A stretch of DNA of 64,000 nt, from the NCBI GenBank assembly GCA_004022145.1, contig RCNU01000003.1, one strand, 5' to 3'. Below, piece by piece: positions 1-64,000 of the stretch. The notes beneath the pieces were generated by a model. That model did not search any database. It had not been told where the DNA came from and saw only the letters and a program-made list of their open reading frames with translations. Positions within the stretch are counted from its first letter, which is position 1. Each line of letters opens with the position of its first letter. The position numbers were made by a program, and so were the translations under genes. This DNA comes from Paecilomyces variotii. Its lineage: Eukaryota.

Positions 1-217
1 CCGGCACAAGTCGACCAAAGGCCACGGAACGGCTGGGGAGAAAACCGAATGGCCACGCAGTGCTAAAGATTCTTTCTTCTATCTCTTGTCCGCTAGTCTC
101 AATCTGTCAGTCTCTGTCAGTCAAGGCCATCTTGTTTCTGTCAGACTGGTGTCATTTTCCCGGTTGGCCAATTGCACCTGTTACGCTTGATCCCCGGTCT
201 ATCTATCCCCGCGCGAC

Positions 218-1575
218 ATGGAGGGGCAACCGCAAGACACATTCGTCTCTGGAGAGGAGGAGACGAGGCAGCAGCCGGTTTCATATGAGGCTTCGGAGAC
301 GTCCGAAACTCCAGAATCACCTGGAACTCCAGACCATGTAGCCGAAAAGAGGGAGCATATTCGTCGAGCATGTGCTGCACGCGATTTGGGTGCATTGGTC
401 TCGTATGCTACTTCCGAAGGTGGCTTACTAAACGATGAACTTCGACGATCGGCTTGTACGTGATCTCAAGACTCACTATCAATTCCATACATCGTAACAT
501 CGTGCATACAGGGCCTATCCTCGTAGGAAGTGATCGAATTTCCGGGCGGGATCAACCCGCGTGGTCGAGCCTGCCACGCCACGTGGACGAGGACCAAGTC
601 AAACTGGATGTGAATCGTTCGTTTGTATACTACCCAAACTGTCAGTATGCGAGCTTCTACGCATACAGAAAGAATGGCTAAATATTATCTACAGGTACGG
701 TTAAAGAATTGGACGGTAAAAAGGAAGAGTTGTCAGACCTCATCACGGAGATTCTGAGGAGATACCCAATGCTGTGCTACTTCCAAGGTTATCACGATAT
801 CGCTCAAGTCCTGCTCCTGGTTCTTGGTGCGCAGGATGCTGTTTCAGCTTTTGCTCGCGTATCACTGTTCCGCATCCGGGATTATATGCTGCCATCATTG
901 TCCCCAGCTCTCAAGCATCTTCAGTTGATCCCCGCAATATTGGAGAAAGCAGACCCCAAACTGCGCCGTCACCTCTCCGGGACACGGCCCTTTTTCGCGC
1001 TGGCAGCTACATTAACGCTGTATGCCCATGATATCCAGGAGTACGGAGATATCGCTCGACTCTATGATTTCCTCCTGGCCCACGAACCTGTTGTGGCAAT
1101 CTATCTCTTCGCAGCCATCATCCTTTCGCGCAAGAAAGAGTTGTTCGAAATTCCGATTGATGAGCCGGAGATGCTTCATTTCACGCTCTCGAAACTTCCC
1201 CAGCCACTAGACTTGGAGGGACTTATTTCCAGTGCGGTGAAGCTATTCCATCAGTATCCCCCGGAATCACTTCCCTTCAAGGCTTGGAAGCAGATCCCAC
1301 AATACAGTGTGTTGAAGACGTCGAGAGATCTTGCCACAGAAGGTACTCCGGAACAAGCAAAGGAGTTGTTCAATCTGCAAACTCGTGATATGAGGAGGGA
1401 AGAGCTCAGACAGAAGGCTGTTGGTGTGCTGTGGAAGTACAGGAAACCGGCCGGATCTGTGGGCCTTGCCATTCTCATTGCTGTTATCTCCTTCTGGATC
1501 CGCCGGAACGGACTCGACATTACGATTTGGAACTACATGGGAAAGTTCAGAGAGGCATTCCAAGACCTTCGATGA
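218..1575 (+). CDS. TBC-domain Rab GTPase-activating protein (Gyp8/TBC1D20-like), spliced, with a C-terminal TM anchor
   Basis: TBC motifs QVKLDVNRSF and YFQGYHDIAQV; N-terminal 'GGLLNDELRR'; hydrophobic C-terminal segment; two GT-AG introns near 457-511 and 642-694. Confidence 0.85.
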
Positions 1576-1999
1576 GCACCTGTATTATAATGCGGCGTTA
1601 GGGGCCTCACATATATCGGCTCTATAATATGTGATTCGTGAGGATATACCTACTCTTAGGGACATATGGAGCTGGGTGTCTGGTCATAAAAATGGTTTCG
1701 CGAGAGATATTTGGTCTTTGCTTCTAGATACCGCAGCATACTATGTACATTATAATCAAGAATTACTGTGACTCCATTTGTGACACGATAATGAAAAGTA
1801 TTTAAGCAACAATAGGTTTTTTGTATGGTAGAACACTAGCGTAGTGATTATTGTTACTGCTGGGTCGGCTGTCCCCACAACGCGTGGCTGATGCGTGGCT
1901 CCAACGCGGGTGACGACTACCTGTACTCTTGCATCTCAGCAACACCCGCCAAGCTGTCACCATTGCTCGTTAACACATCGCCGACAGACACATCTCAAT

Positions 2000-3119
2000 A
2001 TGGCAAATCGAGGCTATGATGTGGTAGTCGGTGTCGATGCCGAGGTGAGATTCGAGCTCCTTTTCTCTATTCTCTATGACCCTTTTCACACTGACAATCA
2101 ATAGGGAGACCTCGGGCATACCGACCTTCAAGAGGACCTTGAGTTCCACCCATCCAGTATGTCTCTATAAAACTAATGGTGGCAATGCCCATTCTCAGAC
2201 AGATCTAACCATAGATTCTCTATCTACATAGATTTCGAAAACGACCAACGCAGCTCTAAAATCCAACCGGACTCCGCTCCCTTCTTAGGCGGAGGCCAAT
2301 CCTCCCGCGGTGGTCGCCATAGTCGTACTCCCAGCGCCAGCGCACCCTCCAAGCTCCGTCTGTGGTCGATCCATTACTACTCGCAATTCTTCGACGTCGA
2401 CACAAACGAAGTCATCCGTCGCGGTGCAGCAGCTCTGTACCCACGGACCAACTTCCTCGATGTTCTCGATGGTAATCCGGACCTGTACGGCCCCTTCTGG
2501 ATCGCAACGACCGTGGTCGTCATCCTCTTCTTGACCGGTACGATCTCGCAATATCTGTCCAACACGAGTAGGAAGCACTTTGAGTATGATTTCCGACTGC
2601 TCTCTGGTGCGGCTGGCTTGATTTATGGTTATACTGGCGTTCTTCCTGTCGCGCTGTGGGGGTTCCTACGGTGGTCCGGTAGCACGAGCGCGGATCTTAT
2701 CGAGGCCTGGGCGCTGTATGGATATGCGAATATTGTCTGGATTGCAGTTGCGCTGGTCAGTTGGAGTCCGCTGACGGCGCTCAATTGGGCCCTTGTTGGT
2801 GTGGGATTTGGCTGGTCTGTTTTCTTCCTTTTGAGGAATCTGTACCCCGTCATCATGGCGACGGATGCGAAGAGAAGTAAGATCTTGCTTGTTCTGGTGG
2901 TTGTCCTTCACGCGGGGTTGGCGATTGCGATTAAGATCCTGTTCTTTGCGTAAGTGCTCTTACCCTTTATTATACATGCTGTGTTCCCCCCTCGAGTGCT
3001 GACATGATACTTGCAGGCATGGAAGCCCCGTCTCCAAGAAGAACAAGGACCATGGCGACGATGACGATGACGACCACGACCACGATCATGATGACAAGAG
3101 GCGGATGATGATGTTCTAA
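2000..3119 (+). CDS. Yip1-domain Golgi membrane protein (YIPF1/2, Yip5-like), spliced
   Basis: Starts MANRGYDVVV; contains 'YYSQFFDVDT' and 'PDLYGPFWIATTVVVILF' Yip1 motifs and several TM helices; last exon has a D/H-rich tail ending TAA at 3117-3119. Confidence 0.85.
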
Positions 3120-3601
3120 GCGTGGGAAGTGAGGTGGTGGCTTTGTACGAGTACCAGTTACCAGTTATCCGGCGCCTAGTGTTATCCGTCATGGCTCTCA
3201 TCCAAGTTGGAGGAGTTACGTAGTCTTGAGGCTCTGGAAGCATATTTTTTTTCTACTTCGTTACTCAATTATGTAGTTCATAACCTTTTCTCGAAATTGC
3301 TCGGTTTCCCAAAAGTCTACCCGGTTCCAAAAGAAAAGACTTATCATAAGATATAGTTATATTATCTGCGAACATGTTTACATAAATATTTATGAATCTG
3401 TTGCTGATTGCGACTTTTCTCTCGGGAGGAACTCTTTGGGGTTCTTTGAAGTGTTTTTTGAAGGACATTGAACTAGCTTTAATTTTTTTCCGCTATATCA
3501 TCTCAACGCCTGAACCTCCCTTGCCGTCAATCGGGATACAAGATCCATGTCATCACGTCCCCACAAACAGTAGCACATCCGCAAGTAAAATAACGAAGCG
3601 T

Positions 3602-4513
<912 letters not shown>

Positions 4514-4930
4514 GGTTGCGATATTCGTCCGTTGCTGGCTGATGATCGTTCGCTGGTCAGTCGTTGGGAACGGGTGACAATTTGAAGATTCTCGCTTAGC
4601 AGGGGCGAGCGGGTGGGTCGGAGGCGAAACATGCCCTAAGCCCTAACTTCTATTTCCGTCTGGTCGACTGCGGGTGGCTCGGATGGCTCCAACTGGGAGT
4701 ATGTAGGCATTGTAGGGTTTACTTCTCCGCATTTATGCATTGCATTGAATTGACGCTAGTGCCAAGGTGATGGCAACTATAGAGAGACGTACAGAATACT
4801 TTCTACGTTACACATAAATTCCATCTCTTTCTAGACGTATTTGCTATCCTCGTATTCTTACCAATCCTGTTAATTGTAGTATTGTCTGATGACGATAAGA
4901 TAAAAGAATCCATGCAATGCCTAGTACAGA

Positions 4931-7083
4931 TCAAATCCCATCATCTTCTGGTGCAGAGAACTCCCGCTCATCCAAATATTCCAGATCACTCATATCTTCA
5001 TCTTCCTCACCTAGACCAAACACACTAGTGCCAGCATCGGTCTCAGGATATTCTCCATGGTATTCCATTCTCCTCTTGCTATCCAACCATTGGTCAAGTC
5101 TTCTTTCTGTCTCGAAGACTGTTCTGACGAGTCTATGCAAAGACAGCCCTACGATCTTGGAGGCAGCTTCGTAGAAGGCCCTTGCTGTTTCTGGAAGATC
5201 ACCTTCGGATCTGTACCGCTGATATAATTCACCAGGGCGAATGATGTCGTCTTCGCGACCTTCGATCTCTTCTTTGCTAAGGGCTTTCCTCGGTTTCAAA
5301 GCCCCCATGACCGTGTCTAGTTTCTTTTGCAACGGATCTTGATCATCCGTCATCGAGATAGGCTGTGGCTCGTCTTCGATACCGGTTCGGCCAGCGGGAA
5401 ACATATCCGCTAGTGGATGCGAGGCTTTTAGATAGTTAGTTTCGAACTCACATAATGAAGCGATGGTGCAGTTCTTACTTCTCACATCGAGCCAGCTCTT
5501 CTCATACCAATCCATATACTCATCAAGCTGGAGTGTTGTCATATCAAAAACGTCCGTCTCGTTGACCAGAATCTCATTGCCTTTTCCAATTCTTCCACCT
5601 TCCGTTGTTCGAGACTCGAACTGTTTCTGAGCTTCTGCCCAAACTTTCCAGTTCATCCTTTGAGATCCTGGTTCTTTTGTTGATTCCGGATATCGTTCAA
5701 CATCATCGAACGGGAAAAGAAGTTTGGTTGAAACAACAATTAAAGACATTAACTGCACTTCTGGCATCAGGAGATATGTAGCTTTATCCTTAACACTGGC
5801 TGGAAACTGAAACGTGAAACCTGTAAGTTTCTGTAACTGATTCACTGCAGGATAAATCTCAACTGTTCCTTGTCAGATTTTGTATCCAGAACGCATTATT
5901 TTTCATGGCCGAGAACACTTACTGGGAAGCGAGAGTTGTTTAACGTGGTTGAACAGGATAAGCGGCGAATTCAGTGGAGGAAAGGTGACACCGAATCTCT
6001 TGTTGTAGAGAAGTGCCAACTCAAGCACGAGTCTATGTAAGTGCTCTGCTTGTAGAAGGCGCTGCTACAAAGTCAGCAAGGATAGAAGCAGGTACCGTGG
6101 GAACATTACCCTCGTATCTAATGCACCAATGTATTCCTGAGGAAGACGGTCTCTCATTTCACGAGGAACTTCCCGGACAGCCCTGATAAAGGGAATCTCC
6201 TGTCGCATGGCGAATCTTGATGAGAGAACATTAGCGCATACGCAGCATGCCACATATCTAGGTAGTTTCCCTTACCTGTGGAGATCCGAAATACCAACTG
6301 GTAATCTAAGCAGCAAGGCTCCTAGGTAACATAACCCAAGTGTTTCAGCTAGAGTTGGGTTGTCTGTAACCTTGCCCCAACGCATTCGAGGCCCATCCTC
6401 GTCATCCTCGGCTGCGATGGCCTGAGAGCTGAAAATTTGCGCATCAAGCTCTGCATCAGAAGCAGTTTCGATCTTTTCAGAGAGCCTTTCCAGTCGAAGA
6501 GCCCAAAGATCTTTAACCACCGTCTTTTGGTTGAAAGGGATATTAGCAATTTTCGCCCGGGATTCAGAAAAGTGAAGACGGATAACTATGCTGACCTCGA
6601 ATTCGGAAGGGAAACCCTTCTGCTGCACGAGAGCAAAACATTGCTTCCATAGGATTAACTGGTAAATCTGCAGGAACAGAGTAAAAGCGCGTCGACCACG
6701 ATAGGCTGTATCGTGATGTTAGAAGATAATTACTAGCTTGTGATTGGATGATGCCGATGAGATACAAGAAAATTTCGATGCTCCATCAGGATGTAGACGT
6801 ACTCTTTTGAGTCTTCTCTGCCGCTGCTTTCTTTATTCTGTTTATTTTACCCTGTGTCCCGAAGTCTTCAGGATCCTCCTCGACTTGTCGTCCCTATAAA
6901 GACCAAACGGATTAAGCCTCCCGTCAGCGTTGTCGATCTCTTCCAGCCATGTGCGACTGCGATGCATGGTGCACGTACCTCTTGCTGGTGACCACGCAGA
7001 CAAAACCAGAGGCCATTATCAAGGTAATACCGTGTCTCACGACATCCTTCCTGTCCACATACCCCGCGCGTGACATACTCCAT
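4931..7083 (-). CDS. RRN7: RNA polymerase I core factor subunit Rrn7/TAF1B-like, multi-exon
   Basis: N-terminal zinc ribbon CGQEGC...WFCLRGHQ; 'VVKDLWALRL', 'LGLCYLGALLLRLP', 'IPFIRA' and 'PEVQLMSLIVV' segments typical of Rrn7. Confidence 0.75.
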
Positions 7084-7635
7084 GCCGACCAGCGTGGTTC
7101 ATGCTCGTGACATCGAGCCGGTAATTGCGGGGTCTGGGCTCCTCGGGAGATGAAAAGCCGCCTCCACCTGAAGGAACTTTTTCTAGACCTCGCTTGTTAA
7201 GTTGCAAGGCTATATTATTATTACATCGCCACCACGAGATCTATTTCAACTACGTCTCGCTTGAGTGGACCTGGTGAGGATATATATAAACTTTATAAAG
7301 AAATAAAATAAGGCCTACGCTCCAAAGATCAAGTAGTTATTAGGTATGAAATTTGACACGAATCGTCTGTATACGCTGAAATTTTTTTATTCGTTCGTCA
7401 AAACTATCGTGAGGTGCTGAACTCCAAACTGTTCTTCGGACAAGGCGTAATTATACTGCCAATCGAGAGCAATCCGTCTGTAGATCCAGCCCACATCTCG
7501 TGGCACATTGACCGATATAAGACAGGGACAAGCCAGCCGAGTATCCCAAGATCAAAAATTCCACGGAACGTTTCATGATCTCTGGGGTGGATTTTGACAT
7601 AAGCACAATGAGAAAGTAGCTCAGTCGCATTACGT

Positions 7636-8388
7636 TTAGGCACCACGGGGAGCCTCCTTGGCATCGACGGCGATTTCCTCACCCATGGAGGTCAGGACAA
7701 CGACGTCTAGGACCAGTCAGCAAATTGTATATCCAGGATCTAGAATAAGAGAACATACTAGTGTCCTTCTCCTCCTCACGGAAGAGACGGTTGATCTTCT
7801 CACCGACTTCACCCTCGGGAAGCTTGACGTCGTCCTTGGTGGCACCGGTGTCGTCCATGAGGGACAGGAAGTCATCGTCAGTGACATCGATCTGTCATAA
7901 GAGGTCAGTTGCTATTGCACAAAGGCACTCGTCCTCTCAAGCGTCACTTACGAGCTGGTACTCCTTGCGGTGGACAACGGGGACGTCCATGTTGTGGGTG
8001 GAGGGAGACAGATCTTCGAGCTTCTTGCCAGTGAAGATATCAATGGCAACGATGTGGACCTTGGCGTGACCGTGCTTTCCGGTCTTGGAGGTGGACATCT
8101 CAACGATCTTGCATGGGCGACCCTTGATGACAACGTGACCGTTCTTCCTCAGGGCAGAACACTGCATGGGGAAGGTCGTAGAGGCACCGGCATCGGCGCT
8201 CTCGAAGGTGTGCTCATGCTGTTTGATAGCAGCGACTGTCAGTATCCATATAGACTGAGATTGCTTTGACTTGTGTTGCGCAGACAGGGATTTTCCTCGC
8301 CGGCAGGTGAAGATGCGGGGCAGAATAGAAAAGAACCGTGCAGGTTGGACAGGGCAAGAAAGGAGCTTACCTGGGCGTCGTCGGCCAT
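7636..8388 (-). CDS. eIF5A: Translation factor eIF5A
   Basis: Hypusination motif [14 protein letters not shown]; '[13 protein letters not shown]'; spliced from MADDAQ to ...KEAPRGA*. Confidence 0.97.
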
Positions 8389-8825
8389 GGTGACGGTAAT
8401 AGAGTCTTCCTGGTAAAAATCGAAAGACGGATGAAGAGAAGGACGGCAGATGAGCACGCAAGGAAAATTGGAAGCAGAGAAGGACGGGACGAGAAACGGG
8501 GAATTCGATGAATCGAGCGAAAAGGCAGTTTTTCAAGTCGCGCACTTTCGTTGTGGCGGGGTCTCAGGGCGCTAACACAATTTGGTGCCTTAGCGTTAGG
8601 CGTCTTATGTAAGCATCTCGACCGCCGCCGATTAACTAGACGTGCGGAGCTAGCAGGACAGGACAGCGAACAAGCTCCAGTTCGACTCTCACCAGCTCTC
8701 TGTTCTCTTCCATCTGCCGTTCCTGGAGACTGGTGGAGGCGAATTGGCCCGGATAGCTGTCTCATATTCATGCTTCCGGTTGCGCATCACGGTGCCTGGG
8801 CGGCTGACCGTGCTATCTGCTGAGG

Positions 8826-11181
8826 ATGTGGCTGGATCGTCTATCTGGTCATTCAACGCCCTCGGGCTCTCCGTCTCCATACAATAACCGCAATTATTCG
8901 CCTCACTCGCGCAGACCCTCCCATCTTTCCCCTAATCCACCCTCGAATCGCCCAGGGATCAATCCGCGGTCATCCTCGTTGTCTCTATTATCTATCTCGA
9001 ATGACTCCACGGCATCCCTCCCAGGTACTGCTCGCGCTTCCAATGGCGCGTCCCAGAAACAAGGAACGTCCAGTTCACGTCCACCCGGTGTACCAGATCC
9101 CATTGACGTGCTGAATGCTATCATTGGAAAACGGAGTGACGAGAGTGGCGGAACAGGCCTTGATGCAGAGGCAGAGCCCGCGGAGAAGCCAGCGCAGCTC
9201 GTGGAGACGATTGACTTTGAGGGCCTCAGCCTAGAAGAATTTATTTCGAAGAAAGATGAGACGAACGTGTTTCTCAAGAGTGAAGCAGGTGCCCAGACGA
9301 TCCAGCAATGTATGGCCTGTCCAGTTCGAGCGATTATATTGCAGAAGTTGTTAATACCGTATGTAGTTGAAAAGGAAAGAGATAAATTCCAAGAACTCCA
9401 TAATGCCATTACCGTATGCTGAGTCCTCCATAAGACATCTCCAGTCTCCATACTGATTGAATTGCCCAGGATTGCGATGATATCCTGAAATCAGTCGAGT
9501 CGTATCTCGCGGATTTCCAGACTGAACTCGGGGCTGTTTCTGCTGAAATCGAGACGCTCCAGTCCCGTTCCATCCAGCTGAACGCCAAGCTTGAAAATAG
9601 AAGGAATGTAGAAAAGCTCCTGGGACCAGCAGTGGAAGAGATCAGTATCTCTCCTAAGGCGGTCAAAGTGATCGCTGATGGACCAATCGACGAGAACTGG
9701 ATGAAAGCCCTAACTGAATTGGAAGCCCGCGCTGCTACCATCGAAGCCAAGTCTTCTGGATCGAATAATATCAAAGCGATCGAGGATGTCAAGCCATTAT
9801 TGACAGACATCAAGAACAAGGTGGGTATATCTTCCGCTTCTGGCGACAGGTTGTGCTGAGTAAGAATGCAGGCTGTCGAAAGAATCCGCGACTACTTGGT
9901 CTCTCAGATTAGAGCTTTACGATCGCCAAATATCAACGCTCAGATCCTGCAGCAACAGAAGCTGGTCAAATTCAAGGACCTATATAGCTACATCTCCAGG
10001 GCCCATCCTACTCTTACAGAACAGATAACGCAAGCATATGTCAACACGATGCGCTGGTACTATCTGTCTAATTTTACACGGTACAATCAAGCCCTGGAGA
10101 AGCTGAAATTGCATACCGATAGAAATGATGTTCTGGGCGGTGATCCTTCGTCTCAACGCACTGGTGAGTGCTCCGATGCTGTCTGTTTAAGTGCACGGTT
10201 ACTAAATGTGGCAGGAAATATCTTAACCACTGGTCGAGGTGTGACTGCCGCCCACGATCCTTTCTCTCTGGGAAGAAGAATGGATATACTCAGAACCACC
10301 AACCATATGGCCATGTCGTCGTATCTTGTGGATGAAGACAAGTCGGTTCATGGAATTGAGGTCCCATTCAGAAACTTCAATCTTGCTCTGGTTGATAATG
10401 TCTCAGCAGAGTATTCTTTCATGACTGAGATGTTTTCCACTAAGACATTCCACCAGATCTCCCGCAGAGCCGTCGAAATCTTCGAGCCTGTCTTTGCTCT
10501 CGGGCAGTCGTTGACCAAACAATTGATCGAAAACAGTACTGATAGTCTTGGTGTTCTGTTATGCGTCAGATTAAATCAGCAATCCGCCTTTGAGCTACAG
10601 CGCCGCAAGATTCCTGTGGCAGACTCGTACGTCAACGGCACCAACATGCTATTGTGGCCGCGATTCCAGAAAATTATGGATATGCACTGCGAGTCATTGA
10701 AGCGCTTGTCGGCTTCAGGACGAAGTTCAGTCCCCTCTCTTTCATTAGGGGGAGATGACAAGCACTCATCCGCGCCTCACTTCCTCACTCAGCGATTCGG
10801 TCAACTGCTTCATGGCATATTAGCTCTGAGTGGCGAGGCAGGTGATGACGAACCCCTATCAAACAGTCTTGCAAGATTAACTGCCGAATTCGACTCTCTT
10901 CTCACAAAACTCAGTCGAAGCACTGGAGATCCGAAGAGAAGGGAACGCTTCCTCTTTAATAATTACTCTTTGGTTCTAACCATCATCAGCGTACGTCTTC
11001 CTTCCCTTAAATTTCTGATTATCGAGTAGGTTCACTGACAATGAACAGGATACGGATGGAAAACTAGCAGCTGAGCAGAAACAGGTATGTTTTAGTCACT
11101 CACCCTTTCGGGAGAAACCAATTACTGAACCATATACAGCATTTTGACGAGTTGCTCAAATCGACAGCGAAAAGAACCTAA
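8826..11181 (+). CDS. VPS52: GARP complex subunit Vps52/Sac2, multi-exon
   Basis: 'FQTELGAVSAEIETLQSRS', 'NIQ..QQ'-type motif 'SPNINAQILQQQ', 'AYVNTMRWYY', 'LWPRFQ', 'PHFLTQRF' and 'FLFNNYSLVLTII'. Confidence 0.9.
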
Positions 11182-12046
11182 CGTTTCCGTGTACGGTTTC
11201 CCAGGAATATTTCAAGTGTAGGCACTTGCTTTCCGTTTGCGTGGACTTGCTTTGATTCTGCTTTTCATGTCCATTCAATACCCGAAAATCTGCACTCGCG
11301 TTTCCCTACTCTTATTGATATCCGGATAGATGGTTAAATATTTTTAATGAGTTTAGACGCGTCAATTCATCGTATTACACTCATACACATAGACGAAGAG
11401 TTTCTTCCGCAACTCGCAAATATCTTACAAGTTACCCAAATGCTGAAAATGGGCAAATAGGTGCACCCCTCTCAAGGTCTGAACCATTAGTAAATTGTCA
11501 TTTTACGATTAAACAGTACAACTTCCGAACAGACCATACGTTCGTGTCGTTATCAACATCTTGAAGATGACGTTGGTATTCTCTCGAGATGTCGAGAGTG
11601 GGGGGTTAAGTACTCCATATTCCGTATTTTACCAAACGCATGTAACGAAGCCTTCATCTTGAAGCTGGCCATAAATATACAACCGCAACTTGATGTTGAA
11701 AATATGCCATTTTCTCCGTGCAACCTCATGGATTTACATAATCAGCACAAGACCCGGTTTCCCCGTCCTCCTCATAGACCCATAATACAGCCAAAATAAA
11801 ATATTACCCAATAGTAAACAAAAGACAAGATCGATAAGACCTCCATATATTCTCGGGACGATTTACTTACTTAGCGTGGGTTTCGGACTTATCGCCGAAT
11901 CCACCCCGAGTGCGGAGAACCGCAAGTGACGACAAGATCCCAGGAATGGGGGCAGATCAAAAAATAACAACTCTCCTCCCGAGATTGTATTCCAGACAAC
12001 GACGAGACTTCTGGCTCGTTGGAATTCTTTTCTCCATTGAGCCGCC

Positions 12047-13388
12047 ATGGTCGGTCGGTCGTTGTTCGCGCCTCAAGCCCTGCGCTCCAGACGGTTCTTC
12101 TCGACCACGCGCGCCGTCAATGCGGACTTTACTCATGCGGTACGTCTGGCAATTCTCCCCGTTTGTTGGGCATTGTGTGAATTATAGCTAATAGCGCACT
12201 TCAGGTCATTGGAGCTGGAGTAGTAGGCCTTGCGGTTGCTCGGCAATTGGCCTCGAGAGATGGCACGTCAACGATACTGTTAGAACGGCATGGAGCTGTG
12301 GGGATGGAGACAAGTAGTCGGAATTCAGAAGTATGTCCCTTCGCCAATTCCTGTGTGTGTGTGTGTGCTTGCAGCTAACATCACGGCGTGCATTGTAGGT
12401 CATCCATGCTGGTATATACTACCCCGCAGATTCCCTGAAAACGAAGCTCTGCATCAAGGGTAGAGAGATGTTATACGACCTATGCGAGAAGCGGGATATT
12501 CCCCATCGCAACACGAAGAAATGGATCGTTGCCCAAAATGAAGACGAATGGAAATCCTGTCTCAGAGTCCACGAACATGCGCAATCGATAGGTGTACCGA
12601 CACGACTGGTCAGTCAAGAGGAGGCGAAGCAGAGAGAGCCAGAAGTCAGAGCGCAAGCGGGCATCGTGGAGAGTTTGACTACAGGAATTGTGGACAGTCA
12701 TTCGTTAATGACATGCTTACAAGGTGACTATGAGAATCAGGGGGGAGATGTCGCCCTCCAAACGGCCGTGACTAGGATCGAGCCCTTGAATTCCGGCAAA
12801 GATGGATATCGGATATGGGCACGATCTGAAGACGGGTCTGAGGATTCGATCACAGCAGAAACTCTCATAAATAGCGCAGGAAATGGGGCTTGCTATATCA
12901 ACAACTTAGTTCTCCCCGAGGAACGACACCGCACGCCGTATTTCGCGAAGGGGACGTATTTCTCTTACTCGGCATCTTCCCCCAGAACTTCGACGTTGAT
13001 CTACCCGGCCCCGATGCCAGGACATGGTGGGCTGGGTACACATCTCACTTTGGATCTGACCGGACGCATACGATTTGGACCTGATGTTGAATGGATCAGC
13101 GACCCTAATGATCTAAAACCGAGTGCTGCCAGGCTTCAGGAGGCACTACCTCAAATCAAGGCGTATTTGCCCAACGTCAACCCAGAGGCAATCGATCTGG
13201 ATTACTGCGGCATCAGACCGAAATTGAACCCGGGTGGTGGAAACACCGCTGGGAAGGGCTTTCAGGACTTCATCATTCAAAAGGAAGAGGGGTTCCCCGG
13301 TTTTATCAACTTATTAGGCATTGAGAGCCCTGGATTGACGAGTGCCCTAGCTATCGGAAAGATGGTCGAGGGTCTTCTGTATAAGTGA
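12047..13388 (+). CDS. Mitochondrial L-2-hydroxyglutarate dehydrogenase (L2HGDH/LhgO family FAD oxidoreductase)
   Basis: Arg-rich presequence; [12 protein letters not shown] Rossmann motif; '[17 protein letters not shown]'; '[10 protein letters not shown]'; 'FGPDVEW'; 'GIESPGLTS'. Confidence 0.88.
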
Positions 13389-13642
13389 TGTCGAGATTTC
13401 ACCCTTGTATATACGAATGAAGACGATAATATGCGGAAATAAAGGTAAATACACTTAGGTCATTCGCAGTTACAAACCAAGATCAACCGTAAGGGAATGA
13501 GAAAATGAGCGTTTACAATCATCGATACCTGAACGGAAGATCCATACATGCGCTTTACACCTATCGACTTTTGAGTCACATTCATCTATACTACAATGTT
13601 CAATGGATTCTAATGCAGCACCATTTCATACGTATGACCCAA

Positions 13643-15472
13643 TTACGCAACAACGCCGTTCTGCTTTAGCGTCTGGATCTTGTCTTTATTCAATCCCAGA
13701 CCTTCCAACACCTCGTCAGTATGCTCACCTAGAAGAGGTGGTGGTGTCCGAATACTCGGGTCTGCATTTGAATATTTGACTGGTGTGTTGATCACCTTGA
13801 TAGGACCGCAGACTGGATGGTCGATTTCCTTGACCATACCGCGAGCCTTGGCTGTAGATATATCTATATTAGCAATTTTTTTCCATGACATATAGGATTG
13901 AACCGGTGGGATGCATCAACTTACTATGTTCGTGATTGAACGTGCCCATAACGTCGTTAACAGCAGCATAGGGCATTCCCGAGCCTTCGAAAATATCCAG
14001 CCATTCCTGAGTAGTCTTTTTCGTGGTCTCAGCCTCGATGAGACCTTCAAGCTCTTTTCGGTTTTTCACACGGTCATTGTTGGTGTTGTATTTAGGGTCC
14101 GTCTTCCATTCTGGTTTTCCTAGTTTGTCGGCCAAGATCCGGAAGAGTTTGTCGTTGGCACCGCCGATGAAGATGTCTCCGTCGGCAGTTTTGAAGCCTT
14201 GATAAGGGACCACAGAGGCTGGAAAACTCGTCAGCTATTCTGTTTTGACAAATGCCGTGGTTAGAAAGAGACTCTCTACTTACGGTGTGCTGTCCCCCAT
14301 CGTCCAGAGTCCTTCTTGCCACTGATGAGCACTGAGCTGCCCATATTAGCCAACGTAGCCGTCTGGCAGTCGCTCAGGCATACGTCAAGATGCTGACCCT
14401 CCCCAGTGTGCACTCTATGCAGCAGCGCCGCCATGATTGAGTTGCACGCATAGAGTCCCGTCGTCAGATCTGTCACTGCCACTCCCACCTTCACGGGCGG
14501 ACCATCCCGTTGTCCTGTCAAGTGCATCAAACCGAACTCCGCTTCGACCATGACATCAAACCCTGGCCGATTGCTGTAGGGCCCGGTCTGACCGTATCCC
14601 GTGATACTGGCATAGATCAATTTGGGGTTGATCTTCCGAATCGTCTCGTAATCCATGTTGTATTTCGCGAGGGAATTGGGCAGGTAGTTCTCGACAAGCA
14701 CGTCGCAGGTCTTTGCCAGTTCATGAAGGATTTCGACGCCCTCGGGATGGGCGAAGGAAAGTCCTAGGGACTTTTTATTTCGGTTCACCTGGGAGAAGCC
14801 AATTAGTTCCCATGTATATTGTTGGATCCAGGACGAAAAGAGGTTTGGCTTACAGAGAGATAATATGCACTCTCTCCGGGACCTTCCCTTCCATCCAGAT
14901 ATGCAGCAAATGGGGGTCCCCATGCTCTTGTATCGTCTCCTCGTATGGGATGCTCGATTTTAATAATCTCGGCCCTTTATCAAATCACGAACACAAGTCA
15001 GCAAAGTCCACAGAATCCATCGCGACAGAGAATAAACATCAATACACAAAGCCCCACGCCACTGCAGAAGAAGAACAATTCGTACAGAACGTATCGACAT
15101 CAGGGATTCATGGACATCCATACCCCAGATCACCTAGTATTTGTGTACAATATGGCTGCGGGAATCGATGAACCTCAAGTTAGCTTCAGAGCTCACGATT
15201 TACTCGCCCGCATTTTCTCCGCATTCGCGAACAACGGAGATAAAAGCGAATTTCTAATGAAGTATTTTTGGAAGGACTCCTCATACCCCAGCTAGAACTC
15301 TGCTCATGTCCAAAACCCGAATTCCCGCCAGCGGTAACCTCTTATTCGTCGTCGTCGTAGCATGTTGACCTGTTGCTGTTGTCGCGAGTCCTCGATTCGA
15401 GCTCCAACGTGCGGAGATGTAGGCGGATCTTCTGCCGACAACCGACAGTGACCGCAGAGGGTGAGAGTACAT
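13643..15472 (-). CDS. Family III (CaiB/BaiF) CoA-transferase, SUGCT-like, with a mitochondrial-like presequence
   Basis: '[27 protein letters not shown]', '[10 protein letters not shown]', 'VNRNKKS', 'DVLVENYLP', '[13 protein letters not shown]', 'PPLLGEHT'. Confidence 0.9.
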
Positions 15473-16013
15473 CTTGGAATGGGTGTAGGAATTGAGGTCG
15501 GTCCAGGAAATAATTCCTCTCCAATCAATTCATAAGTGCTCTTCTTATAACTTGGTTAAAGAGGAACGAATGAATCCGTCTTGTCAATAATCAAAAAGTT
15601 CAAAGTGTATGTTTTTTGACTCTCTCCGCGCAGGCCCTTGCTAGGAGAGCTGGAGGCCCCACGGCCGATGAAGAAGAGCTCGGCGGGTCTCAATACTTAG
15701 GAGTCTCGAAGACCCCACATGAGACACGAGGCTGAATTCAGGTGGACGAAGGATGGAGAGTGAATATTCTATCATCAACGGTGGGAATAATGTATAATGC
15801 AATTTATGATAATATGCTGCAGAGTTGTTGTATTACTTGATGGATTAAGATGAACTAGGGATAAGACTGGCAGCTTATGTTGGGAACCTGATTTAACTCC
15901 GTTATTGGGCGTACAATAGCTACTTGACGTATTTAGCTATCTACCTTAACATGCATAATTCCTCTTGTATCCGGACTCTAACCCAAATTGCAAAATGTAA
16001 GCTCGTACGGTCT

Positions 16014-18143
<2,130 letters not shown>

Positions 18144-18719
18144 GGTTTATAGGAATTGAGATCAAGGATTTGAGATTATACAACGACGATTGTTTGAGAG
18201 CTGACAACTTTCACAGCAGAAGACTCGAAAGCCTTCTATGGCTACTATATATGTATATATATATATATATATGTCTGCATAATGATCTTCAAGCATAAAT
18301 ATAATTGACCGCGGCGTATATAATTGATCGGTATATCCCCGGATGATCCTCAGAAGCGGGGAGAAACCCGGGGTCGATTGCTTTTCTCATACAATGTGTG
18401 TTTCAGTGTTCTCATGTGCCTAGACTAGACACATCATTGTAACTATCAGTGTATGTTCATAGTAATACATGTATCTATGTGTTGCATAACTAGCAAGCGA
18501 TCATCCACTAGTATCCTTTACCGATGAGTGGGGTCGGAAGGCGGTCGCCTGTGGGGTGCGGAGCAGCAGCGGATAAGCACATTTCCCCCTCGATGATCCC
18601 TAGCCGATTCTCCTTCAGCTCCACGAGCTCACTTGGACTTCTTCTTTTCTTTCTCTTCCTTCTTTCCTTCTCATGTGCACCAATTCCTCCAGGACAGTCA
18701 ACAGGTTGCGGTGCTCAGT
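18144..18719. promoter_or_regulatory. Bidirectional promoter of the VAO-like and CoA-transferase genes
   Basis: Head-to-head ATGs at 18143 (-) and 18720 (+); (AT)n tract at ~18247-18272; several G(C/T)GG(G/A)G sites; direct repeat ATAATTGA(C/T)CG at 18301 and 18320. Confidence 0.6.
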
Positions 18720-20525
18720 ATGAAGGCGAAGGTCAGTCCGCTGTTCAGCCCCATATGGCGGCGGAACTTCTCCGCATCCTCCGCCCAGAGGGCGATCGAC
18801 AAGGTCGTTCCCTCCGCCGCGGAGGCTGTTAAGGACGTGAAGGGAGACTCTACGCTTCTCGTGGGAGGATTTGGTTTCTCCGGTGTTCCCAACACGCTCA
18901 TCAATGCCCTGCGGGACAGGCCCGAATTGAAGGGCTTCACCGTTGTCTCCAACAATGCTGGCATGCCAGGAGTCGGCCTGGGTGAGCAACTTCTGGAGCG
19001 AACGTGAATCTAGAGGATATACACGGCTGACAGCAAGAAATGTAGGCCAACTCCTTGAATCCGGTCAGATTAGCAAGATGATCGCTTCCTTCATTGGCGA
19101 AAACAAGGTCTTCGAGAAGATGTACCTCACCGGAGATCTGTCTCTGGAGCTCACTCCTCAAGGCTCAATTGCAGAGAAGTGCGCTGCTGGTGCTGCTGGT
19201 GTCCCCGCTTTCTATACCCCTGCTGCTTATGGAACTATCGGTAGGATCCAATGGCAAACCCAGTTATTTCTTACAATCAGGCTGACCGTCGAAAGTGCAA
19301 ACTGGTGAACTCCCTGTCCGCTACAACAAAGACGGAACTGTCGCAGAAAAGTCGAAACCCAAGGAAACCCGTGAATTCAATGGCAAGCAATACGTTCTGG
19401 AAGAGGCTATCTTCGGTGACTACGCTCTGGTCAAGGTCCACAAGGCAGACAAGCTTGGTAACTGCCAGTTCCGCAAGGCCATGAACAACTTCAACGAGGC
19501 TATGGGAAAGAACGCCAAGGTTACTCTCGTCGAGGCCGATCAGATCGTCGAGGTTGGCGAGATCGCTCCCGAGGACATTCATCTGCAGGGTATCTACGTC
19601 GACAAGGTCATCCAGAGCACCGAGCCCAAGAAGATCGAGAAGTACACCTACGCCAAGGACCCGAACGAGTTGCTGAAGGCCGGTAAGTCACTTCCGCGCA
19701 CCTGTCTTTATCCCTTGACTGACGTGTCTTCGTGTATCAGGCAGCGGAGATGCCACTGCTCGCCGTGAGCGTATCGTCCGTCGTGCCGCTAAGGAGTTCA
19801 AGGACGGCATGTACGTGAACTTGGGTATTGGAATTCCTCTTATCGCCCCCTCTTTCCTGCCCGAGGGTGTGGAAGTCGTCTTGCAATCTGAAAACGGTAT
19901 CCTTGGACTTGGTGGTTACCCCAAGCCCGGCGAGGAGGACCCTGACCTCATCAACCCGGGTAAGGAAACCGTTGTTCTGGGCCGTGGCGCTTCTCTGTTC
20001 GGATCGCACGAGAGTTTCGGTATGATTCGCGCTGGTAAGATCGATCTCACCATGCTGGGTGCGCTGCAGGTCAGCCAGTACGGAGGTAAGTCTTTCACCC
20101 GCTTCTCGGCCAACTTTTACCCATGACTAACGATTATTAGATCTTGCCAACTTCATGCTTCCCGGTAAAGTCAAGGGTATTGGTGGTGCTATGGACCTGG
20201 TTGCGAACCCTGAGAAGACCAAGGTCGTCGTCACCATGGTATGTACCTATCTACACAAACACACCCCCTTCTTGAACAAAAGTCTAACAACCAGCAGGAG
20301 CACGTTGATAAGAAGGGCAACCCCAAGATCCTTTCTGAGTGCACCTTCCCCCTGACCGGTCCCCGCTGTGTCTGGAAGATCATCACCGATCTCGCCGTCT
20401 TTGATGTCAGCCCCACCGAGGGTCTGACCTTGAGGGAGTTTGCTGAAGGTGTTAGCGTTGACGAGATCAAGGCTAAGACGGCCGCTCCCTTCAAGGTTGC
20501 AGATGATCTGAAGCCAATGCTTTAA
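18720..20525 (+). CDS. Succinyl-CoA:3-oxoacid CoA-transferase (SCOT / 3-oxoadipate CoA-transferase type, fused A+B domains), mitochondrial-like presequence
   Basis: '[12 protein letters not shown]', 'VSNNAG', '[11 protein letters not shown]', 'YVNLGIGIP', catalytic 'LQSENG', '[21 protein letters not shown]', 'CTFPLTG'. Confidence 0.93.
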
Positions 20526-21101
20526 GTTAATCTGCATGATATTATATATGTACGTTTCATCCGTCATGGTGTCGGATATGTCAACTGGATATGATATTTA
20601 GCCATGTATAGAATGATTACAAAATCGAAATTTTCTTTCAAATAATAGCCCAGTCTGAAAATGCCTTGTCTTGTCGACCACGTAGAAGACAATAACAAGC
20701 ATAAACCGAGTAACTATACGCTGAGACAGTTAGCGGGGCCGTGCACAGTCCCGAGGTCCCGATCTTGGATGAACAAGTTAGGCATAGCTTGGGATAAGCG
20801 CTCACCTCGTTTTAGCGTCGCGCGACGCGACAATGCTTCCTAATAGTCTTTGCATCATATACAAAGGGGATATGGGTTATTTGACCCTTACGAAGGGTTA
20901 AGTGACCTGGGTACTCGCTGCTGCTAGACGGGGGGCTGGCGTTGGCGCTTATGTTGTTCATGACTTTTCCCCGTTCAGTTAACTACACCACTCGCCAAGG
21001 TAACCGTGATCTTACACTTCTGAATTTCCATTTTCTTTCGGGATATGGGGTTCCTTTCAAAGGGTTTATTCATTCGAGTATGCAACTTCAATGTGAGAAA
21101 T

Positions 21102-22839
21102 ATGAGTTCGTGGTGCAGCAATCGGGACCTATTTGAGTACACCTCAGGGCGGTTCTTGTGAGTCGTATTTAACACGCTCCCATTGCCTTTAATGACTCTG
21201 CTGATATTTGTCTGGTTTATAGATTTAACGAGGAGCTTCGTCTCACCGAACGTCGCGTGCAATTTGATGTCGATGCTCTCGCAACAGCCATATGCCGTGC
21301 CGTCAGCCGACCTGTGTCTGACCTTGCTTCAATCGTGAAGCTCGCAGAAGGAGGCTTCAACCGTGTCCTTCAGGCCACATTCAATGACGACTATGCAGTA
21401 CTTGCCAGACTTCCTTACCACACAACGGTTCCGAAATATCGTGCGGTTTCTAGCGAAGCAGCTACACTTGATTTACTGCGCTCGTGTGGCGTTCCGGTCC
21501 CTAAAGTCCTTGGATACTCCCCAGACCATACGAACCCCGTCGGTACTGAATACCTTCTTTTGGAGAAACTTGATGGCACGCCCTTGAGTGATCAGTGGTT
21601 CACCATGAATAACAAGACCCGAGTCAAAATAATGAGGCAAATCGTTGACGTGGAGAAACAATTCATGAGCATCTTGCTGCCAGCGAGCGGGAGTTTGTAC
21701 TATCGCAGAGACCTTGGAGAGTCGGAATTCGCTATTGCATTGTCTGAACAATCTGCATCTGATCAGATCGTTGTCGGTCCGACTGCACAGTTTGAATGGT
21801 GGTACCGGGAACGAGCATTATTAGACGTTGACCGTGGTCCATGTACTTCCTTCCGCCCTTTATATGCTGACGACATTTATTGATGAAAGGACCAGGGAAG
21901 ACATTTCTGGGATGCTTCGAAGCTCCCGCAAAACGCGAGATAGGATTTTGTAAACGGTTCGGCAAATCTCGCCTTCACGTTGAACGGTATCTGCGCGAGT
22001 TGCACCAGTTCAAAGAGATGTCACCAACTGTTCACATCCAGTTACTCTCTGATTACTTGAAATTAGCGCCCTCTTTGGAGATCTCGTCAAGCCATCGCTT
22101 TTCTCGACCAGTCCTTCGCCATCCAGATTTTTCGCCGAATAATATATTGGTAAATTCTTCTAGTGACATAGTGGGAATCATTGACTGGCAGCATGCCGTG
22201 GCTTTACCACTCTGCTTGTGTGCCGGCATTCCAGATCATTTTCAAAATTGGGGCGATCTATTGTCAGAAACACTGGCAAAGCCAGAAGTCAAATTACCAC
22301 AAAACTTTCATAACCTAAGTCAAAATGAACAAGAGGCGGTGCAAGAGACCATGCGAAGGCGCCTTGTCCATTTCTACTACGCTGCATTGACCATGACGCA
22401 GATACCAGATCACTTTGACGCTATAAGGAACGAAAACGCGATGCTTCGAGCCAAGCTTTTCAACCGCGCTGGGGCACCCTGGGAAGGGGACTCATTGTCT
22501 CTCAAGTATGCAATGATCCAGGTGTATCAAAACTGGCCGATGTATCTTGACAATGCGGCGCCCGCAGAATCAATTGACTGTCCAGTGGAGTATTCTGAAG
22601 AAGAGATACAACAATGCATAAATGAACATAGCCAGGAGCAGGAGAAGCTGCAAGAACTGATCGAGATGAGGAGCCACATAGGTATAGATGCTCTCGGCTG
22701 GGTCCCTGATGATGAGCAACTGGAAAAGTCGAGAGCTGTCGCTCAAGCAATCAAAGCGGGATTGTTGGAGCACTCTGATACTGAAACTGAGCGGGTGGCC
22801 TTGCAAACCCATTTTCCTTTCGACGACCATGTCGCGTAG
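21102..22839 (+). CDS. Aminoglycoside-phosphotransferase/choline-kinase-like protein (fungal APH/Aim9-like family)
   Basis: Spliced N-terminus 'LFEYTSGRFLFNEELRL'; 'KLAEGGFNRV', 'SEAATL', 'PVPKVL', 'HPDFSPNNILV', 'IIDWQ'; start codon uncertain. Confidence 0.8.
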
Positions 22840-23388
22840 TAGTGCATCATAAAAGGGACATCGCTCCGAAAGGATTCGACTCTATAGCTCTCATGAGATC
22901 AGCTTCGGTGTATTGTGGTACTACGCTTGCAGTAAACCGTAGACAGTATGTATGCATGACCAACTCCACAATTCTCCTTAGTATTCTCTCACATAATACG
23001 TACTGTGCGTTGTTGGCAAAATTTGGAGTAATAATCATGATTGTTTATAGTTAGTTGTAATCTTGGCTGAGAGCTTGGAGAACGTGGGGCTGTCAACGCT
23101 TACGCCCCACGGGCAGTGACCGCCAGTAGTAGAGGAGCTTAGTGGGCGGCTAAGTAGATACCCCGTATTGAAGAGTCCGGACTGCAGTACCTAAATTAAC
23201 CAACTCCGTAATGTATGTACTACTATGTAGTTGCAGGAGCTGCGGAGTTCACTTAGTAAAGATTCACTGGTTTATTTTACCTTCTTTCTTGAACGCCAAT
23301 TTCGATCATCACGACGGGTAATTTCTCGTTTCCACCATTTTGAGATTTGGAGTCTCTCTTGTATAGATTGCAGAACACCACCGCAGGG

Positions 23389-24834
23389 ATGATCGGCAAA
23401 GCAGCGAGGGAGGTCCTCAAAAAATCACCACAGGACATTGTCGTCTTGTCCTCGGTGCGGAGTCCGATTGCCAGGGCCTTTAAGGGCGGGTTTAAAGATT
23501 CATGGCCGGAGGAGATCTTGATTCCGGTATGATTAAGTATCTCCGTCTTCTTCGAGGTTATCTTTATGACAAAAAAAAAAAAAAAGAAAAGAAGCGTTTT
23601 CTAACATGCGAAAAATCACAACAAAATAGGTCATGCAAGCCGCCGTAAAGAAAGCCAACATCGAACCAGGCCAGGTCAACGATGCGATGATTGGAAATGT
23701 CCTCTCTGAGCTGGGATTCGCCAAAACGGGACGAATGGCATTGAATGCGGCTGGTTTCCCTAACTCGACGACATTTCACACTGTGAATAGACAATGCTCG
23801 AGTAGTTTGCAGGCCATCACGCATGTTTCGCACTCTATCATGGTCGGTCAGCTCGATGTCGGGTTGGCGGGTGGTGTTGAGAGCATGACGCGCAACTACG
23901 CCTCGCGCGGTATTCCCGTTGATGTGTCTCCGACGCTGAAGGAGTCGCCGGTTAAGGATGCGCGGGATTGTATTTTGCCTATGTTGAAGACGTCGGAGAA
24001 TGTTGCTCAGCGGTATGGGATTGGACGTAGGGAGCAGGATGAGTTTGCCGCCGAGAGTCAGCGTCGGGCTAGCGAGGCGCAGAAGAGTGGGCGGTTTGAA
24101 GATGAGATTGTCCCGATCACGGCGCGGTGGATTAACGAGGAGACCAAGGAGGAGACTACGAAGTTGGTGACTTTGGACGAAGGTATTCGACACGGTGTGA
24201 CGGTTGAGAAACTGGAGAAGTTGAAGCCGGTGTTGGAGGGAGGAGCCAGCACGGCCGGGAACTCGTGAGTAGCTGGCATTGCGCTGATGCGGAATTCTAT
24301 TCTGTGTCCTTGAGATCTCTAACGTGCAGTAGGTCTCAAATTTCTGACGGTGCCTCTACTACGATCCTTGCGCGCCGTGCCTGGGCTGATGCCCATGGGT
24401 TGAAGCCGATCGGACGTTTCGTGGGCACGCAAGTCGCTGGTGTCGCTCCGGACGAGATGGGCATTGGACCTGTACCGGCAATCCTCAATCTCTACAAATA
24501 CTGCGGCGTTGAGCAGAAGGACATTGATATCTTCGAGCTGAACGAGGCCTTTGCTAGCCAGACTATCTACTGTATCCGCGAGCTTGGACTGGACCCTGCC
24601 AAGGTCAACCCCAACGGCGGTGCCATTGCTCTGGGCCATCCTGTCGGCGCGACTGGAGGCCGACAGACTGCTACTCTGCTTGCTGAGCTCCAGAAGCAGG
24701 ACAAAGAGCTCGGAATCGTCAGCATGTGTGCTAGGTGAGTTGAACTTGTAATTGGTTTGGTCGTGAGCAGCTACTAACACGCGCTGCAACACAGCACTGG
24801 TATGGGTGTGGCGTCTCTCTTCATCAGGGAGTAG
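23389..24834 (+). CDS. 3-ketoacyl-CoA thiolase (possibly 3-oxoadipyl-CoA thiolase)
   Basis: Catalytic '[11 protein letters not shown]', 'GGVESMT', 'STAGNSSQISDGA', 'ELNEAFA', '[18 protein letters not shown]', 'SMCASTGMG'; ends SLFIRE*. Confidence 0.93.
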
Positions 24835-25400
24835 GCATAGCCACCTAGCTATCCACTTGGTCTCCGCTCGCACAGATGCGTTGTTGGTTCCATGATTCCA
24901 TCTTTCTCACCGCGAGATCGTTGCGGGACTCGATAACAGAATCGATGGTGAGGCTCGGGGAGGAGCTTGGCGGATGGAGAACACAAGAAAAGGCCCCACG
25001 AAATAGCGCGACGAAGTTATGCGGGGAAGCTTGGGTAACTTGGATACTGTCAGTAATTAATTATTTAATATTGACTTAGACTACTACTTATGTAACTTAC
25101 AGACAACGCAGAAATGTGAGAGCTGAAAGCCCCACACTAAGTTTAGAATTGAGCTGTCGACGATGTGGTGCAGAGCAAAAGGTCCATGTGCGTTGTAATA
25201 ATACTACATCTGGTCAATTATTGTAGATGTGCTTTTCCTTCCAATCAAAGAGCTATTGGTTCAGATCGTCGCGCGTCAAGTGCTGCTATAGAGACATCCC
25301 TGATCACGCGTTGGAGACGCTCGCTCGCTAGGTCCTGCCAGCGCAACGACAGCAACCAACGACCCAGCTGTGTGAGATACATTTTCGAGAATTGATCAAC

Positions 25401-26917
25401 ATGTCACTCTTTGCGCAATTGCTGCGACACTCACAACGGGTCTCTGCTGTTCCTCGAATTCGCATTGCCAGCCAGAGAAGACTCATGGGTTCAGTCAGTG
25501 CTATCGACTCGGGCATCTTCCGGACGCTGTTCGGCACGGAGGAGATCCGGAAGGTATGATGGAGATTCTTGATGATTTCTTTCTTTCGTTTCTACGTTCA
25601 TGCAATGCTGATGAGATATACTTCTTCAAGGTGTTCGATGACAAGGCCTACATCCAACGCTGTGTCGATGCGGAAGCAGCACTGGCACGAGCGCAATCGC
25701 GGTGCAATGTGATCCCTCCGGAGGTCGGTGACATGGTGACTTCCAAGGTGGCCCAGTCAGAGCTGGATCTCGAGCGACTACGACACGAGACGGAAATCGT
25801 GGGTTATCCCATCCTGCCTCTCGTCCGACAGCTGTCGGCCATCTGCGGCGAGGAAGCGGGCAAGTATGTGCACTGGGGCGCGACAACGCAGGATATCATG
25901 GACCTTGCCAGCGTCCTACAGATGAAGCAAGGCCTGGCCATTGTGGAGCGCTTGCTAAAGGACGTGATAAAGACCTTGCGAGATCTCTCGGAGAGGTACA
26001 AGGACACGCCAATGGCGGGAAGAACCCATCTGCAGCATGCGCTGCCTGTTACTTTTGGTTACAAGTGCGCCGTTTGGCTGTCTGGTTTCCAGAGACATCT
26101 GGAACGGTTGGAACAGCTCAAGAGCCGTACGCTGCTTGTCCAATTTGGCGGTGCAGCTGGTACCCTGGCGTCGCTGGGAAATGGCGATGACGGTCTCAGG
26201 GTGCGGAGAGCGTTGGCTGAAGAATTGGGCCTGGCGGACCCTTCCATTACCTGGCACGTTGCGCGCGACGGTGTTGCGGAGATCGTCAACTTCCTGGCCC
26301 TGATGGGAGGTTCGATGGGTAAGCTGGCGCTTGATATCATCGTCATGTCCTCCAACGAGCTCGGCGAAGTGTCGGAGCCGTTCGTCCCTCACCGCGGTGC
26401 ATCTTCGACGATGCCGCAGAAGCGGAATCCTATCTCCAGCGAAGTCATCCTGGCAGCCTCCAAGATTCTGCGCTCTAATGCTGGGCTAGTCCTTGATGGC
26501 ATGGTAGCTGACTTTGAGCGTGCCTCGGGGCCCTGGCATCTCGAGTGGGTGGCGGTGCCGGAGAGCTTTGTGATCGCGGTCGGTGCCCTTTTCCAGACAC
26601 ACTTTGCGTTGTCCGGTCTGTCTGTGCACAGCAAGCAGATGCTTGACAACCTGCACTCCACCAAGGGCCTGATCGTGGCAGAGGCCGTCATGATGGGCAT
26701 GGCCCCGTATGTGGGTCGCCAAAACGCTCACGACATTGTCTATGCAGCGTGCAAGGAGAGCATCGAGAAAAACCTAACGCTTCTCGAGTGCCTGCTCTCC
26801 AAGGAAGAAGTCACGTCGAAGATGGAGGAAGAGCGTCTGCGCGCGCTCTGTGACCCTGTCAACTACCTGGGAGCATCACAGCAGATGGTCGACGATGTTC
26901 TCGCGGTGAAGTACTGA
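25401..26917 (+). CDS. PcaB (3-carboxy-cis,cis-muconate cycloisomerase)-like class II fumarase/aspartase-superfamily lyase
   Basis: Exon 1 MSLFAQLLRH...MGSVSAIDSGIFRTLFGTEEIRK; intron 25554-25630; 'HWGATTQDIMD', 'GRTHLQHA', 'QFGGAAGTLASLG', signature 'GASSTMPQKRNPISSE', 'ERASGPWHLEW', 'DPVNYLG'. Confidence 0.85.
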
Positions 26918-28034
26918 GAATTGTAGATACCTGAGCGATTTAGTATTGCATTTATGGGATAGCATAAAGATTGAGTTTTGTCTATATCTACCATCTACAT
27001 GATTTTGCTCAATTTCCCAGAATTATTTTATCTACCTAGGTAGTTAGTTACATTCTGGTCGATTACTTAATCTTAGTTGTCCCAATTGTTAATTATCACC
27101 ACGTGAAAGGCTTTCAGAGAGCCTCATCTATAGCTCGAATTACCCCGCAAAGTTCGGTTCGTTCAGCACCAACAACATATCATTGATATCTAGGTAACCA
27201 GTAACTGGAACTGTGACTGGCAGTGGAGCACGGCCGTTCCATCAACTACCTACCTTTAACCCAAACCATCATCGACCTGCAATACTGAACGGCATCCATG
27301 GATTCTGTCAAGGGACCACTTCGCCATGACATCAGTGGGGTCAAGAGAAGTGAGACAATCTGGCCTGATTTCCAACGCAGATCCAGAGACTGTGGCAGAT
27401 AACGTCTACAGCGTTGGTAGTCTCACGTTGGAGACGATGGAGCCGTCTTCTCCCACCGTATCGAAGGAGGTCTTCGATTAACGCAGATCCTGTCTATGTA
27501 CGCAAGTCCGGCATGAACCACTCTCCTAGCTGGCTTCTGCCTGCGTAACTAATCAAGTGGGTGATGCAGTACATCGCTTGGATGGCTTTACATGGTGATA
27601 TCGCCCCTCCGGTACGGGCCAAAAGATCAAATACTTATTGTACGCCTAGGCGATCATGCATCTTGCTCAATTACAAAACCCTCAAATGGCGACTTGACCC
27701 CATCTACACGCTTTTCCTCCACTTGTTACTAACTCATGGATATGTCTTTGTGCTTCATCCACCATCGTTCTCCACATGCCAGCCCCGCAAGATACTCGGA
27801 GCTGAAATGTCGCCGCGGGTGCGAGAGTGGGCCGATATAGTTCTCTAGAGAGTCTTTGCGCTCAAAAGACTCATGTAATAATAATTATTGAACGGACTTG
27901 AAAGATCGGAACGAGGACCAAACTTTTCGACTGTCTTAGCCTTTCTGCCTTTGAGTTGTCAGGACGGACAAATATCTCCTTGTTTAATATACTTTGCTCT
28001 ATTTTGTATTATTCTACTGCATCCAACAACAAAC

Positions 28035-29941
28035 ATGCCAGCACCCCCGATCAAAGAGAGGAAGCCCGTGACGGACCTCCAGAAGGTGTTTCACTATACA
28101 GATACTCAGCGCCGCAAGCCGACGCGTGAAGAAGATCCGTATGAGTACCAGGCCGGTTGGGGGAACCGTTTCCAGTCTGAAGTTATCCCGGGTACGCTCC
28201 CTGCTGGCCAGAACAACCCGCAGGAAGCTCGATTCGGCCTGTACACGGAGGGTATCACATATTCGGCCTTTGCGGCTCCTCGCCATGCCAACTTTAGTAC
28301 CTATCTCTACCGTGCTAGAGTTGCTGCTGCTCACCGTATGTTGTGTACAATGTCTACCTGTCTATGAAGATGGTTCTGGCTGATCATGATTCCTATCAGA
28401 TGGCTACAAAGCAAACATTGAAACAAAATCGCATATCGAGAACTGTCTACTCACGCTGAACCCGAAAGTTGAGACACTTGCTGAGCAGGCTGAATGGCTG
28501 CCATTCCCGCTTCCCAAGGAGGATGAGAAGATCGACTTCGTTGACGGGTTGCACACCCTGGGTGGGAGTGGCGACCCAAACTTGCGCGAAGGGATTGCGT
28601 TGTATGTGTTCATGATCAACGCGGATATGGACCATCGGGCATTCTGCAACACGGACGGTGACTTCCTGATTGTTGCGCAGCTGGGCAACCTGGACATCCA
28701 GACGGAGTTGGGTAAGCTCTTCCTGCAACCCGGCGAGATCTGTGTGATCCCGCGTGGAATCCGCTTTGCTATCCGACGTGCCCCTGGCCATAATGTTGCT
28801 CGTGGCTATATCACGGAGATCTGGGGCTCCATCTGGGAGCTCCCTGACCTGGGTCCGCTGGGTGGTCACGGGTTGGCTAATCCACGAGACTTCCTGTATC
28901 CTGTTGCTTATATCGATGACGAACTACACGAGGACTGGAGTATCGTCAACAAGGCGAATGGAAAATATAATGCCATTCAACAGGATCATAGTCCGTTTGA
29001 TGTTGTGGCGTGGCATGGTAACGCCGTTCCGTACAAGGTGCGTCCATTCCCTTCTTTTCATCATTTCCATCAACGAGTTACAAAACTAATTGTACTGTAG
29101 TACGACCTCACCAAATTCGCCTCTCAAAATGCCACATCGATCGATCACACCGATCCATCCGTGAACTGCGTCCTGACAGCCAAGTCGCGAGACCCTAATA
29201 CTCCTCTGGCCGACTTCCTCTGGTTCGGACCGCGATGGGACGTGGCATCCAACACGTTCCGTCTGCCATACTTCCACAGGAACTCCGCCACGGAATTCCT
29301 GGCCTCGCTGTACGGTAACGGATTGGGTCGATCAGATGAGTTCCTCCCCGGCGGTGGCAGCGTGGAGATCAGCCACACGCCGCATGGCAACTTTAGCGAA
29401 GATTATGTGTGGGAGATGCGCGTGCAGGAGAATGAGCCGCGGAAGATTTTGGAGAGTGAGTATTATCCCGTCGTCCGGTTTCTAAGCCAGACGAATGTCC
29501 TATATCTGGAGAATGGGAGAGACTAAACGCATGTACAGACCAAATGACAATCATGGTCGAAAGTAGCCGCACGTTCCTGTTCACGGAATACGCGCGCTCG
29601 ATCTGCGGCACGTTCAAGAATCAGGGCACCGACCCGAAGGTGTGGGATGTTCTCCCGGTGAGTCTTTTTAACTCTCCCTCAGAGCATATACCAGGGAATG
29701 AAAATAAGTTCTAACGGCTTGCTTTCAGGACAAATTCTCATCGTATCCGAACATCAAGGAGATCCTGGCGCAAGTTAAGGCCGACAAGGCGGCACAGCGA
29801 GCGCGGCTGGACACTTACTATGATGATGAGCGGCTGGCGCAGGTCGCGGCGCAGGGACATGTCAAGAGCAAAGAGATTGATGGCAGCGCGGTGGCCAATG
29901 GTAGGAATGGCACCAATGGACATGCTGTGGCTGCTGTATAA
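28035..29941 (+). CDS. Homogentisate 1,2-dioxygenase-like cupin dioxygenase (divergent HmgA paralogue), multi-exon
   Basis: 'YQAGWGNRFQSEVIPGTLPAGQNNPQ', 'GLYTEGITYSAFAAPR', 'PGEICVIPRGIRF', 'LPDLGPLGGHGLANPRDF', 'SPFDVVAWHGN', 'IDHTDPS', 'FRLPYFHRNSATEF', 'HTPHG'. Confidence 0.88.
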
Positions 29942-31233
29942 TCTGGATTATTAGGCATAATTTATTTGATCATATTTCATTTCATTGTCTCTGTATCCGG
30001 TTTCCCGTCACGGTAGGTAGCTAGGTACCTAGGTAGTTATGTATCTATGAACCACGCGAGTAGATTAATTACCTAGTAGTAGCAACATAAGGAAAGAAAC
30101 GAACGCACGTGGAACAGATTTATTATTTCTTTAAGTCTTGTCATACCAAACTCCTGTCCCCACCTGATTCAGAATCTATAAGATCGGCCTTCTTATGCCT
30201 ATTCTGAAACCCATCTATCTCACCGACAAGACTTCGGCCCACGCAGGCGATACGAACTACCGTGGCCGAAACGATGGTGGTACGAGAGATACGAGAAGAA
30301 TATTCCACCTGCCCAATCACAAATCATAGAAACGGGTCTTGGTCAGCGAGACTCGTCACGGACTTGTCACAAGATCCACCGTTGGACCGAACACCGTTCG
30401 TTGAGTTCAACGTTGTAACTCGGGAGTCCAACGGAGTCGGTCCAGCAGGGATGGAAAGGTCTTGCTGGCTACCGTTGCTATCATGAGTAATTAATTATTC
30501 CTCATTGACTGACTGACAGATTGACTCGCTCGATGTGTGTGAGTCTGTGAGATGCGAACGCCACAAATGCCGGAGAGGCGAGAAGAAAAAAAAGCCACCA
30601 TGCGCTCGAGCGGCTGCGCAGATTGGTGATCATTGGCCGTGATTCGATTTCCCCGTGGGGTAAATATTAACTAGCAGACGAGCGACTCTACGCTAGAGTA
30701 CCAATACAGGAATTCAGGCTTCCTGCTAACGAGTTAATTTAGTTGCTTTAACTAGCAATGGGTTGGTGAACTTCCTCACTGACGACCCCACCTCAACAGG
30801 TCGGCTACAAGGCTCGGCTTAACCCCCCGGGCTGCTTTAGCCGTCAGAATCCAGATGCATTGGCGATGATCGTCCGCTGTGCTGGAACAAGACTGAGACT
30901 GCTGGGACGATCTCCCCGGTAAGCCCGGATACAAAACAGTTTAGGGCGGGCGCACTTTGCTGGCCGGGCTGGGCGCGACTGACGGCCTTTTTCTCGTGTA
31001 GTCGGGGACGATTTACGCCCATTACGCCCATTACGGTCACCAGGACACGAAGAAAGCCAAGCTGAAGCTTTTCTCTGGCCCCCCAAGGACGGAAGACGTC
31101 TCTTTCCCCTCTCCGAACTTTGCTTTCCCCTCCTTCTCCAATGCCCTCCGCCTAAGTGTATAGCGGGTAGTTGGACGATGCTCCTGGCCCGGTCCCTTTG
31201 CTGCCCTTTCCTCGCATCATCGCGAGAGTCGTC

Positions 31234-34190
31234 ATGGTCTTGAGAAAGTGTACCATCTGCGATCGCCGGTTCAATAAGACAGAGCATTTCAAGCGTCATG
31301 AGCGTTCACGTATGTGGTTTGGTTGCTTGATACATGTTTCTCCGCATTGCGGATCGCTGACAGGTGTATATACAGACACCAAAGAACGACCGTATGAGTG
31401 CAATGTATGTCACAAACGATTCTCCAGAAGGTAAGTCCGCAGGACTAGTTCCCCACGTGCAAAATTGATCTTATCAAATTTTCCGTCTGCGATGTAATAA
31501 TAATATGTGCTGATCGCGTTCTACAGTGACGTTCTGAGCCGGCATGCCAAAGGCCATATAGCGCAGGCTGCAACAGCCACTGCCAACGGGGCAATGAACG
31601 GGAAACCGTCCGGGACCGAATCCATCCCCGATCAAAGGCCCTCGGCCGTCAATATCACCCCGTCGACGGCTAATCCAAATGATGAGACGCCGCGTCTGCT
31701 GCCGGGCCTGCCACCGGAGACGCAACGCCTCCCTAATCTTCCCCCGACTCCGCGGGATGTGCCAATATCTGCCAATGGGATGCAATCGACGTCGTTGGAC
31801 TTCCTGGCTGACATCTCAGCCCATCATGCCCGTACGGAGTCGGATATCAATCCCATGATGATCGATGAGCAGCAGCCGTATTTCGGGTGGAATGAGGTGA
31901 CGCCGCTCAATCCACCGGAACATGCTTCGCAGCGTGGAGTTGCATTCGATGCTATGCACAACGACATACTCCAGTTTTGGCTGGAACCCAGGGGAGACAG
32001 TGTTTCTCGTCAGGGTTCTCTTGATTTGATGAGAGATACCAACTTCGGGTTGGTTGGGGAAAACCTGGCACTCTCCCCGGAAAGACATCACCGGCACTCG
32101 ATAGACACGACTAAATCTGGTGACAATATCCCAAATGAGCGGTTCGCCAAAGTCGAACGCTGCTGGCTGGCTCCTTCTAATACCGTGGGTCGGTTAATGA
32201 ACACGTTATGGCGCGATATGGCGCATAGTGATCTGGACAATCTCTTTTCTGTCCACAACTTCCAGCCCTTGGGGCATTATTCGGACGGTCCACAGGGGTC
32301 AAGACACGGCCTAGATGAGGAGTGTCGGATGCAGCTGCAGGCGGTTTTTGGCATGGCGCCGTCAACACTCTCGCATATTAACTCCCCGGGAAACGAAGCT
32401 TTATCTCCAGCAGCGTCAGCTTCCGGTGGCTCTGCGCCTACGTTCCCACCAGCGGAGATCCTGGACATGGCATTGGACCTGTATTTCCGCCATTTTCACA
32501 GGCTGGTTCCATTCGTCCATCTACCGACATTCTCCGCAAAGAAGGCACGATTGCCTCTATTGTTTGTGATGTGTCTTATCGGAATGATTATCTTGGGAAC
32601 AAAGGGGACAACAAGCTTTGTGGCAAGGTCCTTTCCGGTAAGTGCTTATCTCGTAATAGCATCAGTCGAGTCGCAACTAACGGGAAGCAGGTGGTCTTCG
32701 AAAAGGTCAGTGCTGAACTAGCCAAATGCTCTCTGGGCAACGGCAAGCCAGCAGGGATCATGACAACGTTTGCGACGGCCTTTCTGTTCCTTAATCTAGC
32801 AGCGATGACAGGGGTGCGTTATTGCGAATCTCAATGGCCTAGTAGCGATGCTGACTGAGTCCAGGAGAAAGAACACTTGGAGCAATGCCAGATGCTTTAC
32901 GTGAACCTTATGGCGGTATGTGATGGTCTTTCCCCCCCTAGCTGTGATAACTGTGCTCATACTTCATAGGTCGCTCAAAGACACGGTCTGTTTACAGCCA
33001 ACGAAGGCCAGATACTCGACATGGCCCTGTTTGAAGCGGTGCCTGATCTTGACATGCGATGGAAGGCGTGGAGCCGGGTGGAGTCTGCTAAACGGTTCGT
33101 TCCAAGTTCCTACCTTAATGTATAAACTATAAACTAATGCCGGGACAGGTTGATCATAGGTCTACTGCTTATTGACTCCTGGTACTCATCCTTCCTGTCA
33201 ACCAGCCCTATTGTGGCGCCAGACTCGGTCCAGATCATATTACCCTGCAATGAGACGCTTTTCAGGGCAGGCTCGTCAATCCGGTGGATGCAGCTGATTC
33301 GTGGTGGGAAGCGCATTTTAATGCCCACTGTGACCTCACCGTCTGAAAACACGAGTCTTCCGGTATTAGATGCTCCAGTGGACGATTTCTGTATGCAGGG
33401 GATACTGGCGATGCTGCAGCTGCGGTTGTCAGAAGCGTATCATCGACTGCTGTCTAACCGCGCGAGCTATCCCTTTGCCCCATGTCATACGTATGCTATG
33501 GATGGTCGTGCGAGATGTTTACCCTCACTGCAGGTCGAAGTCGTTAAAAACTACGAAGAGATCCTCGAGAGGCTGAATCCCAACTCCATCATCATGTGGC
33601 ACTATATGTGCATGATGCTCTGTGCTGACATGCAGATATTCGATCTCGCAGCTGGACGTGCCGGGCCTTTGCCTGCACGCAAAGCACTGGACGATATTGC
33701 AGCTTGGTCTCAGACCACAGCAGCCAGAAGAGCCTGTCTACATGCGGCACAGATCTTCAAGTTCATGACCAACCGCAAAGCGTCGGACGATACTATGTTC
33801 CACTCGGTATTTGCGCTCTTCTCCGCTGCACTCGTCCTGGGCCTCTACACCTTCATGGTGCCCCATTCAGCGGAGACGCAGGTTGGCGCCACATCAGTTG
33901 AATTGCTGGAAGATATCGACTGGCGGCAAATTGGTGCTGAGGGTTTTACCAGCTTCATGGAACCACAGGGGAGCCAGCCATACGGTACAGCTGACAGTGA
34001 AGCCACGAATTTCATCCGCAACGGTGGCACGATATATATTCGTGGAGTCCCACATCAGGGAGGCTACCAGTCTGCGCGGCGCATCCTGCTCGACTATGCG
34101 GGACTTCTCAAAGACACTGGGAAGTGGAGCGTGCGGAAATTCTCCTACGTGCTGCACATTATGAGTGATGTGTTGATGGAGGTCGAGTAG
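31234..34190 (+). CDS. Two-finger C2H2 transcription factor with a fungal-specific TF domain
   Basis: Spliced fingers CTICDRRFNKTEHFKRHERSH-TKERPYE-CNVCHKRFSRSDVLSRHAKGH; 'LYFRHFHRLVPFVHLPTF'; 'WKAWSRVESAKR'; 'AARRACLHAAQI'. Confidence 0.9.
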
Positions 34191-34933
34191 ATCGCTTACG
34201 AAGCTGACACGATCTGTATCTGTCTGCTGGATATAAGAGTTGACAAAGAAATATGTGGCTGCTATTAGCGCTTGGACAGGAGTATGATGGATGCAGCGAT
34301 GGTTTGATTCGAACTCGGAGGCTCGTCCATCTACCGCCTTTATTTCAACCGCTATATCATGAAGCATCCTCTATTGCAGCTTCTTGTCTCAAGCTTCAAG
34401 CGAGATCTGGTCTGCCATCAAAATTATGGCAATGACCGAGTCGGACCCCTCGCATCCCTTACCAGGGGGAGAGAGCGTGGATTTGTGCATTCTTTAGCTG
34501 AGCTGGGTCTCCAGCTCTTGCTGACCGCACATAGAGTCCCTTGGGGATAGGGACTGTGGGAGATGAACGGCTCATTGAGGCCCGACCCTCACTTCAGGGT
34601 CTGAGAAGTAGATCTAAACCGACTGCGCCACCAGATACACCAGTTAGGACGCAGCAGTTTTTGTATATTAAATGAATGACATTATGTACGAGCATTATCA
34701 ACGGAGGATACGGTCTGGACGCGCAATATAGTATAATATAGCTATATTTTCAAGTACGTGTCAATATATGTCGCTATTACTCATGTCAGATACTGTTTGT
34801 CAAATAACTTACCACTGATACTTTATTCTATACATCGAGACCATGCTTGCTAGTAGATAGAAGAATGGGTCTTTATAGTTACATCTCCGAGAACTTGAAA
34901 AAGAAAAAGACAGATGGAGAAAGACAGAACTCG

Positions 34934-36415
34934 TCACCACAAAAACTGTCTCTGAAACTTCACAGGTGGCGCCGCGATCCACGAACTCAGCTCCATTGGC
35001 GCTGTCGGAGTCGGCGTCGACGCATATATTGAATCCACTATTTGGGATGGCGTGGTTCCTGTATTTCTGTTTGCAACTTGATACTCTCTTCCATCGGCTG
35101 AAGATGGTACGGTCCCGTTGGCATGCAGATCGTTCTGATCTTCCGCCTGCCGATTCAGATCCTGATACTGTTGTATTATCCCCTTTCTGGGAGTCTCTTC
35201 CGAAGAAGAACAAGAAACCGGACCCCGCATTCCTGGCTCTTGTTCCGATTCTCGTTGAACGACTGAACGACTATCACTCAAACTGGTTCTCTGGCGTTTC
35301 CTCGGGCTCTGCCCCAAAGGAACTGGTGGATCTTCAATCACTGTATCTCCAAAATGTGTTCGGGCTGCTGCACCTCGCGACGAGCTATCATCTATAGATG
35401 ATAAACTCAGGTCTGTATCACGCCGGACAACACTATCGCCAGCACCAGCAGAACTCGAACATAAACCAGAAGACACACCTCCCGTCCAACCCGCATGATG
35501 ATGAAGATGATAACAATCCCTCTCCCACCTCCGAATACTCTCAGTAGAAGATAAAGGGAATCGTTTCCAGTACTCTGCGCCTGTCTTTCTCGTAGTGGAT
35601 GATAATGATAGTGGTGGTATTATCAAATTATTCTTCTGGTTCTGGTCCACGTCCAGATTGGTATTCGATTTCGAGTTCAAGTTTGAGTTTGAGATGATGG
35701 ACGATGTGACTTTTCCTTCTGAAAGAATCTTAGAAAGCTCATCATCTGATACATGACCGAGGAGTCTTAGTAGTAAATGCTCTGTTTCGTGAAGACGGTG
35801 TTCGAGGGTTTCGATGTAGCCTTTTGCGGGGCCGCTGGGGTTTGGATTTTAGTTAGGGATCGGTACGTTCATATTTCTAAAGACAAGTTCGAGATTGGGT
35901 TGGGATTGGCCCTTGTTTTGTTTTTTTCGTGATGTATTCATCCCGATGAGATGACCATATGTATATATATGTGTGTGTGTGTGTATGTGGTCTGAGAATG
36001 TATATCTATAACGTACCGTTTAAGTTGTTCTGGCCAAGCGCAAGGACGGCCGTATTCGAGACATTGTTCGCATCTTGGTCTTTTTGCCATATTGCTTTTC
36101 GTTAGTTGATGTTTTCTTTCTTTTTCGAGGTTGAATCATCAAATAAAATCTTCGGTTTTCACTAAGAGTCAAGGGTTTGCATAGCGTAGGAGGAGGTATA
36201 TTTATCCTCGACTTGGAACAATAGACGGTTTCAATTAACATACCTTTCACCACTACACTGTATGCTATATCAGCCGCCTTTTCCCTTCATGAAAATGAAA
36301 TTACACCATTACAGCGAATTATTTGAGTTCAACTTACCTTTTGCTTCCGCGCTCGACATGGATTACACGCCGTGGTGATGCGAGAGGCTTTTTTCTCGCG
36401 TGATGTGAGGGCCAT
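34934..36415 (-). CDS. Small Zn(II)2Cys6 DNA-binding protein with no visible fungal TF middle domain
   Basis: Spliced zinc cluster ACNPCRARKQK|CSGER|PRCEQCLEYGRPCAWPEQLKR|GPAKGYIETLEHRL, including a 14-nt micro-exon near 36244-36257; continues into the ORF ending FQRQFLW* at 34934. Confidence 0.8.
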
Positions 36416-37088
36416 AGGGATGAAATGAATAAATAAATAGATAATTATTGTGGGTAGTCAGATAGTAATTTATGGTGGAAGAATAGATTATGTAGGGTAT
36501 AGAAGATTATTCTGAAATCGTGCAGGGTATGGATGGTATGGTATATTGGTCGGTTGCGCTGGGAGATGAGATTTCCCAAGGGTCCGCGCAGCCCGGCTGA
36601 AGGATCAATGGATAAAAGACCAAAACGTCAAACTTGTCGGTAGAAATGATATCTCTTGAAGTGTAGATGCAAAACCACCAACTACTAACTAGCCAGTATT
36701 AGCACTCTCCTGTAGAATTATCTTGAACGCGGGGGAATGGGGGTCCATATCGGTAGAAAAATCAGCCGATAAGTACACTTAGCTTAACCCCTCACGTGCA
36801 CGGTCTTCATTCCGATTTGTCCAATTGCGACCTGCACAGAGAGCCATGACTGGTAATTATTGAATGTTATGGATCATTCTTATAGTGAAAGGCTGATCTG
36901 CCTCATGGTGAAGGTTAATCGTATTGGCGATCGTTTTGCTCATCGTCATTAGGATGAACGTTCAAGCATAGCCCCGCTGTCCGATGGGGACGATTCTGGG
37001 GGTATTAATATGTCTACATACCTACCTACCTACCTATCTGCTAGATTCCTATCTTTAAGTCTTCATCAATCACTTGAAAGGCCCTACA

Positions 37089-38244
37089 ATGTCTCCAACA
37101 TACCGCATCGCATCTATCCCCGGTGATGGAATCGGCATAGAAGTCGTCGCGGCGACGATACAAGTGGTTGAGAAACTTGCTAGGACTCTTGGAACATTCA
37201 ATATTGAATTTACGCATATCCCGTGGGGAACTGCTTATTACAAACAACATGGCCGCTATGTCTCAGAAGACGTACTAGAGACGCTGCGCGGATTCGATGC
37301 GAGCTTGTTTGGTGCGGTTGGGGCTCCAGGTATGTTTTACTCTGTCTTCCCATGTTTAAATGCACATATTTTGTTTTTTTGCGAGTAAGTTAGCTGATCC
37401 ATGGCCAGACGTTCCTGATCACATCTCTTTATGGGGCCTCTTGCTGGCCATCCGTGGCCCATTGCAGCTATACGCCAACGTCCGTCCCGTTCGAACGTTC
37501 CCCGGGACAAAATGCCCGCTGAACACCGTTTCCGACGCAGGCATTGACTGGGTCCTCGTACGCGAGAATTCAGAAGGAGAATACTCCGGTCAAGGAGGCC
37601 GGTCACATCTCCACCAGCCATGGGAGACAGCCACAGAGGTAGCAATCTTCACTCGCGTCGGCATTGAACGAATCATGCGCTTCGCATTCGAAACGGCGCG
37701 ATCTAGACCAAAGCGTCTTCTGACGGTGGTTACAAAGAGCAACTCCATGCGCAACGGAATGGTGCTCTGGGATGAAATCGCTGCGGAAGTCGCCAAGGAC
37801 TATCCTGATGTCACATGGGATAAGATGCTAGTTGACGCCATGACTGTGAGGATGGTCGCGAAGCCACAGTCACTCGACACCATCGTCGGGACAAATCTCC
37901 ACATGGATATTCTTTCCGATTTGGCTGCTGCGCTTGCGGGTTCCATTGGCGTTGCGCCATCGAGTAATCTGGATCCGACAAGGAAGAATCCTTCATTGTT
38001 CGAACCAGTGCATGGAAGCGCTTTTGATATCACTGGCAAGGGAGTCGCTAACCCAGTTGCGACGTTCTGGTCTGCCGCAGAGATGCTCTCATGGCTAGGC
38101 GAGAAGGATGCGTCGAAGAAGCTTATGGATTGTGTTGAACGGGTCTGCGCTGCTGGCATCCTGACTCCCGATCTTGGGGGTAAAGCAACTACGCAGGACG
38201 TGGTGGATGCTGTTAACAAAGAGATCGAGGGCCTCTCTAATTAA
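37089..38244 (+). CDS. Tartrate dehydrogenase/decarboxylase / D-malate dehydrogenase (isocitrate/isopropylmalate dehydrogenase family)
   Basis: 'YRIASIPGDGIGIEV', 'FGAVGAP-DVPDHISLWGLLL', 'YANVRP', 'RENSEGEYSGQGG', 'VTKSNSMRNGMVLWD', 'FEPVHGSAFDI'. Confidence 0.9.
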
Positions 38245-39238
38245 CCAAGCCGCGTGGATTTACGTGCGTGTTGTAGATATTTTAGACCGCTTGTTTACGT
38301 TGCGCTGATTAAAATGTCACTTAGTAGTGCCACAAGTTCATAATGCGACACCATTAACGAACAAATCAAAGTCAAATAATAATAATGTCGAGTAGTAGAT
38401 AGACAGACTTGAAGAAAATACAGAAACGAAAGAAAAGTTCTTCGGGGATACTCCACGTCCTTCGCAAGATCCGGAATTCTTCCAGAAAACCTGGCAGGTA
38501 GGAACGGCCTAGAAAATCCCACTGCAGAAACATGCCACTTCGCATGCTCGAAGTTCTTACAGCAAGTAGAAACCTGAGTAGTGTTGCTCGTCAGCACTAT
38601 ATGTCTTCCGGGTACTGGTTTATCTGAATACGACTCTATTGATGATGTTGATAGGGATAATCTGCCTTTCTTTTTCGTATAATTGGTTGGTGATTCCGAT
38701 TTCTGCATTGAAAATTCGGAAACGGGACAGTCCACTTCAAGGCAAAGGTCTTTTTTTCAACAGTCGAGGCAGTTTCAATTACCAAACACAAGACATGGTC
38801 TACGGATGGTTAGTATATGAGACAATGGATTATCGTGTGTAGCCCTCAGTATGTTCGGATTGTGGGGTCGCTTGAATTATCAGCCGGTCGATCGGGAGCT
38901 AAAATATTACTATGAATTTTACTGTCATGAATATCTTTGTCTTGTCCATTCCTCCGCCATTGATTTCACTGGTCATATGTCTTAGTCCCTGACCGCATTG
39001 AGCCAGAATCATATCATAATAGTTGACTAGGTAGTCAATACTTCACAAGTCGTGCTGTACTGCTGACTCATCGTCGCCGACTGCTTCGAACAAATGATAA
39101 AACGATAAAACCACCAGAGAAGCCACGCAGTGCACGGATGATCGGATGATTGGATATCACAGCTCATAACGCAGATCCTGGTTGCCTTTTATATTCAGGG
39201 TCTTCTGCTGCCAAGCTGAACAGGATGCCTCGCCAAGC

Positions 39239-41495
39239 ATGGCGTCGTCAGATTTCATGTCTCATACCTCGGAAGTAGGATCCCTGACGACGCACTCGAA
39301 CGATGAGAGCCAGTTCGTCGGGAGTTCCAGCGGCGTCTACTTTATTAAAACGGTCAGACAGGCCTTTTCTCAAGGCGTTACACCGTCAAATGATGAGACA
39401 CAAGGGCAAGACTTTCCTCACCCGGAGGATACGATCATTGGTAGCGAAGACTCACCGTGCGAGAAACATCCTCCCACGGCTTACGGGACCCCGTACAGCA
39501 GTATAGATGCTGGGACTCGTCATCATCGCTGGGAGTACCATCCGGCCGTCACACAGGCCTTGGGAGAAGCTCCACCGCTTCAACAAGCGAAAGAATTGAT
39601 GATGATGTATTTCAAAGTCTGGCATCCGCTATTTCCGTTCCTCCATGGACCGACTTTTCTGCAGGAGATGGAGCTACTATACTCTACAAGCGGGGGTGCA
39701 TCATCGACTATAAATGTACAGTCAGAACATAAAAGTGCCTGCTGGACAACGATTTTTCAATGCGTTTTCAACCTCGCCAGTCTATTGAATCCAGGTGTCA
39801 ACCTACCGCAAGCGTCCAAAATCAAATCACCCACAAACATCCATACATTGTTAGGGTTGCTCGTCTACAGACATGACACTCCGGCTCTTCAGGCAATGCT
39901 GGCCGCGCAATTATATCTCCTAGCCACGATGTCACTTCGGACGGCGTCGACGGTAGGTGGCTGTATCCTTAGATCAATGCTTCATGCTGGCTTGCATCGT
40001 TGTCCGTTCCGTTACAAGGAACTTACCTGTCATGATCGTCAATTGCGAAAGAGGATCTTTTGGAGCGCATACGCTATTGACCGCTACCTGAGCCAGGCAC
40101 TGGGTTTGCCTCTTGGGATTCAAGATTCGGACGTTGACGTTTGTCTGCCGGGTGCACATGAGTTGCATAATCCGCTGTCCTCAAGCAGCATTGCACAAAC
40201 TGAAGCATCCCCTAATCGGACAATCCCAAAATCACCTATGCTGGAGAATGGACGGTCTGTAGGAAATCCATATCTCGGAAGGACTGAACAGAGCCCCCAT
40301 CCTCAACCTTCGAACGACGACTCTAATTGGCATCAAGAACAAAATAACCGAGAAGCTGCGCTGGCAAACTACGTTATATCTGGAAGATTGACTGGCCGAG
40401 CATTAGAGCTCTTCCACAAATCCATCCACGTCCGTTCCGTCCGACGCAGCTCGGTTCTCTTTCTGATATCCGATGTCCACAAATGGTGGAACGGACTACC
40501 ACCAAGCCTACAAGGAACGCCTCCTCCTAGGCGCAACTGCGAAACAAAATCCCCTGAAGCTGATGAACCTTTCGATCTGGGACCGTTCTTCACGGTCCTT
40601 TACCAGCATCTTATTCTCCTGATTAACCGACCATTGCTGTCTCTAGATACCTCAAGCCCGGACTTCTGCTCTGGACTTCAGACTTGCATTGGTGCAGCTA
40701 GGGGTATCTTATCCGCGTTACAGGCTCAGATAGACGGAGGCCAAGCGCTGTTCTGGCCGGGCTTCTTATCAGCAGCATGGATGTCGGGGTTGGTGATTGT
40801 TTTTGCTTGTCAACTTAAACAATACGTTCTTTCGAAAGGTTGTCAGTAAGTCTAGACCCTGCACTGATACCTCCTCTTACCCGCCAATTCATCCCTGAAA
40901 ACCAATTACTAACAATCACCCCAGAGAGATCAGCGAATGCCTCGACATCCTCAACTTGATGTCCTCACAATGGGATACCGCCAAGCAGTGCCATACGGCC
41001 CTTTCATCTCTCTTCCTAAAGATAAAACGCCAAAACAGCAACGACAACAACAATCCCAACAACTTACTACTCTCCTCAATTCACGACAACTTCACTCATC
41101 ACGCCCAACCCTCCTCTCCAACAACCATAGCTCCACCATCATCAAACACACCCACCAATCCTCACGATTACTATGACTTCCACAGACACAAGCGTCGAAA
41201 AACAGACCCGACGAACGATCCTTCGGATCAAAATACTCGATCTACACAGCAACAACAGCAATCCCTTCTTCTTCCTCCACCTCCTCTTACTCAGGCATAT
41301 AATAGTAATAATTACAACACCGAAACAACAGCATCCATAACTAACAATAACCCAACATCATGGAATCTAAGCGGTCTCGAAGATCTTCAATGGCCAGGTG
41401 GTTCTGAGTCTGCTACGAATTTTGATCTGAATATGACGGATCTGTTTCATGGGGATTGTTTGTTTGATTTATCGGGACCGTCTGCGGAGTCTTGA
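39239..41495 (+). CDS. Fungal-specific transcription-factor-domain protein with no visible DNA-binding domain
   Basis: 'FVGSSSGVYF', 'YFKVWHPLFPFLHGPTF', 'LRKRIFWSAYAIDRYLSQALGLPLGIQDSDVDVCLP', 'YQHLILLINRP'; one intron ~40846-40924; N/Q-rich tail; an upstream exon cannot be excluded. Confidence 0.8.
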
Positions 41496-42498
41496 TTCGA
41501 GATCGTGATGATTCATGTTCGGTTCACGTGCATACATATACATGTGTGTGTGTGTATGTATTAGGGCAAGACATCATCGTCACCTAGAGAAAAGCAGAAA
41601 GAATTCATAACTATAGTCATGAGCTGCGATCACTCATCGTTGTATTTTGTAGATGAAATATACACGACTGAAGATATCGAATATCGAGCTTAATTCACTA
41701 TCAAAAGTGGTACGAGAAAATCTATGTCGACATAAGAAGAGAACAAAAGAAAAAAAACGTGACCCATCATCATCAAGCCCATGCATGACACAATAAAAAA
41801 AAGTAGACCAGTCCAGCTTTTCCCTGCACCCGCCCACGACATGGTAGCATCGCATCCCATCAAAGAGCGCTGAGTCAAGACTCCTGGTGCCTCGTATCCT
41901 GAGCCAGTATTGTGACACCCGGCCCAGTTTTCCATTGGGAGATCAGTTTACCCTTCGTTAAGCAGTGCTATACCGAGTTGTCAGGTATCGCGCAACCACG
42001 ATAGACTACGTACGCCACTTAGGGACGGCACGCGAAACCGCGAGGAAAGTCATGACTCTATGATACAAAGGCGTGAAAGTAGATACGAGGTAGGGACGAT
42101 ACAAAAAGACGTAACACCTCCCCGTCTCACAAGAAATAGACAAACACCGCGCCCGAGTACTTTTTTCGTCCCAAATTCCCTTCAATGTTGCTTGGAGAGT
42201 TCGCACCCACGTCTCCGCCATGAAGGAGAAGACCTGAGTGAATGACATCTGCACACGTACATAGCGAATTGGACTGAAAGGGACCTGGTAACCCGAATGT
42301 TGTCATGAAATAAGAGCCGGATGGGAGGACACCGTTAACAAAACTTTTCGTAACCGGGGATATCAGGGCCAGGAAAGAAAAATAAAAGGAAAATTGGAAG
42401 AGGAACAGAAAGTCATCGAACACGTAAATCGAGACTCCACATCAACCATGAGGTAAACTCGTCACCAATCGAAGAGGCACATCTAGAAGATCTACGAC

Positions 42499-44869
42499 TT
42501 AGTCTCCTCTGCAGCCTCCTCCTTAGCTTCCTCTTTCGGCTTGGCAGTCTCTCCAGAAGCAGCGTTGTCGCCACCTTTGTTCTTCATGTACTCGTCATAA
42601 ACAGTAATAGCTTCATCGACCTTGGCGCGCAAAGCGGCCTCGTCATCGATCCTAAAGGGGACTGTCAGCAAATGTCACATCTGAAGATAGGAGGAAATTC
42701 TGCAACTTACAGGCTAAGGAGCTCAACATTGTCCATCTCCAGAAGCATACCGGTGATCTTTCCAGCCAGCTCAGGCTGCTGAGCCTGGATCTTAGGGTAA
42801 ATAGCTTCACCTAGCATCTGCTTCTGCTGAGCGGGAGGAGCGGCAGTCAGGGTAGCGAGAGTGAGACCGCTAGGGGCAACTTCAGCACCGGCAACGGGAC
42901 CAGGAGCGTTCTGTCCGCGACCACCCTGGCCAGGGCGGATCTGCTGAGGAACACCTCCGCGACCCTGGAAGCCAGGGCCACCAGGACCGCGCATGCCAGG
43001 AACGTTAGCCATGTTGGGGGGGATACCCTGGATGGGGACCTGTCCGCGGCCACCGGCACCACGTCCGAAAGCCTGGACCTGGGCAATGGGAGGGTAGCCC
43101 AGACCGTTGGGAATAGCACCAGGAGCACCCATGGGGATGCCCTGAGCGAAGTTAGGAGGAATGGGCTGGTTGGCAGCGATTCCACGTCCTCCCTGCTGAG
43201 GGAAAGGAGGATATTGGCCAGGACGGCCACCGGGCATGCCAGCCATGACCATACCGGGCTGAGGAGCGAAGGCCAGGCCACCACGGCCAGCAGCACCAGC
43301 GGGGAGGAAGCCCTGCTGGCCGGGTCCGTAGAAGACGGCCGGCTGCATGTAGGGCTGGGGCATACCAGCGGCGGCGGCGGCCTGCTGCTGACGGATGGTG
43401 TTGCGGGCCTGAATGGAGGCCTCAAGCTGGCTTCTTCGGACATCCTTACGCTGAGCCAGAGCGACGTAGAGGGGCTTGCCGTTGACCATGCGCTGGTTCA
43501 TCTCAGTGACGGCCTTAGAAGCCTCATCGGGGCTGCTGAAGCAGACGAAACCGAAGCCCTTGCTCTTGCCAAGAGCCTTCTTCTCGCCCTTCTCGGACTT
43601 CTTGTCCTTCTTCTCCTCCTCCTTGGACTCCTCCTGCTTCTCTTCAGCCTTAGTCTCCTCACCCTCTGCCTTCTCCTTTTCAGCCTCCTCGCCTTCCTTG
43701 GTCTCCTTAGTCTCCTTCACGTTCTCCTTCTCGGAGTCGGAGCTAGAGCGCTCAAGGGTGTCACGCATGACCCTGGCGGAGGTGATAGTACCGTAGGGGC
43801 TGAAGAGGTCCCGGAGCTTGTCGTCGTCAATGTCATCCGTCAGGTTCTTGACGTAGAGGTTGACGCCCTGGTACTTGGACGCCTTCTCGACGCGAGCAGC
43901 CTCATACTGCTTGCGGAGTTCCTCCTCACGCTCGTGCTTCTTCTGAGCACGGCCAACGTAGAGCTTCTGGCTCTTGTACTCCTTGTCGTTCAGTTCATCA
44001 ACGGCGGCCTGCGCACTCTCGTGGGTGGAGAAGTTGACGAAACCGAAGCCACGGCTCTTGCCAGTCTCCTGGTCACGGCTGACGGTGGCAGAGGTGATAT
44101 CACCGTACTTTGAGAAGAGTTCACGGAACTCCTCGTCGGTAGTCTCGGGGTCGAGGTTCTTCACGTAGACGTTGGTGAAGTTGGCCTTCATCTCCTCGAA
44201 CTTGCTCTGACGGTCCTTCTTGGCGATGTGGTGTCCGACATAGACCTTCTTCTCGTTCAGCAGCATTCCGTTGACGTGCTTGATGGCGTTGTTGGCGGCC
44301 TCAGCAGTCTCGTAGTGAACGAAACCGTAACCCTTGGAGTTACCAAACTCGTCCTGAGCGACCTTGCAGCTCAGGATGTTGCCGAAGGCAGCGAAGGTGT
44401 CGTGAAGAGCCTTGTTGTCAATGGCAGCGTCCAGGTTCTTAATGAAGACATTGCCCTGACCAGTCTTGCGCAGAGCCGGGTCACGCTGAGACCACATGAT
44501 ACGGCAAGGACGGCCCTTGATCAGAGTGTAGTTCAGGTCCTCCAGAGCACGCTCACCGTCAGCGGTGTTGTTGTAGTTAACGTAGGCATATCCGAGGGAA
44601 CGTCTGGTGACGGCATCACGGCAGACACGGATGGAAGCGACCTGGCCGATGGAGGAGAAGAGCTCGAAGAGCATCGCCTCAGTCACCGAGGGGTCCAGCT
44701 CGCCGACATAGAGGGAAGCGGAGTGAGGCTGGCTGGCGCTGGTAGACTGCGCAGACTCAGTCGCGGGAGTCTCAGAGGCGACATTGGTGTTGGCCACGCT
44801 GCCGTTGGTATCAGGGGTACCGTTGGCGGTGTTGTCAGCGACGGGAGCAGTAGACACTTCCGCAGACAT
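42499..44869 (-). CDS. PAB1: Cytoplasmic poly(A)-binding protein
   Basis: Four RRMs ([41 protein letters not shown]) and an MLLE domain '[13 protein letters not shown]...[10 protein letters not shown]'; likely start is MSAEVST; one 3' intron. Confidence 0.97.
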
Positions 44870-46197
44870 TTTGATGATATCTAATCTAAAATCGACGATG
44901 TCAGTGATGGGTCTTCGGTATCCGGATGATGCTCTCGAGCTAGCGATGTCCTCTTGATCGCACACAAAGGGGCGGAGGTAATGTTTTCGCAAAAAACAAA
45001 AAAAAAAAAAAATTGTTTCGAGGAAACGTACCTGATCTCCTGGTGTAGAAGTCAAAAAGCAACGAGAGGTCGCGCCACACCTTAAGCCGTTAGAAGCAAA
45101 GGAGTGGTGTGTCTCAGCGTGTCACAGATGGATCTGCTTGGATTCTCCACGCGCGAAGAGGCTGGGAGAAGAAGCAACGATGCAAAGTTGGGCCGATCAC
45201 GAGGGATGGAGACAAAGGCGGCGGCAGGCGAGAATAAATAGTGCACAACAACCACACAGAGTCCGGATGGGCAAAACGGGAGGGGCTTTTTTAGAGGATT
45301 TTCCGATTTTTTTGAAGGTTTTTTCCGCTTTAATTTTTTTTGAGAAAAGGGAAAGGGGCAGAAGGGAGAAATAAGAAGGATGCTAAGAGTAGCAAAAAGG
45401 ATGCGAGGGTGGTGGGAAGACAGAAGTGGTGAAAGAGCTTTTGGGCCTTTTGTCGGGCTTTCTGGAAAACTCAAAGGGAAATTTCGTGAGTAGTGGCGCT
45501 AAGCCCGATCGGGACCCAGACATCGAGGGTTTTTTTTTTTTTTCTCTCTTTTTTTTTCTTTGCCCTTTGGTGGCAGCGGCGAAAATTATTTTATCTAAGC
45601 TCTCGCCTGGGTCCCTTGGTTTGACTGCCCGATCGCTGGATCGCGTATCAAAGGTTCTTCCTGTCCGATGGCCCCAGCTATACCCTGCTGGAATTTCGTT
45701 CTAGCTTTGAATCTTCGAGGCAGATTGTGGTAGAATGAGTGAGCATCCAGATCGGCGGTGATTGGTGGCGATAATCTTGTTTGGCTACTACCACAGTTCA
45801 TACATACACCTTCCATGAGGACATTCTACGCAGGGTATGCCAGTCAACATATCAAGACCCTGTCGCTTGTTCACTGGCGCCTGCAGTTTATTACATAGAC
45901 TTTCTGTGGCGTCATGATCGCGGTCCCTGCACCATCTGATCTATACACTCGCCACAAGAATCGGATGTTCTAGGCAACGATACATTATTAGGACTACACA
46001 TATCTCTATTGGCATAGCAAGGCATAGCAAAGCAGTATATCGCTAGATCGTTAAAAAGAACTCCCGACAGACGCCCCAATATGCAATTGGCCACATCCGC
46101 ATTCACGCCAGTGCACGTTAAAATAACGAATCAAATGCTCACATGAAACTCTCCCTGGCAAACGGGTTGACTGGATCGATGGCAGACAGATGGTGGA

Positions 46198-49100
46198 TCA
46201 GCTAAGATCGAATCCAGCTCCCGAATTGACAGCATAAAGCAGCTTCTCCTGCAGGACCTTAGGGTTCGAGTACCGAGGAAGCTTCAGTAGATTGACGCAG
46301 GTGCTGGTACTGGGAAGTCGCTCCTGGTCATCGCCAGAGTCACGGATGCTAAACCGGGGATTCAAGTGACTGAACCCCAACAGAGGAGCTCGTGGTGTCG
46401 AGGTGACGAACTTGAGGACTTTCGCTCGTTCCTCGTTGCTCATAGATTCCATGACCTGCCAGAACATCTTGACCGTTGGATGTTCCTCCTTGTCGTCTCC
46501 AATAGAGTAGACTCCCCCGTAAAGCGTGTTCCGCCGCAGATCCGCGACGTCAATCTCGCCGGAATCACCACCTACAAGTGTCTGCAATTCCGACTGGTTG
46601 AACATGGAAAGCCACGAGGGTTGAATGATCTGTCCCAAGCCCTGGAGGAAGGCATTTGTCTGCAAAAATGGCTGCACCTGCAGACGGTGACGTGCAATAT
46701 AGGAGATATAGACGAGGCGATTCTGATTCGTAACAGGGATGTTGGAACCGTTGGGCTTCAGCTCTCTAGTGATAGTACGTGTGGCAGCAGGTGTTCCATC
46801 GGGATTTGTCGGGCCTGGAAGAGGTATTGTATCTGTGACCGTGAAGTTGAGGGCAAAGTCTTCGACATCACCAGGGTAGTTCTTGAGTTGTAACTGTAGA
46901 CAATATTAGCACTTATTCTGTATAATTGCATGGCAACAACAGCTTACCAGGCCCTGGTAGAGACCTTCGTCAAGGTCTCTCAGATCATTCAAATTCGCCC
47001 GGTATGCGGATTCTCTCTGCGCAGAGCTTGTTCCGCCGGTCAGAGACCATTTGAGGAGGAAGAAACCAGCAAAATTGACGTCTACTAGTATTCCTTCGTA
47101 GAGGCACTTTCCGATAATACGACCTAGGAATTCATAGCGTCGAAGCAAATCACGGACTTGTTCATTCCACTCAGCACTGCCTTCGATGAAGCCTGTCTGT
47201 CGTAGAAGCTCCTTCCGTTGTTCAACAGCGGCAGGATTGGGGTATAGCAGGTGATGGTCATTCTCGACAAACAGATCGAGGCCGTTAGAGGGCTTGAACG
47301 CTTCGTTGGTCACGCTGGTCAGGAATTCCTTGGTTACACCACCGCCGTCGATTCCAGCTTCGACAGCGCCAAACCTGTCGATGAAGCTAATCTGGATAGG
47401 CTCTTTCAGGCCCTCCCCTAGCCCGTAGAACTGGTCAAACGCGTCTTCAAACACGCTTTCACGCCTAATGTTCGCATGATGGCGACTAAGAATATCGTGT
47501 GCCGCGGGTCCACCGTCTAGCATGCGGCCCATCAAGGCCTGCGCGACAGACATACGCCAGGCATCAGGATCGATGAAGCCGTGTCTTCGACGCATCTGAT
47601 CCCTGTAGATAAACTCCCGGAAGACCTGAACACGTGTAGCAAATGGTATGAAGAAAGGCATATTTCTGAGGATTTCCAGTCGAGGAGCGACCGCCTCCAG
47701 CTGCTTCCTCCTAGCCACTTGCTGCTGACGTCGCCGAAGAGCTTCGATGCGGCGAGCTTGTTGGGCTCTTCCTGTACCGATCAGTCCCAAAGAACTATCA
47801 GCAAAGTCCTCTAAGAATTCATCCTTATTTTCATCCTCATCTTCGTCACTCTCCTGGAGTTGATGCCGGTTCTCTTCTTCTGCGACGACGGCGGGAATGA
47901 AGCCTTCCATGTCAAAACGGCCAGTCATGAGCCAATGACCGTCAGGTAAGAACTTCCGTCTCGAACTGAAAACGGTTAGCAACGGTCCAACCAATTGACA
48001 AATGTGGTATGATACTTACTCTCGCTCGTGTATCATCCTCAGCAGACCAGTCACGAGACCCTTGAAATAGTCAAGAGGTATCCCAGTCACTCCAGGCAAA
48101 CCCTTCTCCTTATTCCTTAATTCCAAGTCTTTGACACCTGGCAAAGCGGACGAATTGAAGTAATCTCGGATGTTAGTTGTTTCTTGCTGAGGATGCGTTT
48201 CGTTGAGGTCTGCTGCATTCCAATAGAGAGTGAATCCTAGGTTCTTCAAGAAAACGGTCATATCTTTGATCTCGCGCAACGGAAGTGCGCTTTCTTTAGT
48301 CCATGAGACACGAGAACTCGAAGATACCGGAAGAGATGCGCCGCCAGAGAAGAATTCATCATCGTCCATGACTTTTAAGACGAATGTATACAACTCAAGA
48401 AACAGAAGAATGATGGTCCATTCTTGATCCCTTTCTCGTTGCGAGTTTTCTGGGACATTTCCATTCGCAAACTCGGAAGGTTGCAAAGGTTTCAATAGAG
48501 GGAGCACTTGATTCGAATCGCGGCTGATGTGGGCGAATATTTTCGTAGCACGCGAAGCCTGCCAGAAATACTTGATAGCAGGCACACGTGAGGTAGACTT
48601 CTCTCCCCTGTCATTTGCAGAAGCAGACCCCAAATACAGCCACATACGAATGTCATCACCCCGTCGTGGGAACACTCTCAAAAGTGTCAGGGCGTATGTA
48701 GCAAGAAACTTAGCTTCGCCTAACTCTCCAGGCTCGCCAGCTGAAGGAGGAGTAGACGGTATTTGAGACAATAGACCAGTGATGCTATTCTGGTTCACGA
48801 GACTGATAATCTGTTCTCTCACAAACGGATGAAGGGGGGAGGCCTGAACTTCTTCGCTCTCAGTGGAGTCATCTATTTCAAGACGACGCGATACATATGA
48901 GGCGACAGAGTTGAGGAGCGAAGACACTACTTTCACGAACTCAGGCTCAGGAGCTTTTTGCACAACACCTCCAAGAGCGTGGCGATAAATGAATATGAAA
49001 TATGCAAGGAGCCAGAGACGGTCTTCAGTATCTTCTGGGCTTGACAAAATTGGAGGAGCTTGAGATATGTGTGTATCCAATGCTGACGCAAGCAGCCTGT

Positions 49101-49989
49101 AGTTGATATTTGTTGCAAGATCCTCGATTGTCCCTATGTGACTATCAAGGTCTGGGATGGTGAGGTATGCTCTAGCAAACCACTCATATGCACCCAGAGT
49201 CTCTGATGTAAGCGGACGCAGCAAAGCGAGAACGCTCTCCACCAACATCTCTCTCGTCAGACTTGCCCCCTTCGAAAGTACCGAGAAATTTCTTGTCAAT
49301 GCAGCCATAGCAGAATAGTATTCATCTGCAATCCGTGCTAATTGTCTCGGTACCAAGCTTGTCAGGAAGACCAGCAAGCGCAGAAGCTCATTGATTGCAA
49401 ACTTGGGGGGCGAGGAAGAGGCGGCAGAAACTTGTAGCACGCGAAGAGTTGTTTTGGCAAGGCGTACCAGTAATGTCGTCCATTCACCCTCCGTAGCTAT
49501 CGAAGGCACTTCCTCAAGTGTGTGTTGGAAGGCTTTTGAAAAGTATAGCAGACGCAGGATATCGCCTGCATTCCTTATCTCAAGGAAATGCAACAACAAT
49601 CTAAGCTGTGACAAGCAGTCCGTAGCTGTCGAATAGCGTATGGGAGGCTGTGCTTGCAATATATCCTGTCCCTCAGGACCTTCGAAGGAGAGCCTAGCTG
49701 AGACTCTACCCTGCTCGACAGCGTCCCATTCAGATCTCCAGATATTGCGTGTTATCTTCCGACTCCTGTAGCCCCGCCATGTTCGTTGTATTCTGAGGCA
49801 TGCACTTAGCCGTTGCCTCTCTTGTTGTCTCAGGATTCGCTCTTGCTGTGCTATAGCCAAAGTATTCTGTGTACTGCCTCCGTGAGGAGCTCCTCTTCCT
49901 GAAGGAAATCCAGCAAAAGGATTTGCATTGCGGCTCCCCAGATTCACCTGGCGTGGGCGGCGTGAGCTGCCCGTGAAGGACTGGAACAT
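46198..49989 (-). CDS. IQ-motif HECT E3 ubiquitin ligase (UBE3C/Hul5-like)
   Basis: IQ motif 'RIQRTWRGYRSR'; 'PFFIPFATRV'; 'EAGIDGGGVTKEFL'; catalytic 'RLPSTSTCVNLLKLP'; C-terminus 'GFDLS'. Confidence 0.92.
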
Positions 49990-50758
49990 AGCTTCGAGCC
50001 GATCGAAGGATTAGTCGTTCGTTGACGAAGCTCAGACCAAGTGGCTAGTGTTTCCTGTAGACGCCGCGTAGCTGGACGCAGCTATCTCCATCGTTGAAGT
50101 GAAGGGAAATTAGTTTCAACGACACCGGTCAGTGTTGGTTACGACATACGCTCCGTGATGACGGCCGCGCATGAACGCCGGGGCTCGGGATGGTCCGCAC
50201 TCCAGGCCGAGCTCGCATCAGCCCACGAGGCTCGCGCTTATTGCCACCGCCAGAAGGCCGCCGAAGAATTCTAAAGACTTCGGCAGTATTTAATAATTAA
50301 TACTTACTGCGAGCTGACGAGTTATGCGCAAAGATTCTCTATCAGCGCTTTAGCTTAAATCTATGACAGCTTACCACCTTACACTGCTGGAACAATATGA
50401 ACAGAAAAAGCAGCCGTTGAAATGGTAGAGAAAAGACCGGGAGACCTCCCAGTGTTCTATGCTCTGTATATTCGAGCCTCTCAATCCAAGAAACAGTATG
50501 ATATCACCTAATCTCGCCAGAGAAACCACAATGCGTTATATGGTACAGGAATAGTAATAATAATTCTCGCCCAGTTGATTTTGCATCGGCACATATGGTG
50601 GACGTAGCCTTCTGCAGAGCCGTCTGTTTGCCAGACGCCTTGATATTGCCCTCATTGGGTGTCGATGATCCCATGGATTGGTATGCCAGTACTTCCCAAG
50701 AACGGATCATGAGCCGCCAGCTGGAAACAATTGGAAACCGTCGTCTCTCGCTGCGATC

Positions 50759-51220
50759 TCATGAACTCTTCGGTTGAGCGGCCTCGGTCTGCTCTGGCAG
50801 CGCTCCCTCCGCTTCCAGTCGCTCGTACTCGAGCACTTCCTGACCGTTATCTGACATCCACATCTTCAGATAGTCTTTTCCATCGAATGCTCGCTCCACG
50901 ATGATTTTCTTGCCGTTCTTTTCCAATTCCTTCGTGTATTTACTTCTCGTCGGGGCCATGCGTCGCGTGACGAACGGGGTGAGCTGCAAAAAGATCAGAT
51001 ACTGAGATTCCATCCAAGGAAGAAGCTTTCAAATTACCTTGAATTGATCAAGTTGCTCAGGGACAACATAAGTGCGGACTTTCTTCCAGTCGACCACGTA
51101 GGAGCCATTTTTTGCGAAGTATCCCATCGCTCCCGATCGGTTTCCCTTGTAGTAACCACCGTTGACCTGCTTGGTGGTCAGGCGCAAACGCGCCATCATG
51201 GGCTGAGAGGGCTTGAACAT
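50759..51220 (-). CDS. MRPL27: Mitochondrial large-subunit ribosomal protein L27 (mL41)
   Basis: 'RLTTKQVNGGYYKGNRSGAMG...WKKVRTYVVP..FK|LTPFV'; one intron. Confidence 0.88.
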
Positions 51221-51491
51221 TGTCTGCGACGGACGACAGAGACCAGTCGCTGGCAGATTGGACGATTTTCAACAAGGTCGACGGTGCTTGAAGAGGTCGC
51301 CGTCCTGGCTGAAGCGAGTCCGCATCGGCCTCGAGAGATTCTAACCGCGCTAGTAACTCCGTCTCCGAGAACTTCTTGGCCGCCAAAAGAAAAAAATACC
51401 ATACCACCCCACACTTCGCTGTCGAGCTGCAACACGCCCATGTTGACTGCTATTTGCTTCTCCTTTATCTAGAAGTAAAATATACGCAGCC

Positions 51492-54452
51492 ATGCCTGGC
51501 AGACAGTCGAATCAACTGCGGAGGCCCGAGGATAACGGTCCTCGGAAAGCAAAGCCCAGACGCAAGCGCGGAAAGAGTCTTAATGCGCTGACCATCGCGG
51601 AGCACCAATTCCCGATCAAACCAAGAATCCGCCGTCATCGTCTTGGTGAGGATGAAGAAGATGATGATGCTTCCAAACGCAAGCGCCAATCCCGTCACGC
51701 CGATGAAGATTCAGATGGTCCGGACACGAAGCGACGCAGAACCGGTGACGAATCCTCAGATGACAGCGGCGAGGGCGGAAGCGATAGTGAGGGACACCAG
51801 TGGAAAATAGGACAGGTGGACAGTGATGATGATAGCGAACTGGACAGCGATGAAGCCATGGGTGAGAGCGACGAGGAAAGATTCGATGGTTTCTCTTTCC
51901 GCGGGAGTTCTACGATGAAGTCCAAATCGGGGCGAGTTTCTGGCGGGAAGAAGTCAAAAGGCGCTATAGATCTATCTGAAGATGGTGACAACATCGAAGA
52001 AGACTCTGAGGACGATCTGGGAGAGGATGCCGTGGATCTGGCTACCGCATGGGACATGAACGCTTCTGAAGATGAACAAGAACAAAAGGCTCCACGGCCT
52101 AAGCAGAAAGCGTCAGACAATGCATCCAGTGACATGCAGTCTGAAGATGATGACGATGAAGCGGAGCTCAGCGACGACTCCGATCTGTCGGTGTCGGACG
52201 ATGAGGGAGACGATAACCAGCGCGGGCTTTCCAAGCTCCAAACTTTCGTGAACTCGATGGAGACAGAAGTAACGGCGAAACCATCGCGAAAGCTCGATTC
52301 TGGCACAGAGAAGGGCAAACCTACAGAATACGGCCTAAACTCCTCACGAAAATTGACTGTTGCGGACCTTATACCTTCCATCACCGATTCTCGCTTGAAG
52401 ACTTCTCTTAAGTATTTGGACCCTACTGTTGCGTCTAAAAAGTCTGCATCTACGGGCATTCCTGGAAAATTGCAAGCACCTCTTCCCAAGCGTCAACAAG
52501 ATCGGTTGGAGCGAGCTGCTGCTTATGAGAAGAGTAAGGAGACGCTCAACCGATGGATAGAGACGGTCAAGGCGAACCGGCGGGCAGAGCACTTGTCCTT
52601 CCCCTTGGTCAATCCTAACGAACAACCTACGACGAAAATGGATGTGGCTAAGCCGCAGACGGATCTCGAGAGCACTATCCAGAACATCCTGGTAGAGAGC
52701 GGACTGGCCGACTCCACTGAGAAGTCCGCAGAACAGCAAGTTCAGGAGTTCGAGGAGCTCGAGGCGCGAAAGCTTTCTCTTGAAGAGTTACAGGCCCGAA
52801 GAGCAGAGCTTCGCAAACATCGCGAGTTACTCTTCCGTGAGGAGGTCCGCGCAAAGAGAATCAAGAAGATTAAGAGCAAGTCCTACCGACGTGTTCATCG
52901 CAAGGAACGGGAAAAGATGGAGCAAATGGAGAGACAGGCCCTTCTGGAGGCGGGAGTGGACCTGGATGAGGAAGAAAGGGAAAAGAATGACCGGCACAGA
53001 GCTGAGGCTAGAATGGGAGCGAAGCATCGCGAGAGCAAATGGGCTAAGAGTCTCAAGCAGACTGGACGTGCCGCTTGGGATGAAGATGCTCGCGTAAGTG
53101 TAGCAGACATGGCGAGAAGGGATGAAGAACTTCAAAAACGGATCGAGGGTAAGCGGGTGCATCGCGAGGATGACGACTACCTTGGTTCGTCGAGTTCCGA
53201 GTCTGATGACGAGGATCCTTGGGCGGAAGATGCGTCTGATAGGGAGACACGCAAGCTTCGGCAGAAGTTGGATCAGTTGGAAGCAGACGAGGGTGCCGAA
53301 GACTTCAAGGGGCCGCATTCAAAGCTGCTTTCTATGAAGTTCATGCAGAACGCAGAGGCATCGCGCAAAGCACAAAATGACGCGGAGCTCAGGAGGCTGG
53401 CACGAGAGCTTGATGGTTCTGAATCACAATCAGAAGCTGAATCCGAAATTGGCAGGCAGAAGTTCGGTTCTACCAAACCCGATAAGCCCGAGAAAGAGAA
53501 GCCTTCCGTCCCGCGGAATGAGTTTGAGGAGCCTGCAGGGTCAGATGAAGAGGTAGAACACGCGCCAGCAGAGGACAAAGTGGAGATCGTTGCCAGTAAC
53601 TCCAAGAACCAAAAACAAGCACGCGCTTCTGTCAAGACTTCCCGCAACCGTGCGCAGGAGGGTTGGAGCAAGTCAGACTCGCCCCAGCCGGAGGACAATC
53701 CCTGGCTTGCTCAAACTACCAGAAACAATCGCCGCCGTGGAAACGACATTTCTGGAGAGACGGTCGACATCACATTACCGGAGCCCGTTCCGGGTTCCAG
53801 TGAAAAGAAGGCTGAGAAAATCAAGAGTCACTCCAAGGCCTCTTCCAACGGCCATCTAACAGCCAAGAAAACATTTAATGACGAGGGAAGCGGCAGCGAC
53901 GATGAAGATAACGTTCCGGTCCTCCTAAAGAACCATGACCTAGTCAAGAAAGCCTTCGCTGGTGACGAAGTTGTTCAGGACTTCGAACAAGAGAAACACG
54001 ATGTCATAGAGGAGGAAGGTGACAAGGTCGTGGATAACACGCTGCCAGGATGGGGAAGCTGGGCGGGTGAAGGAGTGAGCAAGAAACAGCAGAAGCGCCA
54101 AAAGCGTTTCCTCACCACTGTTGAAGGGATAAAGCCCGATAAACGCAAGGATGCCAGACTCGGGCATGTGATTATCAATGAGAAGAGGGTCAAAAAGGTG
54201 AGTTCTGTCAATGATCGCTTAAGAGATCCTTCTATACTACAGTGTCACAGTGCTGACTATCTTTTACAGAATGTGAAGTATCTAGCTTCTCAACTGCCTC
54301 ACCCGTTCGAGTCGAAACAACAGTACGAGCGCTCTCTCCGTCTGCCGATTGGTCCCGAGTGGACTACCAAGCAGACTTTCCAGGATGCTACCAAGCCTCG
54401 CGTGATGGTGAAGCAAGGCATCATCAAACCTATGGAGAAGCCGATGATCTAA
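51492..54452 (+). CDS. UTP14: SSU processome subunit Utp14
   Basis: 'PLPKRQQDRLER', 'AKRIKKIKSKSYRRV', 'LPGWGSWAG', 'VIINEK', 'LPHPFESKQQYERSLRLPIGPEW'; probable 72-nt in-frame intron at 54198-54269. Confidence 0.93.
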   Translation: MPGRQSNQLRRPEDNGPRKAKPRRKRGKSLNALTIAEHQFPIKPRIRRHRLGEDEEDDDASKRKRQSRHADEDSDGPDTKRRRTGDESSDDSGEGGSDSEGHQWKIGQVDSDDDSELDSDEAMGESDEERFDGFSFRGSSTMKSKSGRVSGGKKSKGAIDLSEDGDNIEEDSEDDLGEDAVDLATAWDMNASEDEQEQKAPRPKQKASDNASSDMQSEDDDDEAELSDDSDLSVSDDEGDDNQRGLSKLQTFVNSMETEVTAKPSRKLDSGTEKGKPTEYGLNSSRKLTVADLIPSITDSRLKTSLKYLDPTVASKKSASTGIPGKLQAPLPKRQQDRLERAAAYEKSKETLNRWIETVKANRRAEHLSFPLVNPNEQPTTKMDVAKPQTDLESTIQNILVESGLADSTEKSAEQQVQEFEELEARKLSLEELQARRAELRKHRELLFREEVRAKRIKKIKSKSYRRVHRKEREKMEQMERQALLEAGVDLDEEEREKNDRHRAEARMGAKHRESKWAKSLKQTGRAAWDEDARVSVADMARRDEELQKRIEGKRVHREDDDYLGSSSSESDDEDPWAEDASDRETRKLRQKLDQLEADEGAEDFKGPHSKLLSMKFMQNAEASRKAQNDAELRRLARELDGSESQSEAESEIGRQKFGSTKPDKPEKEKPSVPRNEFEEPAGSDEEVEHAPAEDKVEIVASNSKNQKQARASVKTSRNRAQEGWSKSDSPQPEDNPWLAQTTRNNRRRGNDISGETVDITLPEPVPGSSEKKAEKIKSHSKASSNGHLTAKKTFNDEGSGSDDEDNVPVLLKNHDLVKKAFAGDEVVQDFEQEKHDVIEEEGDKVVDNTLPGWGSWAGEGVSKKQQKRQKRFLTTVEGIKPDKRKDARLGHVIINEKRVKKVSSVNDRLRDPSILQCHSADYLLQNVKYLASQLPHPFESKQQYERSLRLPIGPEWTTKQTFQDATKPRVMVKQGIIKPMEKPMI

Positions 54453-56045
54453 CGCGTCTCTGTCAAAAGTATCCTCGCATCGTTTTTTTCTCGTTACTAT
54501 TTGTATGACCGGTCAAAAGGGAATGGCATCATGGGTAGATCTCATTGGACTTATCTTTTCATTTCCCTATAGGGTTTACAATGTTTATAATGCAATAAAA
54601 TGGCCACTCCAGATGGAGTATCGTGGGTTTGACACGGAAAATCGACCTTCCGTCCTTGTGTAACCTCAACTTACTATATTGTAACCCTGGGCCTTACCAT
54701 TACCTCCTTTCTGTTACTGGCATCTATAGCGTATATATTGGGCTAGATGATCTTGTCAGATGAGTATACCGCTCGGGCCACGCCTGCTTGCCCCATAATA
54801 AGGCCATATGACAGCGGGTGAGGCTGCGGGGGAACTGGAGCCTAGCACTAATCCATTCAAGAGATTGATGGCACCCGACCACATCTCACTAAGTTTGACA
54901 GGCAATAATCTCTTCATTCTCAGTGTTCCATGAGGGCTTCGAAGCCTCGAGGTCTGGACACAGCTAGCCACGTGCCAAGACGCACCATCGGACAACCAGC
55001 CTCGACGAGCATTGGAATGTAAGACTGACCAGTCATAGACGGTTTGGATAATGTGTGGATCACGGAACATCTTGACATGATAGAAGATCAGTTTGATTGA
55101 TGTAGTGTGATTCGTCCCCGTTCACATGGCTACATTCTTTCGAGCGGCGAGAGTACTTATGCCCCAGACAACCACCACCCCGCGGCATTCGGGAGGGATC
55201 TCACTCATCGGGACCAATCCGAGGGCCGACAGTGCTGAACAATGGGTATTCTTCTCGGGCTGTCTATCAGCAGGTCTCATCATCCCGATCGATTTCCATA
55301 CCGTAGTGTCCTCCAGTGGGGCCGAGTGTGCGGAAACTCGACATGCAATTGGATCAACCCTATCTGGAGCTTGCATACCTGAACGTGGAGGTAAAAGCAC
55401 ACAGCTAAGCTAGACGTCTCTTCTGCACAGTCTGACCTCTACAACTCCCCAACCTTCCAATATTCTTCCATTCCACGATCTAGAAGCTCACGATTCACGC
55501 TCTCGGATTGGTCCTTGTCTCCTAATACATCGGAAATTTTGACACGCGTCCCGCGGGAAGCTGTCATCTGGCGTTCTTTCTCGAGGTGGAGGGCATCCAG
55601 ATCTCAAGTATCACACCTGCCTCCAGAGAGATATATATATGAGTACATGTAAGAAGATGTCCTATCTCATTCTTCATTCTCTCGCTATACAGCCGTTGTG
55701 CACAAGCACGGAGACACAAGTCCTTTGTGCACTATCCTATACACTCTTTCTTCTTTTGATCTTCCCAGAGGCATAGCCTCGAGGGCCATTCAGGGACTGT
55801 TCGAGTCTCGATTCTGTCATTTCTCCCTACCTGAGGGATTGCATATCTGTGTTCATTGGATTCATTTGGATTGTCGCCTACGGGAGCATTTCCTGGTGAC
55901 TGGAACACACTTACCATCGTTTCTTCATTGGATGGTTACTTTTATATACCTTCCCTTTTTCGAAGCAATTTCTATATACCACACTTTGTGATTGGTTGAA
56001 TCTTATATTCTCTGCCTACACTATTCTACCTAATTGTGACCAACC

Positions 56046-58819
56046 ATGGCGCTGCCGTCTTGGTTCATCGCAACCATACTGATATGGCTCCAGGCTGCAG
56101 AGATTGCGCATGCTCTCCCTCGTCCTTGTTCTTGTTCAAACGGACGATTGCAGTCTGGATCTGAGACTACCTCTTTTAAGACCCAATATCCTCCAGTCAT
56201 TCCTGGTGCCAGAGTGCTCGCGCCTGATACCACAGGGGTAAGTACAAGCCAATGTATTATGACTTATATATATGCAATCAGTCTAACATATACTCCAGGT
56301 TATAATCACCACCTTAGAACGTGACGGACACCCTTACTTGCCACCATTTCCAACATTCACGCAAAGCTCTCCATCCGCTACTAATTACCGTTACAATCCG
56401 ATCGTTACAGCGACGACTAGTCCTACCACAGCTGCCCCTCATCCAAGCAATATTGCAAGCGCGGCGGACACAGCATTGACCACCGCAATGACTAGTCAAA
56501 ATGTCTTTCAGCCCATTTCTATGGATGCAATTCCATCAAACATCAAGACTAGGAACGATCATCCTGTGCCGAGGCTAGGTATTGTAAGTGCATTTCACAA
56601 CCTATAGTTTCTGAGGATGTCTACTTATAATTATGACAGAGAAGCACTGGACCGGTTTCGACAAACAAATTCTTTGCTGGATTCTTCCTTGGTAGCCAGA
56701 CGAGCGCAGCATTTACTCATCCTTACTCCCTTGCGTGGGCTAAAGGCAGTGGAAATGCCCAGAGCTGGGGCCTGGCTATCTCTCACATCAACGCCGGGAT
56801 GCTTGCGTATGGTCAGCCTGATGACCGTATTCCAGGTCACCCTGTCAGCTACTACATTAATCCAGTTGGCATCCAGTCTATGATCTTGTCCGCTGCGGAA
56901 CTGGGTAACTCGACCGTGATTTCTACTGATGCCTCTCAGCCCATGTCCGCTCAGGTCATACTGCAACCACGCAACGGAACTTCTTCCAATATTACATTTC
57001 CCATCTTCCAGGGGATGGGCTATGTGACTGGAATCTATACCAACCTGCAGCCTCTGATCCAGTCCAGCATATTTTTCCAGAAGGTCGTGACCGCCGGCTC
57101 TCCACGCGCCGGTGTCTTCAAATATCGTGCCACGTTGGAGGACAATACATCCTGGCTCATATATGTCATACCGTCAAATGGAACAGACCCTAATCTGCAT
57201 CTCGATTCGAACACTAACCTCCGCGGGCCTGCTGGGTTTTCGGGTGTTATTCAGGTGTCAAAGAACCCTGCGGGTGACGCTGGAGAAAAGTTCTATGACA
57301 ATTCTTCTGGTGTCTACCCGGTGTCTGTCAACGTGACAGGGTCTGTCACTAACAACACTGGTACCTACGGACTGTCATGGCAGAAGGGGGGAAAGGACGT
57401 CGCAAGCACTCCATTGCTGATGTTTGCATTGCCACATCACGTTAGCTCCTTCGATAACTCTACGCAGTGCCGGAAAATCCCTCTTCAGCTCAGAACCACC
57501 ACCAAAGGTAACGCAACCGCTGTCATTGGAGAAAATTGGACTATGGTTGAGCCGGACCTCCCGACGGACATGGGATTCGCACCTTGGTCGCCCTCGAAGG
57601 GAAACGTTGCAACGCTGTCGACTGCAGCTCAGCAGGTGTTGCTCAATGTCGCTCCTACCGAACTCCAGCAGAACATGAGCGCTCAAACGGACCTGAATAG
57701 CATGTACTACAGTGGAAAGGCACTGAGTAAATTTGCTACTCTGATCTACACAGTTAACACATTGGCAAACAACCCTAGTCTTGCCGCTCCTGCTTTGGCG
57801 ACTTTGAAGAATTGTTTCGCCGAATTTGCCAACAATAGACAGCAGTTCCCCCTGGTCTACGACAACGTTTGGAAAGGCGTTGTCTCATCTGCTAGCTACG
57901 TCACGGGCGACTCGGGAGTTGACTTTGGAAACTCCTATTACAATGACCACCACTTCCATTACGGATACTTCATCCATGCTGCGGCCATTATTGGCTCTCT
58001 TGACCCTAGCTGGCTTGCTCAGAACAAGGACTACGTTAATACGCTTGTCCGCGATGCAGGAAACTCGGTGTCGAACGATCCGCTTTTCCCATTCTCTCGG
58101 GCGTTTGACTGGTTCCACGGGCACTCCTGGGCCAAGGGTTTGTTCGAGTCCTTCGACGGAAAGGATGAAGAATCGACCTCTGAGGACGCTATGTTCGCAT
58201 ATGCCGTCAAGATGTGGGGTAAGGCTGTCGGTGATGCCAGTATGGAGGCGCGAGGCAACCTCATGCTAGGCATTCTCAGGCGTTCTTTCCACAATTATTT
58301 CTACATGGAGAGCAACAACACGAACCAGCCATCCAACTTCATTGCCAACAAAGTGACAGGAATTGTACGTTTACTCTCTATCACGGTCCCAAAGATTATC
58401 AGAGCTAACCATAACACAGTTGTTCGAGAACAAGGTTGACCACAGCACCTACTTCGGTAATAATCTCGAGTACATTCAAGGGTAAGTCGTGAGGTAACGG
58501 GATACCAAGTCTCGCAGTTGCTAATTAACCGAGTAGGATCCATATGCTACCCCTCATGCCGAACTCTGCATATTTGCGAAGCCGGAACTTTGTCTCTCAG
58601 GAGTGGAATGCAATGTTTGCACCCAATGCCTCAGACCCTGCCCAGAATGTCGAAGGCGGCTGGAAGGGTGTGCTATACGCCAACCTTGCCCTCATTGATC
58701 CGAACGCTTCCTGGAACTTCTTCTCCCAGTCGAACTTCAGTTACAGCTGGCTCGATGGCGGAGCCTCGCGAACCTGGTATCTTGCATATGCAGCCGGCCT
58801 TGGAGGAGGCCCAGCCTAA
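56046..58819 (+). CDS. Secreted GH81 endo-1,3-beta-glucanase (Eng1-like)
   Basis: Signal peptide; S/T-rich linker; 'TNKFFAGFFLG', 'YYSGKALSKFA', 'DFGNSYYNDHHFHYGY', 'GHSWAKGLFESFDGKDEESTSED', 'GIHMLP', 'LDGGASRTWYL'. Confidence 0.93.
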
Positions 58820-59099
58820 AATATGGCGGTATCACAGTCCCTATATTGACCCACTCTGGTTTGATGGCAGCATCCTTGCCCTGGACCTGAGAAGGCCCAT
58901 GCTATCTGCCATTTGGAGAATTTCTTGCACATCCTTTGCGGCGGAACATTTTTTTGGCTATCTTGCCACCGTTTCACTCTGGCCGATATATTCGTTGTTG
59001 AATTATTGTTTAGGTGCGATATCGCGGTACATGTCCAATCGTGACTAGGGTTAAGCTACCGACAGAGTCTATTGACCTGCGTAGCTGATCACTGGAAAG

Positions 59100-59145
<46 letters not shown>
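59100..59145. repeat. Compound (TA)n(TG)n microsatellite
   Basis: tatatatatatatata followed by tgtgtg... read directly; similar shorter tracts near 12352, 18250, 35960 and 41540. Confidence 0.9.
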
Positions 59146-59146
<1 letters not shown>

Positions 59147-61379
59147 ACCTAGCTTTGCCCAGCTGAATGGGTTACCTGTCAGATAGCCTAATATAGTAAT
59201 ATCTACTATATCGAAGCCCACTACCAGGGACTTATCGCATTGATTTAGTCGCTCAATCGAATGTTTGAGTAGCATTCTTTGGTTCCAGAATCGTTTGTGA
59301 CATATGCTATGCGAAGCGTGGTTGGAAAGCTTGATACACACTGCTGTGCCATAGATTAAAAGTAAATATATATACCGTATGCTGAACCTCAAGACTCTAT
59401 TTTCCCTCTCTCCCTTTTCCCCACTCCGGAAAGCTGCACATTGACAGGCGGGGTTGTGAGAGCAAGGACCTCATTGTATCCCCCACGTCCTCGATCTGAA
59501 GAACACTAGCTTCTGGCGGTGACCTGCGTCATCTGTATGGCTATGATAACCATCAGATTTCCAGGGACATAGCGAGGCTTGGCAATATTGGGATGGGGAG
59601 CCAAGCTTCGGGTTGGTGTCAATAGCGCGCGTTAGGCGGATCGACTAATATTCGCTTAGCCCGTGCAAATATCAGATCGCAAAGTGCTCCAGAGCCAGGA
59701 TGGGACGACGCCTGATGTCAGATACTTTCTTCATCACCACTTGTCCACCTGGCGATGCTCCTCGCAAGGCTTGCCCGTCCTACAAACCGGACATGACACG
59801 ATCAGCGGCTTTAGAATTACTCTTCCTGTCAGAATCCACCGGTCGATAGGGAAAAAACCCGCATTGGAATGATCGAGCGTGGCAGTGCAAGTCTTGGCAA
59901 GCTTGGGGCGTGCCGTCCCAAGACGAGGGATTTGGCTGTTGATCCGGATTGGATGCGTTGAGATTGGAATTGGGTCGTCTGCTGGATTGCGGACATTGTT
60001 ATCCAGAGTACGCATTCAGTATTGATATTGAAGGACCATTCGTCAAGGCTTCAAGCAGTGGGGGATCTCAATGAGAGGGAAACGCGCGGTGAAGCTCGGA
60101 TGCAGACTGTGCCGTCATCGACTAAGAGAGCAAACTAGTGAGCAGGTATCTAGTCCTTGTAGCTCAGCGGTATTTCTCCTTTACCACCGACATTATTATT
60201 GATCTCCAGCAGCTTTGTCCATCCGTCTTCGGGCTTTAATTACCATCATCGCCAAGTACTAACTACTGTACCCTCTTAATTGCATGTTGCCAAGGTGAGC
60301 AGGAATTGGCTTTTTCCTTTCCCCCGTCTTGACGCGCCTCAATTACATCCGTGAAGCACGAGGCGGTGCGCTCGACATGAATCCATCCTTGTGATCCGAG
60401 AAATCGTATTACTTTGCGATCACGATCGTCCCATAAACTATCAATCATTCAATGATAAGAACTGGGATTGATGGAATCCTGCCCTATCACTTCCTAGCAC
60501 AGCCAACATAGCGCGTCTTGGACTACACCACGTGCGGCCATATTTCCTTCCCTTTTCTTTCTCATCTCGCATTAGGTTGGAGGGAAATTCCCTCCATCAC
60601 AACTAAATCGTCTAGCTTGTGCTCTCAAGATATTTCATTCCTTGGCACTCAGCGTGGGTTGATTTGTTCGCCTCCGCGTTGACATTGGCCCTCGCCTGGA
60701 AGAATCTCTGGAAGAGCTCGGAAGCTAACATTTAACTCGTTCGGCTCTGAGTACAGCTTAGGGCGTCTAAAGCGAAAGCATTCTCATTGACAGCCGTTTT
60801 GTAAACGGTATTCCTAGACGACGACCGTACCACGGATACTCTTGAAACGTGGCTGGAGCCCTTGTATCGACTTTCGAGGCTCCGGGATCATCTCCACCCC
60901 CTCCAACAGCGTCGATCTCTGTCCGCAGTCCGTTAACTTTCTGCCATTTCCTTTCTTGATCCGGATTTCTCGGCCTCTGGGCAGTGCACATGTGTAGGTG
61001 CCTCGTCTTCCTGCATTGGTTCCCTCCGCTCCCTTCACTCTGTCGAGACTCTCAGCTGTGAGCGCTTGGCCTTCGTCTTTCCTTACCCGTCGCTCTTTTT
61101 TATTCCATTAAATTATTACTACCCTCCTACTGGTCCATAATATCGGCGACCTCAGCCACTTTGTCCCTGCCTTTATCAAGCATTGTTCGCTGTTGTGGCT
61201 CTAGCTTCCAGGCGCGACGGGCTCCATTTTATCCTTCTCCCCCATAATCTCCGCACTCTGGAAAATCGCAAAGGGACTTGCGCTAACTAATCGATTGTGC
61301 TGTCTTTTATTGCCATTCAGCGTCATCACGCAATATCTTCTCTCGTTTTCGCACCCACAGCTGGGGTAGAAAGAACAGC

Positions 61380-62812
61380 ATGGTTCAGGGGAGAAATGGC
61401 AGCGTTCTGCCGGAGGAGCAGAGTCTGCTGAACAACCACGGGCATGAGTCTCACACTCGCGGCGGTCGTTTAACCAAGGATCACCGCTTCTGGGTTCGAT
61501 GGCCAGTGCAGACCGCGCATCTGACATATGCGACTCTAACAAACAACTATGTCAATCTCTTCCTGGTTTTTGTCCCTCTGGGGATTGTCGCTGGTGCGCT
61601 CAACTGGACACCGACGGCCGTCTTCGCCCTGAACTTTTTCGCAATTATCCCATTGGCTTCGCTGTTGAGTTTCGCGACGGAGGAATTGGCGGTTACAATG
61701 GGTCAGACCCTGGGTGGTTTGATGAATGCTACCTTTGGAAATGCAGTGGAATTGATCGTAAGTATAACATGATATAGAGATTTTGGGGGACGCCCAGTTG
61801 CTAATACAGGGTCACAGGTGAGCATTATTGCCCTGAAGGACCACCAGATCCGTGTCGTGCAGGCCAGTATGCTTGGAAGCATTCTTTCGAACATCCTTCT
61901 GGTCCTTGGCTGCTGCTTCTTTGCGGGCGGTCTGAGATACCATGAGCAGAGCTTTAACAGCACTGTGGCATCCACAATGTCTTCCCTCCTGGCTTTGTCA
62001 TCGGCGTCTCTGATCATCCCCGCCACGCTCTACAACGCCCTGACCGGCCTGAGATCTGATCATGACACCGATAAGAACATCCTCTTTCTCTCTCATGGCA
62101 CTGCAATCATTTTGCTCATCATCTATGTGATGTACTTGTACTTCCAGCTTAAGTCGCACTCCGACCTCTTCGAGGAGGCGAACAACGAGGAATCGGACAT
62201 TGAGAACCAGGAAGAAGGGCACACCGAGGAGCATCTGCTCAGTCCCTTTGCGGCTGGTGTTGTCCTTATTATCGTGACGCTCCTTGTCTCTGTCTGTGCC
62301 GACTATCTTGTTGGAAGCATTGACAGCCTTGTAGAGAAGACCGGAATGAGTAAGACTTTTATCGGTCTTGTCCTTATCCCCATCGTTGGTAACGCGGCCG
62401 AGCATGTGACGGCGGTGGTTGTTGCGTGGAAGAATAAGATGGACCTGGCTATCGGTGTCGCAGTCGGAAGCAGCTTGCAGATTGCTCTATTCGTCACTCC
62501 GTTCCTGGTTGTGCTCGGTTGGATCATCAACGAGCCGATGACTCTGCACTTCGAGACCTTCGAGACAGTTGCCTTCTTTATCTCTGGCCTGGTGGTGATC
62601 TTCCTTATCCAGGACGGCAAGTCTAACTACCTGGAAGGTGGTCTGTGTTTAGGACTGTATGTGTTATGATCTTGGCTTTTATGTCGTTACAGTTTGCTGA
62701 CTTTTATAGGTATATGATCATGGCTATTGCATTCTACGTCTACCCGGATACCCCCAACAAAAAGGATCCCATCGGCGGACTTGCGAACGTCGTAACCAGA
62801 TCCTTCCAGTAA
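61380..62812 (+). CDS. VCX1: Vacuolar Ca2+/H+ exchanger (CAX family)
   Basis: 'GGLMNATFGNAVELI', 'SMLGSILSNILLVLG', acidic loop, 'PIVGNAAEHVTA', 'GSSLQIALFVTP', 'DGKSNYLEG'. Confidence 0.92.
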
Positions 62813-63673
62813 AGGCAAGCGGATACTATATGTGAAGGCCAGTGATTGAAACCTCACGTCTCTCATGTGTATCGATACGTGTGTTGCAATTCTGGGAGAC
62901 ACTACACACTACTCAATCTTGTCTCTGTCGTGTCACTCTTTGGCATTTCTCACTCATTAGCACCTTGTACTTTGTTCCGGACCGGTTTGAATTTCTTCCC
63001 TTGTAAATTTGCGGCATCGGACACTCCACTATTTGATTTCCTCGGCTGGATCATTCGTTTGCAACGGTTTTTTTCTTTCCCGGGAAGCAGGGATTACCTC
63101 TGACACGGGAGTAACTATAAGCATGGATACTGCCTGGGGCTGCGCAAAAAAGAAGGTTCATTCACTCAACCGATATAGGAGATGATGCAGATGTATGTAT
63201 TTTAGATTGTTCAATTCATGACTTGCACAGTATCACAGTTGCGGGTTATACTTCGTGGCTGTTGATTTTTCCCGTACTATCCTGTTCCCTGATCCCTCAA
63301 GACATTAGATAAATCCTCGTTTTATCGGCACATAAATGACATGGGGATGATACTCTGCGTACCTTACCATTTAAATCGACAAAAGCTCGATTTTAGTTTC
63401 CTTGTGGTGGTAGTTGACCTAGGTAGTTAACATAGTTAGTTGGATCCTTGTTTCGTCATACGGCTGACTAAGCTAAGCGGAGCGGAAAATCACTCCCAGT
63501 TGGAAATCTCGGCGAAACTTGGAATCGATACTGCGGCACGCCTGCGCATCTCGAGCAATCAACTTGAGTGCTTCCTCTCCCATCCGCTCTGATCCTGGAT
63601 AGGAGAGGCTCAATTCCATCTTCCGTCGTCGACTTATTCGGAACGGACTCCTCAGGAGGATACGTACGCAACG

Positions 63674-64000
63674 ATGCCGCCCCGATTGAATCTGTTCACC
63701 GCACGGAGTGCAGTCTCCGCTCTCCGCCAGCCCTCCGCATTATTTTCAGGTTATGTCAATGCCAACAATAGCGCTGCTTCTTCTCGACTGTTTTCGCGAA
63801 ATGGATCTGCTCCCCAGTTCGCTGGGCTTGCGTCCTCTGGAAGAGCTCAGCGGAGGATGAACTCGTCCAACTCTGGTGCGAAGGACCAGGCTCAAGAGCA
63901 GCCCAAGGGCCCGACTCAGGACCCTTTGCCTCATGTCAACGAGGAGGCTGCGGCCATCGATAAGATTCTGAGCGGGAAGAAGTGTGATGGTTCTGCCCCG
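63674..64000 (+). CDS. 5' part of a mitochondrial protein, probably small-subunit ribosomal protein uS7m (runs off the window)
   Basis: Open frame MPPRLNLFTARSAVSALRQPS...QRRMNSS...DPLPHVNEEAAAIDKIL with an Arg/Ser-rich presequence; resemblance to Eurotiales mitochondrial S7 N-termini is from recall only. Confidence 0.5.
   Translation, partial: MPPRLNLFTARSAVSALRQPSALFSGYVNANNSAASSRLFSRNGSAPQFAGLASSGRAQRRMNSSNSGAKDQAQEQPKGPTQDPLPHVNEEAAAIDKILSGKKCDGSAP

Follow-up and report, generated by a model that had tools for sequence, protein, structure and literature searches.

The window analysed here is a stretch of 64,000 nucleotides from Paecilomyces variotii (contig RCNU01000003.1). Sequence searches against Pfam, NCBIfam and the PDB recovered, between positions 13643 and 34190, every gene that a first-pass annotation had named there and at the same coordinates. 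The limits of the cluster also agree with that annotation, with housekeeping genes on both sides: RabGAP, Yip1, Rrn7, eIF5A and Vps52 on the left, and PABP, HECT, Utp14 and GH81 on the right. The last exon of an L-2-hydroxyglutarate dehydrogenase/oxidase-like FAD enzyme (12399..13388, + strand; Pfam DAO, NCBIfam L-2-hydroxyglutarate oxidase) borders the cluster at its CoA-transferase end. In metagenome loci L114 and L115 this gene and Vps52 are located at the transcription factor end instead, so that it acts like a gene flanking a block that can invert and probably lies outside the cluster. An APH-like phosphotransferase gene within the cluster (21173..22839, + strand; Pfam APH, 2.7e-5) has no homologue in any of 80 metagenome loci and is probably an insertion particular to this genome rather than a member of the pathway. 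Spliced RNA contigs from the same organism (run X1) were present for the CoA-transferase, VAO, SCOT and transcription factor genes, and contig pieces cover the lyase and HGD-like genes. The cluster is transcribed with splicing, although RNA contigs of this kind cannot show co-regulation.

Two CoA-transferases are encoded within the cluster. The 3-oxoacid CoA-transferase of the first-pass annotation is present as a family I SCOT with fused A and B parts (504 aa; 18720..20525, + strand; six exons; Pfam CoA_trans, TIGR02429), whereas a conserved type III (CaiB/BaiF) enzyme had been left undescribed. The spliced SCOT model has a presequence-like N-terminus and no internal stop, and five of its introns are backed by spliced contigs (X1, X6). 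The family III enzyme (approximately 450–460 aa; 13643..15472, - strand; six exons, three introns backed by spliced contigs; Pfam CoA_transf_3, 5.8e-57) is SUGCT-like, its best NCBIfam match being succinate-glutarate CoA-transferase and its best PDB match succinate-hydroxymethylglutarate CoA-transferase (9br6, 7.8e-52). This mammalian SUGCT, its best solved relative, shares the presequence-like N-terminus, which is Arg/Ser-rich and acid-free in the fungal protein, but the fungal gene is set in an aromatic catabolic cluster. Twelve metagenome loci have its orthologue adjoining the HGD-like gene, and the two also occur in a merged Didymosphaeria gene model.

The 3-oxoadipate back end of Candida consists of Osc1/Oct1. 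The cluster thiolase (404 aa; 23389..24834, + strand; four exons; Pfam Thiolase_N) shares 99% identity with a P. variotii protein. It exceeds the cut-off of TIGR01930 (406 bits against 240.55) and falls below that of the pcaF model TIGR02430 (284 against 597). SCOT and thiolase are described as finishing the fungal 3-oxoadipate pathway (PMC10406623), and the A. niger pair KstA/KctA reported there resembles the pair encoded here, as a fused SCOT and a 3-ketoacyl-CoA thiolase that are probably mitochondrial. The cluster thiolase is, however, a paralogue, with AN4009 as its A. nidulans homologue while the KctA orthologue is given as AN5698 (PMC10406623, Table 3), and KstA and KctA are non-adjacent in A. 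niger whereas SCOT and thiolase are clustered here.

The lyase (479 aa; 25401..26917, + strand, with an intron at 25556-25630; Pfam Lyase_1 and ADSL_C) matches a 479 aa P. variotii protein at 100% identity and belongs to the CMLE/Tad1/CreD subfamily of the fumarase/aspartase superfamily. The first-pass annotation had called it a bacterial-type PcaB, an identity that was rejected given that the protein scores too low for either pcaB equivalog model (341.9 against a cut-off of 355.75 and 458.4 against 595) and ranks 3c8t (1.5e-161) and Ustilago Tad1 (7.6e-114) ahead of CMLE (2e-99) among PDB sequences. The subfamily is shared with the trans-aconitate decarboxylase Tad1 of Ustilago maydis (PDB 9h4h; PMC11880804) and bacterial CMLE/PcaB (1q5n, 1re5). 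Identity to Tad1, estimated visually from the alignment, is about 45%, whereas identity to 3c8t, an uncharacterised bacterial lyase, is about 60%. Of the Tad1 active site, the lyase preserves the SS-loop serines, the catalytic Arg and the two Trp residues. The genetic contexts differ, Tad1 acting in itaconate biosynthesis and CMLE being encoded in the pca operon, whereas the present lyase lies in an aromatic ring-cleavage cluster and has no clustered aconitate isomerase. A presequence-like N-terminus of about 28 aa is conserved in six orthologues, and the first 35 residues of both the lyase and the type III CoA-transferase contain five to six Arg and no Asp or Glu, a composition suggesting that these two steps would be mitochondrial.

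The ring-cleavage dioxygenase (541 aa; 28035..29941, + strand; five exons; Pfam HgmA_N) is a paralogue of homogentisate dioxygenase (HGD) belonging to a distinct clade, and matches a P. variotii protein at 99% identity. It carries a C-terminal extension and no presequence-like N-terminus, unlike the lyase. It is 51–53% identical to HmgA and scores 452.9 against the HmgA equivalog model TIGR01015, below the cut-off of 510.75 that the canonical HGD P0238 passes with 547.6. The lid Tyr of HGD binds the carboxylate of homogentisate; here it is replaced by Gly, and it is missing from all 64 readable sequences of the clade (motif search; 72 clade matches) while being present in 33 of 42 readable non-clade HGD matches. 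The Fe ligands are intact. The description of a remodelled HmgA-fold enzyme thus stands as regards its divergence and the lost lid residue, but does not extend to the metal site. The A. niger member of this clade has 537 aa, and a third HGD clade of 486–491 aa carries the lid motif 'YGPE..GGRS'.

As the first-pass annotation proposed, the cluster corresponds to neither the canonical protocatechuate set nor the canonical homogentisate set. It combines a divergent HGD-family dioxygenase with a SCOT/thiolase back end and a dedicated C2H2 transcription factor. With the fungal homogentisate cluster (hmgA, fahA, maiA, hpdA, hmgR; AN1893-AN1899 in A. nidulans, and T. marneffei) it would share Fe(II)-dependent ring opening by an HGD-fold enzyme and a clustered, presumably pathway-specific regulator. 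It differs in that the dioxygenase is of a separate clade, the back end depends on CoA instead of hydrolysis, and no fumarylacetoacetase, maleylacetoacetate isomerase or HPPD is found among the scanned ORFs of the window.

A VAO/eugenol-oxidase-type 4-phenol flavoprotein oxidase (16014..18143, - strand; Pfam FAD_binding_4 and FAD-oxidase_C; one intron backed by RNA contigs) matches PDB vanillyl-alcohol oxidase in its C-terminal exon (3e-76), with equivalents of His422, Tyr503 and Arg504 present, while the nearest relatives of its N-terminal exon are bacterial enzymes of the eugenol-oxidase type. Outside the window it was found in three metagenome loci only (L096, L114 and L115), all Eurotiales-like, and it is an accessory member of the cluster confined to such loci. 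Side-chain oxidation as an obligate first step, which had been proposed for the pathway, is therefore unsupported. The transcription factor (860 aa; 31234..34190, + strand) is encoded by seven exons with an open spliced frame and six introns backed by spliced contigs. It carries a pair of C2H2 fingers at its N-terminus together with a Fungal_trans domain, and is presumed to be the cluster regulator.

Conservation of the grouping was examined in 80 metagenome loci (environmental fungal contigs) retrieved with the HGD-like protein. Membership of the same HGD clade was defined as at least 60% identity, giving 57 loci, 21 of them of at least 10 kb; the other 23, including 11 of at least 10 kb, carry other HGD clades. 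Some loci duplicate one organism (e.g. L114 and L115) and the counts are therefore not fully independent. SCOT, thiolase and/or lyase genes accompany the dioxygenase in 15 of the 21 long clade-type loci (SCOT in 14, thiolase in 12, lyase in 13), as do the transcription factor in 15 and the type III CoA-transferase in eight, whereas partner genes occur in none of the 23 loci with other HGD clades. Locus tags of orthologues are consecutive or nearly so in 12 named genomes, six as consecutive pairs, with near-consecutive tags in Scytalidium (lyase and HGD consecutive, thiolase five tags off), A. terreus, F. nematophilum, S. strictum and A. navahoensis. In the Lipomycetes yeast Limtongia smithiae the thiolase, lyase and HGD are collinear within one merged gene model. 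A mitochondrial carrier gene is clustered in some other lineages, and 12 of the 57 clade-type loci, again of other lineages, contain a maleylacetate-reductase-like gene, an Fe-ADH between SCOT and thiolase (best PDB match 'MAR1', 9e-41). The grouping exceeds chance and recurs across distant fungi, and the genes are taken to form a real catabolic cluster of ancient standing in ascomycetes.

The cluster most likely represents an uncharacterised pathway for the breakdown of a phenolic compound, and its substrate is, on balance, predicted to be a hydroquinone-type aromatic other than homogentisate. HGD-family enzymes cleaving methoxy- and dimethoxy-hydroquinone have been described (PMC8336404, PMC11634970). 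The HGD-like dioxygenase would open the ring of a para-diol to a maleyl-beta-diketo or maleylacetate-type acid, an intermediate supported by the clustering of the reductase-like gene in other lineages. A maleylacetate-reductase-like enzyme would then saturate the double bond; the window contains no gene for it (tblastn, no match at 1e-3), and in P. variotii it would be encoded elsewhere or missing. The product would enter the mitochondria, where SCOT may activate the 3-oxoacid end with succinyl-CoA and the thiolase paralogue release acetyl-CoA and a substituted C4/C5 dicarboxyl-CoA. This remainder is proposed to become a TCA-cycle acid through the Tad1/CMLE-type lyase acting with the SUGCT-like enzyme; fumarate, via beta-elimination from a 2-substituted succinate, is favoured, with Tad1-like decarboxylation or cycloisomerisation as alternatives. 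In support of this lyase chemistry, the closest bacterial relatives of the lyase (57–61% identity) are encoded next to C4-dicarboxylate or tricarboxylate transporters (SDF in 22 of 80 loci; TctC at L008) and next to fumarases, which are of class II at 10 loci and of class I at L032. The C2H2 factor would control the whole set. No monooxygenase that would make a hydroquinone is clustered; the VAO-type oxidase apparently recruited in Eurotiales suggests that 4-hydroxybenzylic (guaiacyl/syringyl) compounds feed the route there.

The cluster could instead be the methoxyhydroquinone (vanillate) pathway, with the dioxygenase as the orthologue of A. niger MhdA and with VAO, SCOT and thiolase extending vdhA-vhyA-mhdA-omeA, although this is unlikely. 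A. niger MhdA is an HGD-family protein whose reported identity to HmgA of only 50.8% (PMC8336404) is close to the 51–53% of the present enzyme. Both MhdA and P. chrysosporium PcMHQD1/2 (PMC11634970) are described as acting on hydroquinones that lack the acetate side chain, as is predicted for the enzyme here. The maleylacetate derivative is reduced and the route ends in 3-oxoadipate, for which SCOT and thiolase would be needed, and conversion of vanillyl alcohol to vanillin by the VAO would fit. Six of the 21 long clade-type loci, moreover, pair the HGD-like gene with a CE4/polysaccharide-deacetylase-like gene, resembling the dioxygenase-esterase pair mhdA-omeA, and contain no CoA enzymes. However, PMC8336404 places A. 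niger mhdA beside genes for an esterase and an MFS transporter, with neither a lyase nor a thiolase as neighbour, while the present dioxygenase is partnered by a lyase, a thiolase and two CoA-transferases. MhdA-His, at 55.5 kDa or about 490 aa, fits the third HGD clade better than the present one, whose A. niger member has 537 aa, and the methoxyhydroquinone route has no role for the lyase or the type III CoA-transferase.

It is similarly improbable that two or more unrelated modules are merely co-located, the lyase and SUGCT-like enzyme serving an aliphatic acid of the trans-aconitate or itaconate type, SCOT and thiolase serving ketone bodies or general 3-oxoadipate metabolism, and the dioxygenase being independent. 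The six CE4-type loci indicate that the dioxygenase can work without the CoA enzymes; four of them (L088, L121, L124 and L149) also carry the transcription factor. An aliphatic-acid module is suggested by lyase relatives at 46–49% identity, which reside in itaconate-degradation-type operons: a MaoC hydratase, type III CoA-transferase and CitE-like lyase accompany lyase relatives in 8 of 80 bacterial loci and PrpF in six, together the itaconate-degradation set. Bacterial relatives of the lyase adjoin a thiolase gene once (L028) and an HGD gene never, and Tad1 residues reported as important by mutagenesis (PMC11880804) are all kept or conservatively replaced in the lyase. In fungi, however, no hydratase or citramalyl-CoA lyase is clustered, and linkage of six or seven identical members persists across classes of Pezizomycotina despite several internal rearrangements, and of three members even in the Lipomycetes yeast, with one transcription factor accompanying the set. 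Fungal microsynteny is usually short-lived, and this persistence argues for joint selection.

A homogentisate (tyrosine/phenylalanine) route lacking fumarylacetoacetase, in which maleylacetoacetate, once reduced and activated with CoA, is split by thiolysis into acetyl-CoA and succinyl-CoA, would close chemically with HGD, reductase, SCOT and thiolase, and the dioxygenase shares about 50% identity with true HGDs and has its Fe ligands in place. The clade-wide loss of the carboxylate-binding Tyr and the sub-threshold HmgA score nevertheless make it very improbable, as do the hmgA paralogues of Talaromyces marneffei, reported as unexpressed on tyrosine and as not compensating for loss of hmgA (PMC4374905), and such a scheme also leaves the lyase and type III CoA-transferase without a role. 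Least probable is the route originally proposed, in which a VAO oxidises the side chain, a cupin enzyme cleaves the ring and a PcaB-type enzyme cycloisomerises the ring-fission product before CoA activation and thiolysis. All five enzyme types are present, and the chemistry of the lyase subfamily would allow a muconate-like product to be lactonised in the CMLE manner, but the VAO is absent outside Eurotiales-like loci, the lyase is not a PcaB, the presequence-like N-terminus on the lyase but not the dioxygenase makes consecutive action in one compartment unlikely, and the reductase of other lineages has no place in the scheme.

The first-pass interpretation is thus partly supported, its catabolic character and CoA-dependent back end being retained. 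It had also offered the cluster as a candidate undescribed one, and no published description was found in the literature. The genes stay linked across very distant fungi, and the breakdown route that they would encode is most likely an uncharacterised one.

Nine genes lie between the left and right housekeeping blocks of the window. An L-2-hydroxyglutarate-dehydrogenase-like (L2HGDH-like) gene (12399-13388, + strand) comes first from the left block, which carries RabGAP, Yip1, Rrn7, eIF5A and Vps52. It is followed by a type III, SUGCT-like CoA-transferase with a CoA_transf_3 domain (13643-15472, -), a VAO-type oxidase with FAD_binding_4 and FAD-oxidase_C domains (16014-18143, -), a fused 504-aa family I 3-oxoacid CoA-transferase (SCOT; CoA_trans, TIGR02429; 18720-20525, +), an APH-like gene (about 21173-22839, +), a 404-aa 3-ketoacyl-CoA thiolase (23389-24834, +), a 479-aa fumarase-superfamily lyase (25401-26917, +), a 541-aa dioxygenase of the homogentisate dioxygenase (HGD) family with HgmA_N/HgmA_C domains (28035-29941, +) and an 860-aa transcription factor combining a Fungal_trans domain with two C2H2 fingers (31234-34190, +). 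The right block consists of an unassigned ORF, an isocitrate/isopropylmalate-type dehydrogenase, a second transcription factor, PABP, HECT, Utp14 and GH81. The ORF (304 aa, 34934-35848, -) has no Pfam match, and neither it nor the dehydrogenase-family gene (37360-38244, +) nor the second Fungal_trans transcription factor (39170-41495, +) had any match in the related loci probed.

The source was matched to Paecilomyces variotii (Eurotiales): the lyase exon is 100% identical to a 479-aa protein of this species, and identity reaches 99% for both the HGD-like and the thiolase exon. Gene models were derived by threading P. variotii proteins onto the window and from spliced contigs of X1, an RNA run of the same organism. 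The X1 contigs confirmed introns in the CoA-transferase (three), VAO-type oxidase (one), SCOT (five) and transcription factor (six) genes, and also covered the lyase and HGD-like genes. Two food-fermentation metatranscriptomes (X2 and X3) contained unspliced contigs of 8-13 kb that were 95-99% identical to the whole cluster (window 14200-34190). Being long and unspliced, these were rejected as evidence of expression and treated as DNA-like carry-over, indicating that DNA of a related strain is present in those RNA libraries.

The grouping of these genes is beyond chance, as seen in orthologue locus tags, merged gene models, metagenome loci and a control with other HGD clades. Adjacency in named genomes was deduced from the locus-tag numbers of orthologues. 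The HGD and lyase genes carry tags 009267 and 009268 in P. alfredii, the HGD-like and lyase-type neighbours of Oculimacula yallundae are consecutive (5821, 5822), and Scytalidium lignicola has its thiolase at g8483, lyase at g8488 and HGD at g8489. Lyase and thiolase tags are consecutive in P. argentinense, P. cosmopolitanum, P. tannophilum, A. nanangensis and Cadophora sp. M221, with orthologues 2-8 tags apart in F. nematophilum, S. strictum, A. navahoensis and A. terreus. Several public gene models fuse neighbours in error and thereby expose adjacency. A single 1479-aa model of Limtongia smithiae (Lipomycetes) is collinear by tblastn with the thiolase (65-79% identity), lyase (71%) and HGD-like gene (66-78%) of the window. 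In Didymosphaeria variabile the HGD-like gene is merged with the type III CoA-transferase, in Thermoascus, two Coleophoma species and Hymenoscyphus the thiolase is merged with the lyase, and in Verticillium the thiolase is merged with a Fungal_trans protein.

Eighty metagenome loci, some of which sample one organism twice (L114/L115, L109/L110), were fetched with an alignment of the HGD-like clade and probed with the exons of the window. A dioxygenase of the same clade (at least 60% identity) was present in 57 of the 80, and 21 of these loci were at least 10 kb long. Within those 21, the partners detected were the transcription factor (15), SCOT (14), lyase (13), thiolase (12), type III CoA-transferase (8) and VAO-type oxidase (3), while none of the 23 loci of other HGD clades (11 of them at least 10 kb) contained any partner. 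Orthologues are linked in named genomes and metagenome loci alike. The first-pass annotation, which had taken the catabolic genes as one phenolic set, holds in this respect for SCOT, thiolase, lyase, HGD-like gene and transcription factor; the VAO-type oxidase is limited to the window and three Eurotiales-like loci.

At least five distinct gene orders occur among the clade loci, so that cluster membership survives rearrangement. In the metagenome locus L114 the entire block has the opposite orientation with respect to the L2HGDH-Vps52 flank, which fixes the cluster boundaries, places the L2HGDH-like gene in the flank and gives limits identical to those first proposed for the cluster (13643-34190). 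The L2HGDH-like gene, considered as a further member, was rejected since it accompanies Vps52 whichever end of the cluster that gene flanks. The APH-like phosphotransferase gene appears to be a lineage-specific insertion, being found in none of the 21 long clade loci and none of the 80 metagenome loci; at 21173-22839 it sits between SCOT and thiolase, where other lineages have a reductase gene. In an environmental Eurotiales-like contig, the lyase and HGD-like genes are separated by an ORF for a DDE transposase of Tc5/pogo type (L112:7521-8465). A further arrangement was seen in six long clade loci (L088, L108, L121, L124, L148 and L149), where the HGD-like gene stands beside a CE4/polysaccharide-deacetylase-like (DUF2334) hydrolase. 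A transcription factor of the same family is present in four of the six (L088, L121, L124 and L149) and CoA enzymes in none. Unrelated modules merely held together at one locus could accommodate this arrangement; set against partners retained through rearrangement, such an assemblage is unlikely.

The HGD-like protein shares about 50% identity with HGDs of human and fungal origin. Its HgmA_N/HgmA_C fold is present and the His-Glu-His iron ligands (human H335, E341 and H371) all align, with the lid tyrosine (human Y350) replaced by Gly. According to PMC11634970, this tyrosine contacts the carboxylate of homogentisate. The lid site was readable in 64 of 72 database hits of the clade; Tyr occurred in none of these and an x-Gly-Leu motif in 62. 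Outside the clade, Tyr was present in 33 of 42 readable hits, and in seven the lid was of a third type, longer and marked by ‘YGPE’. The full-length protein scored 452.9 bits against the HmgA equivalog TIGR01015, below the cut-off of 510.75, compared with 547.6 for the canonical fungal HmgA control (P0238). The divergence from HmgA that had been noticed in the first-pass annotation is upheld.

Characterised relatives of different specificity are on record. A. niger MhdA cleaves methoxyhydroquinone (MHQ) and its gene adjoins that of an esterase, OmeA (PMC8336404), and both methoxy- and dimethoxy-hydroquinone are ring-cleavage substrates of the P. chrysosporium enzymes MHQD1 and MHQD2 (PMC11634970). 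Identity of the cluster with the known MHQ pathway would draw on these precedents and on the hydrolase gene beside the HGD-like gene in some loci; in size, MhdA (55.5 kDa with tag) is closer to the ‘YGPE’ clade than to the HGD-like clade, and this identity is considered improbable. Genes of the fahA, maiA and hpdA types are lacking among ORFs of at least 150 aa scanned over the 64-kb window. A homogentisate route independent of fumarylacetoacetase would suit the conserved iron site; with the homogentisate-contacting lid residue replaced throughout the readable clade, it is very unlikely. Four hmgA paralogues of T. marneffei are silent on tyrosine (PMC4374905), and a 2025 survey divides Pezizomycotina HGD copies into several old clades to which it assigns no function (PMC12420386).

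The SCOT is a standard fused A+B family I enzyme, with CoA_trans and TIGR02429 on one exon, an RNA-supported 504-aa frame and a presequence-like N-terminus. The thiolase, of the type I 3-ketoacyl-CoA class, scores 283.9 against pcaF TIGR02430 (cut-off 597). Its A. nidulans homologue is AN4009 (70%), whereas the β-ketoadipyl-CoA thiolase KctA corresponds to AN5698 (PMC10406623, Table 3), which makes the cluster thiolase a dedicated paralogue. Three SCOT and three thiolase candidates are listed for A. niger, with roles assigned only to KstA and KctA (PMC10406623). The type III CoA-transferase has SUGCT as its nearest characterised relative; it was scored from one exon, so equivalog cut-offs are not applicable. 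In the VAO-type oxidase the fold is conserved, and so are His422, the site of covalent FAD attachment, and the phenolate-binding pair Tyr503/Arg504 (aligned to 1e8f). For the Tyr108/Asp170 region, the N-terminal exon matches VAO residues 107-249, in an alignment to 8s7n that is without VAO numbering.

Additional members occur in other lineages. In 12 non-Eurotiales loci SCOT and thiolase are separated by a gene of the Fe-ADH family. Among solved structures its product is closest to an entry named MAR1 (9e-41), with maleylacetate reductases lower on the list. A mitochondrial-carrier gene follows the CoA-transferase in six loci, and neither gene has a homologue in the window. Several Dothideomycete-like loci carry a cytochrome P450 gene at the cluster edge (L082:2, L086:19830-21576 and L127:15869-16386). 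Its protein-atlas match is just ‘P450’, and it could be a putative hydroxylase making the hydroquinone substrate.

Within the fumarase superfamily, the lyase falls in the CMLE/Tad1/CreD branch. Its closest solved relatives are, in order, 3c8t (1.5e-161), an uncharacterised ‘fumarate lyase’ of a Mesorhizobium-like bacterium, the Ustilago trans-aconitate decarboxylase Tad1 (7.6e-114) and CMLE (2e-99). The full-length protein falls below both PcaB equivalog cut-offs (TIGR02426, 341.9 against 355.75; NF006554, 458.4 against 595), and the earlier label of PcaB-like lyase is not sustained. Protocatechuate 3,4-dioxygenase and pcaC/pcaD-type genes are missing from the window, as is any PrpF/Adi1-like gene; the earlier statement that the canonical homogentisate and protocatechuate sets are absent is correct for the window. 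Active-site residues S320, S321, R360, W365 and W369 of Tad1, a site whose importance has been demonstrated by mutagenesis (PMC11880804), are identical in the lyase, with T362 replaced by Ser. Because the catalytic Arg is common to CMLE and CreD, this match does not discriminate between activities. Fungal orthologues are 71-91% identical across classes and share an N-terminal extension of about 25-35 residues, Arg/Ser-rich and devoid of acidic residues, a composition consistent with mitochondrial import. The first-pass scheme unchanged, a phenolic cluster with VAO-type oxidase and PcaB-like lyase, has all its enzyme types represented in the window and, given the cut-offs and the Eurotiales-like restriction of the oxidase, is very unlikely.

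Bacterial relatives of the lyase have different neighbours. No HGD, SCOT or VAO was found beside them in the genome contigs probed, and a thiolase only once (L028). For bacterial lyases of 57-61% identity, the typical neighbours are a divergently oriented GntR/UTRA regulator (25 of 80 loci) and, downstream, an SDF dicarboxylate symporter (22 of 80). A class II fumarase comes next in ten loci, and one locus contains a class I enzyme; these fumarase neighbours hint that the nearest bacterial clade putatively releases fumarate. Loci with GntR/UTRA divergent from lyase and SDF, often with class II fumarase next (L002:7075-10661, L006:7089-12120 and about 20 similar), span Pseudomonas, Bradyrhizobium and Burkholderiales and include relatives of PDB 3c8t. 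Relatives of 46-49% identity lie in operons with MaoC hydratase, type III CoA-transferase and CitE-like lyase (all three in eight loci). PrpF occurs in six of the 80 bacterial loci, five of these with MaoC, type III CoA-transferase and/or CitE-like genes. The operons of the 46-49% relatives are an itaconate-degradation set preceded by aconitate isomerase. From this operon context, the lyase subfamily is predicted to act on free small di- or tricarboxylates. Proteobacterial operons of the type L062:2484-9284 (also L065, L069, L078 and L080) combine MaoC, type III CoA-transferase, CitE-like and Tad1-like lyase genes; PrpF, of the aconitate isomerase family, is part of the operon in L062 and encoded elsewhere for the others, and SDF is present in L062 and L065. 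This looks like a complete predicted route from trans-aconitate through itaconate to pyruvate and acetyl-CoA, which if true would mean a catabolic role for bacterial Tad1 homologues.

On balance, a scheme of hydroquinone ring cleavage, reduction, CoA activation and thiolysis, followed by CoA-transferase and lyase steps, is slightly favoured. The HGD-like enzyme would open a hydroquinone lacking the acetate group of homogentisate, and the maleylacetate-type product would then be reduced, in other lineages by the clustered reductase. The 3-oxoacid would pass into mitochondria, be activated by SCOT and thiolysed, leaving a substituted dicarboxyl-CoA for the SUGCT-like transferase and the lyase. 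By analogy with MhdA-OmeA, the variant with the CE4 hydrolase suggests alkoxy-substituted hydroquinones as possible substrates. In a more specific and doubtful version of the scheme, the cluster would supply the missing lower pathway for methoxy-maleylacetate or for methoxylated (syringyl-type) hydroquinones. The methoxy group would be retained through ring opening, the reductive step and thiolysis; 2-methoxysuccinate would be released from its CoA ester by the SUGCT-like transferase, and the Tad1/CMLE-type lyase, working as an ether-cleaving O-alkyl-malate lyase, would convert it to fumarate with loss of methanol. No relevant literature on methoxysuccinate metabolism was found. If true, this version would represent a new fumarase-superfamily reaction and demethylase-independent mineralisation of S-lignin units by fungi.

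Neither the cluster nor its A. nidulans, A. terreus and A. niger identifiers were found in the literature, where supplements and catalogues may list it unnamed. No papers were found on ATEG_03799, NRRL3_01523 to NRRL3_01528 (NRRL3_01526 excepted) or AN4007-AN4012, and literature on AN4009, AN10495 and AN5698 was confined to the known 3-oxoadipate papers. Martins et al. 2019 (Adv Microb Physiol), cited in PMC13094099, is reportedly a survey of aromatic clusters and may describe this one. An unnamed listing of the locus, or data on its induction, may also be found in the Gluck-Thaler and Slot catalogue (bioRxiv 10.1101/184242), in transcriptomes of A. niger and A. terreus or in the HGD tree of PMC8336404 (Fig. 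S4). Within the available sections of reviews and the FAMeDB paper, eight central ring-opening intermediates are given for fungi, with no such cluster among them (PMC13094099, PMC12388069), and extra HGD-family clades of Pezizomycotina are left without assigned function (PMC13094099, PMC12420386). The enzyme families are themselves known; what is new is their widely conserved combination.

One HGD clade is thereby tied to fixed partner enzymes and a regulator across most filamentous-ascomycete classes and a basal yeast lineage. Given this fixed partner set, a widespread candidate aromatic pathway becomes directly testable. For the Tad1/CMLE-like lyases, which form a large clade spanning bacteria and fungi, the cluster may provide the first assigned physiological function; it may also be relevant to the turnover of lignin-derived carbon and to the engineering of fungi that make or consume hydroquinone-type chemicals.

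Follow-up and report, generated by a model that had tools for sequence, protein, structure and literature searches.

Homogentisate 1,2-dioxygenase (HGD, or HmgA; EC 1.13.11.5) has a two-domain fold, an iron triad and an acid–base histidine (PDB 1ey2/1eyb and 3zds/4aq2/4aq6), and a tyrosine in its substrate lid is described as contacting the carboxylate of homogentisate (review PMC11634970). In fungi, HGD-like enzymes are also reported to open other rings. MhdA of A. niger converts methoxyhydroquinone to the methyl ester of maleylacetate, in a route that ends in 3-oxoadipate (PMC8336404), and the A. niger 3-oxoadipate route is reported to be finished by the SCOT-type CoA-transferase KstA and the thiolase KctA (PMC10406623). 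Of the methoxyhydroquinone dioxygenases PcMHQD1 and PcMHQD2 of P. chrysosporium, the former is reported still to convert homogentisate weakly, and in the latter a change of the lid tyrosine to phenylalanine goes with lost homogentisate turnover (PMC11634970). Because MhdA and PcMHQD1/2 are already published with non-homogentisate substrates, the idea in the initial annotation of our locus, that an HGD-fold enzyme might act on something other than homogentisate, is less new than was assumed.

We analysed a 64-kb stretch of P. variotii DNA (64,000 nucleotides; hereafter the window), in which an HGD-fold gene had been called at 28035–29941. This gene is real and its coordinates are exact. The coding sequence runs on the plus strand from an ATG at 28035 to a TAA at 29939–29941, contains four introns of 64, 63, 83 and 71 nt, all GT..AG, and translates into 541 amino acids with a single terminal stop. 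Its five exons, drawn from the sequence and its splice sites, are as follows.

28035..28335, plus strand, exon 1 of the HGD-fold dioxygenase gene
28400..29037, plus strand, exon 2
29101..29455, plus strand, exon 3
29539..29657, plus strand, exon 4
29729..29941, plus strand, exon 5, encoding a clade-specific C-terminal extension, predicted by AlphaFold2 as helices at residues 480–502 and 504–514 followed by a disordered tail

A hypothetical protein of Paecilomyces variotii in the database (P0001) is the same apart from 4 of the 541 residues. Introns 1, 3 and 4 are spliced in metatranscriptome contigs from run X10 (28335>28400, 29455>29539 and 29656/7>29728/9); no RNA contig bridging intron 2 was found among the spliced contigs. 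The X2, X3 and X4 contigs, which are long, unspliced and ~98.5% identical to the window, were dropped as expression evidence and in all likelihood stem from a related strain whose DNA was present in the library. The dioxygenase gene is intact and transcribed.

To place the protein structurally, we combined domain searches, a predicted model and alignments. Pfam HgmA_N and HgmA_C were both found on exons 1–3, and an AlphaFold2 model (mean pLDDT 89.7) matched 1ey2 and 4aq6 in Foldseek with target-normalised TM scores of 0.92–0.93 at 39–43% identity. Residue equivalences were taken from alignments to human HGD (1ey2) and P. putida HGD (3zds), in which chain numbering equals the published residue numbers. 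Two segments carry the comparison.

29146..29148, plus strand, codon of H329 in the motif DHTDPS, equivalent to human H292 and P. putida H288 and nearly invariant in an alignment of 61 sequences (A1)
29266..29388, plus strand, active-site and lid segment P369–G409 in exon 3, the peptide singled out in the initial annotation, compared by alignments to 1ey2, 3zds and 9pz4 and by clade-wide counts

As had been read from that peptide, the catalytic core is retained: H372, E378 and H408 align with the iron ligands H335, E341 and H371 of human HGD, and the triad and the catalytic histidine are invariant or nearly so across the 61 aligned family members. Unlike HGD, however, the window protein has G387 in place of the lid tyrosine (human Y350, P. 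putida Y346), R390 in place of human K353 and E402 in place of the ‘SLH’ histidine H365, and ‘AFMFES’ reads ‘TIMVES’ (residues 435–440; 29547–29564). Human M368 is replaced by H405. At its N-terminus the protein is also longer than HGD by about 30 residues, and at its C-terminus it has a conserved, helical extension of about 45. The absent tyrosine, the glutamate and the altered ‘AFMFES’ motif had each been noticed beforehand, and the alignments bear all three out.

These changes were then counted among the 77 best database relatives, 70 of which have an ungapped motif. At the lid position the 70 scorable members have glycine (66), serine (3) or methionine (1) and never tyrosine; the K353 site is arginine in 70/70, and the H365 site is glutamate in 66 and aspartate in 4. 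The arginine and the glutamate are common to all three non-canonical fungal clades of the family, including one that keeps the lid tyrosine, and are not special to the window gene. A further comparison gave 18 positions that are conserved in the window clade but unlike the residue conserved in canonical HGD. In addition, a C-terminal motif, LPD(K/R)FS...VK.DK...YY.D, aligns across the window clade and is present in none of the other clades. Judged from these alignments and the predicted helices, the window clade has kept the catalytic core, changed the substrate lid and added a helical C-terminal extension.

Family placement was assessed with ‘quick’ IQ-TREE trees (LG+G4, SH-aLRT support only, midpoint root, some rows chosen by hand). 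The window dioxygenase lies inside a non-canonical fungal super-clade of 54 rows (SH-aLRT 100), away from the canonical half of the tree with its 36 rows. Within this super-clade its own clade is supported at SH-aLRT 99 and has another uncharacterised clade as its sister; the proposed phylogenetic check thus returned a separate fungal clade, with no nesting among canonical orthologues. The protein scores 452.9 bits against the NCBIfam hmgA model TIGR01015, below the equivalog cut-off of 510.75. P. variotii has at least one further HGD-family paralogue, P0122, which falls in the clade that fits MhdA and PcMHQD. Judged by mass and species distribution, that clade probably holds the known methoxyhydroquinone dioxygenases, and the window clade is separate from it. 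The window clade spans Pezizomycotina and at least one budding yeast. Most of its members are annotated ‘homogentisate 1,2-dioxygenase’, a protein atlas returned only clusters of that name, and six locus tags gave no match in a literature search.

The dioxygenase gene stands among genes of a different kind from those expected beside hmgA. The neighbouring genes in the window are listed below.

12181..13388, plus strand, DAO-family flavoprotein, L-2-hydroxyglutarate-oxidase-like (NCBIfam NF008726, 141 bits, below the cut-off of 299), at the cluster edge
13646..15529, minus strand, family III CoA-transferase, several exons (Pfam CoA_transf_3; colinear with the C-terminal half of merged model P0015)
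16014..17851, minus strand, vanillyl-alcohol/eugenol-oxidase-like flavoprotein of the 4-phenol oxidase family (Pfam FAD_binding_4 and FAD-oxidase_C)
18720..20525, plus strand, fused 3-oxoacid CoA-transferase, SCOT/KstA-like, family I, several exons (Pfam CoA_trans on three ORFs; NCBIfam pcaI/pcaJ-scoA/B subfamilies)
23389..24738, plus strand, thiolase of the degradative acetyl-CoA C-acyltransferase type, start approximate, at least 3 exons (TIGR01930 on two exons; colinear with the thiolase part of P0064)
25401..26917, plus strand, PcaB/Tad1-like lyase of the fumarate-lyase superfamily, exons about 25401–25553 and 25628–26917 (Pfam Lyase_1/ADSL_C)
31171..34190, plus strand, gene with a C2H2 zinc finger and a fungal-specific transcription-factor domain (Pfam), likely the cluster regulator

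The lyase, onto which P0375 maps, is below all NCBIfam equivalog cut-offs; its PDB matches are 3c8t (542.8 bits), Tad1 (385) and CMLE (339), and its N-terminal sequence looks like a mitochondrial presequence. The top NCBIfam model for the family III CoA-transferase is succinate--glutarate CoA-transferase, far under the cut-off, and the vanillyl-alcohol-oxidase (VAO)-like flavoprotein matches eugenol oxidase and VAO structures in the PDB at E values of about 1e-51 to 1e-47. The DAO-family flavoprotein has homologues in three further loci (L124, L126 and L127), and its membership of the cluster is uncertain. The Pfam scan covered stop-to-stop ORFs of at least 110 amino acids in the 14–45 kb region and larger ORFs, of at least 130 amino acids, elsewhere; in the thiolase region the ORFs submitted were mostly minus-strand shadows, and short exons could be missed. 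Among the scanned ORFs of the 64-kb window, from which short exons may escape, there was no FAA_hydrolase or GST domain, and the claim that no FAH or MAAI gene is nearby stands to that extent. The scan likewise returned no PKS, NRPS, terpene synthase, P450 or methyltransferase. A maleylacetate-reductase-like gene had 0 matches in the window, an omeA-type carboxylesterase was absent from it, and the cluster contained no hydroquinone-making hydroxylase.

The same gene set recurs in several fungal classes: 3-oxoacid CoA-transferase, thiolase, PcaB/Tad1-like lyase, dioxygenase, family III CoA-transferase and C2H2 regulator. Neighbourhoods were counted on metagenome contigs, comparing testable lineages of the window clade with lineages of other HGD clades. 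Immediately upstream of the dioxygenase, 16/23 window-clade lineages have the lyase, vs 0/13 of the others. Corresponding counts are 14/20 vs 0/9 for the thiolase, 12/15 vs 0/7 for the SCOT and 10/16 vs 0/7 for the family III CoA-transferase, and, of the testable groups, 16/18 in the window clade have a regulator homologue next to the dioxygenase vs 0/7 in other clades. Moreover, 11 window-clade lineages, and none from the other clades, have an Fe-ADH gene that among solved structures is closest to ‘MAR1’ (9ph0). In the budding yeast Limtongia smithiae, a merged gene model (P0064) is colinear with the thiolase–lyase–dioxygenase run of the window at 65–79% identity; the dioxygenase and the family III CoA-transferase are united in another merged model, P0015, and in 3 further species the lyase and dioxygenase locus tags are adjacent. 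The association has gaps. Seven of the 23 testable window-clade lineages have no directly upstream lyase (in one, L124, it is 4.2 kb off), three related groups (L088, L142–144 and L145) have the regulator as sole cluster partner, and the VAO-like gene is by the cluster in only 2 of 12 testable window-clade groups.

The lyase itself has a wider distribution. The species named for its matches include A. terreus, A. wentii and A. japonicus, none of which is named for those of the dioxygenase; this indicates a lyase family wider than the dioxygenase clade. At 80 loci of bacterial lyase homologues (57–62% identity), HGD, thiolase, SCOT and VAO homologues were found at none and a family III CoA-transferase homologue at 2; in 2/2 loci inspected the bacterial lyase adjoins a dicarboxylate symporter. 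Because the family extends beyond the dioxygenase clade and its bacterial members are never near an HGD gene, the lyase may serve another pathway too. The bacterial loci tell little about the fungal pathway. NRRL3_00837, which is essential for protocatechuate use in A. niger, was considered as a counterpart of the lyase and set aside, being a 25-kDa AhpD-like protein.

On balance, we consider it fairly probable that the product of the window gene is a functional ring-cleaving dioxygenase with non-haem Fe(II), distinct from HmgA, which opens a substituted p-hydroquinone other than homogentisate and provides the ring-opening step of a catabolic cluster. The proposal of an Fe-dependent enzyme with a non-homogentisate substrate, made in the initial annotation, is thereby supported at the level of sequence, at which the clade, the hmgA score, the lid tyrosine, the paralogue P0122 and the neighbouring genes agree. 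In the pathway that we infer, the dioxygenase would cut its substrate next to a hydroxyl-bearing carbon to give a maleylacetate-type enedioic β-keto acid, which a maleylacetate-reductase-like enzyme would convert to 3-oxoadipate or a closely analogous acid. Other lineages carry the gene for this reductase within the cluster; P. variotii would have to encode it elsewhere. The SCOT-type CoA-transferase would then activate the 3-oxoadipate-type acid, which the thiolase would split, and the PcaB/Tad1-like lyase and the family III CoA-transferase would contribute a step outside the known methoxyhydroquinone or hydroxyquinol routes. The scheme resembles the MhdA route in the maleylacetate reductase, 3-oxoadipate, SCOT and thiolase that the relatives’ cluster implies, and, compared by type, the SCOT and thiolase are the same kinds of enzyme as KstA and KctA (PMC10406623). 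Whereas kstA and kctA are reported to be scattered in A. niger, their counterparts here are clustered with the ring-cleavage gene. Relative to canonical HGD, the neighbours among the scanned ORFs are a lyase, a thiolase and CoA-transferases rather than FAH and MAAI.

The closest competing explanation is that the protein is an orthologue or isozyme of methoxyhydroquinone 1,2-dioxygenase (MhdA or PcMHQD1/2), acting on methoxy- or dimethoxy-hydroquinone from guaiacyl or syringyl lignin units. It would account for the super-clade shared with the putative MhdA/PcMHQD clade, which also has the K353>R and H365>E changes, and for the relatives’ maleylacetate-reductase-like gene, SCOT and thiolase, which are the published lower steps of methoxyhydroquinone breakdown (PMC8336404 and PMC13094099); P. 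variotii is also reported to turn vanillate into methoxyhydroquinone (PMC12388069). The best solved relative by sequence, 9pz4 (496 amino acids, deposited as ‘homogentisate 1,2-dioxygenase’; 421.9 bits vs 383.5 for human HGD), points the same way in lacking the lid tyrosine, as the window protein does, and its look-alike P0253 falls among basidiomycete members of the putative MhdA/PcMHQD clade rather than in the window clade, but the lid sequences of 9pz4 and the window protein differ. A literature search returned no publication on 9PZ4 and no methoxyhydroquinone dioxygenase structure paper. Yet the window protein is only ~52% identical to the MhdA-fitting clade, which keeps the lid tyrosine and from which the window clade (SH-aLRT 99) is separate, and P. 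variotii already has a copy there in P0122. MhdA-His is reported at 55.5 kDa (PMC8336404), whereas calculated masses are 61.7 kDa for the A. niger protein in the window clade and, tag included, 55.4–55.6 kDa for section Nigri proteins of the other clade, an argument weakened because a model reading through intron 4 gives about 489 amino acids (ORF 29460–29714). A. fumigatus, A. oryzae and P. chrysogenum are each reported to have an MhdA homologue, but sections Fumigati and Flavi and P. rubens are unnamed among the 77 window-clade matches, and it is in the other clade that A. fumigatus and P. rubens are named. In L097, a carboxylesterase at a distance of 9 kb recalls omeA beside mhdA; this is, however, the sole window-clade locus with one, so that this partner is not conserved. 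The extra C-terminal helix also sets the window clade apart, and the published route gives no role to its conserved lyase and family III CoA-transferase. Taken together, these indirect observations make a methoxyhydroquinone dioxygenase unlikely, though it is the alternative that we take most seriously.

Two other explanations are less probable still. A second homogentisate dioxygenase could feed a route independent of FAH and MAAI, through reduction of maleylacetoacetate, CoA activation and two thiolytic cuts; the complete catalytic core and the weak homogentisate conversion by PcMHQD1 would fit, and a β-keto-diacid such as reduced maleylacetoacetate would suit SCOT and thiolase. We regard this as improbable, given that no scorable clade member has the lid tyrosine whose phenylalanine variant is reported inactive on homogentisate, that the hmgA score is under its cut-off and that the protein is outside the canonical clade. 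That the enzyme instead tailors a secondary metabolite, opening a hydroquinone ring in biosynthesis and not in catabolism, seems very improbable: ring-cleaving dioxygenases of other folds are reported to act so in fungi (PMC11371914) and the gene is clustered with a pathway-type regulator, but biosynthetic genes were absent from the scanned ORFs, the partners (SCOT, thiolase and maleylacetate-reductase-like gene) belong to central catabolism and the cluster is repeated across several fungal classes. We therefore retain the reading of a ring-opening enzyme for another p-hydroquinone.

A more far-reaching version of this reading, which we put forward tentatively and as somewhat doubtful, is that the clade and its cluster constitute a fungal central ring-fission pathway outside the eight of the 2026 FAMeDB survey (PMC13094099). 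In such a pathway, an HGD-type dioxygenase would open a hydroquinone other than homogentisate or methoxyhydroquinone, and the bacterial-like lyase and family III CoA-transferase would perform a step without known fungal counterpart. The 3-oxoacid CoA-transfer and thiolysis would come after this step, partly in mitochondria. The cluster as a whole would have moved between distant fungi, a reading that takes in the colinear budding-yeast genes with their 65–79% protein identity.

How fungi break down aromatics from lignin and from other plant material is known only in part. The present analysis defines a clade by a diagnostic lid change (glycine for tyrosine) and a C-terminal helix, and with it a five- to seven-gene cluster that has a regulator of its own; P. 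variotii offers an expressed example in a cultivable, engineerable fungus. Naming the substrate would correct the blanket ‘homogentisate 1,2-dioxygenase’ annotation of most members, and it would give fungal aromatic catabolism a new ring-opening intermediate or lower route.

The product of the window dioxygenase gene was assembled by splicing the exons by coordinates, which gave 541 codons and a single terminal stop.

28035–28335, 28400–29037, 29101–29455, 29539–29657 and 29729–29941, plus strand: exons of the HGD-fold dioxygenase gene
29266–29388, plus strand: residues 369–409, the peptide quoted in the initial annotation, aligned to 1ey2 and 3zds

The introns of 64, 63, 83 and 71 nt all have GT...AG borders, as do the short introns of the window generally (fungal DNA, ~50% GC), and the protein matches P0001, a Paecilomyces variotii hypothetical protein, at all but 4 of 541 residues. 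Spliced transcripts were found only in the assembled metatranscriptome run X10, contigs of which skip 28336–28399, 29456–29538 and 29657/8–29727/8, corresponding to introns 1, 3 and 4; no X10 contig bridges intron 2. Contigs from X2–X4, metatranscriptome libraries of food fermentations, were set aside as evidence of expression. These are 13 kb long and unspliced. Their identity to the window is ~98.5%, with 101 substitutions and 50 gaps in 6.7 kb (23300–29966), and they are probably a related strain's DNA carried into the RNA libraries.

Pfam matches to exons 1–3 (HgmA_N, E = 1.5e-18 and 1.9e-72; HgmA_C, E = 7.6e-28) agree with an AlphaFold2 model (mean pLDDT 89.7, pTM 0.87, from 61 aligned relatives) that Foldseek matches to the HGD structures 1ey2 and 4aq6 with target-normalised TM scores of 0.92–0.93 at 39–43% identity. 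The active site was mapped by alignment to human (1ey2) and Pseudomonas putida (3zds) HGD, the chain numbering of which reproduces the published residue numbers. As the initial annotation had read from the sequence, the iron ligands (H372, E378 and H408) and the acid–base histidine of 'DHTDPS' (H329) are retained, the HGD motif 'AFMFES' has become 'TIMVES', and the lid tyrosine described as contacting the homogentisate carboxylate (Y350 in human, Y346 in P. putida) is absent, being replaced by G387. In addition, R390 occupies the K353 site, E402 the H365 site and H405 the M368 site. The 77 best relatives comprised 70 with an ungapped motif, 2 without the motif and 5 that were gapped or truncated. 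Among the 70 scorable proteins, the lid position is Gly in 66, Ser in 3, Met in 1 and Tyr in none; the K353 site is Arg in all 70, the H365 site is Glu (66) or Asp (4), and the M368 site is His in 67. The active-site changes are not noise.

The scan of 1.84 billion representatives returned 3809 relatives at E ≤0.001. A first tree was built from 91 chosen rows after 12 fragmentary or frame-shifted rows had been dropped (IQ-TREE quick, LG+G4, SH-aLRT only, midpoint root). Its canonical half (36 rows) takes in every one of the 23 rows that carry the Y(D/E)(A/G)(K/R)...LH signature and lies apart from a fungal super-clade (54 rows, SH-aLRT 100). Within the super-clade, a clade of 21 ascomycete and basidiomycete rows with the lid motif 'G.YGGRSD' (support 96) is sister to a pair (99) in which the window clade (23 rows, 99) joins the 'ARIY...GGRS' clade (10 rows, 100). 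The initial annotation had expected a separate clade. In a second tree of 67 rows, the window clade again formed one side of a branch (99), and P0253, a look-alike of the unpublished PDB entry 9pz4, fell among basidiomycete 'G.YGGRSD' members (97). On the NCBIfam hmgA equivalog model (cut-off 510.75 bits), the dioxygenase falls short at 452.9 bits. The replacement of the 'SLH' histidine by Glu, noted initially, holds, but it does not mark the window clade: both K>R and H>E are common to all three non-canonical fungal clades, one of which keeps the Tyr. What distinguishes the window clade is the lid Gly, together with Y90, E132, T325, F411, E418 and I436 in place of residues conserved in canonical HGD, and a conserved helical C-terminal extension (residues ~472–515) that is absent from the other clades.

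Two window-clade proteins from Aspergillus multicolor and A. mulundensis (P0069 and P0073) form a sub-branch in which the lid is rebuilt and either shortened or lengthened, and the conserved Arg is missing. Both species also carry standard copies (P0035 and P0036), which suggests an additional duplication accompanied by another functional shift.

The dioxygenase lies in a cluster region bounded by housekeeping genes at ~11 kb and 42.7 kb, with these other genes:

12181–13388, plus strand: L-2-hydroxyglutarate-oxidase-like flavoprotein
13646–15529, minus strand: family III CoA-transferase (best model, succinate–glutarate CoA-transferase)
16014–17851, minus strand: vanillyl-alcohol/eugenol-oxidase-like (VAO-like) flavoprotein
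18.7–20.5 kb, plus strand: fused 3-oxoacid CoA-transferase (SCOT)
21.2–22.8 kb, plus strand: phosphotransferase-like gene
23.4–24.7 kb, plus strand: thiolase
25401–26917, plus strand: Lyase_1/ADSL_C gene (lyase), directly preceding the dioxygenase
31.2–34.2 kb, plus strand: C2H2 and fungal-TF-domain gene (likely cluster regulator), next after the dioxygenase
37360–38244, plus strand: tartrate-dehydrogenase-like Iso_dh gene (TIGR02089, 399.7 bits; cut-off 470.4)
39170–41495, plus strand: second fungal-specific transcription factor gene, adjoining the Iso_dh gene

The last two genes sit just downstream of the cluster. The L-2-hydroxyglutarate-oxidase-like gene adjoins the family III CoA-transferase, a pairing reminiscent of glutarate/2-hydroxyglutarate metabolism that might form a module of its own. 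The VAO-like gene, found here and at metagenome loci L095, L126 and L127 and absent from most lineages, may in Eurotiales supply the pathway with a para-substituted phenol. The Arg/Ser-rich N-termini of SCOT (18720–18830), the lyase (25401–25484) and the family III CoA-transferase (~15400–15529, minus strand) look like mitochondrial presequences.

Parts of this arrangement recur in other fungi. In Penicillium alfredii, Oculimacula yallundae and Scytalidium lignicola, the locus tags of lyase and dioxygenase run consecutively; in a Thermoascus model, a thiolase C-terminus is fused to the lyase; and a merged Didymosphaeria model (P0015) combines the dioxygenase with the family III CoA-transferase. 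In the yeast Limtongia smithiae, a merged model (P0064) contains thiolase, lyase and dioxygenase domains in that order, colinear with window 23401–29821 at 65–79% identity, a value high for a budding yeast against Eurotiales and compatible with horizontal spread of the cluster. Scanning metagenome contigs with the clade alignment gave 80 loci in 59 groups (≥97% nucleotide identity of the dioxygenase segment), 33 in the window clade (≥60% identity to the query) and 26 in other clades.

Neighbours of the dioxygenase in metagenome groups with enough contig flank to be testable
Lyase, at most 4 kb upstream on the same strand: window clade 16/23; other clades 0/13
Thiolase: window clade 14/20; other clades 0/9
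SCOT: window clade 12/15; other clades 0/7
Family III CoA-transferase: window clade 10/16; other clades 0/7
Regulator: window clade 16/18; other clades 0/7
VAO-like gene: window clade 2/12; other clades 0/7

The window-clade locus L124, with its lyase 4.2 kb upstream, was scored as a miss, and three related window-clade groups have the regulator alone of the cluster genes. The cluster is conserved and specific to the window clade. At L097, the SCOT and thiolase genes flank an Fe-ADH-family gene. Of solved structures, 9ph0 'MAR1' matches this gene best (124.5 bits), and its weaker matches include annotated maleylacetate reductases. Homologues of it occur at 12 loci (11 window-clade groups), and at none of the other-clade loci nor in the window. 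A mitochondrial carrier gene follows the CoA-transferase in six loci, and a carboxylesterase stands beside a window-clade dioxygenase only at L097.

The lyase reaches none of the NCBIfam equivalog cut-offs. Among solved structures, it is closest to an unassigned 'fumarate lyase' (3c8t, 542.8 bits), Ustilago trans-aconitate decarboxylase (385 bits) and bacterial carboxymuconate cycloisomerases. Proteins of Bradyrhizobium, Pseudomonas, Burkholderia, Streptomyces and other bacteria share 57–62% identity with it over ~425 residues, a closeness unusual for a fungus–bacterium pair that may reflect gene transfer. In both bacterial loci viewed, the homologue adjoins a sodium:dicarboxylate symporter.

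The lid, the clade, the hmgA score and the cluster support the initial interpretation of an Fe-dependent enzyme that would act on a substrate other than homogentisate. Taken together, the cluster pairs a ring-cleavage enzyme with a 3-oxoacid CoA-transferase, a thiolase and an enzyme resembling maleylacetate reductase. In its logic this combination follows the published hydroxyquinol and methoxyhydroquinone routes to 3-oxoadipate (PMC8336404, PMC10406623, PMC13094099) and not the homogentisate route; the dioxygenase is therefore predicted to open a substituted p-hydroquinone to a maleylacetate-type product. Against this reading, the window contains neither a maleylacetate-reductase-like gene nor a hydroxylase, the lyase family extends beyond the dioxygenase clade, and its bacterial homologues are never near an HGD gene (0 of 80 loci). 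No partners of the dioxygenase are more tightly linked than the lyase and the family III CoA-transferase, yet neither plays a part in the published routes, and this is our chief ground for suspecting a substrate or a lower pathway step that has not yet been described.

HGD-like enzymes with other substrates are already a known kind. Aspergillus niger MhdA, annotated as a homogentisate 1,2-dioxygenase, is reported to cleave methoxyhydroquinone; the product is reduced to 3-oxoadipate methyl ester, which OmeA, a carboxylesterase encoded by a neighbouring gene, then de-esterifies, and the number of such dioxygenase genes is put at two or three for most fungi (PMC8336404). Phanerochaete chrysosporium PcMHQD1/2 are described as cleaving methoxyhydroquinone likewise, and a PcMHQD variant with Phe for the lid Tyr as not converting homogentisate (PMC11634970). 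A 2025 study distinguishes several clades in Pezizomycotina and infers that functions have diverged (PMC12420386). From mass, species distribution and a second P. variotii copy, we infer that MhdA lies outside the window clade. The 55.5 kDa given for MhdA-His (PMC8336404) compares with 55.4–55.6 kDa computed for tagged section Nigri 'G.YGGRSD' proteins and 61.7 kDa for the A. niger window-clade protein P0007, a model of which without the last exon would be ~55 kDa. MhdA homologues are reported from A. fumigatus, A. oryzae and Penicillium chrysogenum. The 'G.YGGRSD' list names these species or their sections; the 77 window-clade matches, in which representatives hide their members' names, do not. 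Both arguments are soft. P. variotii itself has a 'G.YGGRSD' member (P0122, 499 aa) besides the window dioxygenase, which counts against the window clade holding MhdA.

To judge from the literature searched, supplementary phylogenies excepted, neither the window clade nor its cluster, nor the features at its lid and C terminus, seem to have been described.
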